A stretch of DNA of 64,000 nucleotides from NCBI RefSeq assembly GCF_030013595.1, contig NZ_CP122768.1. One strand, given 5' to 3'. The position numbers and the translations under genes were made by a program. Positions 1-64,000 of the stretch are shown piece after piece; the stretch's first letter is position 1, and each line of letters starts with the position of its first letter. This DNA is from Escherichia coli. GTDB taxonomy: Bacteria; Pseudomonadota; Gammaproteobacteria; Enterobacterales; Enterobacteriaceae. The notes beneath the pieces are model-generated. The model did no database searches, was not told where the DNA came from, and was given only the letters and a program-made list of their open reading frames with translations.

Positions 1-1389
1 CGTGCTCGCATCCTCAAGCGCCACGGCGGACGCAATATCCTCTGCCCGTTTTGCCGCTGTCTCGGCGCGCGTTGCCGCGGATTCCGCCGTACTTTTGCTC
101 TGTGCTGCCGCCGTCGCACTGCCAGCTGCCTCTGTCGCCTTCGTGGATGCTGTCGTGGCGCTGCCCTTCGCTGCGGACGCTTGTCTGGTCGCCTCATCTT
201 TTGAAGCAGACGCCGATGATGCCGATGACGCCGCCGAACTGGCGGACGATGCCGCTGCCGTTTTTGAGGATTCTGCACGGGTTTCCGACGCTTTCGCGTT
301 CGTTTCGGATGTCTTCGCTGCGGAAGCTGACCTCGCTGCTGCCGTGGCCTGCTCAGTGGCTTCGCCAGCCTTCGTTGTGGCTGTTGAAGCGGATGATGCG
401 GCGCTTTCTGCCGATTTTCCGGCGGCGGTGGCACTGGCTGAGGCCTGCCCGGCACTTGTTGACGCGGCACTGGCAGACGACGCAGCCGCTGTTTTTGAGC
501 CTGCCGCAGCTGAGGCGCTCTGTCCCGCTGCCGTCTCAGAAGACCTGGCGTTCGTCTCGGACGTTTTTGCCGCCTTCGCGGAATTTCCTGCCGCCGTTGC
601 CGAGGAAGCTGCGCTACTGGCGCTCAAGGATGCGTTCGTTTCTGATGATTTCGCTGCCTCTTTTGAGGCCGCCGCATCCCGGGCTGAGGTGGCAGCTTCT
701 GACGCCTTTGTGGTCGCTGCGGATGCAGAAGTGGCTGCAGATTTTTGTGACGCTGCCGCATTCGTTTCTGACGTTTTCGCCGCAGCGGCACTGGTGGCCG
801 CCGCGCTTTTTGAGGACTCTGCAGCGGCAGCACTTTTTGATGCTTCAGTGGCCTTTGTTGATGCCGTTCCTGCGCTGGAAGACGCTGACTGAGCCGACGA
901 AGCGGCCTGTCCGGCTGACGTGCTGGCTGCGCGTGCTGAGCCTGCAGCATCAGTCGCATGGGTTGCCGCCTCACGGGCAGATGTGCCGGCATCGCCGGCT
1001 GACTTCTTCGCGGCTGCCGTGTTCTGTGCCACCACGGACGCGTTACGCGCCACCTCTTCCACCATCAGCTCAAAACGGCGCAGTGCCTCCGGACGGGCAT
1101 CATCCTCCGTCATGGCACCGAGAAAATCATTCAGCGTACCGGGTCGGGAATCTTCATACACTGTGATAGTCCCGGCATGTGACGGCGGGAATCCTTCCAC
1201 CAACAGAATAACGCTGTACTGACCGTACTCAACGTCCATACTGTAACGCCCGGCTTCATCCGGATTTTCTGAGGCCAGCGTGTTCACCACCACCGTGGTG
1301 CTGTTACGTTTTGCTTTCAGCTGGATTGTGCAGTTCTGTACCGGTTTTCCTGTGCCGTCTTTCAGTACACCTGAAATCTTTACTGCCAT
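1..1389 (-). CDS. stf: side tail fiber protein Stf, N-terminal ~463 codons; 3' end runs off the window edge
   Basis: Reverse-strand reading from ATG near 1389 (MAVKISGVLKDGTGKPVQ...) stays open to position 1; Ala/Ser-rich repeats as in λ Stf; absent from ORF track because no stop lies in the window. Confidence 0.75.
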   Translation of the reverse strand, partial: MAVKISGVLKDGTGKPVQNCTIQLKAKRNSTTVVVNTLASENPDEAGRYSMDVEYGQYSVILLVEGFPPSHAGTITVYEDSRPGTLNDFLGAMTEDDARPEALRRFELMVEEVARNASVVAQNTAAAKKSAGDAGTSAREAATHATDAAGSARAASTSAGQAASSAQSASSSAGTASTKATEASKSAAAAESSKSAAATSAAAAKTSETNAAASQKSAATSASAATTKASEAATSARDAAASKEAAKSSETNASLSASSAASSATAAGNSAKAAKTSETNARSSETAAGQSASAAAGSKTAAASSASAASTSAGQASASATAAGKSAESAASSASTATTKAGEATEQATAAARSASAAKTSETNAKASETRAESSKTAAASSASSAASSASSASASKDEATRQASAAKGSATTASTKATEAAGSATAAAQSKSTAESAATRAETAAKRAEDIASAVALEDAST

Positions 1390-1400
1390 ATTCACCCCAC

Positions 1401-1428
1401 AAAAAAGCCCGCCTGAACCGGCGGGCTG
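1401..1428 (-). terminator. rho-independent terminator downstream of lom
   Basis: GC hairpin (gcccgcc...ggcgggc) followed by T-run on minus strand. Confidence 0.55.
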
Positions 1429-1453
1429 TCATAACACTGTGTTACCTGGCTAA

Positions 1454-2053
1454 TCAGAATTTATAACCGACACCCACGATGAACCCGTCAGTGCGCCAGT
1501 CACCGCTGCCGGAGCCTTCATAAGCGACGTCAACGGCCACGGATTCGGTCGGGTTAAACTGCACGCCAGCTCCCCACGCCAGAGACGTGTTGCTGTGGCG
1601 ACCGTCATCACTTCCGGTCAGCACATCGTGCGTTTTCCCCTTGTTGTCAGTTACGCGGATATAATCTCCGGAGAAAGTCGACACACGGCTGTAAGCCATA
1701 CCCGCCATCGCATACGCGCTGAACCATTCATTCACGCGCACAGACGGCCCCGCCATCACGCTGAACCAGCGGTTACGCACGGAATCTTCATGCCAGCGGG
1801 TATCGCTGTAATGCGTTTTTTGCTCATCTTCAGCGTTGGTATAACTGAATGACGTAATCAGCCCCAGCGTGTCCGTAAACTCATAACGGTATTTCACGTT
1901 AATCCCGTTCAGATTATCGCTGCCGGGAGCGTTCGTACGGGCATGAAGATACCCTGCGCTCAGTGTGGCCTGCTGCTCAGACGCCCATGCAGGCGCACCG
2001 GATACGGCCAGACAGATGGCTGCGGACAAAATGGCTGCACAAACTTTACGCAT
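1454..2053 (-). CDS. lom: Lom/Ail-family outer membrane beta-barrel protein
   Basis: 199-aa ORF with signal peptide, C-terminal YEGSGSGDWRTDGFIVGVGYKF like λ Lom, position between J and stf. Confidence 0.85.
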   Translation of the reverse strand: MRKVCAAILSAAICLAVSGAPAWASEQQATLSAGYLHARTNAPGSDNLNGINVKYRYEFTDTLGLITSFSYTNAEDEQKTHYSDTRWHEDSVRNRWFSVMAGPSVRVNEWFSAYAMAGMAYSRVSTFSGDYIRVTDNKGKTHDVLTGSDDGRHSNTSLAWGAGVQFNPTESVAVDVAYEGSGSGDWRTDGFIVGVGYKF

Positions 2054-2074
2054 AATTACCTCTCGCTTTTCTGC

Positions 2075-2101
2075 AATAAAAAAGGCGCCATTTCTGGCGC
2101 C
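2075..2101 (-). terminator. hairpin plus T-run between J and lom
   Basis: ggcgcc-N6-ggcgcc stem followed by TTTTTTATT on minus strand. Confidence 0.5.
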
Positions 2102-2120
2102 CGTATATGGGTTATAAAAT

Positions 2121-5100
2121 TCAGCTGATACTGATGCCTGCGGTGGCTTTCTTCATCACCACAACCAGCAAATCGCTGATACTTGCTGTGGGATACCAGT
2201 TATTTACCAGCCATGCTGACACCGAAAACTCCAGTGTCATGTGACCGTGACCGGCAGGCATATCAATAACACCACTGTAAATCAGCGTATTATCCAGCGC
2301 GGTACGGTTATAAATTTCAGCACCGTTTTTCCGTACTATCAGACGGCATGAGGAGTAAATATCAGTATGCTCTTTCTCATGTTTAGCGCCGCTGAATGCC
2401 ACCGCCGGAATAACAATCTGCCGGTCAAACGGCTGATCGTCATAAACCCTGACGGTGATGGTCCCTGATGGCCACCGTTCCGGTGCACGGGAGTCCCGGG
2501 GGAAAGCTTTGCCCACTGTTTTAACGAGATCGCCTTCAATCTGGTTCGCGGACAGTTTTCCCAGAACCCGACAGTTCTCGTTAATCGTGACGTTGTTGAG
2601 CGTCCCGGAGTTCGCATTCACGTTACCGCTGATATCGGCATTTTTCGCCGTCAGCCGCCCGTCCGGTGTCAGGGAAAATGCCGGTGGATTTCCGCCGCTG
2701 GTAATGGTGGGAGCCGTCAGGCGTTTCAGGAACACGTCGTTCATGAATATCTGATCGCCCTGACCAACAAACATCGGCTTTGTGTTGCCATTCGCAGGAT
2801 TAATCATCGCAATCCGGTCAGCAGCCAGAAGCACCTGACTCTGCATACCTGCTGGCGTATTCTCAATACCGGCTCCGATACCCGCAATATAAAGGCGTCC
2901 GTCCTTCATCTGCTGCAGTTTCACGGCCCACATGCTGTTCAGGTTATTATTTGTATCAACCTGAACTTTCTGTATCTGCTGGATTGCCGCGCTCTGATTT
3001 TCCAGTTTCTTATTGACGGTCTGTGTGATTTCATTGCTGACATCCGTAATGGACGTCCTGATTTCAGCCAGGTCAGGCGCAAGCTGATCGTTATCAATCT
3101 GCGTCCACAGCTCCTGAGCCAGATGGGTTTTCCCTATCTCGCCTTTGAAAAAATCCAGATAGCCGGATGCGTCATCACTCGGCTGACCGACAGCCTCCAC
3201 GAATGCCGATTTGCCAACAGTGTTCACACTGCGAACGTAAAAATAATAATCATGGCCCGGCTTAATATTGATACTGGCAGCTATCCAGTACAGCGCCGTA
3301 CCAAGATAGCGCGCTGTGGTTTCAACCTGCCTGATATCCGCAATCCGCTTTTCCGAGAACCAGAACTCAAACTGTACCGTCGGATCATAAACGGCAAGAT
3401 GCGGCGTGGCGGTTATCTGAAAATAGCCCGGCGTCAGCTCAATCCGCGACGGTGCTGCCGGTGCGGCAATCCGGAACGATACCGATGCCGGATCGCCCTG
3501 CTGTCCCCACGCATTTACCGCCCGGACTGTCAGCCTGTAGTTCCCCAGCGCCAGCTGCCTGAAGCGGTATGTGGTTTCCGTCGTCCGGGCCGTGCTGACC
3601 AGCCGCTCACTGCCGTCATCGGCGGCCACGGTCAGGCGAAGCATAAAGCTCACACCCTTCACCACCTTCGGCGTGTCCCAGCGCGCCAGCACCTGATACT
3701 CCCCACTGTCTGCGGTGACTTCTGCGGTCAGGTGCTGCACCGCTGGCGGCGTGACACCATTCACCGTGCCGCTCTGGTCGCCGTCAAAGTGCGCCCCGTT
3801 ATCCACGATGGCTTCTTTCTCCGGTACATGCTGCACGGCAGTGATGGCATACGTGCCGTCATCGTTCTCACGGATACTCACACAGCGGAACAGGCGCTGG
3901 CGCAACGTCGGCAGCTTCAGCCCCCACACGCTGTATTCTGCAACGCCGTCAGGAACACGGCTCACTTTCACCTTCACACCGTCGGTGACGGACTGAACCT
4001 CCACGCTGACCGGATTGCCACTTCCGTCAACCAGGCTTATCAGCGTGGTACCGGAGGATGGCAGCGTGATTTCACGGTCGAGCGTCAGCGTCCGGGTCTG
4101 GCTGTTCACCGCCAGCACGCGCCCGCCGGTGCTGATACCGGCATAGTCATCATCGCAGATTTCAATGACATCGCCCGGCACATGGCGAAGCCCTTCTGCG
4201 CCCACGCTGAAATCCACGGTCTGCGTTTCCAGCAGTTCCGTTTTAATCAGCCACAGCCCGGCGCGGTGTGCCTGCCCCCGGCTGGTACAGCCAAAGGCAT
4301 CCATCTTCGTAACATTACGACCGTAACGGGCAATGGCCTGCGTATCTTCAACAAGCTCTGTCGCCGTCTCCCAGCCGTTATCCGGGTCAATCCAGTTCAC
4401 CTCAACGGCATTATGGCGGTCCTTCAGGGCGCTGAAGCTGTAGCGGAACGGCGCGCCATCATCCGGCATCACCACATTACTGCGGTTATAGGTCCACACC
4501 TTATCCGACGGTCGGTCCTGCACGAACGTCAGCGTCTGCCCGTTCCATACCGGCATACAGCGCATCGCCGAGCAGAAATCGCTGAGCACATCCCACGCCT
4601 TACGTTGTGTGGTCAGCCAGGCATTACAGGTGATGCGCGGCTCCGTGCCGCCAAAACCGTCCGGCACCGACTGGTCGCAGTACTGGCCGATGACATACAG
4701 CGCCCATTTATCCACATCTGCCGCACCAAGACGTTTCCCCATGCCGTAGCGCGGATGGGTCAGCATATCCCACAGACACCAGGCCATGTTGTTGCTGTAT
4801 GCTGGCTTAAACGTTCCATCCCAGATACCGCTGTATTGCCGCGTCTGCGGGTTATAGTTCGACGGCACCTGCAGAATGCGCCCGCGCAGATGATAATTAC
4901 GGCTCACCTGCTGGCTGCCGAACTGCTCCGAGTCCACCTGCACGCCGACCAGTGCCGTGTTCGGGTAGCACTGTTTCACATCTATAATTTCGGTGTATGA
5001 CGACCAGAGCGTTTTGTTCTGCAGCTGGTCTGTGGTGCTGTCCGGCGTCATCCTGCGCATCCGGATACTGAACGGGCGCGGCGGCAGGTTATCCACCACC

Positions 5101-5600
5101 ACCGAGGCCAGATACTGCGAGGTGGTTTTGCCCTTAATGGTGATGTCTTTTTCCGTCACCCAGCCACCGTTACGTTGTATCTGAACCAGCAGGCGGACTT
5201 CCGATGGATTCCTGTCACCCTTTGAGGTGGTTTCCACCAGTGCCTGCACACCGAAGGTAAAGCGCAGTCGGTCGATGTTTGCCGACGTGATGGCGCGGGT
5301 GATCGGCGTGTCGTATTTCACTTCCGTACCCAGCACCGTCTCGGAGCCGGAGGATTCAAATCCCTCCGGCGGAGTCTGCTCCTGCTCACCAGCCCGGAAC
5401 ACCACCGTGACACCGGCGATGTTGGTATTCCCCTCACTGTCCAGCACCGGCGTACTGTTCAGCAGCACGCTTTTTAATCCATCCACCGGACCTTCAATCG
5501 GCCCTTCACTGATGGCATCAATCACACTCAGCAACTGCGTGGATTTCAGGTTGTCCTTCGCTTCGCGCGGGGTATGCCCCTTACTGCTGCCTTTACCCAT
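2121..5600 (-). CDS. J: tail tip host specificity protein J
   Basis: 1159-aa ORF, ATG start, λ gene order (downstream of I), λ J-like sequence. Confidence 0.9.
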
Positions 5601-5671
5601 TCGTCACGCTCCATAAACGACAAAACCGCCCGCAGGCGGTTTCACATAAAACATTTTTCATCAGCGACCAA

Positions 5672-6331
5672 TCACCACAACCTGACCACCATCACCTTCA
5701 TCTGCTGTGCTGATCTCCTGAGATACCACCCGCGACCCCACACGCATTTCACCGTACAGAACGGGCAGGACATTGCCCTGGGCAACCATATTATCCAGTG
5801 AAGAAAAATAGGTGTTCTGTTTGCCGTTATCCGTTGTCTGTGTGCGGGGGTTTTGGGTTTAGGGGCCAGCATCTGCGCCACACCACCGAGCACCATACTG
5901 GCACCGAGAGAAAACAGGATACCGGTCATACCACCGGCCCCAATGGCTGCCCCCCATGCTGCAAGGGTGGCTCCGGCAGTAAAGAATGATCCGGCAATGG
6001 CGGCAGCCCCCAGAACAATCTGGAATACGCCCCCTGACTTGGCCCCGGCGACTCTGGGAACAATATGAATCACAGCGCCGTCAGGCAGAGTCTCATGTAA
6101 CTGCGCCGTTAACCCGGACGTGCTGACGTCCCGCCCGGCAATCCGTACCTGATACCAGCCGTCGCTCAGTTTCTGACGAAACGCCGGGAGCTGTGTGGCC
6201 AGTGCGCGGATGGCTTCAGCCCCCGTTTTCACACGAAGGTCGATGCGGCGGCCAAATCGTTGCAAATCCCCGTAAAGGCAGATGCGTGCCATTCCCGGTG
6301 ACGCCAGAGGGAGTGTGTGCGTCGCTGCCAT
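5672..6331 (-). CDS. I: tail assembly protein I; last ~60 codons read out of frame (apparent frameshift)
   Basis: First ~158 residues match λ gpI; tracked ORF ends in W/C-rich junk (…VMVVRLW) while the neighbouring frame encodes a clean …GDGGQVVVIGR tail ending at ~5661. Confidence 0.7.
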   Translation of the reverse strand: MAATHTLPLASPGMARICLYGDLQRFGRRIDLRVKTGAEAIRALATQLPAFRQKLSDGWYQVRIAGRDVSTSGLTAQLHETLPDGAVIHIVPRVAGAKSGGVFQIVLGAAAIAGSFFTAGATLAAWGAAIGAGGMTGILFSLGASMVLGGVAQMLAPKPKTPAHRQRITANRTPIFLHWIIWLPRAMSCPFCTVKCVWGRGWYLRRSAQQMKVMVVRLW

Positions 6332-6972
6332 TTGTCGGTGTACCTCTCTCGTTTGCTCAGTTGTTCAGGAATATGGTGCAGCAGCTCGCTGTCACCACAG
6401 TAAATGGCGGCATGATTCGGCACCGATGAACCAAAACAGCACAGCAGCACATCGCCCGGCTGCGCCGCTGACAACGGCACCTGATACAGCCCTGTGGCCT
6501 CCAGATTATCCAGATAGAGATTCTGACCGTTACGCCACCAGTCATCCTCGCGATGAAAATCCGGCATCTCAATCCCCGCCAGATGGTAAGCATCCCGGAA
6601 CAGCGTGTAACAGTCCGTCACCCCGTGCTCAAAGCGCCGCCCGGTGAGATGCGGCACACAGCGGAACTTGTGAATCGCCCCCCGGCAGACCAGCCACCAC
6701 GGCAAATCACTCTGCACCTGCAGCCGCCGGTCAGCCTCACTCAGCCAGGGCAGACCACCGGGATGACTGTGGACCAGTGCCACAATCTCACCCTGCATCT
6801 CTGCCTGCAGCCAGTCCTCCGGAGCCATCCGGAAATAATCCTCCGGCTCACCGGAAATATTCACGCAGGGAAAATATCTTTCCCCCTCCGGCGCTCTCAC
6901 CACGAAGCCGCACGACTCCGCTGGCGCACATCGCCGGGCGTGCGCCAGAATCGCTGATTCTGTCTCTGTCAT
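6229..6972 (-). CDS. K: tail tip assembly protein K (JAB/MPN + NlpC/P60 domains)
   Basis: HSHPGG…S..D JAMM-like motif; start placed at MTETES (track start minus 42 nt); alternative start at 6828 would give the 199-aa form. Confidence 0.75.
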   Translation of the reverse strand: MTETESAILAHARRCAPAESCGFVVRAPEGERYFPCVNISGEPEDYFRMAPEDWLQAEMQGEIVALVHSHPGGLPWLSEADRRLQVQSDLPWWLVCRGAIHKFRCVPHLTGRRFEHGVTDCYTLFRDAYHLAGIEMPDFHREDDWWRNGQNLYLDNLEATGLYQVPLSAAQPGDVLLCCFGSSVPNHAAIYCGDSELLHHIPEQLSKRERYTDKWQRRTHSLWRHREWHASAFTGICNDLAAASTFV

Positions 6973-6976
6973 GGGA

Positions 6977-7675
6977 TTACTGCGAAAGTTTGTTAATGGA
7001 AAGGAAGCCGCCAAAGTTGCCGACGTTATTGCGAAACTTACAGCCGCTCAGGCATTTGCTGCATTTATCCTTCGTGATATCGGACGTCGGCTGGTCATAT
7101 TCATCCGCGACTGCCGGACCGTGATAACCGCACTCATCACCGCGATAGGTCCAGGTGCAGGTGTTGGCCAGCATGATACGTCCCGGAAAAACAGCGCCAT
7201 CCGTTTCCGTCGGCGTGGACAGTACAAAGGAGGCACTCACCGCGCTCAGTTCGCTGCACTGCTCGATGCGCCAGCGGCTGATCACCTCCTGCTCCGGATC
7301 GGCGTCACTGTTTCCGTTGACGAAGTTCACCGCATCCAGAAAACGGGCGTAAACCTTACGCCGGACCACCGTTCCGCCGACCAGACTCTGCAGATCTTCC
7401 GCCATCCCGGTGACCATACCGTACAGGTTAGAAACCGTCAGCGTGGGGCGCGTACTGGTGCCTTTGCCATTCAGTTCAAAACCACTCCCCTGAATGGGAT
7501 ACGGCTGATACTGTCGCCCCTGCCAGGTGACCGGCACACCTTTTTCGTTCTGCTCATTACAGAAAAAATAACGTTCTCCACCGACCTCTGTCAGGTCGAT
7601 TTCCCAGAGCACCACGCTGGCCGACTGCTCCGCACGGGTGCATTCATTCAGTGTTTCCTGCCGGATATCCTGCAT
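6977..7675 (-). CDS. L: tail tip protein L
   Basis: 232 aa, λ gene order and size. Confidence 0.9.
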   Translation of the reverse strand: MQDIRQETLNECTRAEQSASVVLWEIDLTEVGGERYFFCNEQNEKGVPVTWQGRQYQPYPIQGSGFELNGKGTSTRPTLTVSNLYGMVTGMAEDLQSLVGGTVVRRKVYARFLDAVNFVNGNSDADPEQEVISRWRIEQCSELSAVSASFVLSTPTETDGAVFPGRIMLANTCTWTYRGDECGYHGPAVADEYDQPTSDITKDKCSKCLSGCKFRNNVGNFGGFLSINKLSQ

Positions 7676-8004
7676 CAGTTCACCACCTGTTCAAACTCTG
7701 CGCTGAACTCAACACGCAGCATACTGACCCGCGACGACCATTTTGCGCAGGTCACCTTTATCTGCCGCCACTCATAAGGCGGCGTCCACAGAAAGGCTTT
7801 CCAGCCCCCGTGCTCTTCCAGAAACGACTCCAGTACCGTGGCCTCCTCACGGGGGACAGAAAGCGTCACGCTGTACGTTTTCAGGTTGGCATTCAGCCCG
7901 GCAGGCGCTCGCTGGGAATAGCCATCACCAAAGCGCACCTTTCTTACAGAAGGGGCCGAAGCCACATCCATACCGGGTTTCACTTTCCAGCGGAAGGTTT
8001 TCAT
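7675..8004 (-). CDS. M: tail tip protein M
   Basis: 109 aa, λ gene order and size. Confidence 0.9.
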   Translation of the reverse strand: MKTFRWKVKPGMDVASAPSVRKVRFGDGYSQRAPAGLNANLKTYSVTLSVPREEATVLESFLEEHGGWKAFLWTPPYEWRQIKVTCAKWSSRVSMLRVEFSAEFEQVVN

Positions 8005-10562
8005 CGTCCACCTCCGGAGAACAGTCCACCATCACGCATCTGTGTCTGAATTTCATCACGGGCACCCTTGCGGGCCATGTCATACACCGCCTTCAGAGCA
8101 GCCGGACCTATCTGCCCGTTCGTGCCGTCGTTGTTAATCACCACATGGTTATTCTGCTCAAACGTCCCGGACGCCTGCGACCGGCTGTCAGCCAGACTGC
8201 CCGGTGTACCGACATAACCACCGGTGGCATAGCCGCGCATCAGCCGGTAGAGATTCCCCACGCCAATCCGGCTGGTTGCCTCCTTTGTGAAGACAAATTC
8301 ACCACGGTGAACAATCCCCGCTGGCTCATATTTGCCGCCGGTTCCCGTAAATCCTCCGGTTGCAAAATGGAATTTCGCCGCAGCGGCCTGAATGGCTGTA
8401 CCGCCTGACGCGGATGCGCCGCCACCAACAGCCCCGCCAATAGCGCTGCCGATACTCCCGACAATCCCCACCATTGCCTGCTTAAGCAGAATTTCTGTCA
8501 TCATGGACAGCACGGAACGGGTGAAGCTGCGCCAGTTCTGCTCACTGCCGGTCAGCATCGCCGCCATATTCTGTGCAATACCATCAAAGGTCTGCGTGGC
8601 TGCACTTTTTACCTGCGACATACTGTCCGTGGCGCTCTCTTCCCACTCACTCCAGCCGGACTTCAGGCCTGCCATCCAGCTCCCGCGAAGCTGGTCTTCA
8701 GCCGCCCAGGTCTTTTTCTGCTCTGACATGACGTTATTCAGCGCCAGCGGATTATCGCCATACTGTTCCTTCAGGCGCTGTTCCGTGGCTTCCCGTTCTG
8801 CCTGCCGGTCAGTCAGCCCCCGGCTTTTCGCATCAATGGCGGCCCGTTTTGCCCGTTGCTGCTGTGCGAATTTATCCGCCTGCTGCGCCAGCGCGTTCAG
8901 GCGCTCCTGATACGTAACCTTGTCGCCAAGTGCAGCCAGCTGGAGTTTGTACTCCAGCGTCTCATCTTTATGCGCCAGCAGGGATTTCTCCTGTGCAGAC
9001 AGCTGGCGACGTTGCGCCGCCTCCTCCAGTACCGCGAACTGACTCTCCGCCTTCCACAAATCCCGGCGCTGCTGGCTGATTTTCTCATTTGCTCCGGCAT
9101 GCTTCTCCAGCGTCCGGAGTTCAGCCTGAAGCGTCAGCAGGGCAGCATGAGCACTGTCTTCCTGACGATCGCCCGCAGACACCTTCACGCCGGACTGTTT
9201 CGGCTTTTTCAGCGTCGCTTCATAGTCCTTTTTCGCCGCCGCCATCAGCGTGTTGTAATCTGCCTGCAGAATTTTCCCGTCCTTCAGTGCCTTGTTCAGT
9301 TCTTCCTGACGGGCGGTATATTTCTCCAGCGGCGTCTGCAGCCGTTCGTAAGCTTTCTGCGCCTCTTCGGTATATTTCAGCCGTGACGCTTCAGTATCGC
9401 TCTGCTGCTGCGCATTTTTGTCCTGTTGACTCTGCTGTTCAGCCTTCTTTCTCGCGGCTTCAAGCGCAAGACGGGCCTTTTCACGATCATCCCAGTAACG
9501 CGCCCGCGCTTCATCGTTAACAAAATAATCATCCTTGCGCAGACTCCAGATGTCGTCCGCTTTCTTAAACGCAGCCTCTGCCTTAATCAGCATCTCCTGA
9601 GCGGTATCAGGACGACCAATATCCAGCACCGCATCCCACATGGATTTGAATGCCCGCGCTGTCCTGTCTGCCCAGGTCTCCAGCGTACCCATGTTCTCTT
9701 TCAGGCGGCGGGTCTGGTCATCAAACCCTTTCGTCGCGGCCTCGTTCGCCGCCTGCAATGCCCCGGCTTCATCGCCGGAACGCTGCAACTGAGCAACATA
9801 CGCAATCTGCTCCGCCGTCACGTTATGGAACTGGCGTGCCATCGCTGTCAGCCCTGACGTCGGGTCTGTGGTCAGCTTCCCGAAGGCTTCAGCGACCTTG
9901 TCCACCTCCACGCCGGATGCAGAGGAGAAACGCGCCACACTCTGGCTGATGGATGCAATCTGAGCCTCACCGCTTACTCCCGCCTTAACCAGTGCGCTGA
10001 GTGACTCGCTGGTCTGGTTAAACGTCAGCCCTGCCGCCTGCCCGGCTCTGGACAGGACCAGCATACGATCTGCCGTCAGACCCGACTGATTGCCGGAAAG
10101 GACCAGCGTTTTGTTGAAATCGGACAGGGTTGAGTTGCCCTGATACCAGGCATACGCCAGCGCACCGGTCGCCACCGCCAGCGAGGTGGCCCCGACCATC
10201 GGCAGGGTGATCGCACCGGCAAGCCCCCTGAACATGGGGATCATCCCGCCGAAGGAGTCCTTCACCTGACCACCCTGTTGCAGCAGGATCAGCCACGGAC
10301 TTTGCCCGCCTGCAAGCTGCGTGGCCACGTCGGTGAACTGCGCAGGCAGCATACGCATGGCAGCTTTATACTGCCCGACGGAAATCCCCGCTTTCTGTGC
10401 AGCCAGCGCCTGTCGGCTCAGCGACTGTTCAACGACTGCCGCTGTTTTTTTCGCATCACTTTCCGTACCGGAAAAATGACGCCTGACTCTGGCCATCTGC
10501 TCGTCAAATCTGGCCGCATCCAGACTTAAATCAACGACCAGATCGCCTACCGGTTCAGCCAT
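8001..10562 (-). CDS. H: tail tape measure protein H
   Basis: 853 aa, coiled-coil rich, λ position and length. Confidence 0.9.
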   Translation of the reverse strand: MAEPVGDLVVDLSLDAARFDEQMARVRRHFSGTESDAKKTAAVVEQSLSRQALAAQKAGISVGQYKAAMRMLPAQFTDVATQLAGGQSPWLILLQQGGQVKDSFGGMIPMFRGLAGAITLPMVGATSLAVATGALAYAWYQGNSTLSDFNKTLVLSGNQSGLTADRMLVLSRAGQAAGLTFNQTSESLSALVKAGVSGEAQIASISQSVARFSSASGVEVDKVAEAFGKLTTDPTSGLTAMARQFHNVTAEQIAYVAQLQRSGDEAGALQAANEAATKGFDDQTRRLKENMGTLETWADRTARAFKSMWDAVLDIGRPDTAQEMLIKAEAAFKKADDIWSLRKDDYFVNDEARARYWDDREKARLALEAARKKAEQQSQQDKNAQQQSDTEASRLKYTEEAQKAYERLQTPLEKYTARQEELNKALKDGKILQADYNTLMAAAKKDYEATLKKPKQSGVKVSAGDRQEDSAHAALLTLQAELRTLEKHAGANEKISQQRRDLWKAESQFAVLEEAAQRRQLSAQEKSLLAHKDETLEYKLQLAALGDKVTYQERLNALAQQADKFAQQQRAKRAAIDAKSRGLTDRQAEREATEQRLKEQYGDNPLALNNVMSEQKKTWAAEDQLRGSWMAGLKSGWSEWEESATDSMSQVKSAATQTFDGIAQNMAAMLTGSEQNWRSFTRSVLSMMTEILLKQAMVGIVGSIGSAIGGAVGGGASASGGTAIQAAAAKFHFATGGFTGTGGKYEPAGIVHRGEFVFTKEATSRIGVGNLYRLMRGYATGGYVGTPGSLADSRSQASGTFEQNNHVVINNDGTNGQIGPAALKAVYDMARKGARDEIQTQMRDGGLFSGGGR

Positions 10563-10989
10563 ACCGGACTCCTCCTGCGATCCCTTCTGATACTGTCATC
10601 AGCATTACGTCATCCTCCGTCATGTCCGCCACATCCGGGGAAACGGGGATAACTTCATTCACGTCCGGGCCAAAGCGGACGCCTCCGGCAAGCCCTGCCG
10701 CTTTCTGCATCAGCACATCATCTTCAGGCTCTTCGTCAGCCTCACGCCGGTTCAGCAGACTGAAATCCAGCGGATGCATATCCGGATCGCTGAAAAACAG
10801 GCTGAGCACGGTGTACGTCAGCCCGGAAAAGTGCATATCCAGCAGAACATCATGAAAATAATGGGTACTGTAAAAGCGGTGCCAGTCGGCATACTCCGTG
10901 GATGACATCCCGGCAAGCATGGCACGCCAGTCGGGTCGCCCCATCTCGCGCGCCAGTTTCAGGGCAAAGCTCAGCTCACCGTCGAACAC
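10555..10989 (-). CDS. T: tail assembly chaperone T reading frame (made as gpG-T fusion by -1 frameshift)
   Basis: 144-codon frame overlapping 3' end of G; slippery heptamer at the overlap. Confidence 0.8.
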   Translation of the reverse strand: MFDGELSFALKLAREMGRPDWRAMLAGMSSTEYADWHRFYSTHYFHDVLLDMHFSGLTYTVLSLFFSDPDMHPLDFSLLNRREADEEPEDDVLMQKAAGLAGGVRFGPDVNEVIPVSPDVADMTEDDVMLMTVSEGIAGGVRYG

Positions 10990-11393
10990 TTTCCCGCAGA
11001 AACAGGCTCTGCAGGCCCGGCGTCCTCTGCCTGTTCAGGGGCATCATTCACCACAAACTCATACATACCGGACAGCCGGTACACCACGTTTTCAGCATGA
11101 GAAATTGCCTCTGTGGGCCAGGTGGTAAGCACTTCCTGCTCAATCTGTTTAACGGCTTCATTCATGGAAGGCTGCTTTGTCTTCTGCGGATGGTTATGCC
11201 ACAGGGACATAGCCACCACAAAAGCACCGGTTCTGATGGCGTCTTCCACAGTAAACTTCCGGTTGCTGTCTGACTCCGCCTGTTCTGCCTGCCGTTTCAT
11301 CAGGGCGAGATGCTCAATACGCTGCAGGGCTGACAGTTCAGAAAGCGTGACGGTCACGCCGTTATGTTCAAATGATTCGGTTTTCAGGAACAT
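10971..11393 (-). CDS. G: tail assembly chaperone G
   Basis: 140 aa, λ order and size. Confidence 0.85.
   Translation of the reverse strand: MFLKTESFEHNGVTVTLSELSALQRIEHLALMKRQAEQAESDSNRKFTVEDAIRTGAFVVAMSLWHNHPQKTKQPSMNEAVKQIEQEVLTTWPTEAISHAENVVYRLSGMYEFVVNDAPEQAEDAGPAEPVSAGKCSTVS
10989..10995 (-). other. G-T programmed -1 frameshift slippery site (GGGAAAG)
   Basis: Heptamer GGGAAAG on minus strand at the G/T overlap. Confidence 0.6.
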
Positions 11394-11408
11394 CGCTGAC
11401 TCTCCGGA

Positions 11409-12149
11409 TTAACTGTCGGTGACAGTGATTTCTGCAACCGCAGCAAGTTCACCATTACCGGATACAACCGGAATGTTGACCTTACCTGCAGCAACGCCTT
11501 TCACGGTGATGGTCATACCACTGACCGACACGGTGGCTTTTGTTTTATCCGCAGACACCGCACGAAAGCTCTTGTCGGTTACGCCCTCCGGCTGGAAGGC
11601 CACGGTCAGCGTGGTGCTCTGCCCTTTCACCACCGAGGTGCTGGCAGGCGTCACGGTCATGCCGGTTGCCGCTGTTACCGTGCTGCGATCTTCTGCCATC
11701 GACGGACGTCCCACATTGGTGACTTTCACCGTGCGGGTGATCACTTCCTTCGCCGTCACCGCCTTACCGATACTGCTGACCCAGCCACGGAACACATCGA
11801 CCGTGCCGTTCGGGAAGCGGATTTTATAGGCACGGGTATCGCCTTCATTAAACCACGCCAGCAGCGCCTGCTGCCCCTGCTCTCCGGGCATCCACGCCAG
11901 CGTGAAGCTGGTATCTCCGGCAGATTTCTGCCCCTGCCCGGTCGCAGTCCAGTCTGCATCTTCATCATCGAGATAGCTGTCGTCATAGGACTCAGCGGTC
12001 AGTTCGCCGGGCGTCAGGTCTTTAACTTTTGCCAGACGCGACCAGTCAACGTCTGAAAGCGGATTCGCATAAGGGTCACCGCTCCCCTTATAAACCCACA
12101 GGGTGGTCCCGGCACCTTTCACCGGCATTACAGGATTTGGTACAGGCAT
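11409..12149 (-). CDS. V: major tail tube protein V (C-terminal Ig-like domain)
   Basis: Start set at MPVPNP (track start minus 30 nt); 246 aa as λ gpV. Confidence 0.9.
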
Positions 12150-12156
12150 AGCGTCC

Positions 12157-12552
12157 TCACATTTCATAGGTAATGACATAAGTCAGATCGGCTGAACTCC
12201 ACAGGCCCGCATCATCGTCGCGCCGGTAGTCATAGCCGCTGGCCACCATACTGGTGATCAAATCTGACAGTGCCGGGATATCGCTCATCACCGGATAAAT
12301 CCGGGACTCCATCCACGCATCCAGCTCTGAATCCGGCACCTGAGCAGGCAGGAAAACTTCGATATGCAGCTCCGCCTGCCAGGTATCGCTGTCCAGCTCT
12401 TCGCCCGTGTATTCAGCGCCGGTGAGATAAACGGCAACTGCCGGAAAATCCGCCTCATCAAAAACAGCGGGGCGACCATCAAAAAACGTCGCCCCGGTGT
12501 CATGCTTCTCCAGTGCATCCAGTACGGCTGCACGGAGTTCAGTATGTTTCAT
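12157..12552 (-). CDS. U: tail terminator protein U
   Basis: 131 aa, λ order and size. Confidence 0.9.
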
Positions 12553-13127
12553 CGCTTTATTACCATCCTCAGTTGATGCTGCAGCGCATAGCCCAGCTCT
12601 TTCGGAAGACGTTCACGCCGTATCCGCTCAATATTTTGTTTAAACGCCGTGGTCAGCGGCACCGCCATCGGGATTTTCACCACATCAATGGGGTAACGGT
12701 TTTTCCCGGCCACACGCTGCATGACATGCCACCGGCCATTTTTCAGTTGCTGAATAAACGCGCCGGGAATACGACGGTTTCCCACCACAAGCACGCTGCC
12801 GCCACCTTTCAGGGCTGAACGCTGCCCCTTTTTACGACGCCTGCGTCGGGACAGGACAATCCGCGCGTTACCCAGCTTTATTACGGGCAAATCCCCCCGG
12901 TTAACCTTGATTCTGGCCTGCGGATTTTTGACCGTGGCCCTTTTCAGCCTGGCCCTTTCCTTTACCAGTTTCCGGCGTACCTTTGTCTCACGGGCAACCT
13001 GTGACGCCGACTGCGATATCGCGGATGAAGCAACGCGGTTAATGGCCATTGCGGCGGCACCGGGCACCGCCGTTCTGCTGATACGGCTGAGGTTTTCAAC
13101 GGCCTGCTCAAGACCTTTTATGGCCAT
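12549..13127 (-). CDS. Z: tail completion protein Z
   Basis: 192 aa, λ order and size. Confidence 0.9.
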   Translation of the reverse strand: MAIKGLEQAVENLSRISRTAVPGAAAMAINRVASSAISQSASQVARETKVRRKLVKERARLKRATVKNPQARIKVNRGDLPVIKLGNARIVLSRRRRRKKGQRSALKGGGSVLVVGNRRIPGAFIQQLKNGRWHVMQRVAGKNRYPIDVVKIPMAVPLTTAFKQNIERIRRERLPKELGYALQHQLRMVIKR

Positions 13128-13138
13128 ACATCCCCCTT

Positions 13139-13492
13139 TCAGCGGCGACGGTTAACGGCAGGCGGTACGCCCCGCCCAAGCCAGAGATGACAGCTTCCGC
13201 CATCATCCGGCGAAATCCGGTCCACCCAGAAGTTTTCCTCGCCGATGGTCAGTGTGTCTCCACGCCGCAGCTGCCGCACATCATCAGTCCGGACAAACAG
13301 GGACGGGCTGGAGCCTTCAACGCGCACCCCCTGTCCGGCATAGCTGATATTTTCAGGGTCATCAAAAACACCACGTATCACAGCACCGGACAGCTCACCG
13401 GATGTCATGGTGGCTGACGTTCCCATGTACCCGCGTATCGTTTCATCGGCGCGGGCAATGGCAGCATCGAACAGGTTATCGGAATCAGCCAC
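13139..13492 (-). CDS. FII: head-tail connector protein FII
   Basis: 117 aa, λ order and size. Confidence 0.9.
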   Translation of the reverse strand: MADSDNLFDAAIARADETIRGYMGTSATMTSGELSGAVIRGVFDDPENISYAGQGVRVEGSSPSLFVRTDDVRQLRRGDTLTIGEENFWVDRISPDDGGSCHLWLGRGVPPAVNRRR

Positions 13493-13503
13493 AGCGCCTC
13501 CCG

Positions 13504-13899
13504 TTATTGCATTCTGGCCAGGCCATGTTCTGTCATTTCGGCTGCCACACCGGCAGAGACACGAAACGCCGTTCCCGGCAGCACAAATGCCACAGGCTCA
13601 TCCCGCGTGGCGTGAAGTGCATCAGTATGCAGCGTCACCAGTGCCACGACCGTGACCAGAGCAGCCGTATCAATCACGGTATCCGGCTGCGCTGATACCA
13701 CCTCATTTTCATGCCCGGTCAGCGCATTTTCCGGGCTGACAGATGTGTCCTGACCGGCAGCGTCATCCGTGTCATCAAGCTCCTCTTCCAGCTCTGCCAC
13801 ACGGAGTGCCAGTTCTTCTTTCGTCCCCGTCAGGCTGACATCACGGTTCAGTTGCTCACCCAGCACCTGAAGACGGGCAATCAGTTCATCTTTCGTCAT
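13504..13899 (-). CDS. FI: DNA packaging protein FI
   Basis: Start at MTKDELIARL (track start minus 39 nt); 132 aa. Confidence 0.85.
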   Translation of the reverse strand: MTKDELIARLQVLGEQLNRDVSLTGTKEELALRVAELEEELDDTDDAAGQDTSVSPENALTGHENEVVSAQPDTVIDTAALVTVVALVTLHTDALHATRDEPVAFVLPGTAFRVSAGVAAEMTEHGLARMQ

Positions 13900-13940
13900 G
13901 GACTCCTCCACAGAGAGAAAATGGCCCCGAAGGGCCATGA

Positions 13941-14966
13941 TTACGCCAGTTGTACGGACACGAACGCATCAGGGTCAGCCAGCAGCATCAGCGGTGCTGA
14001 CTGAATCATGGTGAACTCACGCGCCGGATCGCCGGTGGTCACCCAGTTTTTCGGGTAGCGGGCAGAGGCGTTAATACCTTCGCGCTGTGCGTCCGCATCC
14101 TGAATGCAGCCATAGGTGCGCAGACCGCGTGCCTGAGTGTTCCCCAGCACCATCGTGTTGTCCGGAAGGAAGTTCTTTTTGACGTCGTTTTCCACATACT
14201 GTCCGGAATACACGACGATCGCCGTATCGCCATACATCCCCTTATAGGACACCGCTTCGCCCAGGTCTTTTACCGCTGTCTCCAGCTCGGAATTAGAGCC
14301 GCGACGGGTATCCAGCTTCTCCCTGACGGCTTTGAAGGAACGGAACAGCGCCCAGCCTTTCGGATCAAACACGATGATATTCACCACACCGCTGGCGTTC
14401 AGCGCGTAGGCTTCGATATCGTCGGTCGGGTCATACGTGGACTTGTCACGCTTGCTCCACTCCGTACCGCCGGACTGCGTGATGTTGTTCGCCACACTGC
14501 GGCCCATATCCACTTCAACCGGATCGAAGGCTTCACCGGTCATGGTGTATTTGCCCTTAAGCACGGCAGAAACTGCCTGCATCTCTTCGACCTGAGCAAT
14601 GGCCAGCTCTTCGTCTCGCATGTTCTGCAGGATGATGCGACGGCGGCGGTAAGCCGGGTCCGCCAGATTCTGTGGATCTTCATCCGGCAGGCGACGCAGG
14701 GTCATCTGCGGATTCACCTCATGCTTGGGTTTGACATATCCCGGTGTAAATTCAGAGGTGGAGCCGCCACGGGAGCGGATAACCTCACCGGAAACAATCG
14801 GCGAAACGTACAGCGCCATGTTTACCAGTCCCGGAATTTGTGAGAGATAGACTTTCTCCGTGGTGAAGGGATAGCTCTCACGGAAAAAGAGACGCAGAAA
14901 CAGCGGATCAAACTTAAATTTCTTCTCATTTGCCGCCAGCAGCTGGGCGGTTGTGTACATCGACAT
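13941..14966 (-). CDS. E: major capsid protein E
   Basis: Start at MSMYTTAQ (track minus 27 nt); 341 aa λ gpE-like. Confidence 0.9.
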   Translation of the reverse strand: MSMYTTAQLLAANEKKFKFDPLFLRLFFRESYPFTTEKVYLSQIPGLVNMALYVSPIVSGEVIRSRGGSTSEFTPGYVKPKHEVNPQMTLRRLPDEDPQNLADPAYRRRRIILQNMRDEELAIAQVEEMQAVSAVLKGKYTMTGEAFDPVEVDMGRSVANNITQSGGTEWSKRDKSTYDPTDDIEAYALNASGVVNIIVFDPKGWALFRSFKAVREKLDTRRGSNSELETAVKDLGEAVSYKGMYGDTAIVVYSGQYVENDVKKNFLPDNTMVLGNTQARGLRTYGCIQDADAQREGINASARYPKNWVTTGDPAREFTMIQSAPLMLLADPDAFVSVQLA

Positions 14967-15021
14967 AAAAAAATCCCGTAAAAAAAGCCGCACAGGCGGC
15001 CTTTAGTGATGAAGGGTAAGG

Positions 15022-15354
15022 TTAAACGATGCTGATTGCCGTTCCGGCAAACGCGGTCCGTTTTTTCGTCTCGTCGCTGGCAGCCTCCGGCCAGAGCACA
15101 TCCTCATAACGGAACGTGCCGGACTTGTAGTACGTCAGCGTGGTGCTGGTCTGGTCAGCATCAACCGCCAGAATGCCAACGGCAGCACCGTCGGTGGTGC
15201 CATCCCACGCAACCAGCTTACGGGTGGAGGTATCCAGCATCAGCGGGGTCATTGCAGGCGCTTTCGCACTCAATCCGCCGGGCGCGGTTGCCGTATGTGC
15301 CGGGTCACTGTTGCCCAGCGGCTGGTAATGGGTAAAGGTTTCTTTGCTCGTCAT
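15022..15354 (-). CDS. D: capsid decoration protein D
   Basis: Start at MTSKETF; 110 aa. Confidence 0.9.
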
Positions 15355-15363
15355 AAACATCCC

Positions 15364-16663
15364 TTACACTGGTGTGTTCAGCAAATCGTTAACGGCATCA
15401 GATGCCGGGTTACCTGCAGCCAGCGGTGCCGGTGCCCCCTGCATCAGACGATCCAGCGCAGTGTCACTGCGCGCCTGTGCACTCTGTGGTGCAGCTGCCA
15501 GAATGCGGCGGGCCGTTTCCACGGTCATACCGGGGGTTTCGGCCAGCACGCGTGCCTGTTCTTCACGTCCGTGAGCCTCCTCACAGTTGAGGATCCCCAT
15601 AATGCGACTGTTTTCTGCCGCAACCGCTGCGGTGATCTGCGCGTTTACGTCCGGCTGCGCCGCGCTGGCGTTCTCGCCCTCCGTCGCTTGCACCACGCCA
15701 GTAACGTCAGCCTGCGAAGCAGTGGCTGAAACAGTTGTTGATTGAGTCTCTTTGGTCATTCGCCCTCCTGAGAGACGGGATTTACGTGCATCCAGTGCAT
15801 CACGCATGACGGTGATCGCATCGGTACTGTTAACAAGTTCATCAGCCAGTCCGGCATCAATGGCCTCCTGACCGCTGTACACTGCAGCCTCGGTATCCAG
15901 CACAGCCTGCACAGACAGGCCGGTATATGCCGACACCTTCTGTGCAAACATCCGGCGGGTTGCATCCATCCGGGACTGCAGTGTTTCCCGGACATCATCC
16001 GGTAGATGGCTGTAGGGGTTGCCATCCACCTTATGGCTGCCGCTGTAAATCAGCGTGATTTCCACGCCCTGTTTCTCCAGCGCAGCGCCGTAATTACTGT
16101 GAGCCATCATGACGCCGATGGAGCCTGTCCGGGCGGTCTGCGTGACCAGACGCCGGGAGGCGGCACTGGCAAGCAGCTGACCTGCGCTGCAGTTCATGTC
16201 ATTGGCCAGCGCCCATACCGGCTTTATGTCACGCACACGGGCGATGATGTCAGCGCAGTCAAATGCCCCCGCCACCATTCCGCCTGGCGTATCCATATCG
16301 AGCAGAATGCCGTCCACCATCGGGTCACTGGCAGCCTGTTGCAGACGGGCGATAATGCCGTTGTAACCGGTCATTCCCGAATACGGCTGCAGCGCCCGCG
16401 TCCGACTGACCAGCGTACCGGACACCGGCAGCACGGCGATGCCGTTCATGACCTGATAACTGCGGGCCTGTCGTGGTCCGTCATCATCACCGGATAACGC
16501 CAGCGCCGCGGGTGCCTCTCCGGCAGTCAGGCTGTCGCCGGATACTGCATCCGTCAGGCGGCTGATCCCAAGCTGGCCTGCAAGCGCACAAAAGAAAACC
16601 CGCGCATAGGCGGGTTCAAGCATCAGCGGCTCATTAAAAGCCATGCTGGCAATATGCGGGAGA

Positions 16664-16683
<20 letters not shown>
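15364..16683 (-). CDS. C: capsid assembly protease C (scaffold Nu3 nested in-frame in 3' part)
   Basis: S49/ClpP-like sequence; start at VTAELRNL codon (GTG) giving 20-nt overlap with B as in λ. Confidence 0.85.
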
Positions 16684-20364
<3,681 letters not shown>

Positions 20365-20390
<26 letters not shown>

Positions 20391-20910
20391 TCAGCAACCC
20401 CGGTATCAGTTCATCCAGCGCGGCTGCTTTGTTCATGGCTTTGATGATATCCCGTTTCAGGAAATCAACATGTCGGTTTTCCAGTTCCGGAAAACGCCGC
20501 TGCACCGACAGGGGGATCCCGTCGAGAATACTGGCAATTTCACCTGCGATCCGCGACAGCACGAAAGTACAGAATGCGGTTTCCACCACTTCAGCGGAGT
20601 CTCTGGCATTCTTCAGTTCCTGTGCGTCGGCCTGCGCACGCGTAAGTCGATGGCGTTCGTACTCAATAGTCCCTGGCTGGAGATCTGCCTCGCTGGCCGC
20701 CCTGTAATCCTCAACCTCTTTACGGAGTTTTTCATTTTCGATATCAGCTTCCCTCTGCGCATACCACTGAATTGCCATGGCGGTATCAAATACAGATTCA
20801 ACGCCCTTACCACCTCCGGAGACGCAAGGGAGTCCCTGAGACTGCCAGCGTTCAATCGTTCGCGGATCCACGTTGAAAATTTCGGCAAGTTTCTTTTTAT
20901 TAACCTTCAT
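20365..20910 (-). CDS. Nu1: terminase small subunit Nu1
   Basis: 181 aa, N-terminal HTH, λ Nu1-like sequence. Confidence 0.9.
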
Positions 20911-21059
20911 GAAACAGTCTCACAATAAATACAGGGTCCGACATGAAAGTGCCCGAAAATGACTTTTTTATGCGTTTTCATGTCGGACCTTTTACGGATT
21001 CGATATTAGAAAAAACAAATAGTTATGTTCGAGAAGTACCGACATGATTTTCCCCGGAA

Positions 21060-21110
21060 AATTTTCATAAATAGCGAAAACCCGCGAGGTCGCCGCCCCG
21101 TAACCTGTTG
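21060..21110. other. cos: cos site (cosN 12-nt cohesive end about 21087-21098, revcomp of GGGCGGCGACCT) with flanking cosB/cosQ
   Basis: Sequence cgcgaggtcgccgccc matches the λ left-end cohesive sequence in reverse orientation, just upstream of Nu1. Confidence 0.8.
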
Positions 21111-21252
21111 GATCGACGGAAAGGACCCGTAAATGAGATGCTTTGTTGTTTTCTTGTTGGCTGTTCAACTACATGCAAGCATATGGCATAATATTTAATT
21201 GATAATCTAATAGTTATAAAAACTTGCCCCAAAACCTTAACGGAGACTAAGA

Positions 21253-21945
21253 ATGTCCAGAGAAGGAACGTTAGATTTATTGCAAGAAGTTGAAGAAACC
21301 GTTGAAATATTAAAAGATACGCAACAAATAAAACCAGTAAAGGTTAAATCAATACTTGAAAATTTAAGAAGCGCATTAGAATACGTTGCGAATGATAGTT
21401 ATGAAAAACATACCACTAACCAATCAACCCCTCGGCCAAAAATTTATTTCCCATACGGCGAGAAAAAATTTTTAGATGCTTTCTTTATTAAAAAATTAAA
21501 CTGCCAGCAACCTGAATTATCTCCATTATATGCAGTTTTTGTTTCAATCCAAGACTATCAAACTGGTAATAACTGGCTTGGAATGATGTGTAACCTCACG
21601 AACGAAGCAAAACATAGGCAACCAATCCCATTGAGTGAAGATAGTATTGTTCGAGGAATAGATGTTAATATCAATGGGTTTGGATTAATTAAGGCAGATG
21701 CTACATCAAAAATCATTTTCAGAGATAATTTCACCAATGGACAGAGAATTGAAGACTTCACCATTGAAAATGGTAAAGTTGAAAAATCAGGGAACGGAAT
21801 ACCCATCAATATTAACATGACCGAAGAGAAAAAAATAAGATTCCACGGTACAGATTATGAGGTTATTCCTTTTGTAGAGTTATGTCTAAAAGAAATAAGA
21901 GATTTTGTTAATGAAGCATATGAAATTTTAGATGCCATTGAATAA
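21253..21945 (+). CDS. hypothetical protein (230 aa), AT-rich accessory gene in the bor slot
   Basis: Long ORF with GGAG RBS, candidate TTCAAC-N17-CATAAT promoter upstream, strongly AT-rich codons, opposite strand to lysis genes; no motif recognised. Confidence 0.7.
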   Translation: MSREGTLDLLQEVEETVEILKDTQQIKPVKVKSILENLRSALEYVANDSYEKHTTNQSTPRPKIYFPYGEKKFLDAFFIKKLNCQQPELSPLYAVFVSIQDYQTGNNWLGMMCNLTNEAKHRQPIPLSEDSIVRGIDVNINGFGLIKADATSKIIFRDNFTNGQRIEDFTIENGKVEKSGNGIPININMTEEKKIRFHGTDYEVIPFVELCLKEIRDFVNEAYEILDAIE

Positions 21946-22040
21946 TAATGATTAAGTAACATGGCAGGTAATCTATTTAAACCGGCCATGTTACAAATCA
22001 TTGACGTAGAGAAAAAATGTAAAGTATATCCTTTATATAC

Positions 22041-22562
22041 TCAATTGTAATTTGATGTCCTCACCGACTCATAAACGCGCTCACACGTCATTCCAGCCCG
22101 GTAGCTTTCGTCAGATCGCTCAGCATAATATCGAGCTTCTTCTGCAAGGCGGCCGAGCATGTCGGCGAGCACTGCGGCGTCGGCTCCGGCTGTTTTGCTT
22201 CTGACGGCAGCGGCAAGATCTGCGGTGTGCTTTGCGGCGTCCAGGCGGGCGGCAAGCTTTGTTGCTTCGGTGCGCAGCTGGTTAACAGTGGCAGACAGGC
22301 CAGCAGCAGTGGCAGCAGATTTAGCTGCTTGTGCTTGTGCATCTTTTACAGCCTCATCACGGGCAATTATGCGCCCTTGTTCAATCATGCGGGCTGCGGT
22401 CTGCGCGTTCGCTGTTTGCGATGATTCCGCGCTGTCACGTTCCGCCCACTTTTTTTCCCAACCGCGGCTACACCATATATTTCCAGCGATAAACGCACTG
22501 GTCACTAGTACCGCGGCAACAATAAGCTGGGAGCACAGGCTCACTGGTCTATCCCCCAGCAC
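22041..22562 (-). CDS. Rz: i-spanin Rz
   Basis: N-terminal TM segment, Ala-rich coiled-coil periplasmic region, overlaps 3' end of endolysin gene. Confidence 0.75.
22088..22342 (-). CDS. Rz1: o-spanin Rz1 (lipoprotein) embedded in +1 frame of Rz
   Basis: Signal peptide with lipobox LLTSC, proline-rich mature region, fully nested within Rz. Confidence 0.7.
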
Positions 22563-23074
22563 GTCAACGCGCTTTCCTGATCACGGCGAATAACCTGACC
22601 GTAACAGTTATTTGAACGAATGCGGCAATCACGCCCCCTGTCCTTAATCCACCAGCGAATCGCCTCGCATGCACCTTTACGATCACCAGCATTCAGCCGC
22701 TTATAAAACGTCGACGGAAAACACTTACCGGGGCCAATGTTATAGGGACAAAATGACGCGATACCCGCTTTCTGCGGTTCGGTCAGTGGTACTTTAATAT
22801 TGCGCTCCACCCATGCCAGCGCCTTATCACGTTCAATGGCGTTCACACGGTTGCATTTTTCCCTAGACAACTTCATGCCGGGAACAACAGGCTTACCGTC
22901 CACCAGAATGGCACCACGGCAGATGGTCCAGATACCAGTACCATCACGGTATGCCGTGGTGTGGTTACCTTCTTTTTCGTCCAGAAACTGGTCGAGAATA
23001 TCAGGCGCAGGCGCACCGACGGCAATCAGTGCCAGAACGGCAGCTGACAGGCCGTATTTGATTTTTGCATTCAT
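22541..23074 (-). CDS. R: SAR endolysin (GH24 lysozyme with N-terminal signal-anchor-release domain)
   Basis: E-x8-D-x5-T catalytic triad ([16 protein letters not shown]), Gly/Ala-rich weakly hydrophobic N-terminus; resembles DLP12 RrrD. Confidence 0.9.
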
Positions 23075-23201
23075 GGATATTTATCAGGATTTATCAGTTT
23101 CTAATCTATAGATATGTTAAGCACTCAGCCCGTCAGTGGTGGATACTGGCGTATGTAATAAAGGGGGGATGGCTGATTACCTCTGATAAGGGAATGTAAC
23201 T

Positions 23202-23498
23202 ATGAACGGTATAGATCCATTCAAACCAATCAGTAAGCAACTTGATGTGGTATTACCACAACTGATAAAACACGACGACCTTCTGGATAAAGTGTTGCCT
23301 TTTTATATTGCTGTTACCGCAAAATTATCAGGTAAAACTCGAGAAGAGGTTCTCAAATATAACATGCTGGCTTTAGAAACAATTTTTGGCTCAGAAAAAG
23401 CGGGAAAATCACCCAAAGAGCTGGCAGAATCTCAATTTGCTTATATGACAAATATAAGAGTATCCGAAATCTTTGATAAGCTACCAGACATTGAATAA
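23202..23498 (+). CDS. hypothetical protein (98 aa), AT-rich, opposite strand inside lysis cassette
   Basis: ORF with AT-rich composition between endolysin and holin genes; no motif recognised. Confidence 0.55.
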   Translation: MNGIDPFKPISKQLDVVLPQLIKHDDLLDKVLPFYIAVTAKLSGKTREEVLKYNMLALETIFGSEKAGKSPKELAESQFAYMTNIRVSEIFDKLPDIE

Positions 23499-23499
23499 T

Positions 23500-23525
23500 T
23501 TCTAAGCGGCAGTAATGCCGCTTTA
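23500..23525. terminator. hairpin between convergent 98-aa and 72-aa genes (possibly bidirectional terminator)
   Basis: agcggca-gtaa-tgccgct stem-loop flanked by T/A runs. Confidence 0.45.
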
Positions 23526-23741
23526 TATTTTTTCAGCCAAATTTTTCAAGAACTGTTTGGCATGTTTTACCGCAGTAACTTCATAATAATCCAAGCCAGC
23601 TCCTTCAAGTCGCTCAAGGGTGATGTTCAGATCAAAAATTTCACCGGCAAAATGTTCTTTGTCCTGTAACGTTAAGATTACCGTAACTTTATTCTCAAAA
23701 TTGCGGATCCCTTTCACAATCAGTTCATAGTTTTGAGTCAT
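23523..23741 (-). CDS. small lysis-region protein (72 aa), YdfR/DUF1327-like by recollection
   Basis: Co-oriented ORF immediately downstream of holin gene; family assignment from memory only. Confidence 0.6.
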   Translation of the reverse strand: MTQNYELIVKGIRNFENKVTVILTLQDKEHFAGEIFDLNITLERLEGAGLDYYEVTAVKHAKQFLKNLAEKI

Positions 23742-23745
23742 TGAA

Positions 23746-23961
23746 TTACTCTCCCCGTGCAGCCTTTCGTCTGTCTTCTCTGATTTTGAAATACAGATTT
23801 GTCAGATAAGTCAAAAAGCCCAGAACTAGACTTCCCAGCACACCAATTGCAGCCCACTGTGACGGACTGACCTGATCCAACCACTGCAAAAACCAGTATC
23901 CCGCACTACCAGCGGATGTTCCGTAGGCAATGCCAGTTGAGATTTTGTCCATTGATTTCAT
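23746..23961 (-). CDS. S: class II holin (S21/EssD-type pinholin, 71 aa, dual-start MKSM)
   Basis: Two TM segments, dual start motif, C-terminal basic tail; matches phage 21 S / DLP12 EssD. Confidence 0.9.
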
Positions 23962-24079
23962 AGCAACGCCTCCGCCAGTAACGGATTGCGTAGTTCTTAT
24001 ATTGGGAAGGGAGAAAAAGAAGACCGCAGCATAACTATCACTGATGAATTCAGGATAGCCAGTGGCTACGGCTCAGTTA

Positions 24080-24155
24080 TGGTGCTGGTTAACGGACTTG
24101 AACCGCTACCCATTCGCTTACAAGGCGACCGCTCTACCATTGGAGCTAAACCAGC
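24080..24155 (-). tRNA. tRNA-like gene, anticodon UGU (Thr) by hand folding
   Basis: 76 nt cloverleaf: acceptor GCTGGTT/AACCAGC, D-arm GCTC…GAGC, anticodon loop CTTGTAA, T-loop TTCAAGT, CCA end. Confidence 0.55.
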
Positions 24156-24160
24156 ATATT

Positions 24161-24235
24161 TGGCGGGACAGCGTGGACTCGAACCACGATAAGAAGGTTA
24201 ACAGCCTTCCGTAATGACCTTTATACGACTGACCC
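24161..24235 (-). tRNA. second tRNA-like element, anticodon GUU (Asn?) with imperfect acceptor/D arm; possibly a pseudo-tRNA
   Basis: T-arm CGTGG-TTCGAGT-CCACG, anticodon stem GAAGG/CCTTC loop CTGTTAA, CCA end; one acceptor mismatch. Confidence 0.4.
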
Positions 24236-32824: not shown

Positions 32825-32999
32825 CCTCACGCCCCCACCTAAAGACACATAACCAAATGTATTTATTGAAAAATAAATAGATACAACTCACTAAACCACG
32901 CAATTCTGATCTCTCCTTACATCGCCGAGGCGATACACCCACGCTAAAAAACAACACTATTAAATACAAAGCGTTATAAAAAATCACCCCATTTTAGAA

Positions 33000-33050
33000 C
33001 AAATTGTATTGACCCAATAAAGTACATATCGTACTATTTAACCGTCAGCA
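33000..33050 (+). promoter_or_regulatory. pL/OL region (TTGACC-N17-TACTAT; palindrome AGTACATATCGTACT)
   Basis: Promoter-like hexamers and operator-like palindrome upstream of nutL and N. Confidence 0.5.
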
Positions 33051-33083
33051 GGACGCTGTAAGCCAAACGGAGCAGACTGGCAG

Positions 33084-33129
33084 GCTCTTTAAACAACGTC
33101 GAACACTCGACTACGTGGCTGAAAAGCCA
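33084..33129 (+). promoter_or_regulatory. nutL: nutL: boxA (GCTCTTTAA) and boxB hairpin (TGGCT-GAAAA-GCCA)
   Basis: boxA consensus-like 33084-33092; 5-bp stem with GAAAA loop 33116-33129, upstream of N. Confidence 0.6.
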
Positions 33130-33227
33130 GATCACCCAACCATATAAGCTGTGGGATGCAATGCCGAAGCAACCGTCTCAGGAGGAGCTTCGAGATTGCA
33201 TCGCCAAAGTTTATTCGGGAGGAATCT

Positions 33228-33500
33228 ATGTCCAGAAAAACAGAATTTAAAGGCACCGCAGCTTCTCGCCGTAGAGCTCGTCGTGCAAACCTGCAAAGTC
33301 AGGAGGCGATCAGCTCTGACAAGCTACACAGGCCAACCCCTTCACGAGTGGTCTTACAATGCAAACGCAAACCAGTAATGAGAGCAGAAGTAATAACACT
33401 GACAACGTTGACCAGAAAATATGAAGGCTCAACTTGTCTTCCAAATGTAGCCATTTACGCGGCAGGCTACAGGAAATCCAAACAGCTGACAGCAAGATGA
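33228..33500 (+). CDS. N: N-type antiterminator (arginine-rich motif), non-λ allele
   Basis: 90 aa from MSRKTEFKGTAASRRRARRANL (ARM), GGGAGG RBS, downstream of nutL. Confidence 0.75.
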   Translation: MSRKTEFKGTAASRRRARRANLQSQEAISSDKLHRPTPSRVVLQCKRKPVMRAEVITLTTLTRKYEGSTCLPNVAIYAAGYRKSKQLTAR

Positions 33501-33558
33501 CTTGTGTTGGTCGCCAGAAAATGAAATTAGGCAGCAAACCACTTATTTGAGGTGAGAT

Positions 33559-33645
33559 ATGGAAGAAGAATTTGAAGAGTTCGAAGAGCATCCTCAGGAT
33601 GTGATGGAACAATACCAGGACTATCCGTATGACTACGACTATTGA
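33559..33645 (+). CDS. small highly acidic peptide (28 aa, MEEEFEEFEEHPQDVMEQYQDYPYDYDY)
   Basis: Short ORF with RBS-like GAGG upstream; overlaps ral start; coding status uncertain. Confidence 0.3.
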   Translation: MEEEFEEFEEHPQDVMEQYQDYPYDYDY

Positions 33646-33829
33646 TACAAATCAATGGTGTGGACAATTCAAACGATGCAATGGATGCAAGCTGCAATCG
33701 GAATGCATGGTTAAGCCTGAAGAAATGTTTCCTGTAATGGAAGATGGGAAATATGTCGATAAATGGGCAATACGAACGACGGCAATGATTGCCAGAGAAC
33801 TTGGTAAACAGAACAACAAAGCTGCCTGA
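33629..33829 (+). CDS. ral: Ral restriction alleviation protein
   Basis: 66 aa, λ Ral-like sequence. Confidence 0.85.
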   Translation: MTTTIDTNQWCGQFKRCNGCKLQSECMVKPEEMFPVMEDGKYVDKWAIRTTAMIARELGKQNNKAA

Positions 33830-33965
33830 TAGTGGCCTTTATTTTTGGCATAAATAACAGAATAAACACTGCACTGTGTATTCATTCCAACGAGTGAATA
33901 CACGGAGCAATGTCGCTCGTAACTAAACAGGAGCCGACTTGTTCTGATTATTGGAAATCTTCTTT

Positions 33966-33991
33966 GCCCTCCAGTGTGAGGGCGATTTTTT
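33966..33991 (+). terminator. rho-independent terminator (tL-type) upstream of ea10
   Basis: gccctc-cagtgt-gagggc hairpin followed by T-run. Confidence 0.55.
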
Positions 33992-34011
33992 ATCTATGAG
34001 GATATGAATAG

Positions 34012-34380
34012 ATGTCAAACATCAAAAAATACATCATTGATTACGACTGGAAAGCATCAATAGAAATTGAAATCGACCATGACTTAATGACAGAGGAAAA
34101 ACTTCACAAGATTAATAATTTCTGGTCAGACTCTGAATACCGACTCAATAAACACGGCTCTGTATTAAATGCTGTATTAATCATGCTGGCGCAACATGCT
34201 CTGCTTATAGCAATTTCAAGCGACTTAAATGCATATGGTGTTGTGTGTGAGTTCGACTGGAATGATGGAAATGGTCAGGAAGGATGGCCTACAATGGATG
34301 GTAGCGAAGGAATAAGAATTACCGATATCGATACATCAGGAATATTTGATTCAGATGATATGACTATCAAAGCCGCCTGA
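34012..34380 (+). CDS. ea10: Ea10-like early protein
   Basis: 122 aa ORF in λ ea10 position between ral and cIII. Confidence 0.65.
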   Translation: MSNIKKYIIDYDWKASIEIEIDHDLMTEEKLHKINNFWSDSEYRLNKHGSVLNAVLIMLAQHALLIAISSDLNAYGVVCEFDWNDGNGQEGWPTMDGSEGIRITDIDTSGIFDSDDMTIKAA

Positions 34381-34452
34381 GCGCGGCGTTACCGCATACC
34401 AATAACGCTTCACTCGAGGCGTTTTTCGTTATGTATAAATAAGGAGCACACC

Positions 34453-34617
34453 ATGCAATATGCCATTGCAGGGTGGCCTGTTGCTGGCTGCCCTTCCGAA
34501 TCTTTACTTGAACGAATCACCCGTAAATTACGTGACGGATGGAAACGCCTTATCGACATACTTAATCAGCCAGGAGTCCCAAAAAATGGATCAAACACTT
34601 ATGGCTATCCAGACTAA
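34453..34617 (+). CDS. cIII: CIII (FtsH inhibitor)
   Basis: 54 aa MQYAIAGWPVAGCPSESLLERITRKLRDGWKRL… as λ CIII. Confidence 0.9.
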   Translation: MQYAIAGWPVAGCPSESLLERITRKLRDGWKRLIDILNQPGVPKNGSNTYGYPD

Positions 34618-34729
34618 ATTCACTATCGCCACTTTTATTGGCGATGAAAAGATGTTTCGTGAAGCCGTCGACGCTTATAAAAAATGGATATTAATGCTGA
34701 AACTGAGATCAAGCAAAAGCATTCACTAA
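34586..34729 (+). CDS. kil: Kil (host cell division inhibitor)
   Basis: 47 aa [34 protein letters not shown]… overlapping cIII 3' end. Confidence 0.8.
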
Positions 34730-34804
34730 CCCCCTTTCCTGTTTTCCTAATCAGCCTGGCATTTCGCGGGCGCTATTTTCACAGCCATTTTCAGGAGTTC
34801 AGCC

Positions 34805-35101
34805 ATGAACGCTTATTACATTCAGGATCGTCTTGAGGCTCAGAGCTGGGCGCGTCACTACCAGCAGATCGCCCGTGAAGAGAAAGAGGCAGAACTGGCA
34901 GACGACATGGAAAAAGGCCTGCCCCAGCACCTGTTTGAATCGCTATGCATCGATCATTTGCAACGCCACGGGGCCAGCAAAAAAGCCATTACCCGTGCGT
35001 TTGATGACGATGTTGAGTTTCAGGAGCGCATGGCAGAACACATCCGGTACATGGTTGAAACCATTGCTCACCACCAAGTTGATATTGATTCAGAGGTATA
35101 A
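34805..35101 (+). CDS. gam: Gam (RecBCD inhibitor), 98-aa short form only
   Basis: λ Gam core sequence from [21 protein letters not shown]; upstream extension is in another frame. Confidence 0.85.
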
Positions 35102-35106
35102 AACGG

Positions 35107-35892
35107 ATGAGTACAGCACTCGCAACGCTGGCAGGGAAGCTGGCTGAACGTGTCGGCATGGATTCTGTCGACCCACAGGAACTGATCACCACTCTTCGCC
35201 AGACGGCATTTAAAGGTGATGCCAGCGATGCGCAGTTCATCGCATTGTTGATCGTCGCCAACCAGTACGGCCTTAATCCGTGGACGAAAGAAATTTACGC
35301 CTTCCCTGATAAGCAGAACGGCATCGTTCCGGTGGTGGGCGTTGATGGCTGGTCCCGCATCATCAATGAAAACCAGCAGTTTGATGGCATGGACTTTGAG
35401 CAGGACAATGAATCCTGTACATGCCGGATTTACCGCAAGGACCGTAATCATCCGATCTGCGTTACCGAATGGATGGATGAATGCCGCCGCGAACCATTCA
35501 AAACTCGCGAAGGCAGAGAAATCACGGGGCCGTGGCAGTCGCATCCCAAACGGATGTTACGGCATAAAGCCATGATTCAGTGTGCCCGTCTGGCCTTCGG
35601 ATTTGCTGGTATCTATGACAAGGATGAAGCCGAGCGCATTGTCGAAAATACTGCATACACTGCAGAACGCCAGCCGGAACGCGACATCACTCCGGTTAAC
35701 GATGAAACCATGCAGGAGATTAACACTCTGCTGATCGCCCTGGATAAAACATGGGATGACGACTTATTGCCGCTCTGTTCCCAGATATTTCGCCGCGACA
35801 TTCGCGCATCGTCAGAACTGACACAGGCCGAAGCAGTGAAAGCTCTTGGATTCCTGAAACAGAAAGCCTCTGAACAGAAGGTGGCTGCATGA
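35107..35892 (+). CDS. bet: Bet (Redβ single-strand annealing protein)
   Basis: 261 aa λ Bet-like. Confidence 0.9.
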
Positions 35893-36569
35893 CACCGGAC
35901 ATTATCCTGCAGCGTACCGGGATCGACGTGAGAGCTGTCGAACAGGGGGATGATGCGTGGCACAAATTACGGCTCGGCGTCATCACCGCTTCAGAAGTTC
36001 ACAATGTGATAGCAAAACCCCGCTCCGGAAAGAAATGGCCTGACATGAAAATGTCCTACTTCCACACCCTGCTTGCCGAGGTTTGCACCGGTGTGGCTCC
36101 GGAAGTTAACGCTAAGGCGCTGGCCTGGGGAAAACAGTACGAGAACGACGCCAGAGCCCTCTTTGAGTTCACTTCCGGCGTGAATGTTACTGAATCCCCG
36201 ATCATCTATCGCGACGAAAGTATGCGCACCGCCTGCTCTCCCGATGGTTTATGCAGTGACGGCAACGGCCTTGAACTGAAATGCCCGTTTACCTCCCGGG
36301 ATTTCATGAAATTCCGGCTCGGTGGTTTCGAGGCCATAAAGTCGGCTTACATGGCCCAGGTGCAGTACAGCATGTGGGTGACGCGAAAAGATGCCTGGTA
36401 CTTTGCCAACTATGACCCACGAATGAAGCGTGAAGGCCTGCATTATGTCGTGGTTGAGCGGGATGAAAATTACATGGCGAGTTTTGACGAGATGGTGCCG
36501 GAGTTCATCGAAAAAATGGACGAGGCACTGGCTGAAATTGGTTTTGTATTTGGGGAGCAATGGCGATGA
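35889..36569 (+). CDS. exo: Exo (λ 5'-3' exonuclease)
   Basis: 226 aa λ Exo-like. Confidence 0.9.
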
Positions 36570-36748
36570 AGCATCCTCACGATAATATCCGGGTAGGTGC
36601 GATCACTTTCGTCTACTCCGTTACAAAGCGAGGCTGGGTATTTCCCGGCCTTTCTGTTACCCGAAATCCCCTGAAAGCACAGCGGCTGGCTGAGGAGATA
36701 AATAATAAACGGGGAGCTGTATGCACAAAGCATCTCCTGTTGAGTTAA
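36560..36748 (+). CDS. small early protein (orf60a-like)
   Basis: 62-aa ORF in λ position after exo. Confidence 0.55.
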
Positions 36749-36912
36749 GAACGAGCATTGAGATGGCACATAGCCTCGCTCAAATTGGAGTCAGGTTTGT
36801 GCCAATACCAGTAGAAACAGACGAAGAATTTCATACGTTAGCCGCATCCCTTTCACAAAAGCTGGAAATGATGGTGGCGAAAGCAGAAGCAGATGAGAGA
36901 GACCAGGTATGA
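36721..36912 (+). CDS. small early protein (orf63-like)
   Basis: 63-aa ORF, λ-like order. Confidence 0.55.
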   Translation: MHKASPVELRTSIEMAHSLAQIGVRFVPIPVETDEEFHTLAASLSQKLEMMVAKAEADERDQV

Positions 36913-36988
36913 CAACCACTGAATGCATTTTTCTGGCAGCGGGCTTCATATTCTGTGTGCTTATGCTTGCCGACATGGGACTTGTTCA

Positions 36989-37204
36989 ATGACACATCAG
37001 CAAGAAAACGCCCTTCGCAGTATTGCCCGTCAGGCTAATTCTGAAATCAAAAAAGCCAGACAGCAGTTTCCGGATAAAAACGTCGATGACATTTGCCGTA
37101 GCGTACTGAAGAAGCACCGCGAAACGGTAACGCTGATGGGATTCACACCGACTCATTTAAGCCTGGCGATCGGCATGTTAAACGGCGTCTTTAAGGAACG
37201 GTGA
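36989..37204 (+). CDS. small early protein (orf61-like)
   Basis: Start at MTHQQENALRSIARQ; λ-like order. Confidence 0.5.
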   Translation: MTHQQENALRSIARQANSEIKKARQQFPDKNVDDICRSVLKKHRETVTLMGFTPTHLSLAIGMLNGVFKER

Positions 37205-37302
37205 GCATGAAAAACAAAATCATCATGGAGCTACAGGCTCCTTTTTTATTATTCGCATTCACCCTCAAGCGTATTAACCAACAATTCAGGGATTAATGAA
37301 AG

Positions 37303-37524
37303 ATGGCAGACATCATTGATTCAGCATCAGAAATTGAAGAATTACAGCGCAACACAGCAATAAAAATGCGCCGCCTGAACCACCAGGCTATATCTGCCAC
37401 TCATTGTTGTGAGTGTGGCGATCCGATAGATGAACGAAGACGCTTGGCCGTTCAGGGTTGTCGGACTTGTGCAAGTTGCCAGGAGGATCTGGAACTTATC
37501 AGTAAACAGAGAGGTTCGAAGTGA
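37303..37524 (+). CDS. TraR/DksA-family zinc-finger protein (λ orf73-like)
   Basis: 73 aa with CxxC…CxxC C4 zinc finger typical of TraR-like RNAP-binding proteins. Confidence 0.7.
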   Translation: MADIIDSASEIEELQRNTAIKMRRLNHQAISATHCCECGDPIDERRRLAVQGCRTCASCQEDLELISKQRGSK

Positions 37525-38069
37525 GCGAAATTAACTCTCAGGCACTGCGTGAAGCGGCAGAGCAGGCAATGCATGACGACTGGGGATTTGACGCAGACCT
37601 TTTCCATGAATTGGTAACACCATCGATTGTGCTGGAACTGCTGGATGAACGGGAAAGAAACCAGCAATACATCAAACGCCGCGACCAGGAGAACGAGGAT
37701 ATTGCGCTAACAGTAGGGAAACTGCGTGTTGAGCTTGAAACAGCAAAATCAAAACTCAACGAGCAGCGTGAGTATTACGAAGGTGTTATCTCGGATGGGA
37801 GTAAGCGTATTGCTAAACTGGAAAGCAACGAAGTCCGTGAAGACGGAAACCAGTTTCTTGTTGTTCGCCATCCTGGGAAGACTCCTGTTATCAAGCACTG
37901 CACTGGTGACCTGGAAGAGTTTCTGCGGCAGTTAATCGAACAAGACCCGTTAGTAACTATCGACATCATTACGCATCGCTATTACGGGGTTGGAGGTCAA
38001 TGGGTTCAGGATGCAGGTGAGTATCTGCATATGATGTCTGACGCTGGCATTCGCATCAAAGGAGAGTGA
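37521..38069 (+). CDS. ea22: Ea22-like protein
   Basis: 182 aa, λ position and size. Confidence 0.75.
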   Translation: MSEINSQALREAAEQAMHDDWGFDADLFHELVTPSIVLELLDERERNQQYIKRRDQENEDIALTVGKLRVELETAKSKLNEQREYYEGVISDGSKRIAKLESNEVREDGNQFLVVRHPGKTPVIKHCTGDLEEFLRQLIEQDPLVTIDIITHRYYGVGGQWVQDAGEYLHMMSDAGIRIKGE

Positions 38070-38260
38070 GATCGGTTTTGTAAAAGATAACGCTTGTGAA
38101 AATGCTGAATTTCGCGTCGTCTTCACAGCGATGCCAGAGTCTGTAGTGTCAGATGATGACCGTACTCAAACATCGGGTTGAGTATTATCTTACTGTTTCT
38201 TTACATAAACATTGCTGATACCGTTTAGCTGAAACGACATACATTGCAAGGAGTTTATAA

Positions 38261-38542
38261 ATGAGTATCAATGAGTTAGAGTCTGAGCAAAAAGATTGGG
38301 CGTTATCAATGTTGTGCAGATCCGGTGTCTTGTCTCCATGCAGACATCACGAAGGTGTTTATGTAGATGAAGGTATAGATATAGAGTCGGCATACAAATA
38401 TTCCATGAAGGTTTATAAGTCTAATGAAGACAAATCCCCATTCTGCAATGTGCGAGAAATGACTGATACCGTGCAAAATTATTATCACGAGTACGGTGGA
38501 AACGATACTTGCCCTCTCTGTACAAAACATATAGATGATTAA
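38261..38542 (+). CDS. ea8.5: Ea8.5-like protein
   Basis: 93 aa, Cys/His-rich, λ position and size. Confidence 0.75.
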   Translation: MSINELESEQKDWALSMLCRSGVLSPCRHHEGVYVDEGIDIESAYKYSMKVYKSNEDKSPFCNVREMTDTVQNYYHEYGGNDTCPLCTKHIDD

Positions 38543-38630
38543 ACCCAATATTACATAACAATCCTCGCACTCGCGGGGATTTATTTTATCTGAACTCGCT
38601 ACGGCGGGTTTTGTTTTATGGAGATGATAA

Positions 38631-38798
38631 ATGCACTTCCGAGTCACAGGAGAATGGAATGGAGAGCCATTCAACAGAGTTATCGAAGCGGAGAACATCA
38701 ACGACTGCTACGACCACTGGATGATATGGGCGCAGATAGCACATGCAGACATAACCAATATTCGAATTGAAGAACTGAAAGAACACCAAGCCGCCTGA
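38631..38798 (+). CDS. small protein (orf55-like)
   Basis: 55-aa ORF just upstream of xis. Confidence 0.5.
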   Translation: MHFRVTGEWNGEPFNRVIEAENINDCYDHWMIWAQIAHADITNIRIEELKEHQAA

Positions 38799-38811
38799 TG
38801 GCGGTTTTTTC
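38791..38811 (+). terminator. hairpin + T-run between orf55 and xis
   Basis: ccgcc-tgat-ggcgg followed by TTTTTT. Confidence 0.5.
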
Positions 38812-38837
38812 TTGCGTGTAATTGCGGAGACTTTGCG

Positions 38838-39056
38838 ATGTACTTGACACTTCAGGAGTGGAACGCTCGCCAGCGACGCCCAAGAAGCCTTGAAACAGTT
38901 CGTCGATGGGTGCGCGAATGCAGGATATTCCCTCCTCCGGTTAAGGATGGAAGAGAATATCTGTTCCACGAATCAGCGGTAAAGGTTGACTTAAATCGAC
39001 CAGTAACAGGTAGCCTTTTGAAGAGGATCAGAAATGGGAAGAAGGCGAAGTCATGA
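38838..39056 (+). CDS. xis: excisionase Xis
   Basis: 72 aa λ Xis-like (MYLTLQEWNARQRRPRSLETVRRW…). Confidence 0.9.
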   Translation: MYLTLQEWNARQRRPRSLETVRRWVRECRIFPPPVKDGREYLFHESAVKVDLNRPVTGSLLKRIRNGKKAKS

Positions 39057-40104
39057 GCGCCGGGATTTACCCCCTAACCTTTATATAAGAAACAATGGAT
39101 ATTACTGCTACAGGGACCCAAGGACGGGTAAAGAGTTTGGATTAGGCAGAGACAGGCGAATCGCAATCACTGAAGCCATACAGGCCAACATTGAGTTATT
39201 TTCAGGACACAAACACAAGCCTCTGACAGCGAGAATCAACAGTGATAATTCCGTTACGTTACATTCATGGCTTGATCGCTACGAAAAAATCCTGGCCAGC
39301 AGAGGAATCAAGCAGAAGACACTCATAAATTACATGAGCAAAATTAAAGCAATAAGGAGGGGTCTGCCTGATGCTCCACTTGAAGACATCACCACAAAAG
39401 AAATTGCGGCAATGCTCAATGGATACATAGACGAGGGCAAGGCGGCGTCAGCCAAGTTAATCAGATCAACACTGAGCGATGCATTCCGAGAGGCAATAGC
39501 TGAAGGCCATATAACAACAAACCCTGTCGCTGCCACTCGCGCAGCAAAATCAGAGGTAAGGAGATCAAGACTTACGGCTGACGAATACCTGAAAATTTAT
39601 CAAGCAGCAGAATCATCACCATGTTGGCTCAGACTTGCAATGGAACTGGCTGTTGTTACCGGGCAACGAGTTGGTGATTTATGCGAAATGAAGTGGTCTG
39701 ATATCGTAGATGGATATCTTTATGTCGAGCAAAGCAAAACAGGCGTAAAAATTGCCATCCCAACAACATTGCATGTTGATGCTCTCGGGATATCAATGAA
39801 GGAAACACTTGATAAATGCAAAGAGATTCTTGGCGGAGAAACCATAATTGCATCTACTCGTCGTGAACCGCTTTCATCCGGCACAGTATCAAGGTATTTT
39901 ATGCGCGCACGAAAAGCATCAGGTCTTTCCTTCGAAGGGGATCCGCCTACCTTTCACGAGTTGCGCAGTTTGTCTGCAAGACTCTATGAGAAGCAGATAA
40001 GCGATAAGTTTGCTCAACATCTTCTCGGGCATAAGTCGGACACCATGGCATCACAGTATCGTGATGACAGAGGCAGGGAGTGGGACAAAATTGAAATCAA
40101 ATAA
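39034..40104 (+). CDS. int: tyrosine integrase Int
   Basis: 356 aa λ Int-like with C-terminal R…HxxR…Y catalytic region. Confidence 0.9.
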   Translation: MGRRRSHERRDLPPNLYIRNNGYYCYRDPRTGKEFGLGRDRRIAITEAIQANIELFSGHKHKPLTARINSDNSVTLHSWLDRYEKILASRGIKQKTLINYMSKIKAIRRGLPDAPLEDITTKEIAAMLNGYIDEGKAASAKLIRSTLSDAFREAIAEGHITTNPVAATRAAKSEVRRSRLTADEYLKIYQAAESSPCWLRLAMELAVVTGQRVGDLCEMKWSDIVDGYLYVEQSKTGVKIAIPTTLHVDALGISMKETLDKCKEILGGETIIASTRREPLSSGTVSRYFMRARKASGLSFEGDPPTFHELRSLSARLYEKQISDKFAQHLLGHKSDTMASQYRDDRGREWDKIEIK

Positions 40105-40177
40105 TGATTTTATTTTGACTGATAGTGACCTGTTCGTTGCAACAAATTGATAAGCAATGCTTTTTTATAATGCCAAC

Positions 40178-40192
40178 TTAGTATAAAAAAGC
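40178..40192. other. attL: attL core (15-bp GCTTTTTTATACTAA, reverse orientation) at prophage/chromosome junction
   Basis: ttagtataaaaaagc flanked by λ P'-arm sequence on the int side and attB-like CCTGC on the ybhC side. Confidence 0.8.
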
Positions 40193-40238
40193 AGGCTTCA
40201 ACGGATTCATTTTTCTATTTCATAGCCCGGAGCAACCT

Positions 40239-41522
40239 GTGAACACATTTTCAGTTTCCCGTCTGGCGCTGGCATTGGCTTTTGGCGTGACGCTGACCGC
40301 CTGTAGCTCAACACCGCCCGATCAACGTCCTTCTGATCAAACCGCGCCTGGTACCTCTTCTCGCCCGATTCTGTCGGCAAAAGAAGCGCAGAATTTCGAT
40401 GCTCAACACTATTTTGCATCCCTGACACCAGGTGCGGCAGCGTGGAATCCTTCCCCGATTACCCTGCCTGCGCAACCTGACTTTGTTGTCGGCCCGGCGG
40501 GTACTCAAGGTGTAACGCATACCACGATTCAGGCGGCGGTAGATGCGGCAATTATCAAGCGCACCAACAAGCGCCAGTATATTGCCGTGATGCCTGGTGA
40601 GTATCAGGGAACGGTGTATGTCCCTGCCGCTCCGGGTGGAATTACTCTGTACGGTACAGGTGAAAAACCGATTGATGTGAAGATTGGGCTTTCCCTTGAT
40701 GGTGGCATGAGCCCTGCCGACTGGCGTCACGACGTCAACCCGCGCGGCAAATATATGCCAGGTAAACCGGCGTGGTATATGTACGATAGCTGCCAGAGCA
40801 AACGCAGCGACAGTATCGGCGTTCTCTGCTCTGCGGTCTTCTGGTCACAAAACAATGGCCTGCAACTGCAAAACCTGACCATCGAAAACACGCTGGGCGA
40901 TAGCGTAGATGCGGGTAACCATCCGGCGGTGGCACTGCGTACTGATGGCGACAAAGTGCAGATCAATAACGTCAACATTCTCGGTCGTCAGAACACCTTC
41001 TTTGTCACCAACAGCGGTGTGCAGAACCGTCTGGAAACCAACCGTCAGCCGCGTACTCTGGTGACCAACAGTTACATTGAAGGGGATGTGGATATCGTTT
41101 CTGGTCGCGGCGCAGTGGTGTTCGATAACACCGAATTCCGCGTGGTGAACTCACGTACTCAGCAAGAAGCGTATGTGTTTGCACCGGCAACACTGTCTAA
41201 CATCTATTACGGTTTCCTCGCCGTAAACAGCCGTTTCAATGCTTCCGGTGATGGCGTGGCGCAACTGGGCCGCTCGCTGGATGTTGATGCCAATACCAAC
41301 GGTCAGGTGGTGATCCGTGATAGCGCCATCAACGAAGGTTTTAACACAGCCAAACCGTGGGCTGATGCGGTGATCTCTAATCGTCCGTTTGCGGGTAACA
41401 CCGGCAGCGTTGATGATAACGACGAAGTACAGCGTAATCTGAATGACACTAACTACAACCGCATGTGGGAATACAATAACCGCGGCGTGGGTAGCAAAGT
41501 GGTTGCAGAGGCGAAGAAGTAA
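40239..41522 (+). CDS. ybhC: YbhC (pectinesterase-fold outer-membrane lipoprotein / acyl-CoA thioesterase)
   Basis: 427 aa, lipoprotein signal (LTAC), known neighbour of attλ in E. coli. Confidence 0.85.
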   Translation: MNTFSVSRLALALAFGVTLTACSSTPPDQRPSDQTAPGTSSRPILSAKEAQNFDAQHYFASLTPGAAAWNPSPITLPAQPDFVVGPAGTQGVTHTTIQAAVDAAIIKRTNKRQYIAVMPGEYQGTVYVPAAPGGITLYGTGEKPIDVKIGLSLDGGMSPADWRHDVNPRGKYMPGKPAWYMYDSCQSKRSDSIGVLCSAVFWSQNNGLQLQNLTIENTLGDSVDAGNHPAVALRTDGDKVQINNVNILGRQNTFFVTNSGVQNRLETNRQPRTLVTNSYIEGDVDIVSGRGAVVFDNTEFRVVNSRTQQEAYVFAPATLSNIYYGFLAVNSRFNASGDGVAQLGRSLDVDANTNGQVVIRDSAINEGFNTAKPWADAVISNRPFAGNTGSVDDNDEVQRNLNDTNYNRMWEYNNRGVGSKVVAEAKK

Positions 41523-41552
41523 GAGCTATTAACTATTTGCCGGATGCGGCGT

Positions 41553-42309
<757 letters not shown>

Positions 42310-42413
42310 ATCAGCATACTTGTCCTTAGCCTTCTGCAGTGACAGCTGGTAGTACAGCGTGCTTCTGGCCAGCCCTGCAGCCTTTAACAGGTCAGACTGG
42401 CAGTGTCCGCACC

Positions 42414-42944
42414 TCAGGCTCCGGATGACTTTCGTTTTTTCTCCAGCTCCTGGCGCTTTTTTTCCAGGAGATGCTCCTGCATGGCTTTCAGATATGCATT
42501 TTCTGCGCGAAGATAACGCAGCTCATTCTTCATCTCTTCCGGCGTCATGTTTGCCTCGTTTTCATGGGTATCATCAGAACGGGTCATGCTTTTCTCCTTC
42601 CTGCGCCTGATAAAGGCCTCATTACCAGATTTGCGGTAGCCTTTTATCCAGTTTTTAACCGTGTTGTGGCTGGGAATGTTAAACCGGGCAGCTACCCGGG
42701 GTAGAGACTCAGAATGCCCGAGAGCATAAAGAACCACGCAAAGTTTATCTTCAGGAGAATAGCTACGCTTGTGTCTGCAATCCAGTGCACGAGGACCGTG
42801 AAGAAGAAAAAGATTAATCCAGTGTGAGAGGCTGGTGTGAGAAAGTTGAAAGAGTTTTGCCGTAGAAATGATGCCTGCATGACCAGCCAGGTAATGATTT
42901 ACAGCGGCAAGTTTTACTTCAAATGAATGTTTCATAAACTGCAC
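42414..42944 (-). CDS. IS3-family transposase OrfA (HTH + leucine zipper); A-run slippery site near its 3' end for OrfAB fusion
   Basis: 176 aa; GAAAAAAAG-type slippery run at ~42420-42450. Confidence 0.8.
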   Translation of the reverse strand: MQFMKHSFEVKLAAVNHYLAGHAGIISTAKLFQLSHTSLSHWINLFLLHGPRALDCRHKRSYSPEDKLCVVLYALGHSESLPRVAARFNIPSHNTVKNWIKGYRKSGNEAFIRRRKEKSMTRSDDTHENEANMTPEEMKNELRYLRAENAYLKAMQEHLLEKKRQELEKKRKSSGA

Positions 42945-42986
42945 CTTCAGATGTCAGATTATGTCCAACATTTGGGGTGCAGTTCA

Positions 42987-43085
42987 GTAAACGCCTTATC
43001 CGGCCTACGGTTCGATGCGATTTGTAGGTCGGATAAGATGCGCCAGCATCGCATCCGACAATAAGTGCCGAATGCGACCTACATT
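42987..43085. repeat. REP/BIME palindromic units (the same cluster the IS interrupted; left remnant at 41538-41554)
   Basis: gccttatccggcctac and gtaggtcggataag…gcatccgaca palindromic units. Confidence 0.6.
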
Positions 43086-43098
43086 CACATGGCGCTTT

Positions 43099-45360
43099 TT
43101 ACATCTGACGGTTTTTATTGAAGTTAATCAAACTACCCGCCTTGATAATCTCGCGCTCTTCGGCCGTCAGGCTTTCCATGTAAAGCGTAATTTCCGTTAC
43201 CGGCGCATCTTCATGGATCACATAACCTTTAAACGTCGTACCCGGATTATCCAGCGCTGCTTTAATGCCAGGGATGTAAATGTAATCCCCCACTTCAAAC
43301 GTTGGTGCTTCCGCCATCTGCAGCGGTAACATCCCCCAGTTGATGACGTTAGAACGGTAGCGTTTAGTCGCGTACTCCTCGGCAATATTCGCCAGACCGC
43401 CAATCACACGCTGGCAGCTCGCCGCCTGCTCACGCGCAGAACCATCGCCTGGTTTCACCGCATAGACCATGCTGCCAATTTCAGTTTGCAGCGGATCAAT
43501 ATGCTCCTGACCAGCAATCTGCTTAATGCGCGCAAACACCTCTGTCAGCTCGCTGACATTCCCCGCCAGACGCTGATTTTCCAGCTCAGCAGTCGCTTTA
43601 CTTCTGCCAACATAACCTGGATCGCGGCGTGACAGGGTAAACTCCGCCAGACCAATCGGATTTGAACGATAAGAAGAGGTTTCACCGGAAGGGATCAGTT
43701 CGTCGGTGGTGGTCACTTCGTCGAGGATCTTCGAGCACACTTTGAGGACGATATTGTCAGTTAGCGCCCCCAATTCTGGCCAGTCTTTTATGTTCGGTCC
43801 GTAAATCAATGGTTGCTGGGTCGCCCCTTTCACAAAGCCCTGATAAACACGGTTTTTATACGGAGTTACATCGAAGGCGTACTCCGGTACGTTGTCCCAG
43901 CAATCAAGTTCGCTGGCAGAGGTTAAATAGCCACCGTTTGCCGCAGTCGCAGCGATAGAACGAGCGTCCATCAACGCCACCGCTGACATCTGCCCATTGG
44001 CTGGCTTAGAGCCTTCGCGGTTCGGGAAGTTACGCGTGGTGTGGCGAATACTCAAACCGTTGTTGATTGGCGTATCGCCCGCGCCAAAGCATGGGCCGCA
44101 GAACGCGGTTCTGATGATTGCGCCTGCGCCAATCAAATCTGCTACCACGCCTTTTTTGGCTAAATCCATAAACACCGGCTGTGATGACGGGTAAACCGCT
44201 AACGAGAAGGTGTCATTGCCACAGGATTGACCGCGCAGCGCATTCGCCGCCGCGATGACGTTTTCATAGTTACCGCCAGAACAGCCCGCGATAATCCCCT
44301 GCTGCACTTTCAGGCGACCATTTTCCACTTTATCCAGCAGCGAGAGTTTGGCTTTACCGTGCGCCACGCGTTCGGACTCAATTTCAATCTCACGCAGAAT
44401 ATCGGTCAGGTTCTGGTTCAGCGTGTCGATTTCATATACGTTGCTCGGGTGGAACGGCAGCGCAATCATTGGTTTGATGGCGCTTAAATCAACGCTGATG
44501 CAGCCATCGTAGTATGCCATCGGTTGAGGGTTAAGCTGGCAGTAATCCTGGCCGCGTCCGTGCAGCGCCAGCCAGTTATGGACTTCTTCATCGGTTTGCC
44601 AGACAGAACTTAAACAGGTCGTTTCAGTGGTCATAACGTCAACGCTGTTACGGAAATCGGTAGAGAGCGCAGCAACACCGGGACCTACGAATTCCATCAC
44701 TTTGTTTTTGACGTAGCCGTTTTTGAACACGGCACCGATGATAGCCAGCGCCACATCCTGTGGCCCCACATACGGCGCAGGCTTTCCGGTCAAATGCACC
44801 GCAACAACTCCCGGATAGTCGATATCCCATGTGTCATTAAGCAGCTGTTTTACCAACTCACCGCCACCCTCACCGACTGCCATTGTCCCTAATGCACCGT
44901 AACGGGTGTGGCTGTCTGACCCGAGGATCATTTTGCCGCCGCCTGCCATCATCTCACGCATATATTGATGGATGACCGCAATATGCGGAGGCACAAAAAT
45001 ACCGCCATAACGCTGAGCCGCCGATAAACCAAAAACATGGTCATCACCGTTAATGGTGCCGCCGACGGCGCAAAGTGAGTTATGGCAGTTGGTCAGCACA
45101 TACGGCAGCGGGAAACGTTCCATACCGGACGCTTTAGCGGTCTGTACAATACCAACAAAGGTAATATCGTGAGAGGCTAATGAATCAAACTTAATTTTAA
45201 GTTTATCCATATTTCCGGACGTATTATGAGAAGAGAGAATAGACCAGGCAATAGTGCCTTTTTTTGCTTCTTCTTTTTTAATTTCGCCGGTGAAATGTTC
45301 TTCGGCAATTATTTCGTTATTACTGGCGAGAAACACGCCTTTTTCAGATAACTTGATCAT
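43099..45360 (-). CDS. ybhJ: YbhJ aconitase-family protein
   Basis: 753 aa from ATG at MIKLSEKG (track start is an upstream GTG); aconitase-like Fe-S ligand region. Confidence 0.85.
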
Positions 45361-45410
45361 CAAATGCTCCAGATATCTGCGCACCGTGAAGTGCGCAGAA
45401 AGATAATAAA

Positions 45411-45540
45411 TGGATATACTCTAAATAATTCGAGTTGCAGGAAGGCGACAAGCGAGTGAATCCCCAGGAGCTTACATAAGTAAGTGACTGGGGTGAGCGA
45501 ACGCAGACGCAGCACATGCAACTTGAAGTATGACGAGTAT
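45411..45540. repeat. ERIC/IRU repetitive element
   Basis: Contains gtgaatccccaggagcttacataagtaagtgactggggtgagcg core. Confidence 0.65.
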
Positions 45541-45542
45541 AT

Positions 45543-46976
45543 TTACAGCATGTTCCAGCCGATCAGCATATTCCACCACCACACGCCGAGGGTGATATGC
45601 ACCAGGAAGGTTAATATCGTCAGTACCGCACCGACCAACCACCAGGATTTAATATCGTTGTAACCCACGCCAAAGATGACCGGACCTGCCGCGCCGCCAT
45701 AGTGAGTAACCATGCCGCCATAGGAGTTAGAGAACAACAGTGCCAGCGCGGTTAACATTAACGGTGCGCCGGAGACGTTCGCCAGCATGGCAAATACCGG
45801 TAACATAGCAACGATATAGGCACTACCGGAAGCGAAGAAATAACGAACGATGATGCTGAGGAAAATAATAACGAAGAAAGCAACGTTACCGTGACCATCA
45901 AATGCCAGGTTATTTTTAAAGACTTCAGCTAACCATTCGAAAAATTTAACTTTCGATAATAAGGAGCTTAAGCCGATAATACCGCCGTACCAGATTAAGG
46001 TATTCCATCCGCCTTTATTTTTAACCACGTCTTCCCAGGTAACGATACCCAGCAGCAGCATGGTCGCCATAACAACGATTGCCACGGTGGATTCATCAAC
46101 CCCCAGAGACTTACTGAAAATCCAGCCCAGTAGCGCCAGCACAAAGACACCGAGCAGCATTTTTTCGCGGATTTTCATCGGTCCCAGTTCGGCAAGGCCC
46201 GCTTTGGCGATGGTTTTGTTATCCACCTTCTTAATTTCTGGCGGATACATGGTGTAAATCACCAGCGGGGTGACCAGCAGCATAATGATGCCCGGCAATC
46301 CGGCTGCCAGCGCCCATCCACCCCAGCTAATTTGCAGGTGCAGAATGTCGTTGATCATTTTCAGCGCCAGAATGTTCCCCGCCATTGCGGTAAAGAACAT
46401 ATAGCTGGTGGTTTTGGTGACCATGTAAATGGACATCATCAGGTAATGTCCGACACGACGCGGACTTTTTTCCGGTTCGGACCCCAAAGCCACCGCCACG
46501 CTGTTGATGATCGGTAACACAATGCCGCCCGCACGCGCGGTGTTAGACGGTGTTGCCGGAGCCAGTACCAGATCGAGGAATACCGTAACGTAACCCAGAC
46601 CCAGCGTGGTGTTACCGATTTTACCAATCAGCAGATAGGCTATACGTTTACCTAAGCCGGTGGTCACAAATGCGGCGCTTAAGGTAAACGCCGAGAACAC
46701 CAGCCAGGTGGTACCTGAAGAGTAACCGCTTAATACGGCGGTGGTCTTAAACGCACCGTCGGATAAGTTACCGACCACCACCATTGAGGCAGCAACGGCA
46801 ATTAACAGTACGACAGGTTCCGGGAAAGGCTTGATAACCAGCCCCACAATGGCCGCCAGGTAAATACCAAAAAGCACCCACGCCAGTTCGCTTAATCCTG
46901 CCGGAGCTGGCATAAAGCCAATAATACATGGGATCGCTAATATCAGAATTAGCTTCCATAACGATTTTTTATTCAT
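45543..46976 (-). CDS. ybhI: YbhI DASS-family anion transporter
   Basis: 477 aa polytopic membrane protein. Confidence 0.85.
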   Translation of the reverse strand: MNKKSLWKLILILAIPCIIGFMPAPAGLSELAWVLFGIYLAAIVGLVIKPFPEPVVLLIAVAASMVVVGNLSDGAFKTTAVLSGYSSGTTWLVFSAFTLSAAFVTTGLGKRIAYLLIGKIGNTTLGLGYVTVFLDLVLAPATPSNTARAGGIVLPIINSVAVALGSEPEKSPRRVGHYLMMSIYMVTKTTSYMFFTAMAGNILALKMINDILHLQISWGGWALAAGLPGIIMLLVTPLVIYTMYPPEIKKVDNKTIAKAGLAELGPMKIREKMLLGVFVLALLGWIFSKSLGVDESTVAIVVMATMLLLGIVTWEDVVKNKGGWNTLIWYGGIIGLSSLLSKVKFFEWLAEVFKNNLAFDGHGNVAFFVIIFLSIIVRYFFASGSAYIVAMLPVFAMLANVSGAPLMLTALALLFSNSYGGMVTHYGGAAGPVIFGVGYNDIKSWWLVGAVLTILTFLVHITLGVWWWNMLIGWNML

Positions 46977-47051
46977 TTAAAATCCTGTTCTTTCTGTATG
47001 ACTCATACAGAAGTCCTTTATTGATTGTCCTTATCCTGACAACGAATTTTT

Positions 47052-48104
47052 TCAGGGAAGAAAAACTTCACCGGAAAATATTTTTCTGGTTGTCCGAATA
47101 ACAGATGCGCGTAACGTCGTGGCATCCTGACCTTCATTACTTAAATGAACGTCGAGCGCACCACTGGGGTGTTCAATATTGATATTGCCGTATCCTACAG
47201 AAGGGACGATTTGTCGGGTGACGGTGCCTTCCAATGCACAACTACTGGAAATGGCAATAGCACCGGTTATCGCCAGCGCGCGATGGCAAGAATGCGGCAT
47301 AAAATAACGCACATTAATTGCTCCGCCTTTCTGCGCTGGAGAAATAAGCACAGGTTTAGGGATAACCATATTACTGACATCGCCTAAGCCCATTGCTTTA
47401 CCCGCTTGTAGACGGATAGATTCAATGCGGGCTAATAATGCTTTGTCGGCATCCAGCTCCGCCGGTAATTCATAGCCTGTTTTTCCCAGATATTCAGCAG
47501 GAATAATGACAACTGGCATCGCCATATCGATACAGGTCACCGGGACATCGTCAAAATAATCAATCTGATTATCCGTCGGGAAGACTTTTCCGGTTTTGGT
47601 TCCGGCGGCATTCAGGAAAGTGAGCGCAACCGGTGCGGCAGTACCCGGTACGCCGTCAATTCTGGCGCAACCCTCGTACTCGACAACACCATTTGGCGTT
47701 TGCACATCAGCTTCGATGAACGTACCCGTATTGACGTTGCGGATACGTACGCGGGTAACTGGCGAAGTCGCTGCAATCAAACCATTTTCAATGGCGAATG
47801 CCCCAACGCCAGACAGCATATTGCCGCAGTTAGGCGTGGTATCGACACGTTGCTCATGGACGATAACTTGAGCAAACAGATAATCGACATCTGCACGCGG
47901 ATCGCTGGAGCGGCTAATAATGGCGACTTTACTGGTCAGCGGATTACCGCCGCCAATACCGTCAATTTCCAGATCGTTACCGGAACCCATAATTGCCATC
48001 AATATTTTATCGCGCTGCGTTTGATCTTCGGGTAGATGTTCCGCTAACAGGAACGCGCCCCTCGAGGTTCCACCTCGCATCATCACGCAGGGTATTTTTT
48101 TCAT
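47052..48104 (-). CDS. ybhH: YbhH PrpF-family isomerase
   Basis: 350 aa. Confidence 0.85.
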   Translation of the reverse strand: MKKIPCVMMRGGTSRGAFLLAEHLPEDQTQRDKILMAIMGSGNDLEIDGIGGGNPLTSKVAIISRSSDPRADVDYLFAQVIVHEQRVDTTPNCGNMLSGVGAFAIENGLIAATSPVTRVRIRNVNTGTFIEADVQTPNGVVEYEGCARIDGVPGTAAPVALTFLNAAGTKTGKVFPTDNQIDYFDDVPVTCIDMAMPVVIIPAEYLGKTGYELPAELDADKALLARIESIRLQAGKAMGLGDVSNMVIPKPVLISPAQKGGAINVRYFMPHSCHRALAITGAIAISSSCALEGTVTRQIVPSVGYGNINIEHPSGALDVHLSNEGQDATTLRASVIRTTRKIFSGEVFLP

Positions 48105-48287
48105 AATAATGCCCTCAATTTAAAAACATAACTTATTGCGATATGGTTACATTAAGGGCAAAGCATCTCTAATGACTTTAGCTCAACGATTAATAACATT
48201 TTTTCATTAATTTAAGTTGGCTAAATGCAGTTAAAATTTTTAACGGCCAGCTACCCAAAATCGACGCTTCCATTTTCCGGAGTAATA

Positions 48288-49241
48288 ATGAAGCATGAAT
48301 TATCAAGTATGAAGGCATTTGTCATACTGGCAGAGTCCAGTTCATTTAACAATGCCGCTAAATTACTCAATATTACGCAACCTGCATTAACGCGAAGAAT
48401 AAAAAAGATGGAGGAAGATTTACATATCCAACTATTTGAGCGTACAACTCGCAAGGTTACGTTAACAAAAGCAGGAAAAAGATTGCTCCCGGAGGCGCGG
48501 GAATTAATAAAGAAACTCGATGAAACGCTTTTTAATATTCGTGATATGAATGCTTATCATCGTGGTATGGTGACGTTAGCGTGTATTCCGACTGCAGTAT
48601 TTTATTTTTTACCGCTGGCAATCGGTAAATTTAATGAGCTGTATCCCAATATTAAAGTGCGAATTCTGGAACAAGGCACGAATAATTGCATGGAATCGGT
48701 GCTGTGTAACGAATCAGACTTTGGCATAAACATGAACAACGTCACAAATTCATCCATTGATTTTACCCCACTGGTCAACGAGCCGTTCGTGCTGGCCTGT
48801 CGGCGTGACCATCCATTGGCCAAAAAGCAGCTTGTTGAATGGCAGGAGTTAGTGGGTTACAAAATGATTGGCGTACGTTCCTCCAGCGGCAACCGATTGT
48901 TGATAGAACAACAGCTAGCCGACAAGCCCTGGAAGCTGGACTGGTTTTACGAAGTGCGTCATCTTTCGACGTCATTAGGACTGGTGGAGGCAGGACTGGG
49001 GATTTCGGCGCTTCCTGGTCTGGCAATGCCCCATGCGCCCTATTCTTCGATTATTGGTATCCCACTGGTGGAACCCGTTATACGTCGGACATTGGGGATT
49101 ATTCGCCGCAAAGATGCCGTGCTTTCTCCGGCAGCTGAACGCTTTTTTGCCTTGCTGATTAATTTGTGGACTGACGATAAAGACAATTTGTGGACCAATA
49201 TCGTCGAACGCCAGAGACATGCGTTACAGGAGATAGGTTAA
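48288..49241 (+). CDS. ybhD: YbhD LysR-family transcriptional regulator
   Basis: Start at MKHELSSMKAF; HTH LysR N-terminus. Confidence 0.85.
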   Translation: MKHELSSMKAFVILAESSSFNNAAKLLNITQPALTRRIKKMEEDLHIQLFERTTRKVTLTKAGKRLLPEARELIKKLDETLFNIRDMNAYHRGMVTLACIPTAVFYFLPLAIGKFNELYPNIKVRILEQGTNNCMESVLCNESDFGINMNNVTNSSIDFTPLVNEPFVLACRRDHPLAKKQLVEWQELVGYKMIGVRSSSGNRLLIEQQLADKPWKLDWFYEVRHLSTSLGLVEAGLGISALPGLAMPHAPYSSIIGIPLVEPVIRRTLGIIRRKDAVLSPAAERFFALLINLWTDDKDNLWTNIVERQRHALQEIG

Positions 49242-49281
49242 TACACCGGCGCAGGAGAGACTGCGCCGGGTAAATCAGCGG

Positions 49282-50313
<1,032 letters not shown>

Positions 50314-50431
50314 CTAAAATTAGTCGCTTTTGGCGGTGAATGCTGAATTAAAACGCAGAATTTTGTCCGATAGTGGTATCGGTGTACCATTCGCGCAGAC
50401 GAAAATTCTTAACCTTAATCTGGAATACGCC

Positions 50432-51250
50432 ATGACCACACGCGTGATTGCTCTCGACTTAGACGGCACCTTATTGACCCCGAAAAAGACCCTGCTTCCT
50501 TCATCGATAGAAGCTCTGGCCCGTGCTCGCGAAGCAGGCTATCAATTAATCATCGTCACAGGTCGCCATCACGTCGCTATTCATCCTTTTTATCAGGCGC
50601 TGGCGCTGGATACACCTGCTATTTGCTGTAATGGCACCTATTTGTATGATTATCATGCAAAAACAGTGCTGGAAGCGGACCCAATGCCCGTTAATAAAGC
50701 CCTGCAACTCATTGAGATGCTGAATGAACACCACATTCACGGTCTGATGTATGTGGATGATGCGATGGTCTATGAGCACCCGACCGGGCATGTCATTCGC
50801 ACGTCTAACTGGGCGCAAACCCTGCCGCCGGAACAGCGTCCGACTTTCACACAAGTCGCTTCTCTGGCTGAAACGGCGCAACAAGTTAACGCCGTATGGA
50901 AGTTCGCCCTGACGCACGACGACCTGCCGCAATTGCAGCATTTTGGTAAGCATGTCGAACATGAACTGGGACTGGAGTGTGAATGGTCCTGGCACGATCA
51001 GGTTGATATTGCACGCGGCGGCAACAGCAAAGGTAAACGTTTGACGAAATGGGTTGAGGCACAAGGTTGGTCGATGGAAAACGTCGTGGCATTCGGCGAT
51101 AACTTTAATGATATCAGTATGCTGGAAGCCGCTGGTACAGGCGTGGCGATGGGCAACGCCGATGACGCGGTAAAAGCGCGCGCCAACATTGTGATTGGTG
51201 ATAACACCACCGACAGCATTGCCCGGTTCATTTATAGCCACCTGATTTAA
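50432..51250 (+). CDS. ybhA: YbhA HAD-family pyridoxal phosphate phosphatase
   Basis: Start at MTTRVIALDLDGTLL (HAD motif I); 272 aa. Confidence 0.85.
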   Translation: MTTRVIALDLDGTLLTPKKTLLPSSIEALARAREAGYQLIIVTGRHHVAIHPFYQALALDTPAICCNGTYLYDYHAKTVLEADPMPVNKALQLIEMLNEHHIHGLMYVDDAMVYEHPTGHVIRTSNWAQTLPPEQRPTFTQVASLAETAQQVNAVWKFALTHDDLPQLQHFGKHVEHELGLECEWSWHDQVDIARGGNSKGKRLTKWVEAQGWSMENVVAFGDNFNDISMLEAAGTGVAMGNADDAVKARANIVIGDNTTDSIARFIYSHLI

Positions 51251-52309
51251 TCAGGCAGTTATCGACACACTTTTAATTTGCGCGTACAGCCACAGGCCAG
51301 GTTTGATCGCCAGTTCATCCCTGGCCCACGGGCTGATACGCGCCCACAGCGTTTTACCGCCGACTTCCAGCTCCACTTCCACCTGGCCGTTGTCGTCATA
51401 ACTATTAACAACTTTTGCCCGCAATACGTTACGAATGCTGGTTTGCTGCGGCGGTTGTAAAACCAGCGAGACATCGGAAGCCTGAATGCGGATGCGTAGC
51501 GCAGCTTGCAGCGGTTCGTCCAGCTTATTGACCCACAAATGCTGATCGCCCAGCGCCAGCGCGGTCATCGCGTAATGCGGATGATGCTCAAGCACCGTCA
51601 CTTTCAGAATGCTACTTTGTTGCTCTTTCGGCAGCCACGGATTCATCACGCTACTGCCCCACACTTCCTCCAGCGCGCCAAAGGCTTTCACCTGACCGTT
51701 TTCCAGTACCATCACTCTGTCTGCCAGATGGAGGATCTCATCCAGCGAATGGCTGACATACAACATCGGAATGTTGATTTCCCGTGTCAGCCGTTGCAGA
51801 TAAGGCAACAGTTCGCGTTTACGCGGAATATCCAGTGACGCCAGCGGTTCATCCAGCAACAGCAATTCCGGTGCTGTCAGCAAAGCCCGACCAATCGCCA
51901 CGCGCTGTTTTTCGCCTCCGGACAGGCTGCCTGGTAAACGGTCAAGCAACGGTTCAATGCCTAAAAGCGCCACCAGCTTATCGAACTGAACGACCATACT
52001 TTTCGACATGCCGTAGCGCAGATTGCCACGCACTTTGTAATGCGGGAACAGCCGCGCATCCTGAAAAACATAGCCAACGCGACGCTTTTCCGGCGTCAGG
52101 CAGATACCTTTTTCGGCATCATTTAGTACCCGCCCATTGAGGACAATCCGCCCTTTTTGCGGGCGCGTCAGTCCACTGATGGCGTTAATCAGCGAAGTTT
52201 TTCCGGCACCGGAGACGCCAAAGATAGCAGTGATGCCATTGGCGGGCAGCGTTTCATTAATGATCAGGCAATGGTTGCCCAACGTCTGGGAAAAATTCAG
52301 TTCCAGCAT
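51251..52309 (-). CDS. modC: molybdate ABC transporter ATPase
   Basis: 352 aa, Walker [11 protein letters not shown]-terminal TOBE domain. Confidence 0.9.
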
Positions 52310-52311
52310 GA

Positions 52312-53001
52312 TTAGCGCCCCGCCCGTTCACGGCTGATTCTGGCCAGCCATTCTGAAATCAACAGGGAGATCATCGCCAGCGCAATAGAAATAATGCACA
52401 GTCTCGCCGCGCCACTTTCCCCGCCGGGGGTCTGGATCAGGGTATACATGGCAGAAGGAATGGTTCGCGTTTCACCAGGAATGTTCGACACAAAGGTGAT
52501 GGTTGCACCAAACTCACCGAGAGAACGAGCAAAAGCCAGTACCGTACCAACAATAATGCCCGGTAAGGTCAGCGGTAACGTGATAGTAAAGAAAACGCGC
52601 CAGCGCCCGGCACCCAGTGTTCTTGCGGCCTGTTCCAGTTTGACATCAACCCCTTCCAGCGCCAGACGAATTGCCCGCACCATCAGCGGAAACGACATGA
52701 CGGCGGCAGCGAGAACCGCGCCGCGCCAGCTAAAGGCGAAGGTAATGCCAAACCAGTCATACAGACGTTCACCGATAAATCCGCGCCGTCCCATCGAAAC
52801 TAATAATAAGTAACCGACGACCACGGGCGGTAACACCAGCGGTAGATGCAGTACGCTATCGAGCAGAGCTTTGCCCGGAAACGTGCAACGCACCAGTAAC
52901 CAGGCAAAAAAGATCCCAAACGGCAGGCTAAACAGCACAGCCAGGGAAGAAACTTTCAGGCTTAGTAAAACCGCCTGCCATTCTGGATCGGTCAGTATCA
53001 T
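52312..53001 (-). CDS. modB: molybdate ABC transporter permease
   Basis: 229 aa. Confidence 0.9.
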
Positions 53002-53774
53002 TACTTGGTTGTAAATCCGTAACGTTTAAAGATTTCCGCAGCCTGCGGCCCCTTCAGATAATCATAAAATGCTTTCACTGTCGCATTGTTATGCCCTTCC
53101 ACAACTGCAACCGGATATTCCACTTTTTTATGTGAATCTTCCGGGAAGGTGGCAACCACTTTTACCCCTTTGCTGGCAACTGCGTCAGAACCGTAAACAA
53201 TACCCAGCGGCGCTTCATTGCGTTCGACCAACGCCAGCGCGCCACGAACATCTTCCGCCGGAGCCAGTTTCGGGGAGAGCGTATCCCATGCGCCCAGTTT
53301 TTGCAGTGCTTCTTTTGCATAAATGCCAGCGGGAACATGTTCCGGATCGCCAACCGCCAGGCGACCGCCATTCAGCAGTGAAGTCCAGTTGGTTTTGCTG
53401 TCGATGGTGAAATCTTTCTGCTCGCTGGCTTTCGGTGCTACAACGACCAGGCTATTGCCGAGCAGTGTCTGACGCGTAGCTGTATCGATCGCTTTTTTAT
53501 CAACCGCATAATCCATCCATTTCTGATCGGCAGAAATAAACAGATCCGCAGGGGCACCCGCTTCAATCTGACGGGCGAGAGTAGATGACGAAGCGAAAGA
53601 AGAAACCACATCCACGCCTTTCTCTTTTTTATACTGCGTAGCAATGTCCTGCATTGCGTTAGTCAGTGATGCGGCGGCGAACACCGTGATTTTCCCTTCA
53701 TCTGCCACTGCATTGCCAGCAACAGCGAAAGAGAGTGCCGCCCCGGCAAACAAGTTCAACCATTTACGAGCCAT
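53001..53774 (-). CDS. modA: molybdate-binding periplasmic protein
   Basis: 257 aa with signal peptide. Confidence 0.9.
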   Translation of the reverse strand: MARKWLNLFAGAALSFAVAGNAVADEGKITVFAAASLTNAMQDIATQYKKEKGVDVVSSFASSSTLARQIEAGAPADLFISADQKWMDYAVDKKAIDTATRQTLLGNSLVVVAPKASEQKDFTIDSKTNWTSLLNGGRLAVGDPEHVPAGIYAKEALQKLGAWDTLSPKLAPAEDVRGALALVERNEAPLGIVYGSDAVASKGVKVVATFPEDSHKKVEYPVAVVEGHNNATVKAFYDYLKGPQAAEIFKRYGFTTK

Positions 53775-53940
53775 TGGTAACCCCTTAATGTAACGTTATG
53801 TAGGCGACAATATAACGACTAACTCGGAATTTTCCCAGCAGTTATTGCTAACCTTTGTGAGGTAGTTAAGAAAAAATATCGGCAGGAAAAGCAGGAAGTT
53901 GAGAAAAAGAAAATGCCCGACTAAGCGGGCATTCAGGGAA

Positions 53941-54108
<168 letters not shown>

Positions 54109-54218
54109 TCATGAGACTATTCTAACCGCTAAGCACAGAAAAGCACTCCCCTTTTGTGCGGTCAGCTTTGCGTGGCGTTCGTTTTCCGTCACAATAAGAC
54201 TTTTGCCAGGACATTGTT

Positions 54219-55007
54219 ATGCAGGCCGAAATCCTTCTCACCCTTAAGCTCCAACAAAAATTATTCGCCGACCCGCGCCGCATTTCGCTACTAAAACACA
54301 TTGCGCTTTCCGGTTCCATTAGCCAGGGAGCGAAAGATGCCGGTATCAGCTATAAAAGCGCCTGGGATGCCATTAACGAGATGAATCAGTTAAGTGAGCA
54401 TATTCTGGTCGAGCGCGCAACAGGCGGTAAAGGTGGCGGCGGCGCAGTACTGACCCGCTATGGTCAGCGACTGATTCAGCTCTATGACTTACTGGCGCAA
54501 ATCCAGCAAAAAGCCTTTGATGTGTTAAGTGACGATGACGCCCTGCCGCTGAACAGCCTGCTGGCCGCGATCTCACGTTTTTCACTGCAAACCAGCGCCC
54601 GTAACCAGTGGTTCGGTACCATCACCGCCCGCGATCATGATGACGTTCAACAGCATGTTGATGTCTTACTGGCTGATGGAAAAACACGCCTGAAAGTCGC
54701 AATTACCGCACAAAGCGGCGCGCGTCTGGGGCTGGATGAAGGCAAAGAAGTGTTGATATTGCTAAAAGCGCCGTGGGTAGGCATTACTCAGGACGAAGCT
54801 GTCGCACAAAACGCCGACAACCAATTACCGGGTATTATTAGTCATATTGAGCGCGGCGCAGAGCAGTGCGAAGTATTAATGGCGCTACCCGACGGGCAAA
54901 CACTGTGCGCCACAGTGCCGGTAAATGAAGCGACTTCTCTTCAGCAAGGACAGAATGTCACGGCCTACTTTAATGCCGACAGCGTGATTATCGCCACGCT
55001 GTGCTAA
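54219..55007 (+). CDS. modE: molybdate-responsive transcriptional regulator ModE
   Basis: 262 aa, N-terminal HTH, tandem TOBE domains. Confidence 0.9.
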   Translation: MQAEILLTLKLQQKLFADPRRISLLKHIALSGSISQGAKDAGISYKSAWDAINEMNQLSEHILVERATGGKGGGGAVLTRYGQRLIQLYDLLAQIQQKAFDVLSDDDALPLNSLLAAISRFSLQTSARNQWFGTITARDHDDVQQHVDVLLADGKTRLKVAITAQSGARLGLDEGKEVLILLKAPWVGITQDEAVAQNADNQLPGIISHIERGAEQCEVLMALPDGQTLCATVPVNEATSLQQGQNVTAYFNADSVIIATLC

Positions 55008-55074
55008 GCGTGTTGACAATTTGTTATGAAACACGTATCCCTGTCAGTAATCGCTGCACAAAATGGGATATAAA

Positions 55075-56547
55075 ATGTCATCGTTGCAAATTTTGCAAGG
55101 CACGTTTCGTCTTGGCGACACAAAAACGCTGCAATTGCCTCAGCTAACGTTAAACGCGGGTGATAGTTGGGCGTTTGTCGGTTCGAATGGAAGCGGGAAA
55201 TCGGCCCTGGCCCGTGCGCTGGCGGGGGAACTTCCGCTTTTGAAAGGTGAACGGCAAAGCCAGTTTTCCCACATCACTCGTCTCTCCTTCGAGCAATTGC
55301 AAAAGCTCGTCAGCGACGAATGGCAGCGGAATAATACCGATATGCTTAGTCCTGGCGAAGATGACACCGGGCGTACCACGGCTGAGATCATTCAGGATGA
55401 AGTAAAGGATACTCCGCGTTGCATGCAACTGGCGCAGCAGTTCGGTATTACCGCCCTCCTCGACCGACTCTTTAAATACCTTTCCACTGGCGAGACGCGA
55501 AAAACCCTGCTGTGTCAGGCGCTGATGTCGGAGCCTGACTTGTTGATTCTTGATGAGCCGTTCGATGGCCTGGATGTTGCCTCACGTCAGCAGCTGGCTG
55601 AGCTACTCGCCTCGTTACATCAGTCCGGTATTACTCTGGTAATGGTGCTCAATCGCTTCGATGAGATCCCAGAATTTGTCCAGTTTGCTGGCGTGCTGGC
55701 GGATTGTACGTTAGCGGAAACTGGCGCTAAAGAGGAACTGCTCCAGCAAGCACTCGTCGCGCAACTGGCGCATAGCGAACAGCTTGAAGGTGTACAACTG
55801 CCGGAGCCGGATGAACCTTCAGCACGTCACGCCTTACCCGCCAACGAACCGCGCATTGTGCTGAACAACGGCGTGGTTTCTTATAACGATCGCCCCATTC
55901 TTAATAACCTTAGCTGGCAGGTGAATCCAGGCGAGCACTGGCAAATTGTCGGGCCAAATGGCGCGGGAAAATCGACGTTATTAAGCCTGATTACTGGCGA
56001 TCATCCGCAAGGTTACAGCAACGATTTGACGCTTTTCGGACGACGTCGCGGCAGCGGCGAAACCATCTGGGATATCAAAAAGCATATCGGTTACGTCAGC
56101 AGTAGTTTGCATCTGGATTACCGGGTCAGCACTACCGTGCGTAATGTGATCCTTTCTGGCTATTTTGATTCGATTGGCATTTATCAGGCCGTTTCGGATC
56201 GCCAGCAAAAACTGGTGCAGCAGTGGCTGGATATTCTCGGCATTGATAAACGCACGGCTGACGCTCCTTTCCATAGTCTTTCCTGGGGGCAACAACGCCT
56301 GGCGCTGATCGTCCGTGCACTGGTGAAACATCCGACGTTGCTTATTCTCGATGAACCACTACAGGGGCTTGATCCGCTCAATCGCCAGCTTATCCGCCGG
56401 TTTGTTGATGTGCTGATTAGCGAAGGTGAAACGCAATTGTTGTTTGTTTCGCACCACGCTGAAGATGCGCCTGCCTGTATTACCCATCGTCTTGAGTTCG
56501 TGCCAGACGGCGGACTCTATCGCTATGTGCTGACAAAAATAAATTGA
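55075..56547 (+). CDS. modF: ModF ABC-family ATPase (two ATP-binding domains)
   Basis: Start at MSSLQILQG; two Walker A motifs (GSNGSGKS, GPNGAGKS). Confidence 0.85.
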   Translation: MSSLQILQGTFRLGDTKTLQLPQLTLNAGDSWAFVGSNGSGKSALARALAGELPLLKGERQSQFSHITRLSFEQLQKLVSDEWQRNNTDMLSPGEDDTGRTTAEIIQDEVKDTPRCMQLAQQFGITALLDRLFKYLSTGETRKTLLCQALMSEPDLLILDEPFDGLDVASRQQLAELLASLHQSGITLVMVLNRFDEIPEFVQFAGVLADCTLAETGAKEELLQQALVAQLAHSEQLEGVQLPEPDEPSARHALPANEPRIVLNNGVVSYNDRPILNNLSWQVNPGEHWQIVGPNGAGKSTLLSLITGDHPQGYSNDLTLFGRRRGSGETIWDIKKHIGYVSSSLHLDYRVSTTVRNVILSGYFDSIGIYQAVSDRQQKLVQQWLDILGIDKRTADAPFHSLSWGQQRLALIVRALVKHPTLLILDEPLQGLDPLNRQLIRRFVDVLISEGETQLLFVSHHAEDAPACITHRLEFVPDGGLYRYVLTKIN

Positions 56548-56714
56548 GTCGGTAGTGCTGACCGTGCCGGAGGCGGCCTAAGCGCCCTCTCCGGCCAACG
56601 GTTCGACGCATCCAGGCATGAAACCGCGTCTTTTTTTCAGATAAAAAGCGCAATCATTCATAAACCCTCTGTTTTATAATCACTTAATCGCACATAAAAA
56701 AAGGTTAAACTCTT

Positions 56715-56730
56715 GTGTAAACGATTCCAC
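56715..56730. promoter_or_regulatory. gal operator OE (GTGTAAACGATTCCAC) in the galP1/P2 promoter region with adjacent CRP site
   Basis: Exact operator-like 16-mer upstream of galE. Confidence 0.7.
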
Positions 56731-56808
56731 TAATTTATTCCATGTCACACTTTTCGCATCTTTGTTATGCTATGGTTATTTCATACCATAAGCCTAATGG
56801 AGCGAATT

Positions 56809-57825
56809 ATGAGAGTTCTGGTTACCGGTGGTAGCGGTTACATTGGAAGTCATACCTGTGTGCAATTACTGCAAAACGGTCATGATGTCATCATTCTTGA
56901 TAACCTCTGTAACAGTAAGCGCAGCGTACTGCCTGTTATCGAGCGTTTAGGCGGCAAACATCCAACGTTTGTTGAAGGCGATATCCGTAACGAAGCGTTG
57001 ATGACCGAGATCCTGCACGATCACGCTATCGATACCGTGATCCACTTCGCCGGGCTGAAAGCCGTTGGCGAATCGGTACAAAAACCGCTGGAATATTACG
57101 ACAACAATGTTAACGGTACTCTGCGCCTGATTAGCGCCATGCGCGCCGCGAACGTCAAAAACTTTATTTTTAGCTCCTCCGCCACCGTCTATGGCGATCA
57201 GCCCAAAATTCCATACGTTGAAAGCTTCCCGACCGGCACACCGCAAAGCCCTTACGGCAAAAGCAAGCTAATGGTGGAACAGATCCTCACCGATCTGCAA
57301 AAAGCCCAGCCGGACTGGAGCATTGCCCTGCTGCGCTACTTCAACCCGGTTGGCGCGCATCCGTCGGGCGATATGGGCGAAGATCCGCAAGGCATTCCGA
57401 ATAACCTGATGCCATACATCGCCCAGGTTGCTGTAGGCCGTCGCGACTCGCTGGCGATTTTTGGTAACGATTATCCGACCGAAGACGGTACTGGCGTGCG
57501 CGATTACATCCACGTAATGGATCTGGCGGACGGTCACGTCGTGGCGATGGAAAAACTGGCGAACAAGCCAGGCGTACACATCTACAACCTCGGCGCTGGC
57601 GTAGGCAGCAGCGTGCTGGACGTGGTTAATGCCTTCAGCAAAGCCTGCGGCAAACCGGTTAACTATCATTTTGCACCGCGTCGCGAGGGCGACCTTCCGG
57701 CCTACTGGGCGGACGCCAGCAAAGCCGACCGTGAACTGAACTGGCGCGTGACGCGCACACTCGATGAAATGGCGCAGGACACCTGGCACTGGCAGTCACG
57801 CCATCCACAGGGATATCCCGATTAA
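56809..57825 (+). CDS. galE: UDP-glucose 4-epimerase
   Basis: 338 aa from MRVLVTGGSGYIGSH (NAD-binding Rossmann). Confidence 0.9.
   Translation: MRVLVTGGSGYIGSHTCVQLLQNGHDVIILDNLCNSKRSVLPVIERLGGKHPTFVEGDIRNEALMTEILHDHAIDTVIHFAGLKAVGESVQKPLEYYDNNVNGTLRLISAMRAANVKNFIFSSSATVYGDQPKIPYVESFPTGTPQSPYGKSKLMVEQILTDLQKAQPDWSIALLRYFNPVGAHPSGDMGEDPQGIPNNLMPYIAQVAVGRRDSLAIFGNDYPTEDGTGVRDYIHVMDLADGHVVAMEKLANKPGVHIYNLGAGVGSSVLDVVNAFSKACGKPVNYHFAPRREGDLPAYWADASKADRELNWRVTRTLDEMAQDTWHWQSRHPQGYPD
56828..56843. promoter_or_regulatory. gal operator OI (GTGGTAGCGGTTACAT) inside galE
   Basis: Operator-like 16-mer at galE codons ~7-12. Confidence 0.65.
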
Positions 57826-57834
57826 GGAACGACC

Positions 57835-58881
57835 ATGACGCAATTTAATCCCGTTGATCATCCACATCGCCGCTACAACCCGCTCACCGGGCAATGGATT
57901 CTGGTTTCACCGCACCGCGCTAAGCGCCCCTGGCAGGGGGCGCAGGAAACGCCAGCCAAACAGGTGTTACCTGCGCACGATCCAGATTGCTTCCTCTGCG
58001 CAGGTAATGTGCGGGTGACAGGCGATAAAAACCCCGATTACACCGGGACTTACGTTTTCACTAATGACTTTGCGGCCTTGATGTCTGACACGCCAGATGC
58101 GCCAGAAAGCAACGATCCGCTGATGCGTTGCCAGAGCGCGCGCGGTACCAGCCGGGTGATCTGCTTTTCACCGGATCACAGTAAAACGTTGCCAGAACTG
58201 AGCGTTGCGGCATTGACGGAAATCGTCAAAACCTGGCAGGAGCAAACCGCAGAACTGGGGAAAACATACCCATGGGTGCAGGTCTTTGAAAACAAAGGTG
58301 CGGCGATGGGCTGCTCTAACCCGCATCCGCACGGACAGATTTGGGCAAATAGCTTCCTGCCTAACGAAGCTGAGCGTGAAGACCGCCTGCAAAAAGAATA
58401 TTTTGCCGAACAGAAATCACCAATGCTGGTGGATTATGTTCAGCGCGAGCTGGCAGACGGTAGCCGTACCGTTGTCGAAACCGAACACTGGTTAGCCGTC
58501 GTGCCTTACTGGGCTGCCTGGCCGTTCGAAACGCTACTGCTGCCCAAAGCCCACGTTTTACGGATCACCGATTTGACCGACGCCCAGCGCAGCGATTTGG
58601 CACTGGCGTTGAAAAAGCTGACCAGTCGTTATGACAACCTCTTCCAGTGCTCCTTCCCCTACTCTATGGGCTGGCACGGCGCACCATTTAATGGCGAAGA
58701 GAATCAACACTGGCAGCTGCACGCGCACTTTTATCCGCCTCTGTTGCGCTCCGCCACCGTACGTAAATTTATGGTTGGTTATGAAATGCTGGCAGAGACC
58801 CAGCGAGACCTGACCGCAGAACAGGCAGCAGAGCGTTTGCGCGCAGTCAGCGATATCCATTTTCGCGAATCCGGAGTGTAA
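57835..58881 (+). CDS. galT: galactose-1-phosphate uridylyltransferase
   Basis: 348 aa, HxH active-site motif. Confidence 0.9.
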
Positions 58882-58884
58882 GAA

Positions 58885-60033
58885 ATGAGTCTGAAAGAAA
58901 AAACACAATCTCTGTTTGCCAACGCATTTGGCTACCCTGCCACTCACACCATTCAGGCGCCTGGCCGCGTGAATTTGATTGGTGAACACACCGACTACAA
59001 CGACGGTTTCGTTCTGCCCTGCGCGATTGATTATCAAACCGTGATCAGTTGTGCACCACGCGATGACCGTAAAGTTCGCGTGATGGCAGCCGATTATGAA
59101 AATCAGCTCGACGAGTTTTCCCTCGATGCGCCCATTGTCGCGCATGAAAGCTATCAATGGGCGAACTACGTTCGTGGCGTGGTGAAACATCTGCAACTGC
59201 GTAACAACAGCTTCGGCGGTGTGGACATGGTGATCAGCGGCAATGTGCCGCAGGGTGCCGGGTTAAGTTCTTCCGCTTCACTGGAAGTCGCGGTCGGAAC
59301 CGTATTGCAGCAGCTTTATCATCTGCCGCTGGACGGCGCACAAATCGCGCTTAACGGTCAGGAAGCAGAAAACCAGTTTGTTGGCTGTAACTGCGGGATC
59401 ATGGATCAGCTAATTTCCGCACTCGGCAAGAAAGATCATGCCTTGCTGATTGACTGCCGCTCACTGGGGACTAAAGCAGTTTCCATGCCGAAAGGTGTGG
59501 CTGTCGTCATCATTAACAGTAACTTCAAACGTACCCTGGTTGGCAGCGAATACAACACCCGTCGTGAACAGTGCGAAACCGGTGCGCGTTTCTTCCAGCA
59601 GCCAGCCCTGCGCGATGTCACCATTGAAGAGTTCAACGCTGTTGCGCATGAACTGGACCCAATCGTGGCGAAACGCGTGCGTCATATCCTGACTGAAAAC
59701 GCCCGCACCTTTGAAGCTGCCAGCGCGCTGGAGCAAGGCGACCTGAAACGTATGGGCGAGTTGATGGCGGAGTCTCATGCCTCTATGCGCGATGATTTCG
59801 AAATCACCGTGCCGCAAATTGACACTCTGGTAGAAATCGTCAAAGCTGTGATTGGCGACAAAGGTGGCGTACGCATGACCGGCGGCGGATTTGGCGGCTG
59901 TATCGTCGCGCTGATCCCGGAAGAGCTGGTGCCTGCCGTACAGCAAGCTGTCGCTGAACAATATGAAGCAAAAACAGGTATTAAAGAGACTTTTTACGTT
60001 TGTAAACCATCACAAGGAGCAGGACAGTGCTGA
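58885..60033 (+). CDS. galK: galactokinase
   Basis: 382 aa GHMP kinase. Confidence 0.9.
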
Positions 60034-61067
60034 ACGAAACTCCCGCACTGGCACCCGATGGTCAGCCGTACCGACTGTTAACTTTGCGTAACAACGCAGG
60101 GATGGTAGTCACGCTGATGGACTGGGGTGCGACTTTACTTTCAGCCCGTATTCCGCTTTCCGATGGCAGCGTCCGCGAGGCGCTGCTCGGCTGTGCCAGC
60201 CCGGAATGCTATCAGGAGCAGGCCGCGTTTCTGGGGGCCTCTATTGGTCGTTATGCCAACCGCATCGCCAATAGCCGTTATACCTTTGACGGTGAAACCG
60301 TGACGCTTTCGCCAAGTCAGGGCGTCAACCAATTGCACGGCGGCCCGGAAGGGTTCGACAAACGTCGCTGGCAGATTGTGAACCAGAACGATCGTCAGGT
60401 GCTGTTTGCCCTGAGTTCAGATGATGGCGATCAGGGCTTCCCGGGTAATCTCGGCGCGACGGTGCAATATCGTCTGACCGACGATAACCGTATCTCCATT
60501 ACTTATCGCGCCACAGTTGATAAACCTTGCCCGGTGAATATGACTAATCACGTCTATTTCAATCTTGACGGCGAGCAGTCTGACGTGCGCAATCACAAGT
60601 TGCAGATTCTGGCGGACGAATATCTGCCGGTTGATGAAGGCGGCATTCCCCACGACGGCCTGAAATCTGTCGCCGGAACGTCTTTTGATTTCCGCAGCGC
60701 CAAAATCATCGCCAGTGAGTTTCTTGCCGACGACGATCAGCGCAAAGTGAAAGGTTACGATCACGCGTTCTTGTTACAGGCCAAAGGCGATGGCAAGAAA
60801 GTGGCGGCGCATGTCTGGTCAGCAGATGAAAAATTGCAGCTGAAGGTCTACACCACCGCTCCGGCTCTGCAATTCTACTCCGGCAACTTCCTCGGCGGCA
60901 CACCGTCGCGGGGAACCGAACCTTACGCCGACTGGCAAGGGCTGGCTCTGGAAAGCGAATTTCTGCCGGACAGCCCGAACCACCCTGAATGGCCGCAACC
61001 AGACTGCTTCCTGCGTCCTGGCGAAGAGTATTCCAGCCTGACGGAATATCAGTTTATTGCTCAGTAA
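60027..61067 (+). CDS. galM: aldose 1-epimerase (galactose mutarotase)
   Basis: 346 aa. Confidence 0.9.
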
Positions 61068-61269
61068 TGTTAAGCCCTCGTCATGAGGGCTTTATCCTCA
61101 TATTGTTCAAATCACCAGCAAACACCGACATATTTGCAACTCAATATTCACAACAACCTTACACTGCGACACTATTTTCGCTATGGTTATGCGTAAGCAT
61201 TGCTGTTGCTTCGTCACGGCAATATAATGAGAATTATTATCATTAAAAGATGATTTGAGGAGTAAGTAT

Positions 61270-62022
61270 ATGGCTGTAACTAAGCTGGTTCTGGTTCGTC
61301 ATGGCGAAAGTCAGTGGAACAAAGAAAACCGTTTCACCGGTTGGTACGACGTGGATCTGTCTGAGAAAGGCGTAAGCGAAGCAAAAGCAGCAGGTAAGCT
61401 GCTGAAAGAGGAAGGTTACAGCTTTGACTTTGCTTACACCTCTGTGCTGAAACGCGCTATTCATACCCTGTGGAATGTGCTGGACGAACTGGATCAGGCA
61501 TGGCTGCCCGTTGAGAAATCCTGGAAACTGAACGAACGTCACTACGGTGCGTTGCAGGGTCTGAACAAAGCGGAAACTGCTGAAAAGTATGGCGACGAGC
61601 AGGTGAAACAGTGGCGTCGTGGTTTTGCAGTGACTCCGCCGGAACTGACTAAAGATGATGAGCGTTATCCGGGTCACGATCCGCGTTACGCGAAACTGAG
61701 CGAGAAAGAACTGCCGCTGACGGAAAGCCTGGCGCTGACCATTGACCGCGTGATCCCTTACTGGAATGAAACTATTCTACCGCGTATGAAGAGCGGTGAG
61801 CGCGTAATCATCGCTGCACACGGTAACTCGTTACGTGCGCTGGTGAAATATCTTGATAACATGAGCGAAGAAGAGATTCTTGAGCTGAATATCCCGACCG
61901 GCGTGCCGCTGGTTTATGAGTTTGACGAGAACTTCAAACCGCTGAAACGCTATTATCTGGGTAATGCTGACGAGATCGCGGCGAAAGCAGCAGCCGTTGC
62001 GAACCAGGGTAAAGCGAAGTAA
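61270..62022 (+). CDS. gpmA: 2,3-bisphosphoglycerate-dependent phosphoglycerate mutase
   Basis: 250 aa from [17 protein letters not shown] (RHG motif). Confidence 0.9.
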
Positions 62023-62045
62023 ACGTCATTCGTTTAAAAATGAGA

Positions 62046-62077
62046 AAGCCGACTGCAAGTGAGTCGGCTTTTTTGTT
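62046..62077 (+). terminator. rho-independent terminator after gpmA
   Basis: aagccgact…agtcggctt hairpin followed by T-run. Confidence 0.6.
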
Positions 62078-62187
62078 TGTCGTTGCTAACAATGGAGCAC
62101 ATTGCCTGATGCGACGCTGCGCGTCTTGCCAGGGCTACGGTGATTCATCGGATACGCCACTCTGACGGCGCATCCGACAATTAAACC

Positions 62188-63240
62188 TTACCCGCGACGC
62201 GCTTTTACTGCATTCGCCAGTTGACGTAACAGAGCATCGGTATCATCCCAGCCAATGCAGGCATCGGTGATGCTCTTGCCATAGGCCAGCGGTTCCCCAC
62301 TCTCGAGGCTCTGATTGCCTTCCACCAGATGGCTTTCCACCATCACGCCAATAATGGCCTTTTCGCCACCGGCAATCTGCTGGCAAACGTCAGTACAAAC
62401 ATCCATCTGCTTTTTGAATTGTTTGGACGAATTAGCATGGCTGAAATCGATCATCACCTGTGCTGGCAGGCCTGCTTTGTTCAGCCCTTCTTTCACTTCA
62501 GCAACGTGCTTCGCGCTGTAGTTAGGCTCTTTACCGCCGCGCAGAATGATATGGCAATCGCCGTTACCGCTGGTATTCACAATCGCCGAATGCCCCCATT
62601 TCGTTACGGACAGGAAGCAGTGCGGCGCACCGGCGGCATTAATGGCATCGATAGCCACTTTAATCGTACCATCAGTGCCATTTTTGAAGCCTACCGGGCA
62701 AGAAAGACCAGACGCCAGTTCGCGGTGCACCTGCGATTCCGTGGTACGTGCGCCAATTGCGCCCCAGCTCATCAGGTCAGCGAGATACTGCGGGGTGATC
62801 ATATCGAGAAATTCACCCGCCGCTGGCAGACCGCTATCGTTAATATCGAGCAGCAATTTACGGGCGATTCGCAAACCGTCGTTGATCTGGAAGCTGTTAT
62901 CCATATGTGGATCGTTAATCAGCCCTTTCCAGCCCACCGTGGTGCGCGGCTTTTCAAAATAGACGCGCATCACGATTTCCAGCTCATCTTGCAGCTCTTC
63001 ACGCAGCGCCAGCAAGCGAGTGGCATACTCTTTAGCAGCGACAGGATCATGAATTGAGCACGGACCAATCACAACCAACAGGCGATCATCATTACCTTTC
63101 AGGATCTTATGGATCGCTTTTCGGGCATGGGCGACCGTATTCGCGGCATTTTCAGTAGCGGGGAATTTTTCCAGCAATGCGACAGGAGGAAGTAACTCTT
63201 TGATTTCTTTGATGCGTAAATCGTCGTTCTGATAATTCAT
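62188..63240 (-). CDS. aroG: DAHP synthase, Phe-sensitive
   Basis: 350 aa. Confidence 0.9.
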   Translation of the reverse strand: MNYQNDDLRIKEIKELLPPVALLEKFPATENAANTVAHARKAIHKILKGNDDRLLVVIGPCSIHDPVAAKEYATRLLALREELQDELEIVMRVYFEKPRTTVGWKGLINDPHMDNSFQINDGLRIARKLLLDINDSGLPAAGEFLDMITPQYLADLMSWGAIGARTTESQVHRELASGLSCPVGFKNGTDGTIKVAIDAINAAGAPHCFLSVTKWGHSAIVNTSGNGDCHIILRGGKEPNYSAKHVAEVKEGLNKAGLPAQVMIDFSHANSSKQFKKQMDVCTDVCQQIAGGEKAIIGVMVESHLVEGNQSLESGEPLAYGKSITDACIGWDDTDALLRQLANAVKARRG

Positions 63241-63555
63241 GTCTGTTCCAGTGTTGCCATACTTATCTTAGTGAATGCAATACTTCCAATCTATATCTTC
63301 CGTCAGAATGTGTAAACGGGGTTTTACACTATGAACGGATTAATCCTGGAATTAGCAAGAAAAACGCCAGATTGTCGCGAAAAACGAGATCTCTCCTACA
63401 ATTTCTAACTGTAACTCCTTTGTTTGTTAATTATTTCAAGATTCTCTGCTGGGTATCTTTGCCTGGCTGAAATCTTAAACCATTGCCTTATATTCACCTG
63501 CAAATGCACTGTTGGAAGAGGTTATCCGACATAACGACCATAACAGGAGCATCCT

Positions 63556-63936
63556 ATGAAAATGACAAAACTGGCCACACTATTTTTGACTGCCACTCTA
63601 AGCCTTGCCAGCGGTGCCGCACTGGCTGCCGATAGCGGAGCGCAAAGCAATAACGGCCAGGCAAACGCCGCAGCTGATGCGGGCCAGGTAGCCCCTGATG
63701 CCCGTGAAAATGTCGCGCCAAATAACGTCGACAATAACGGGGTAAATACCGGTTCTGGCGGCACAATGCTGCATCCGGATGGTTCTTCAATGAACAATGA
63801 CGGCATGACCAAAGATGAAGAGCACAAGAACACCATGTGCAAAGATGGTCGCTGTCCGGATATCAATAAAAAGGTACAAACTGGTGATGGCATCAACAAT
63901 GATGTCGATACCAAAACCGACGGTACCACGCAGTAA
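63556..63936 (+). CDS. ybgS: YbgS periplasmic protein
   Basis: 126 aa with signal peptide, Asn/Gly/Asp-rich. Confidence 0.8.
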
Positions 63937-63957
63937 CCCTGCGAAATAGCCAATAAT

Positions 63958-63989
63958 GGGAGAGCGGAGTCTCTCCCTTTTAATTTTTC
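63958..63989 (+). terminator. rho-independent terminator after ybgS
   Basis: gggagag-cggagt-ctctccc hairpin followed by T-run. Confidence 0.55.
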
Positions 63990-64000
63990 CCTTCTAAAAG

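Follow-up and report, generated by a model that had tools for sequence, protein, structure and literature searches.

We found that the interval from 40105 to 40240 of the 64,000-nucleotide stretch of Escherichia coli DNA analyzed here (contig NZ_CP122768.1; hereafter, the window) is almost certainly an attL site of the form B-O-C′-P′, that is, the gal-side junction of a lambda-type prophage inserted at E. coli attB between ybhC and ybhB. The interval is exactly the int-ybhC intergenic region, with int ending at 40104 and the GTG start of ybhC lying at 40239. When it was reverse-complemented and placed in a three-way alignment, it read as K-12 attB-left, the core, and the lambda P′ arm, with 0 differences within the interval. 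One prophage boundary is placed to the base, between 40192 and 40193, and the insertion site is the classical lambda attB.

The 15-bp common core of lambda, GCTTTTTTATACTAA, gave a single exact match in the 64-kb window, at 40178 to 40192 on the minus strand, and no second copy was present in the window even at up to 2 mismatches (expected count, 0.06). All elements of the site were read on the minus strand. Within the core lies an exact match to the 7-bp overlap O, TTTATAC (40181 to 40187), whose role in strand exchange is taken from the mechanism of lambda Int (PMC4880445). The core is set between two inverted core-type Int sites that together span 40174 to 40194, namely, the host-derived B site CTGCTTTTT at 40186 to 40194, an exact match that is the same as in K-12 attB, and the phage-derived C′ site at 40174 to 40182 (CAACTTAGT on the plus strand of the window), an exact match that is the same as in lambda attP. 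The P′ arm follows toward int. Its three arm-type Int sites occupy 40101 to 40131 and have the exact lambda sequences AAATCATTAT, CAGTCAAAAT, and AGGTCACTAT, with P′3 at 40101 to 40110, where it overlaps the int stop codon, P′2 at 40112 to 40121, and P′1 at 40122 to 40131. The IHF H′ site, whose core TATCAATTTGTTG matches the lambda P′ arm exactly (40140 to 40152), is located between the arm-type sites and the core. A scan of the int-ybhC interval for promoters and terminators yielded nothing above shuffled expectation.

The core is where homology to the phage, on one side, and to host attB, on the other, comes to an end. On the phage side, a lambda blastn block covering window positions 33534 to 40192 at 98.5% identity stops at lambda position 27724, where the annotated 15-bp crossover region begins; on the host side, K-12 homology starts at 40174 and extends to the gal operon. 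The breakpoints are thus lambda 27724/window 40192 and K-12/window 40174 to 40178. Base-by-base counts gave 1 mismatch per 400 nt against lambda from the core toward int (the first at 39864) and 4 mismatches per 400 nt against K-12 from the core toward ybhC (the first at 40313), and K-12 attB-left and lambda P′ are matched at 100% identity over more than 100 nt on their respective sides. When the lambda P arm was compared with the host side and K-12 B′ with the phage side, identity was at chance level (10/40 and 11/40). The sequence-only reading had recognized the core in this interval, P′-arm sequence on the int side, and attB-like sequence on the ybhC side, and it had called the junction attL at the lambda attachment site beside ybhC. 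Each of these points was borne out: the core match is unique and exact, P′1 to P′3, H′, and C′ match lambda exactly, the ybhC side is exactly K-12 attB-left, and the site is the canonical one on the K-12 map, where a BOP′ junction, or BOC′P′ in full, is attL on the gal side by standard nomenclature (PMC4880445).

The genes next to the junction are those of a lambda-type site. int (39034 to 40104, plus strand) encodes a 356-amino-acid (aa) heterobivalent tyrosine recombinase that is identical to lambda Int at 353 of 356 positions, and the aligned catalytic residues R212, K235, H308, R311, H333, and Y342 are unchanged. The excisionase gene xis (38838 to 39056, plus strand), which overlaps the int start, encodes a 72-aa product identical to lambda Xis at 71 positions, and both genes are transcribed toward the site. 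Beyond the boundary, the host flank (40193 to 41522, plus strand), consisting of the attB-left spacer and ybhC (40239 to 41522), is 97.3% identical to K-12 positions 807346 to 805966. The gene is annotated as ybhC in K-12 and in other lysogens; on the K-12 map it lies on the gal side of attB, with ybhB-bioA on the opposite side, and the order ybhC-ybhJ-...-gal is the same in the window as in K-12.

Farther into the host flank, an IS3-family element of 1,432 bp (41555 to 42986), annotated as IS1397 family in matching genomes, carries open reading frames at 41587 to 42309 and 42414 to 42944, both on the minus strand. The insertion point is the loop of a REP/palindromic unit that lies between ybhC and ybhJ; the flanks are GCCGGATGCGGCGTAA and GTAAACGCCTTATCCGGCC, with GTAA duplicated. 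K-12 lacks the insertion, and of the complete genomes only the three that match best have it at this location. Its position in a REP loop fits the REP targeting by IS1397 discussed in PMC1525189.

At the other end, the prophage runs past the left edge of the window, as had been stated. The side tail fiber gene stf, assigned from its translation and from a tblastn match to lambda orf-401, reads from 1389 on the minus strand to the edge of the window, where it is cut off after 463 N-terminal codons (1 to 1389) with its frame still open at position 1. It had also been stated that tfa and attR are missing here, and indeed the window gave no tblastn match for Tfa, nor for lambda orf314, ea47, ea31, or ea59, and it holds no second core, as described above. 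An analysis of the completeness or cargo of the prophage would need about 6 kb more sequence. Relatives of the prophage were used as proxies for the far end; they were found by exact-protein look-ups with Lom and J among NCBI draft assemblies and are near-identical to the window's left end. They share an identical J protein with the window prophage. Locus L021 is 99.95% identical over window positions 6189 to 1, L025 is 99.985% identical to the left end of the window, and L015 is 100% identical, but only over positions 2188 to 1 (2.2 kb). Taken singly, the relatives are 98.4 to 99.98% identical to the window, and none is fully identical; among complete E. coli genomes, the best megablast match to window positions 1 to 6000 reached 96.3%.

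In the relatives that extend far enough, genes for a 1,116-aa Stf and a 193-aa Tfa are followed by a tRNA-Ser fragment, an AraC-family regulator, IS3-family remnants, a lambda-type P arm, and then ybhB, bioA, and bioB. The gap between tfa and attR is thus occupied by about 3 kb of non-lambda cargo (14600 to 17860 in L015, likewise in L017 to L021, and 45441 to 48702 in L027). A 69-nt fragment of this cargo matches a stretch of an annotated tRNA-Ser gene at 100% identity and is possibly a remnant of the att site of another integrative element. We also observed that the window reads as a mosaic of two lambda-like prophages in a single assembly, GCA_030346525.1: positions 12000 to 4376 are 99.97% identical to a prophage beside an omptin gene (Pfam Omptin; locus L012), and positions 2188 to 1 are 100% identical to the prophage at the lambda attB (L015). 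This pattern suggests that lambdoid prophages resident in one host, or relatives of theirs, have recombined with one another.

An attR next to ybhB is retained in 7 of the 7 relatives that share the window's left end. A search of their loci with the exact core had missed it, and the resulting notion that the relatives lack attR was rejected once a mismatch-tolerant search gave a site matching the core at 14 of 15 positions. This core, ACTTTTTTATACTAA, has A instead of G at its first base and an intact TTTATAC, and in the seven loci the junction reads ...CATATTCA-ACTTTTTTATACTAA-CTTGAGCGAAACGGG. B′ is identical to that of K-12 in six of the seven, L018 differing at the first base of B′. The same pairing is seen in the complete genome of APEC O78, which carries the exact core beside ybhC and int and the 14/15 core ACTTTTTTATACTAA beside ybhB, in direct orientation and with a prophage between them. 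The right-end arrangement of APEC O78 and the relatives is common to at least 161 complete E. coli genomes.

For the prophage in the window, we infer from these near-identical relatives a partner attR, which, as measured on L021, is predicted to lie about 5.8 kb beyond window position 1, giving a core-to-core length of about 45,980 bp and a prophage of about 46 kb. An attR at this site is expected to take the form of a P arm, TTTATAC, and CTTGAGCG. The base that differs is supplied by the phage C site and is not part of the 7-bp overlap, so that it is compatible with Int-mediated integration: with exchange within TTTATAC, attR would inherit its first core base from phage C, and attL would inherit its own from host B. 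By the mechanism described for lambda (PMC4880445), a 14/15 repeat should be fully compatible with integration by Int. The sequence-only reading had named the lack of a matching core at the far end as grounds for refutation. This is too strict, and an intact 7-bp overlap, not an exact 15-mer, is the proper criterion. In this lineage only 14 of the 15 core bases are repeated, the 7-bp overlap included, and attR would escape automated boundary searches set to require an exact direct repeat of 15 bp.

The P arm at the attR of the relatives is closest in type to that of phage 434/ev099 (94% identity to 434 versus 92% to lambda). P1 (ACAGGTCACTAAT), P2 (TAGTGACTG), and the sib/tI hairpin are conserved in it, and the segment from P2 to C, which in lambda is where Xis, Fis, and IHF H2 bind, differs at many positions. 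The phage's own attP probably combines a variant C site, CAACTTTTT (core ACTTTTTTATACTAA), and a 434-like P arm with a lambda-identical P′ arm and Int. attL cannot show the phage's C-site base, because the left half of its core is host-derived. If this reading of attP is true, the phage would have a naturally occurring hybrid att module, one that accompanies the same right-end cargo in at least 161 complete E. coli genomes, and the efficiency of integration and excision or the dependence on Xis and Fis could differ from lambda's.

The part of the prophage inside the window (1 to 40192, 40.2 kb) was delimited by blastn and tblastn maps against lambda and by phage database matches of 96 to 98%. 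It is integrated in the minus orientation, with late genes on the minus strand and the early-left operon on the plus strand. The 12-nt cohesive-end sequence of cosN, GGGCGGCGACCT, has a single exact match at 21087 to 21098 (minus strand), and lambda coordinate 1 aligns to 21098; this location inside the prophage is as expected of an integrated, permuted genome. Full-length tblastn matches were obtained for all lambda head and tail genes, from Nu1 through J, and for O, P, ren, NinB, Q, and the int-to-ral block. The regions that replace those of lambda encode an HTH-plus-S24 repressor, an NYN-domain protein in the rex position, an N-like antiterminator, a Dam methylase, a Rha/KilAC antirepressor, and a lysozyme-type lysis cassette; PADLOC scans of the non-lambda open reading frames gave marginal matches only.

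Several loci within the prophage deserve mention in their own right. Genes for tRNA-Thr(TGT) and tRNA-Asn(GTT), absent from lambda, lie at 24080 to 24235 (minus strand), between the Q antiterminator gene (24510 to 25133) and the lysis cassette. The NYN-domain gene (31931 to 32788, plus strand), also absent from lambda, encodes a 285-aa protein of a function-unassigned family (PF01936, phrog_5783) and lies directly downstream of the CI-like repressor gene, in the place that rexA/rexB occupy in lambda. A public collection has the identical protein in 4,791 indexed blocks, where its neighbors are repressors of several immunity types and varied integrases; by this exact-protein look-up, unrelated lambdoid prophages carry the gene by the thousands. 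It is a candidate for a moron or defense gene expressed in the lysogen. The cIII thermoregulator RNA (Rfam Lambda_thermo, RF01804) was detected at 34440 to 34498 on the plus strand with 88.5 bits, so this regulatory element is kept in a phage of non-lambda immunity. Finally, gam (34684 to 35098, plus strand) carries a 1-nt insertion relative to lambda that breaks the 138-aa frame annotated in lambda. An apparent gam frameshift in tblastn was rejected, since the insertion sits upstream of the internal gam start and leaves the 98-aa GamS frame intact.

The likeness to lambda around int raises the reading that the source of the window was a laboratory strain lysogenic for phage lambda itself. Identity to lambda is 98.5% in the int-xis-P′ module and the exo-bet-gam-cIII region, and Int differs at three residues only. 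The rest of the prophage argues against this reading. The structural genes are 96.5% identical to those of lambda, with J at 83% and Lom at 44%, and the CI-like repressor is only 71% identical to lambda CI by tblastn. No tblastn match was found in the window for lambda N, rexA/B, cro, sieB, S, R, Rz, bor, ninC, ninD, ninG, or ninI, and the two tRNA genes and the NYN gene are foreign to lambda. Many lambda-like phages match the whole length of window positions 1 to 20000 at 96 to 97%, whereas no phage record covers more than 63% of positions 20001 to 40300, and lambda covers 54 to 58% of them. Near-identity over the whole genome, including imm-lambda and S-R-Rz, was thus not what these maps against lambda displayed, and we give the laboratory-lysogen reading virtually no credence, rejecting it on the coverage of the early half and on the blastn and tblastn maps. 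By sequence, the prophage is a mosaic lambdoid that carries the lambda int/xis/P′ module.

A chance occurrence of the core, or a secondary attachment site in place of the canonical attB, might be considered for a motif this short and AT rich. The expected count of 0.06 even at up to 2 mismatches, the exact flanks on both sides, and the K-12-like gene order from ybhC to gal refute this reading, which we regard as wholly improbable. More plausible, though still unlikely, is a genuine attL that belongs to a defective or truncated prophage, its attR deleted or rearranged, so that the junction would be a fossil unable to excise. The window does not reach the far end of the prophage, and many of the prophages found at this site are degraded, among them the remnant of about 24 kb in APEC O78, which has a deletion from A to J, the prophage of strain 377323_2f, with its many frameshifted late genes, and the lambda-B remnant of BL21 (PMC4395058). 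Against this stand the full-length matches in the window for every lambda head and tail gene as well as O, P, Q, int, and xis, the attR kept beside ybhB in all seven relatives, and the presence of both att sites even in the degraded element of APEC O78. We thus favor an attL that belongs to a prophage with a partner attR beside ybhB.

Such an attL would have arisen when a lambda-type integrase recombined the attP of a circular lambdoid genome with E. coli attB between ybhC and ybhB, strand exchange taking place inside TTTATAC. Exchange inside the overlap would leave the ybhC side to the host, with the B site, and the int side to the phage, with C′, H′, and P′1 to P′3 running into the 3′ end of int. 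In the lysogen, attL would be inert. Upon induction, Int and Xis would be made, IHF would bend the P′ arm at H′, and Int would bridge C′-P′1 and B-P′2 to give a synapsis-competent attL complex; this complex could then pair with an attR bent by Xis and IHF about 46 kb away beside ybhB, and excision would restore attP and attB. The bend at H′, the two Int bridges, the pairing with Xis-bent attR, and the 7-bp exchange are established for lambda (PMC4880445), and their extension to this site relies on the identity of the sequences. The prophage is presumed to be still able to excise.

In comparison with known systems, the structure is a textbook lambda attL that had been correctly identified, and its importance beyond correct annotation is slight. 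The core, B, C′, H′, P′1 to P′3, their spacing, and the 3′ end of int agree base for base with those of lambda attL at K-12 attB, and the host flank is that of K-12; what differs is the prophage, a mosaic whose immunity, nin, and lysis regions are not those of lambda and whose J and Lom have diverged. With the attP of phage 434/ev099, the relatives share P1, P2, and the sib/tI hairpin in the P arm, and the P′ arm is the same, whereas the first core base is G in 434 and ev099 and A at the relatives' attR (C site CAACTTTTT). A contiguous int-attL-ybhC junction, scored at a coverage of at least 80% of window positions 38500 to 42000, was present in 1,656 of 5,426 complete E. coli genomes (about 30%). 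Lambda-like occupation of attB has also been reported for the B lineage, where lambda-B of BL21 is a 12.1-kb remnant (PMC4395058). APEC O78 (NC_020163.1) and lambda-B of BL21/REL606 share the insertion site and the int-attL-ybhC junction with the window, and APEC O78 in addition has the right-end cargo and the 14/15 attR of the window's closest relatives. Unlike these heavily deleted elements of about 24 kb and 12.1 kb, respectively, the prophage in the window has 40 kb with a complete late-gene set.
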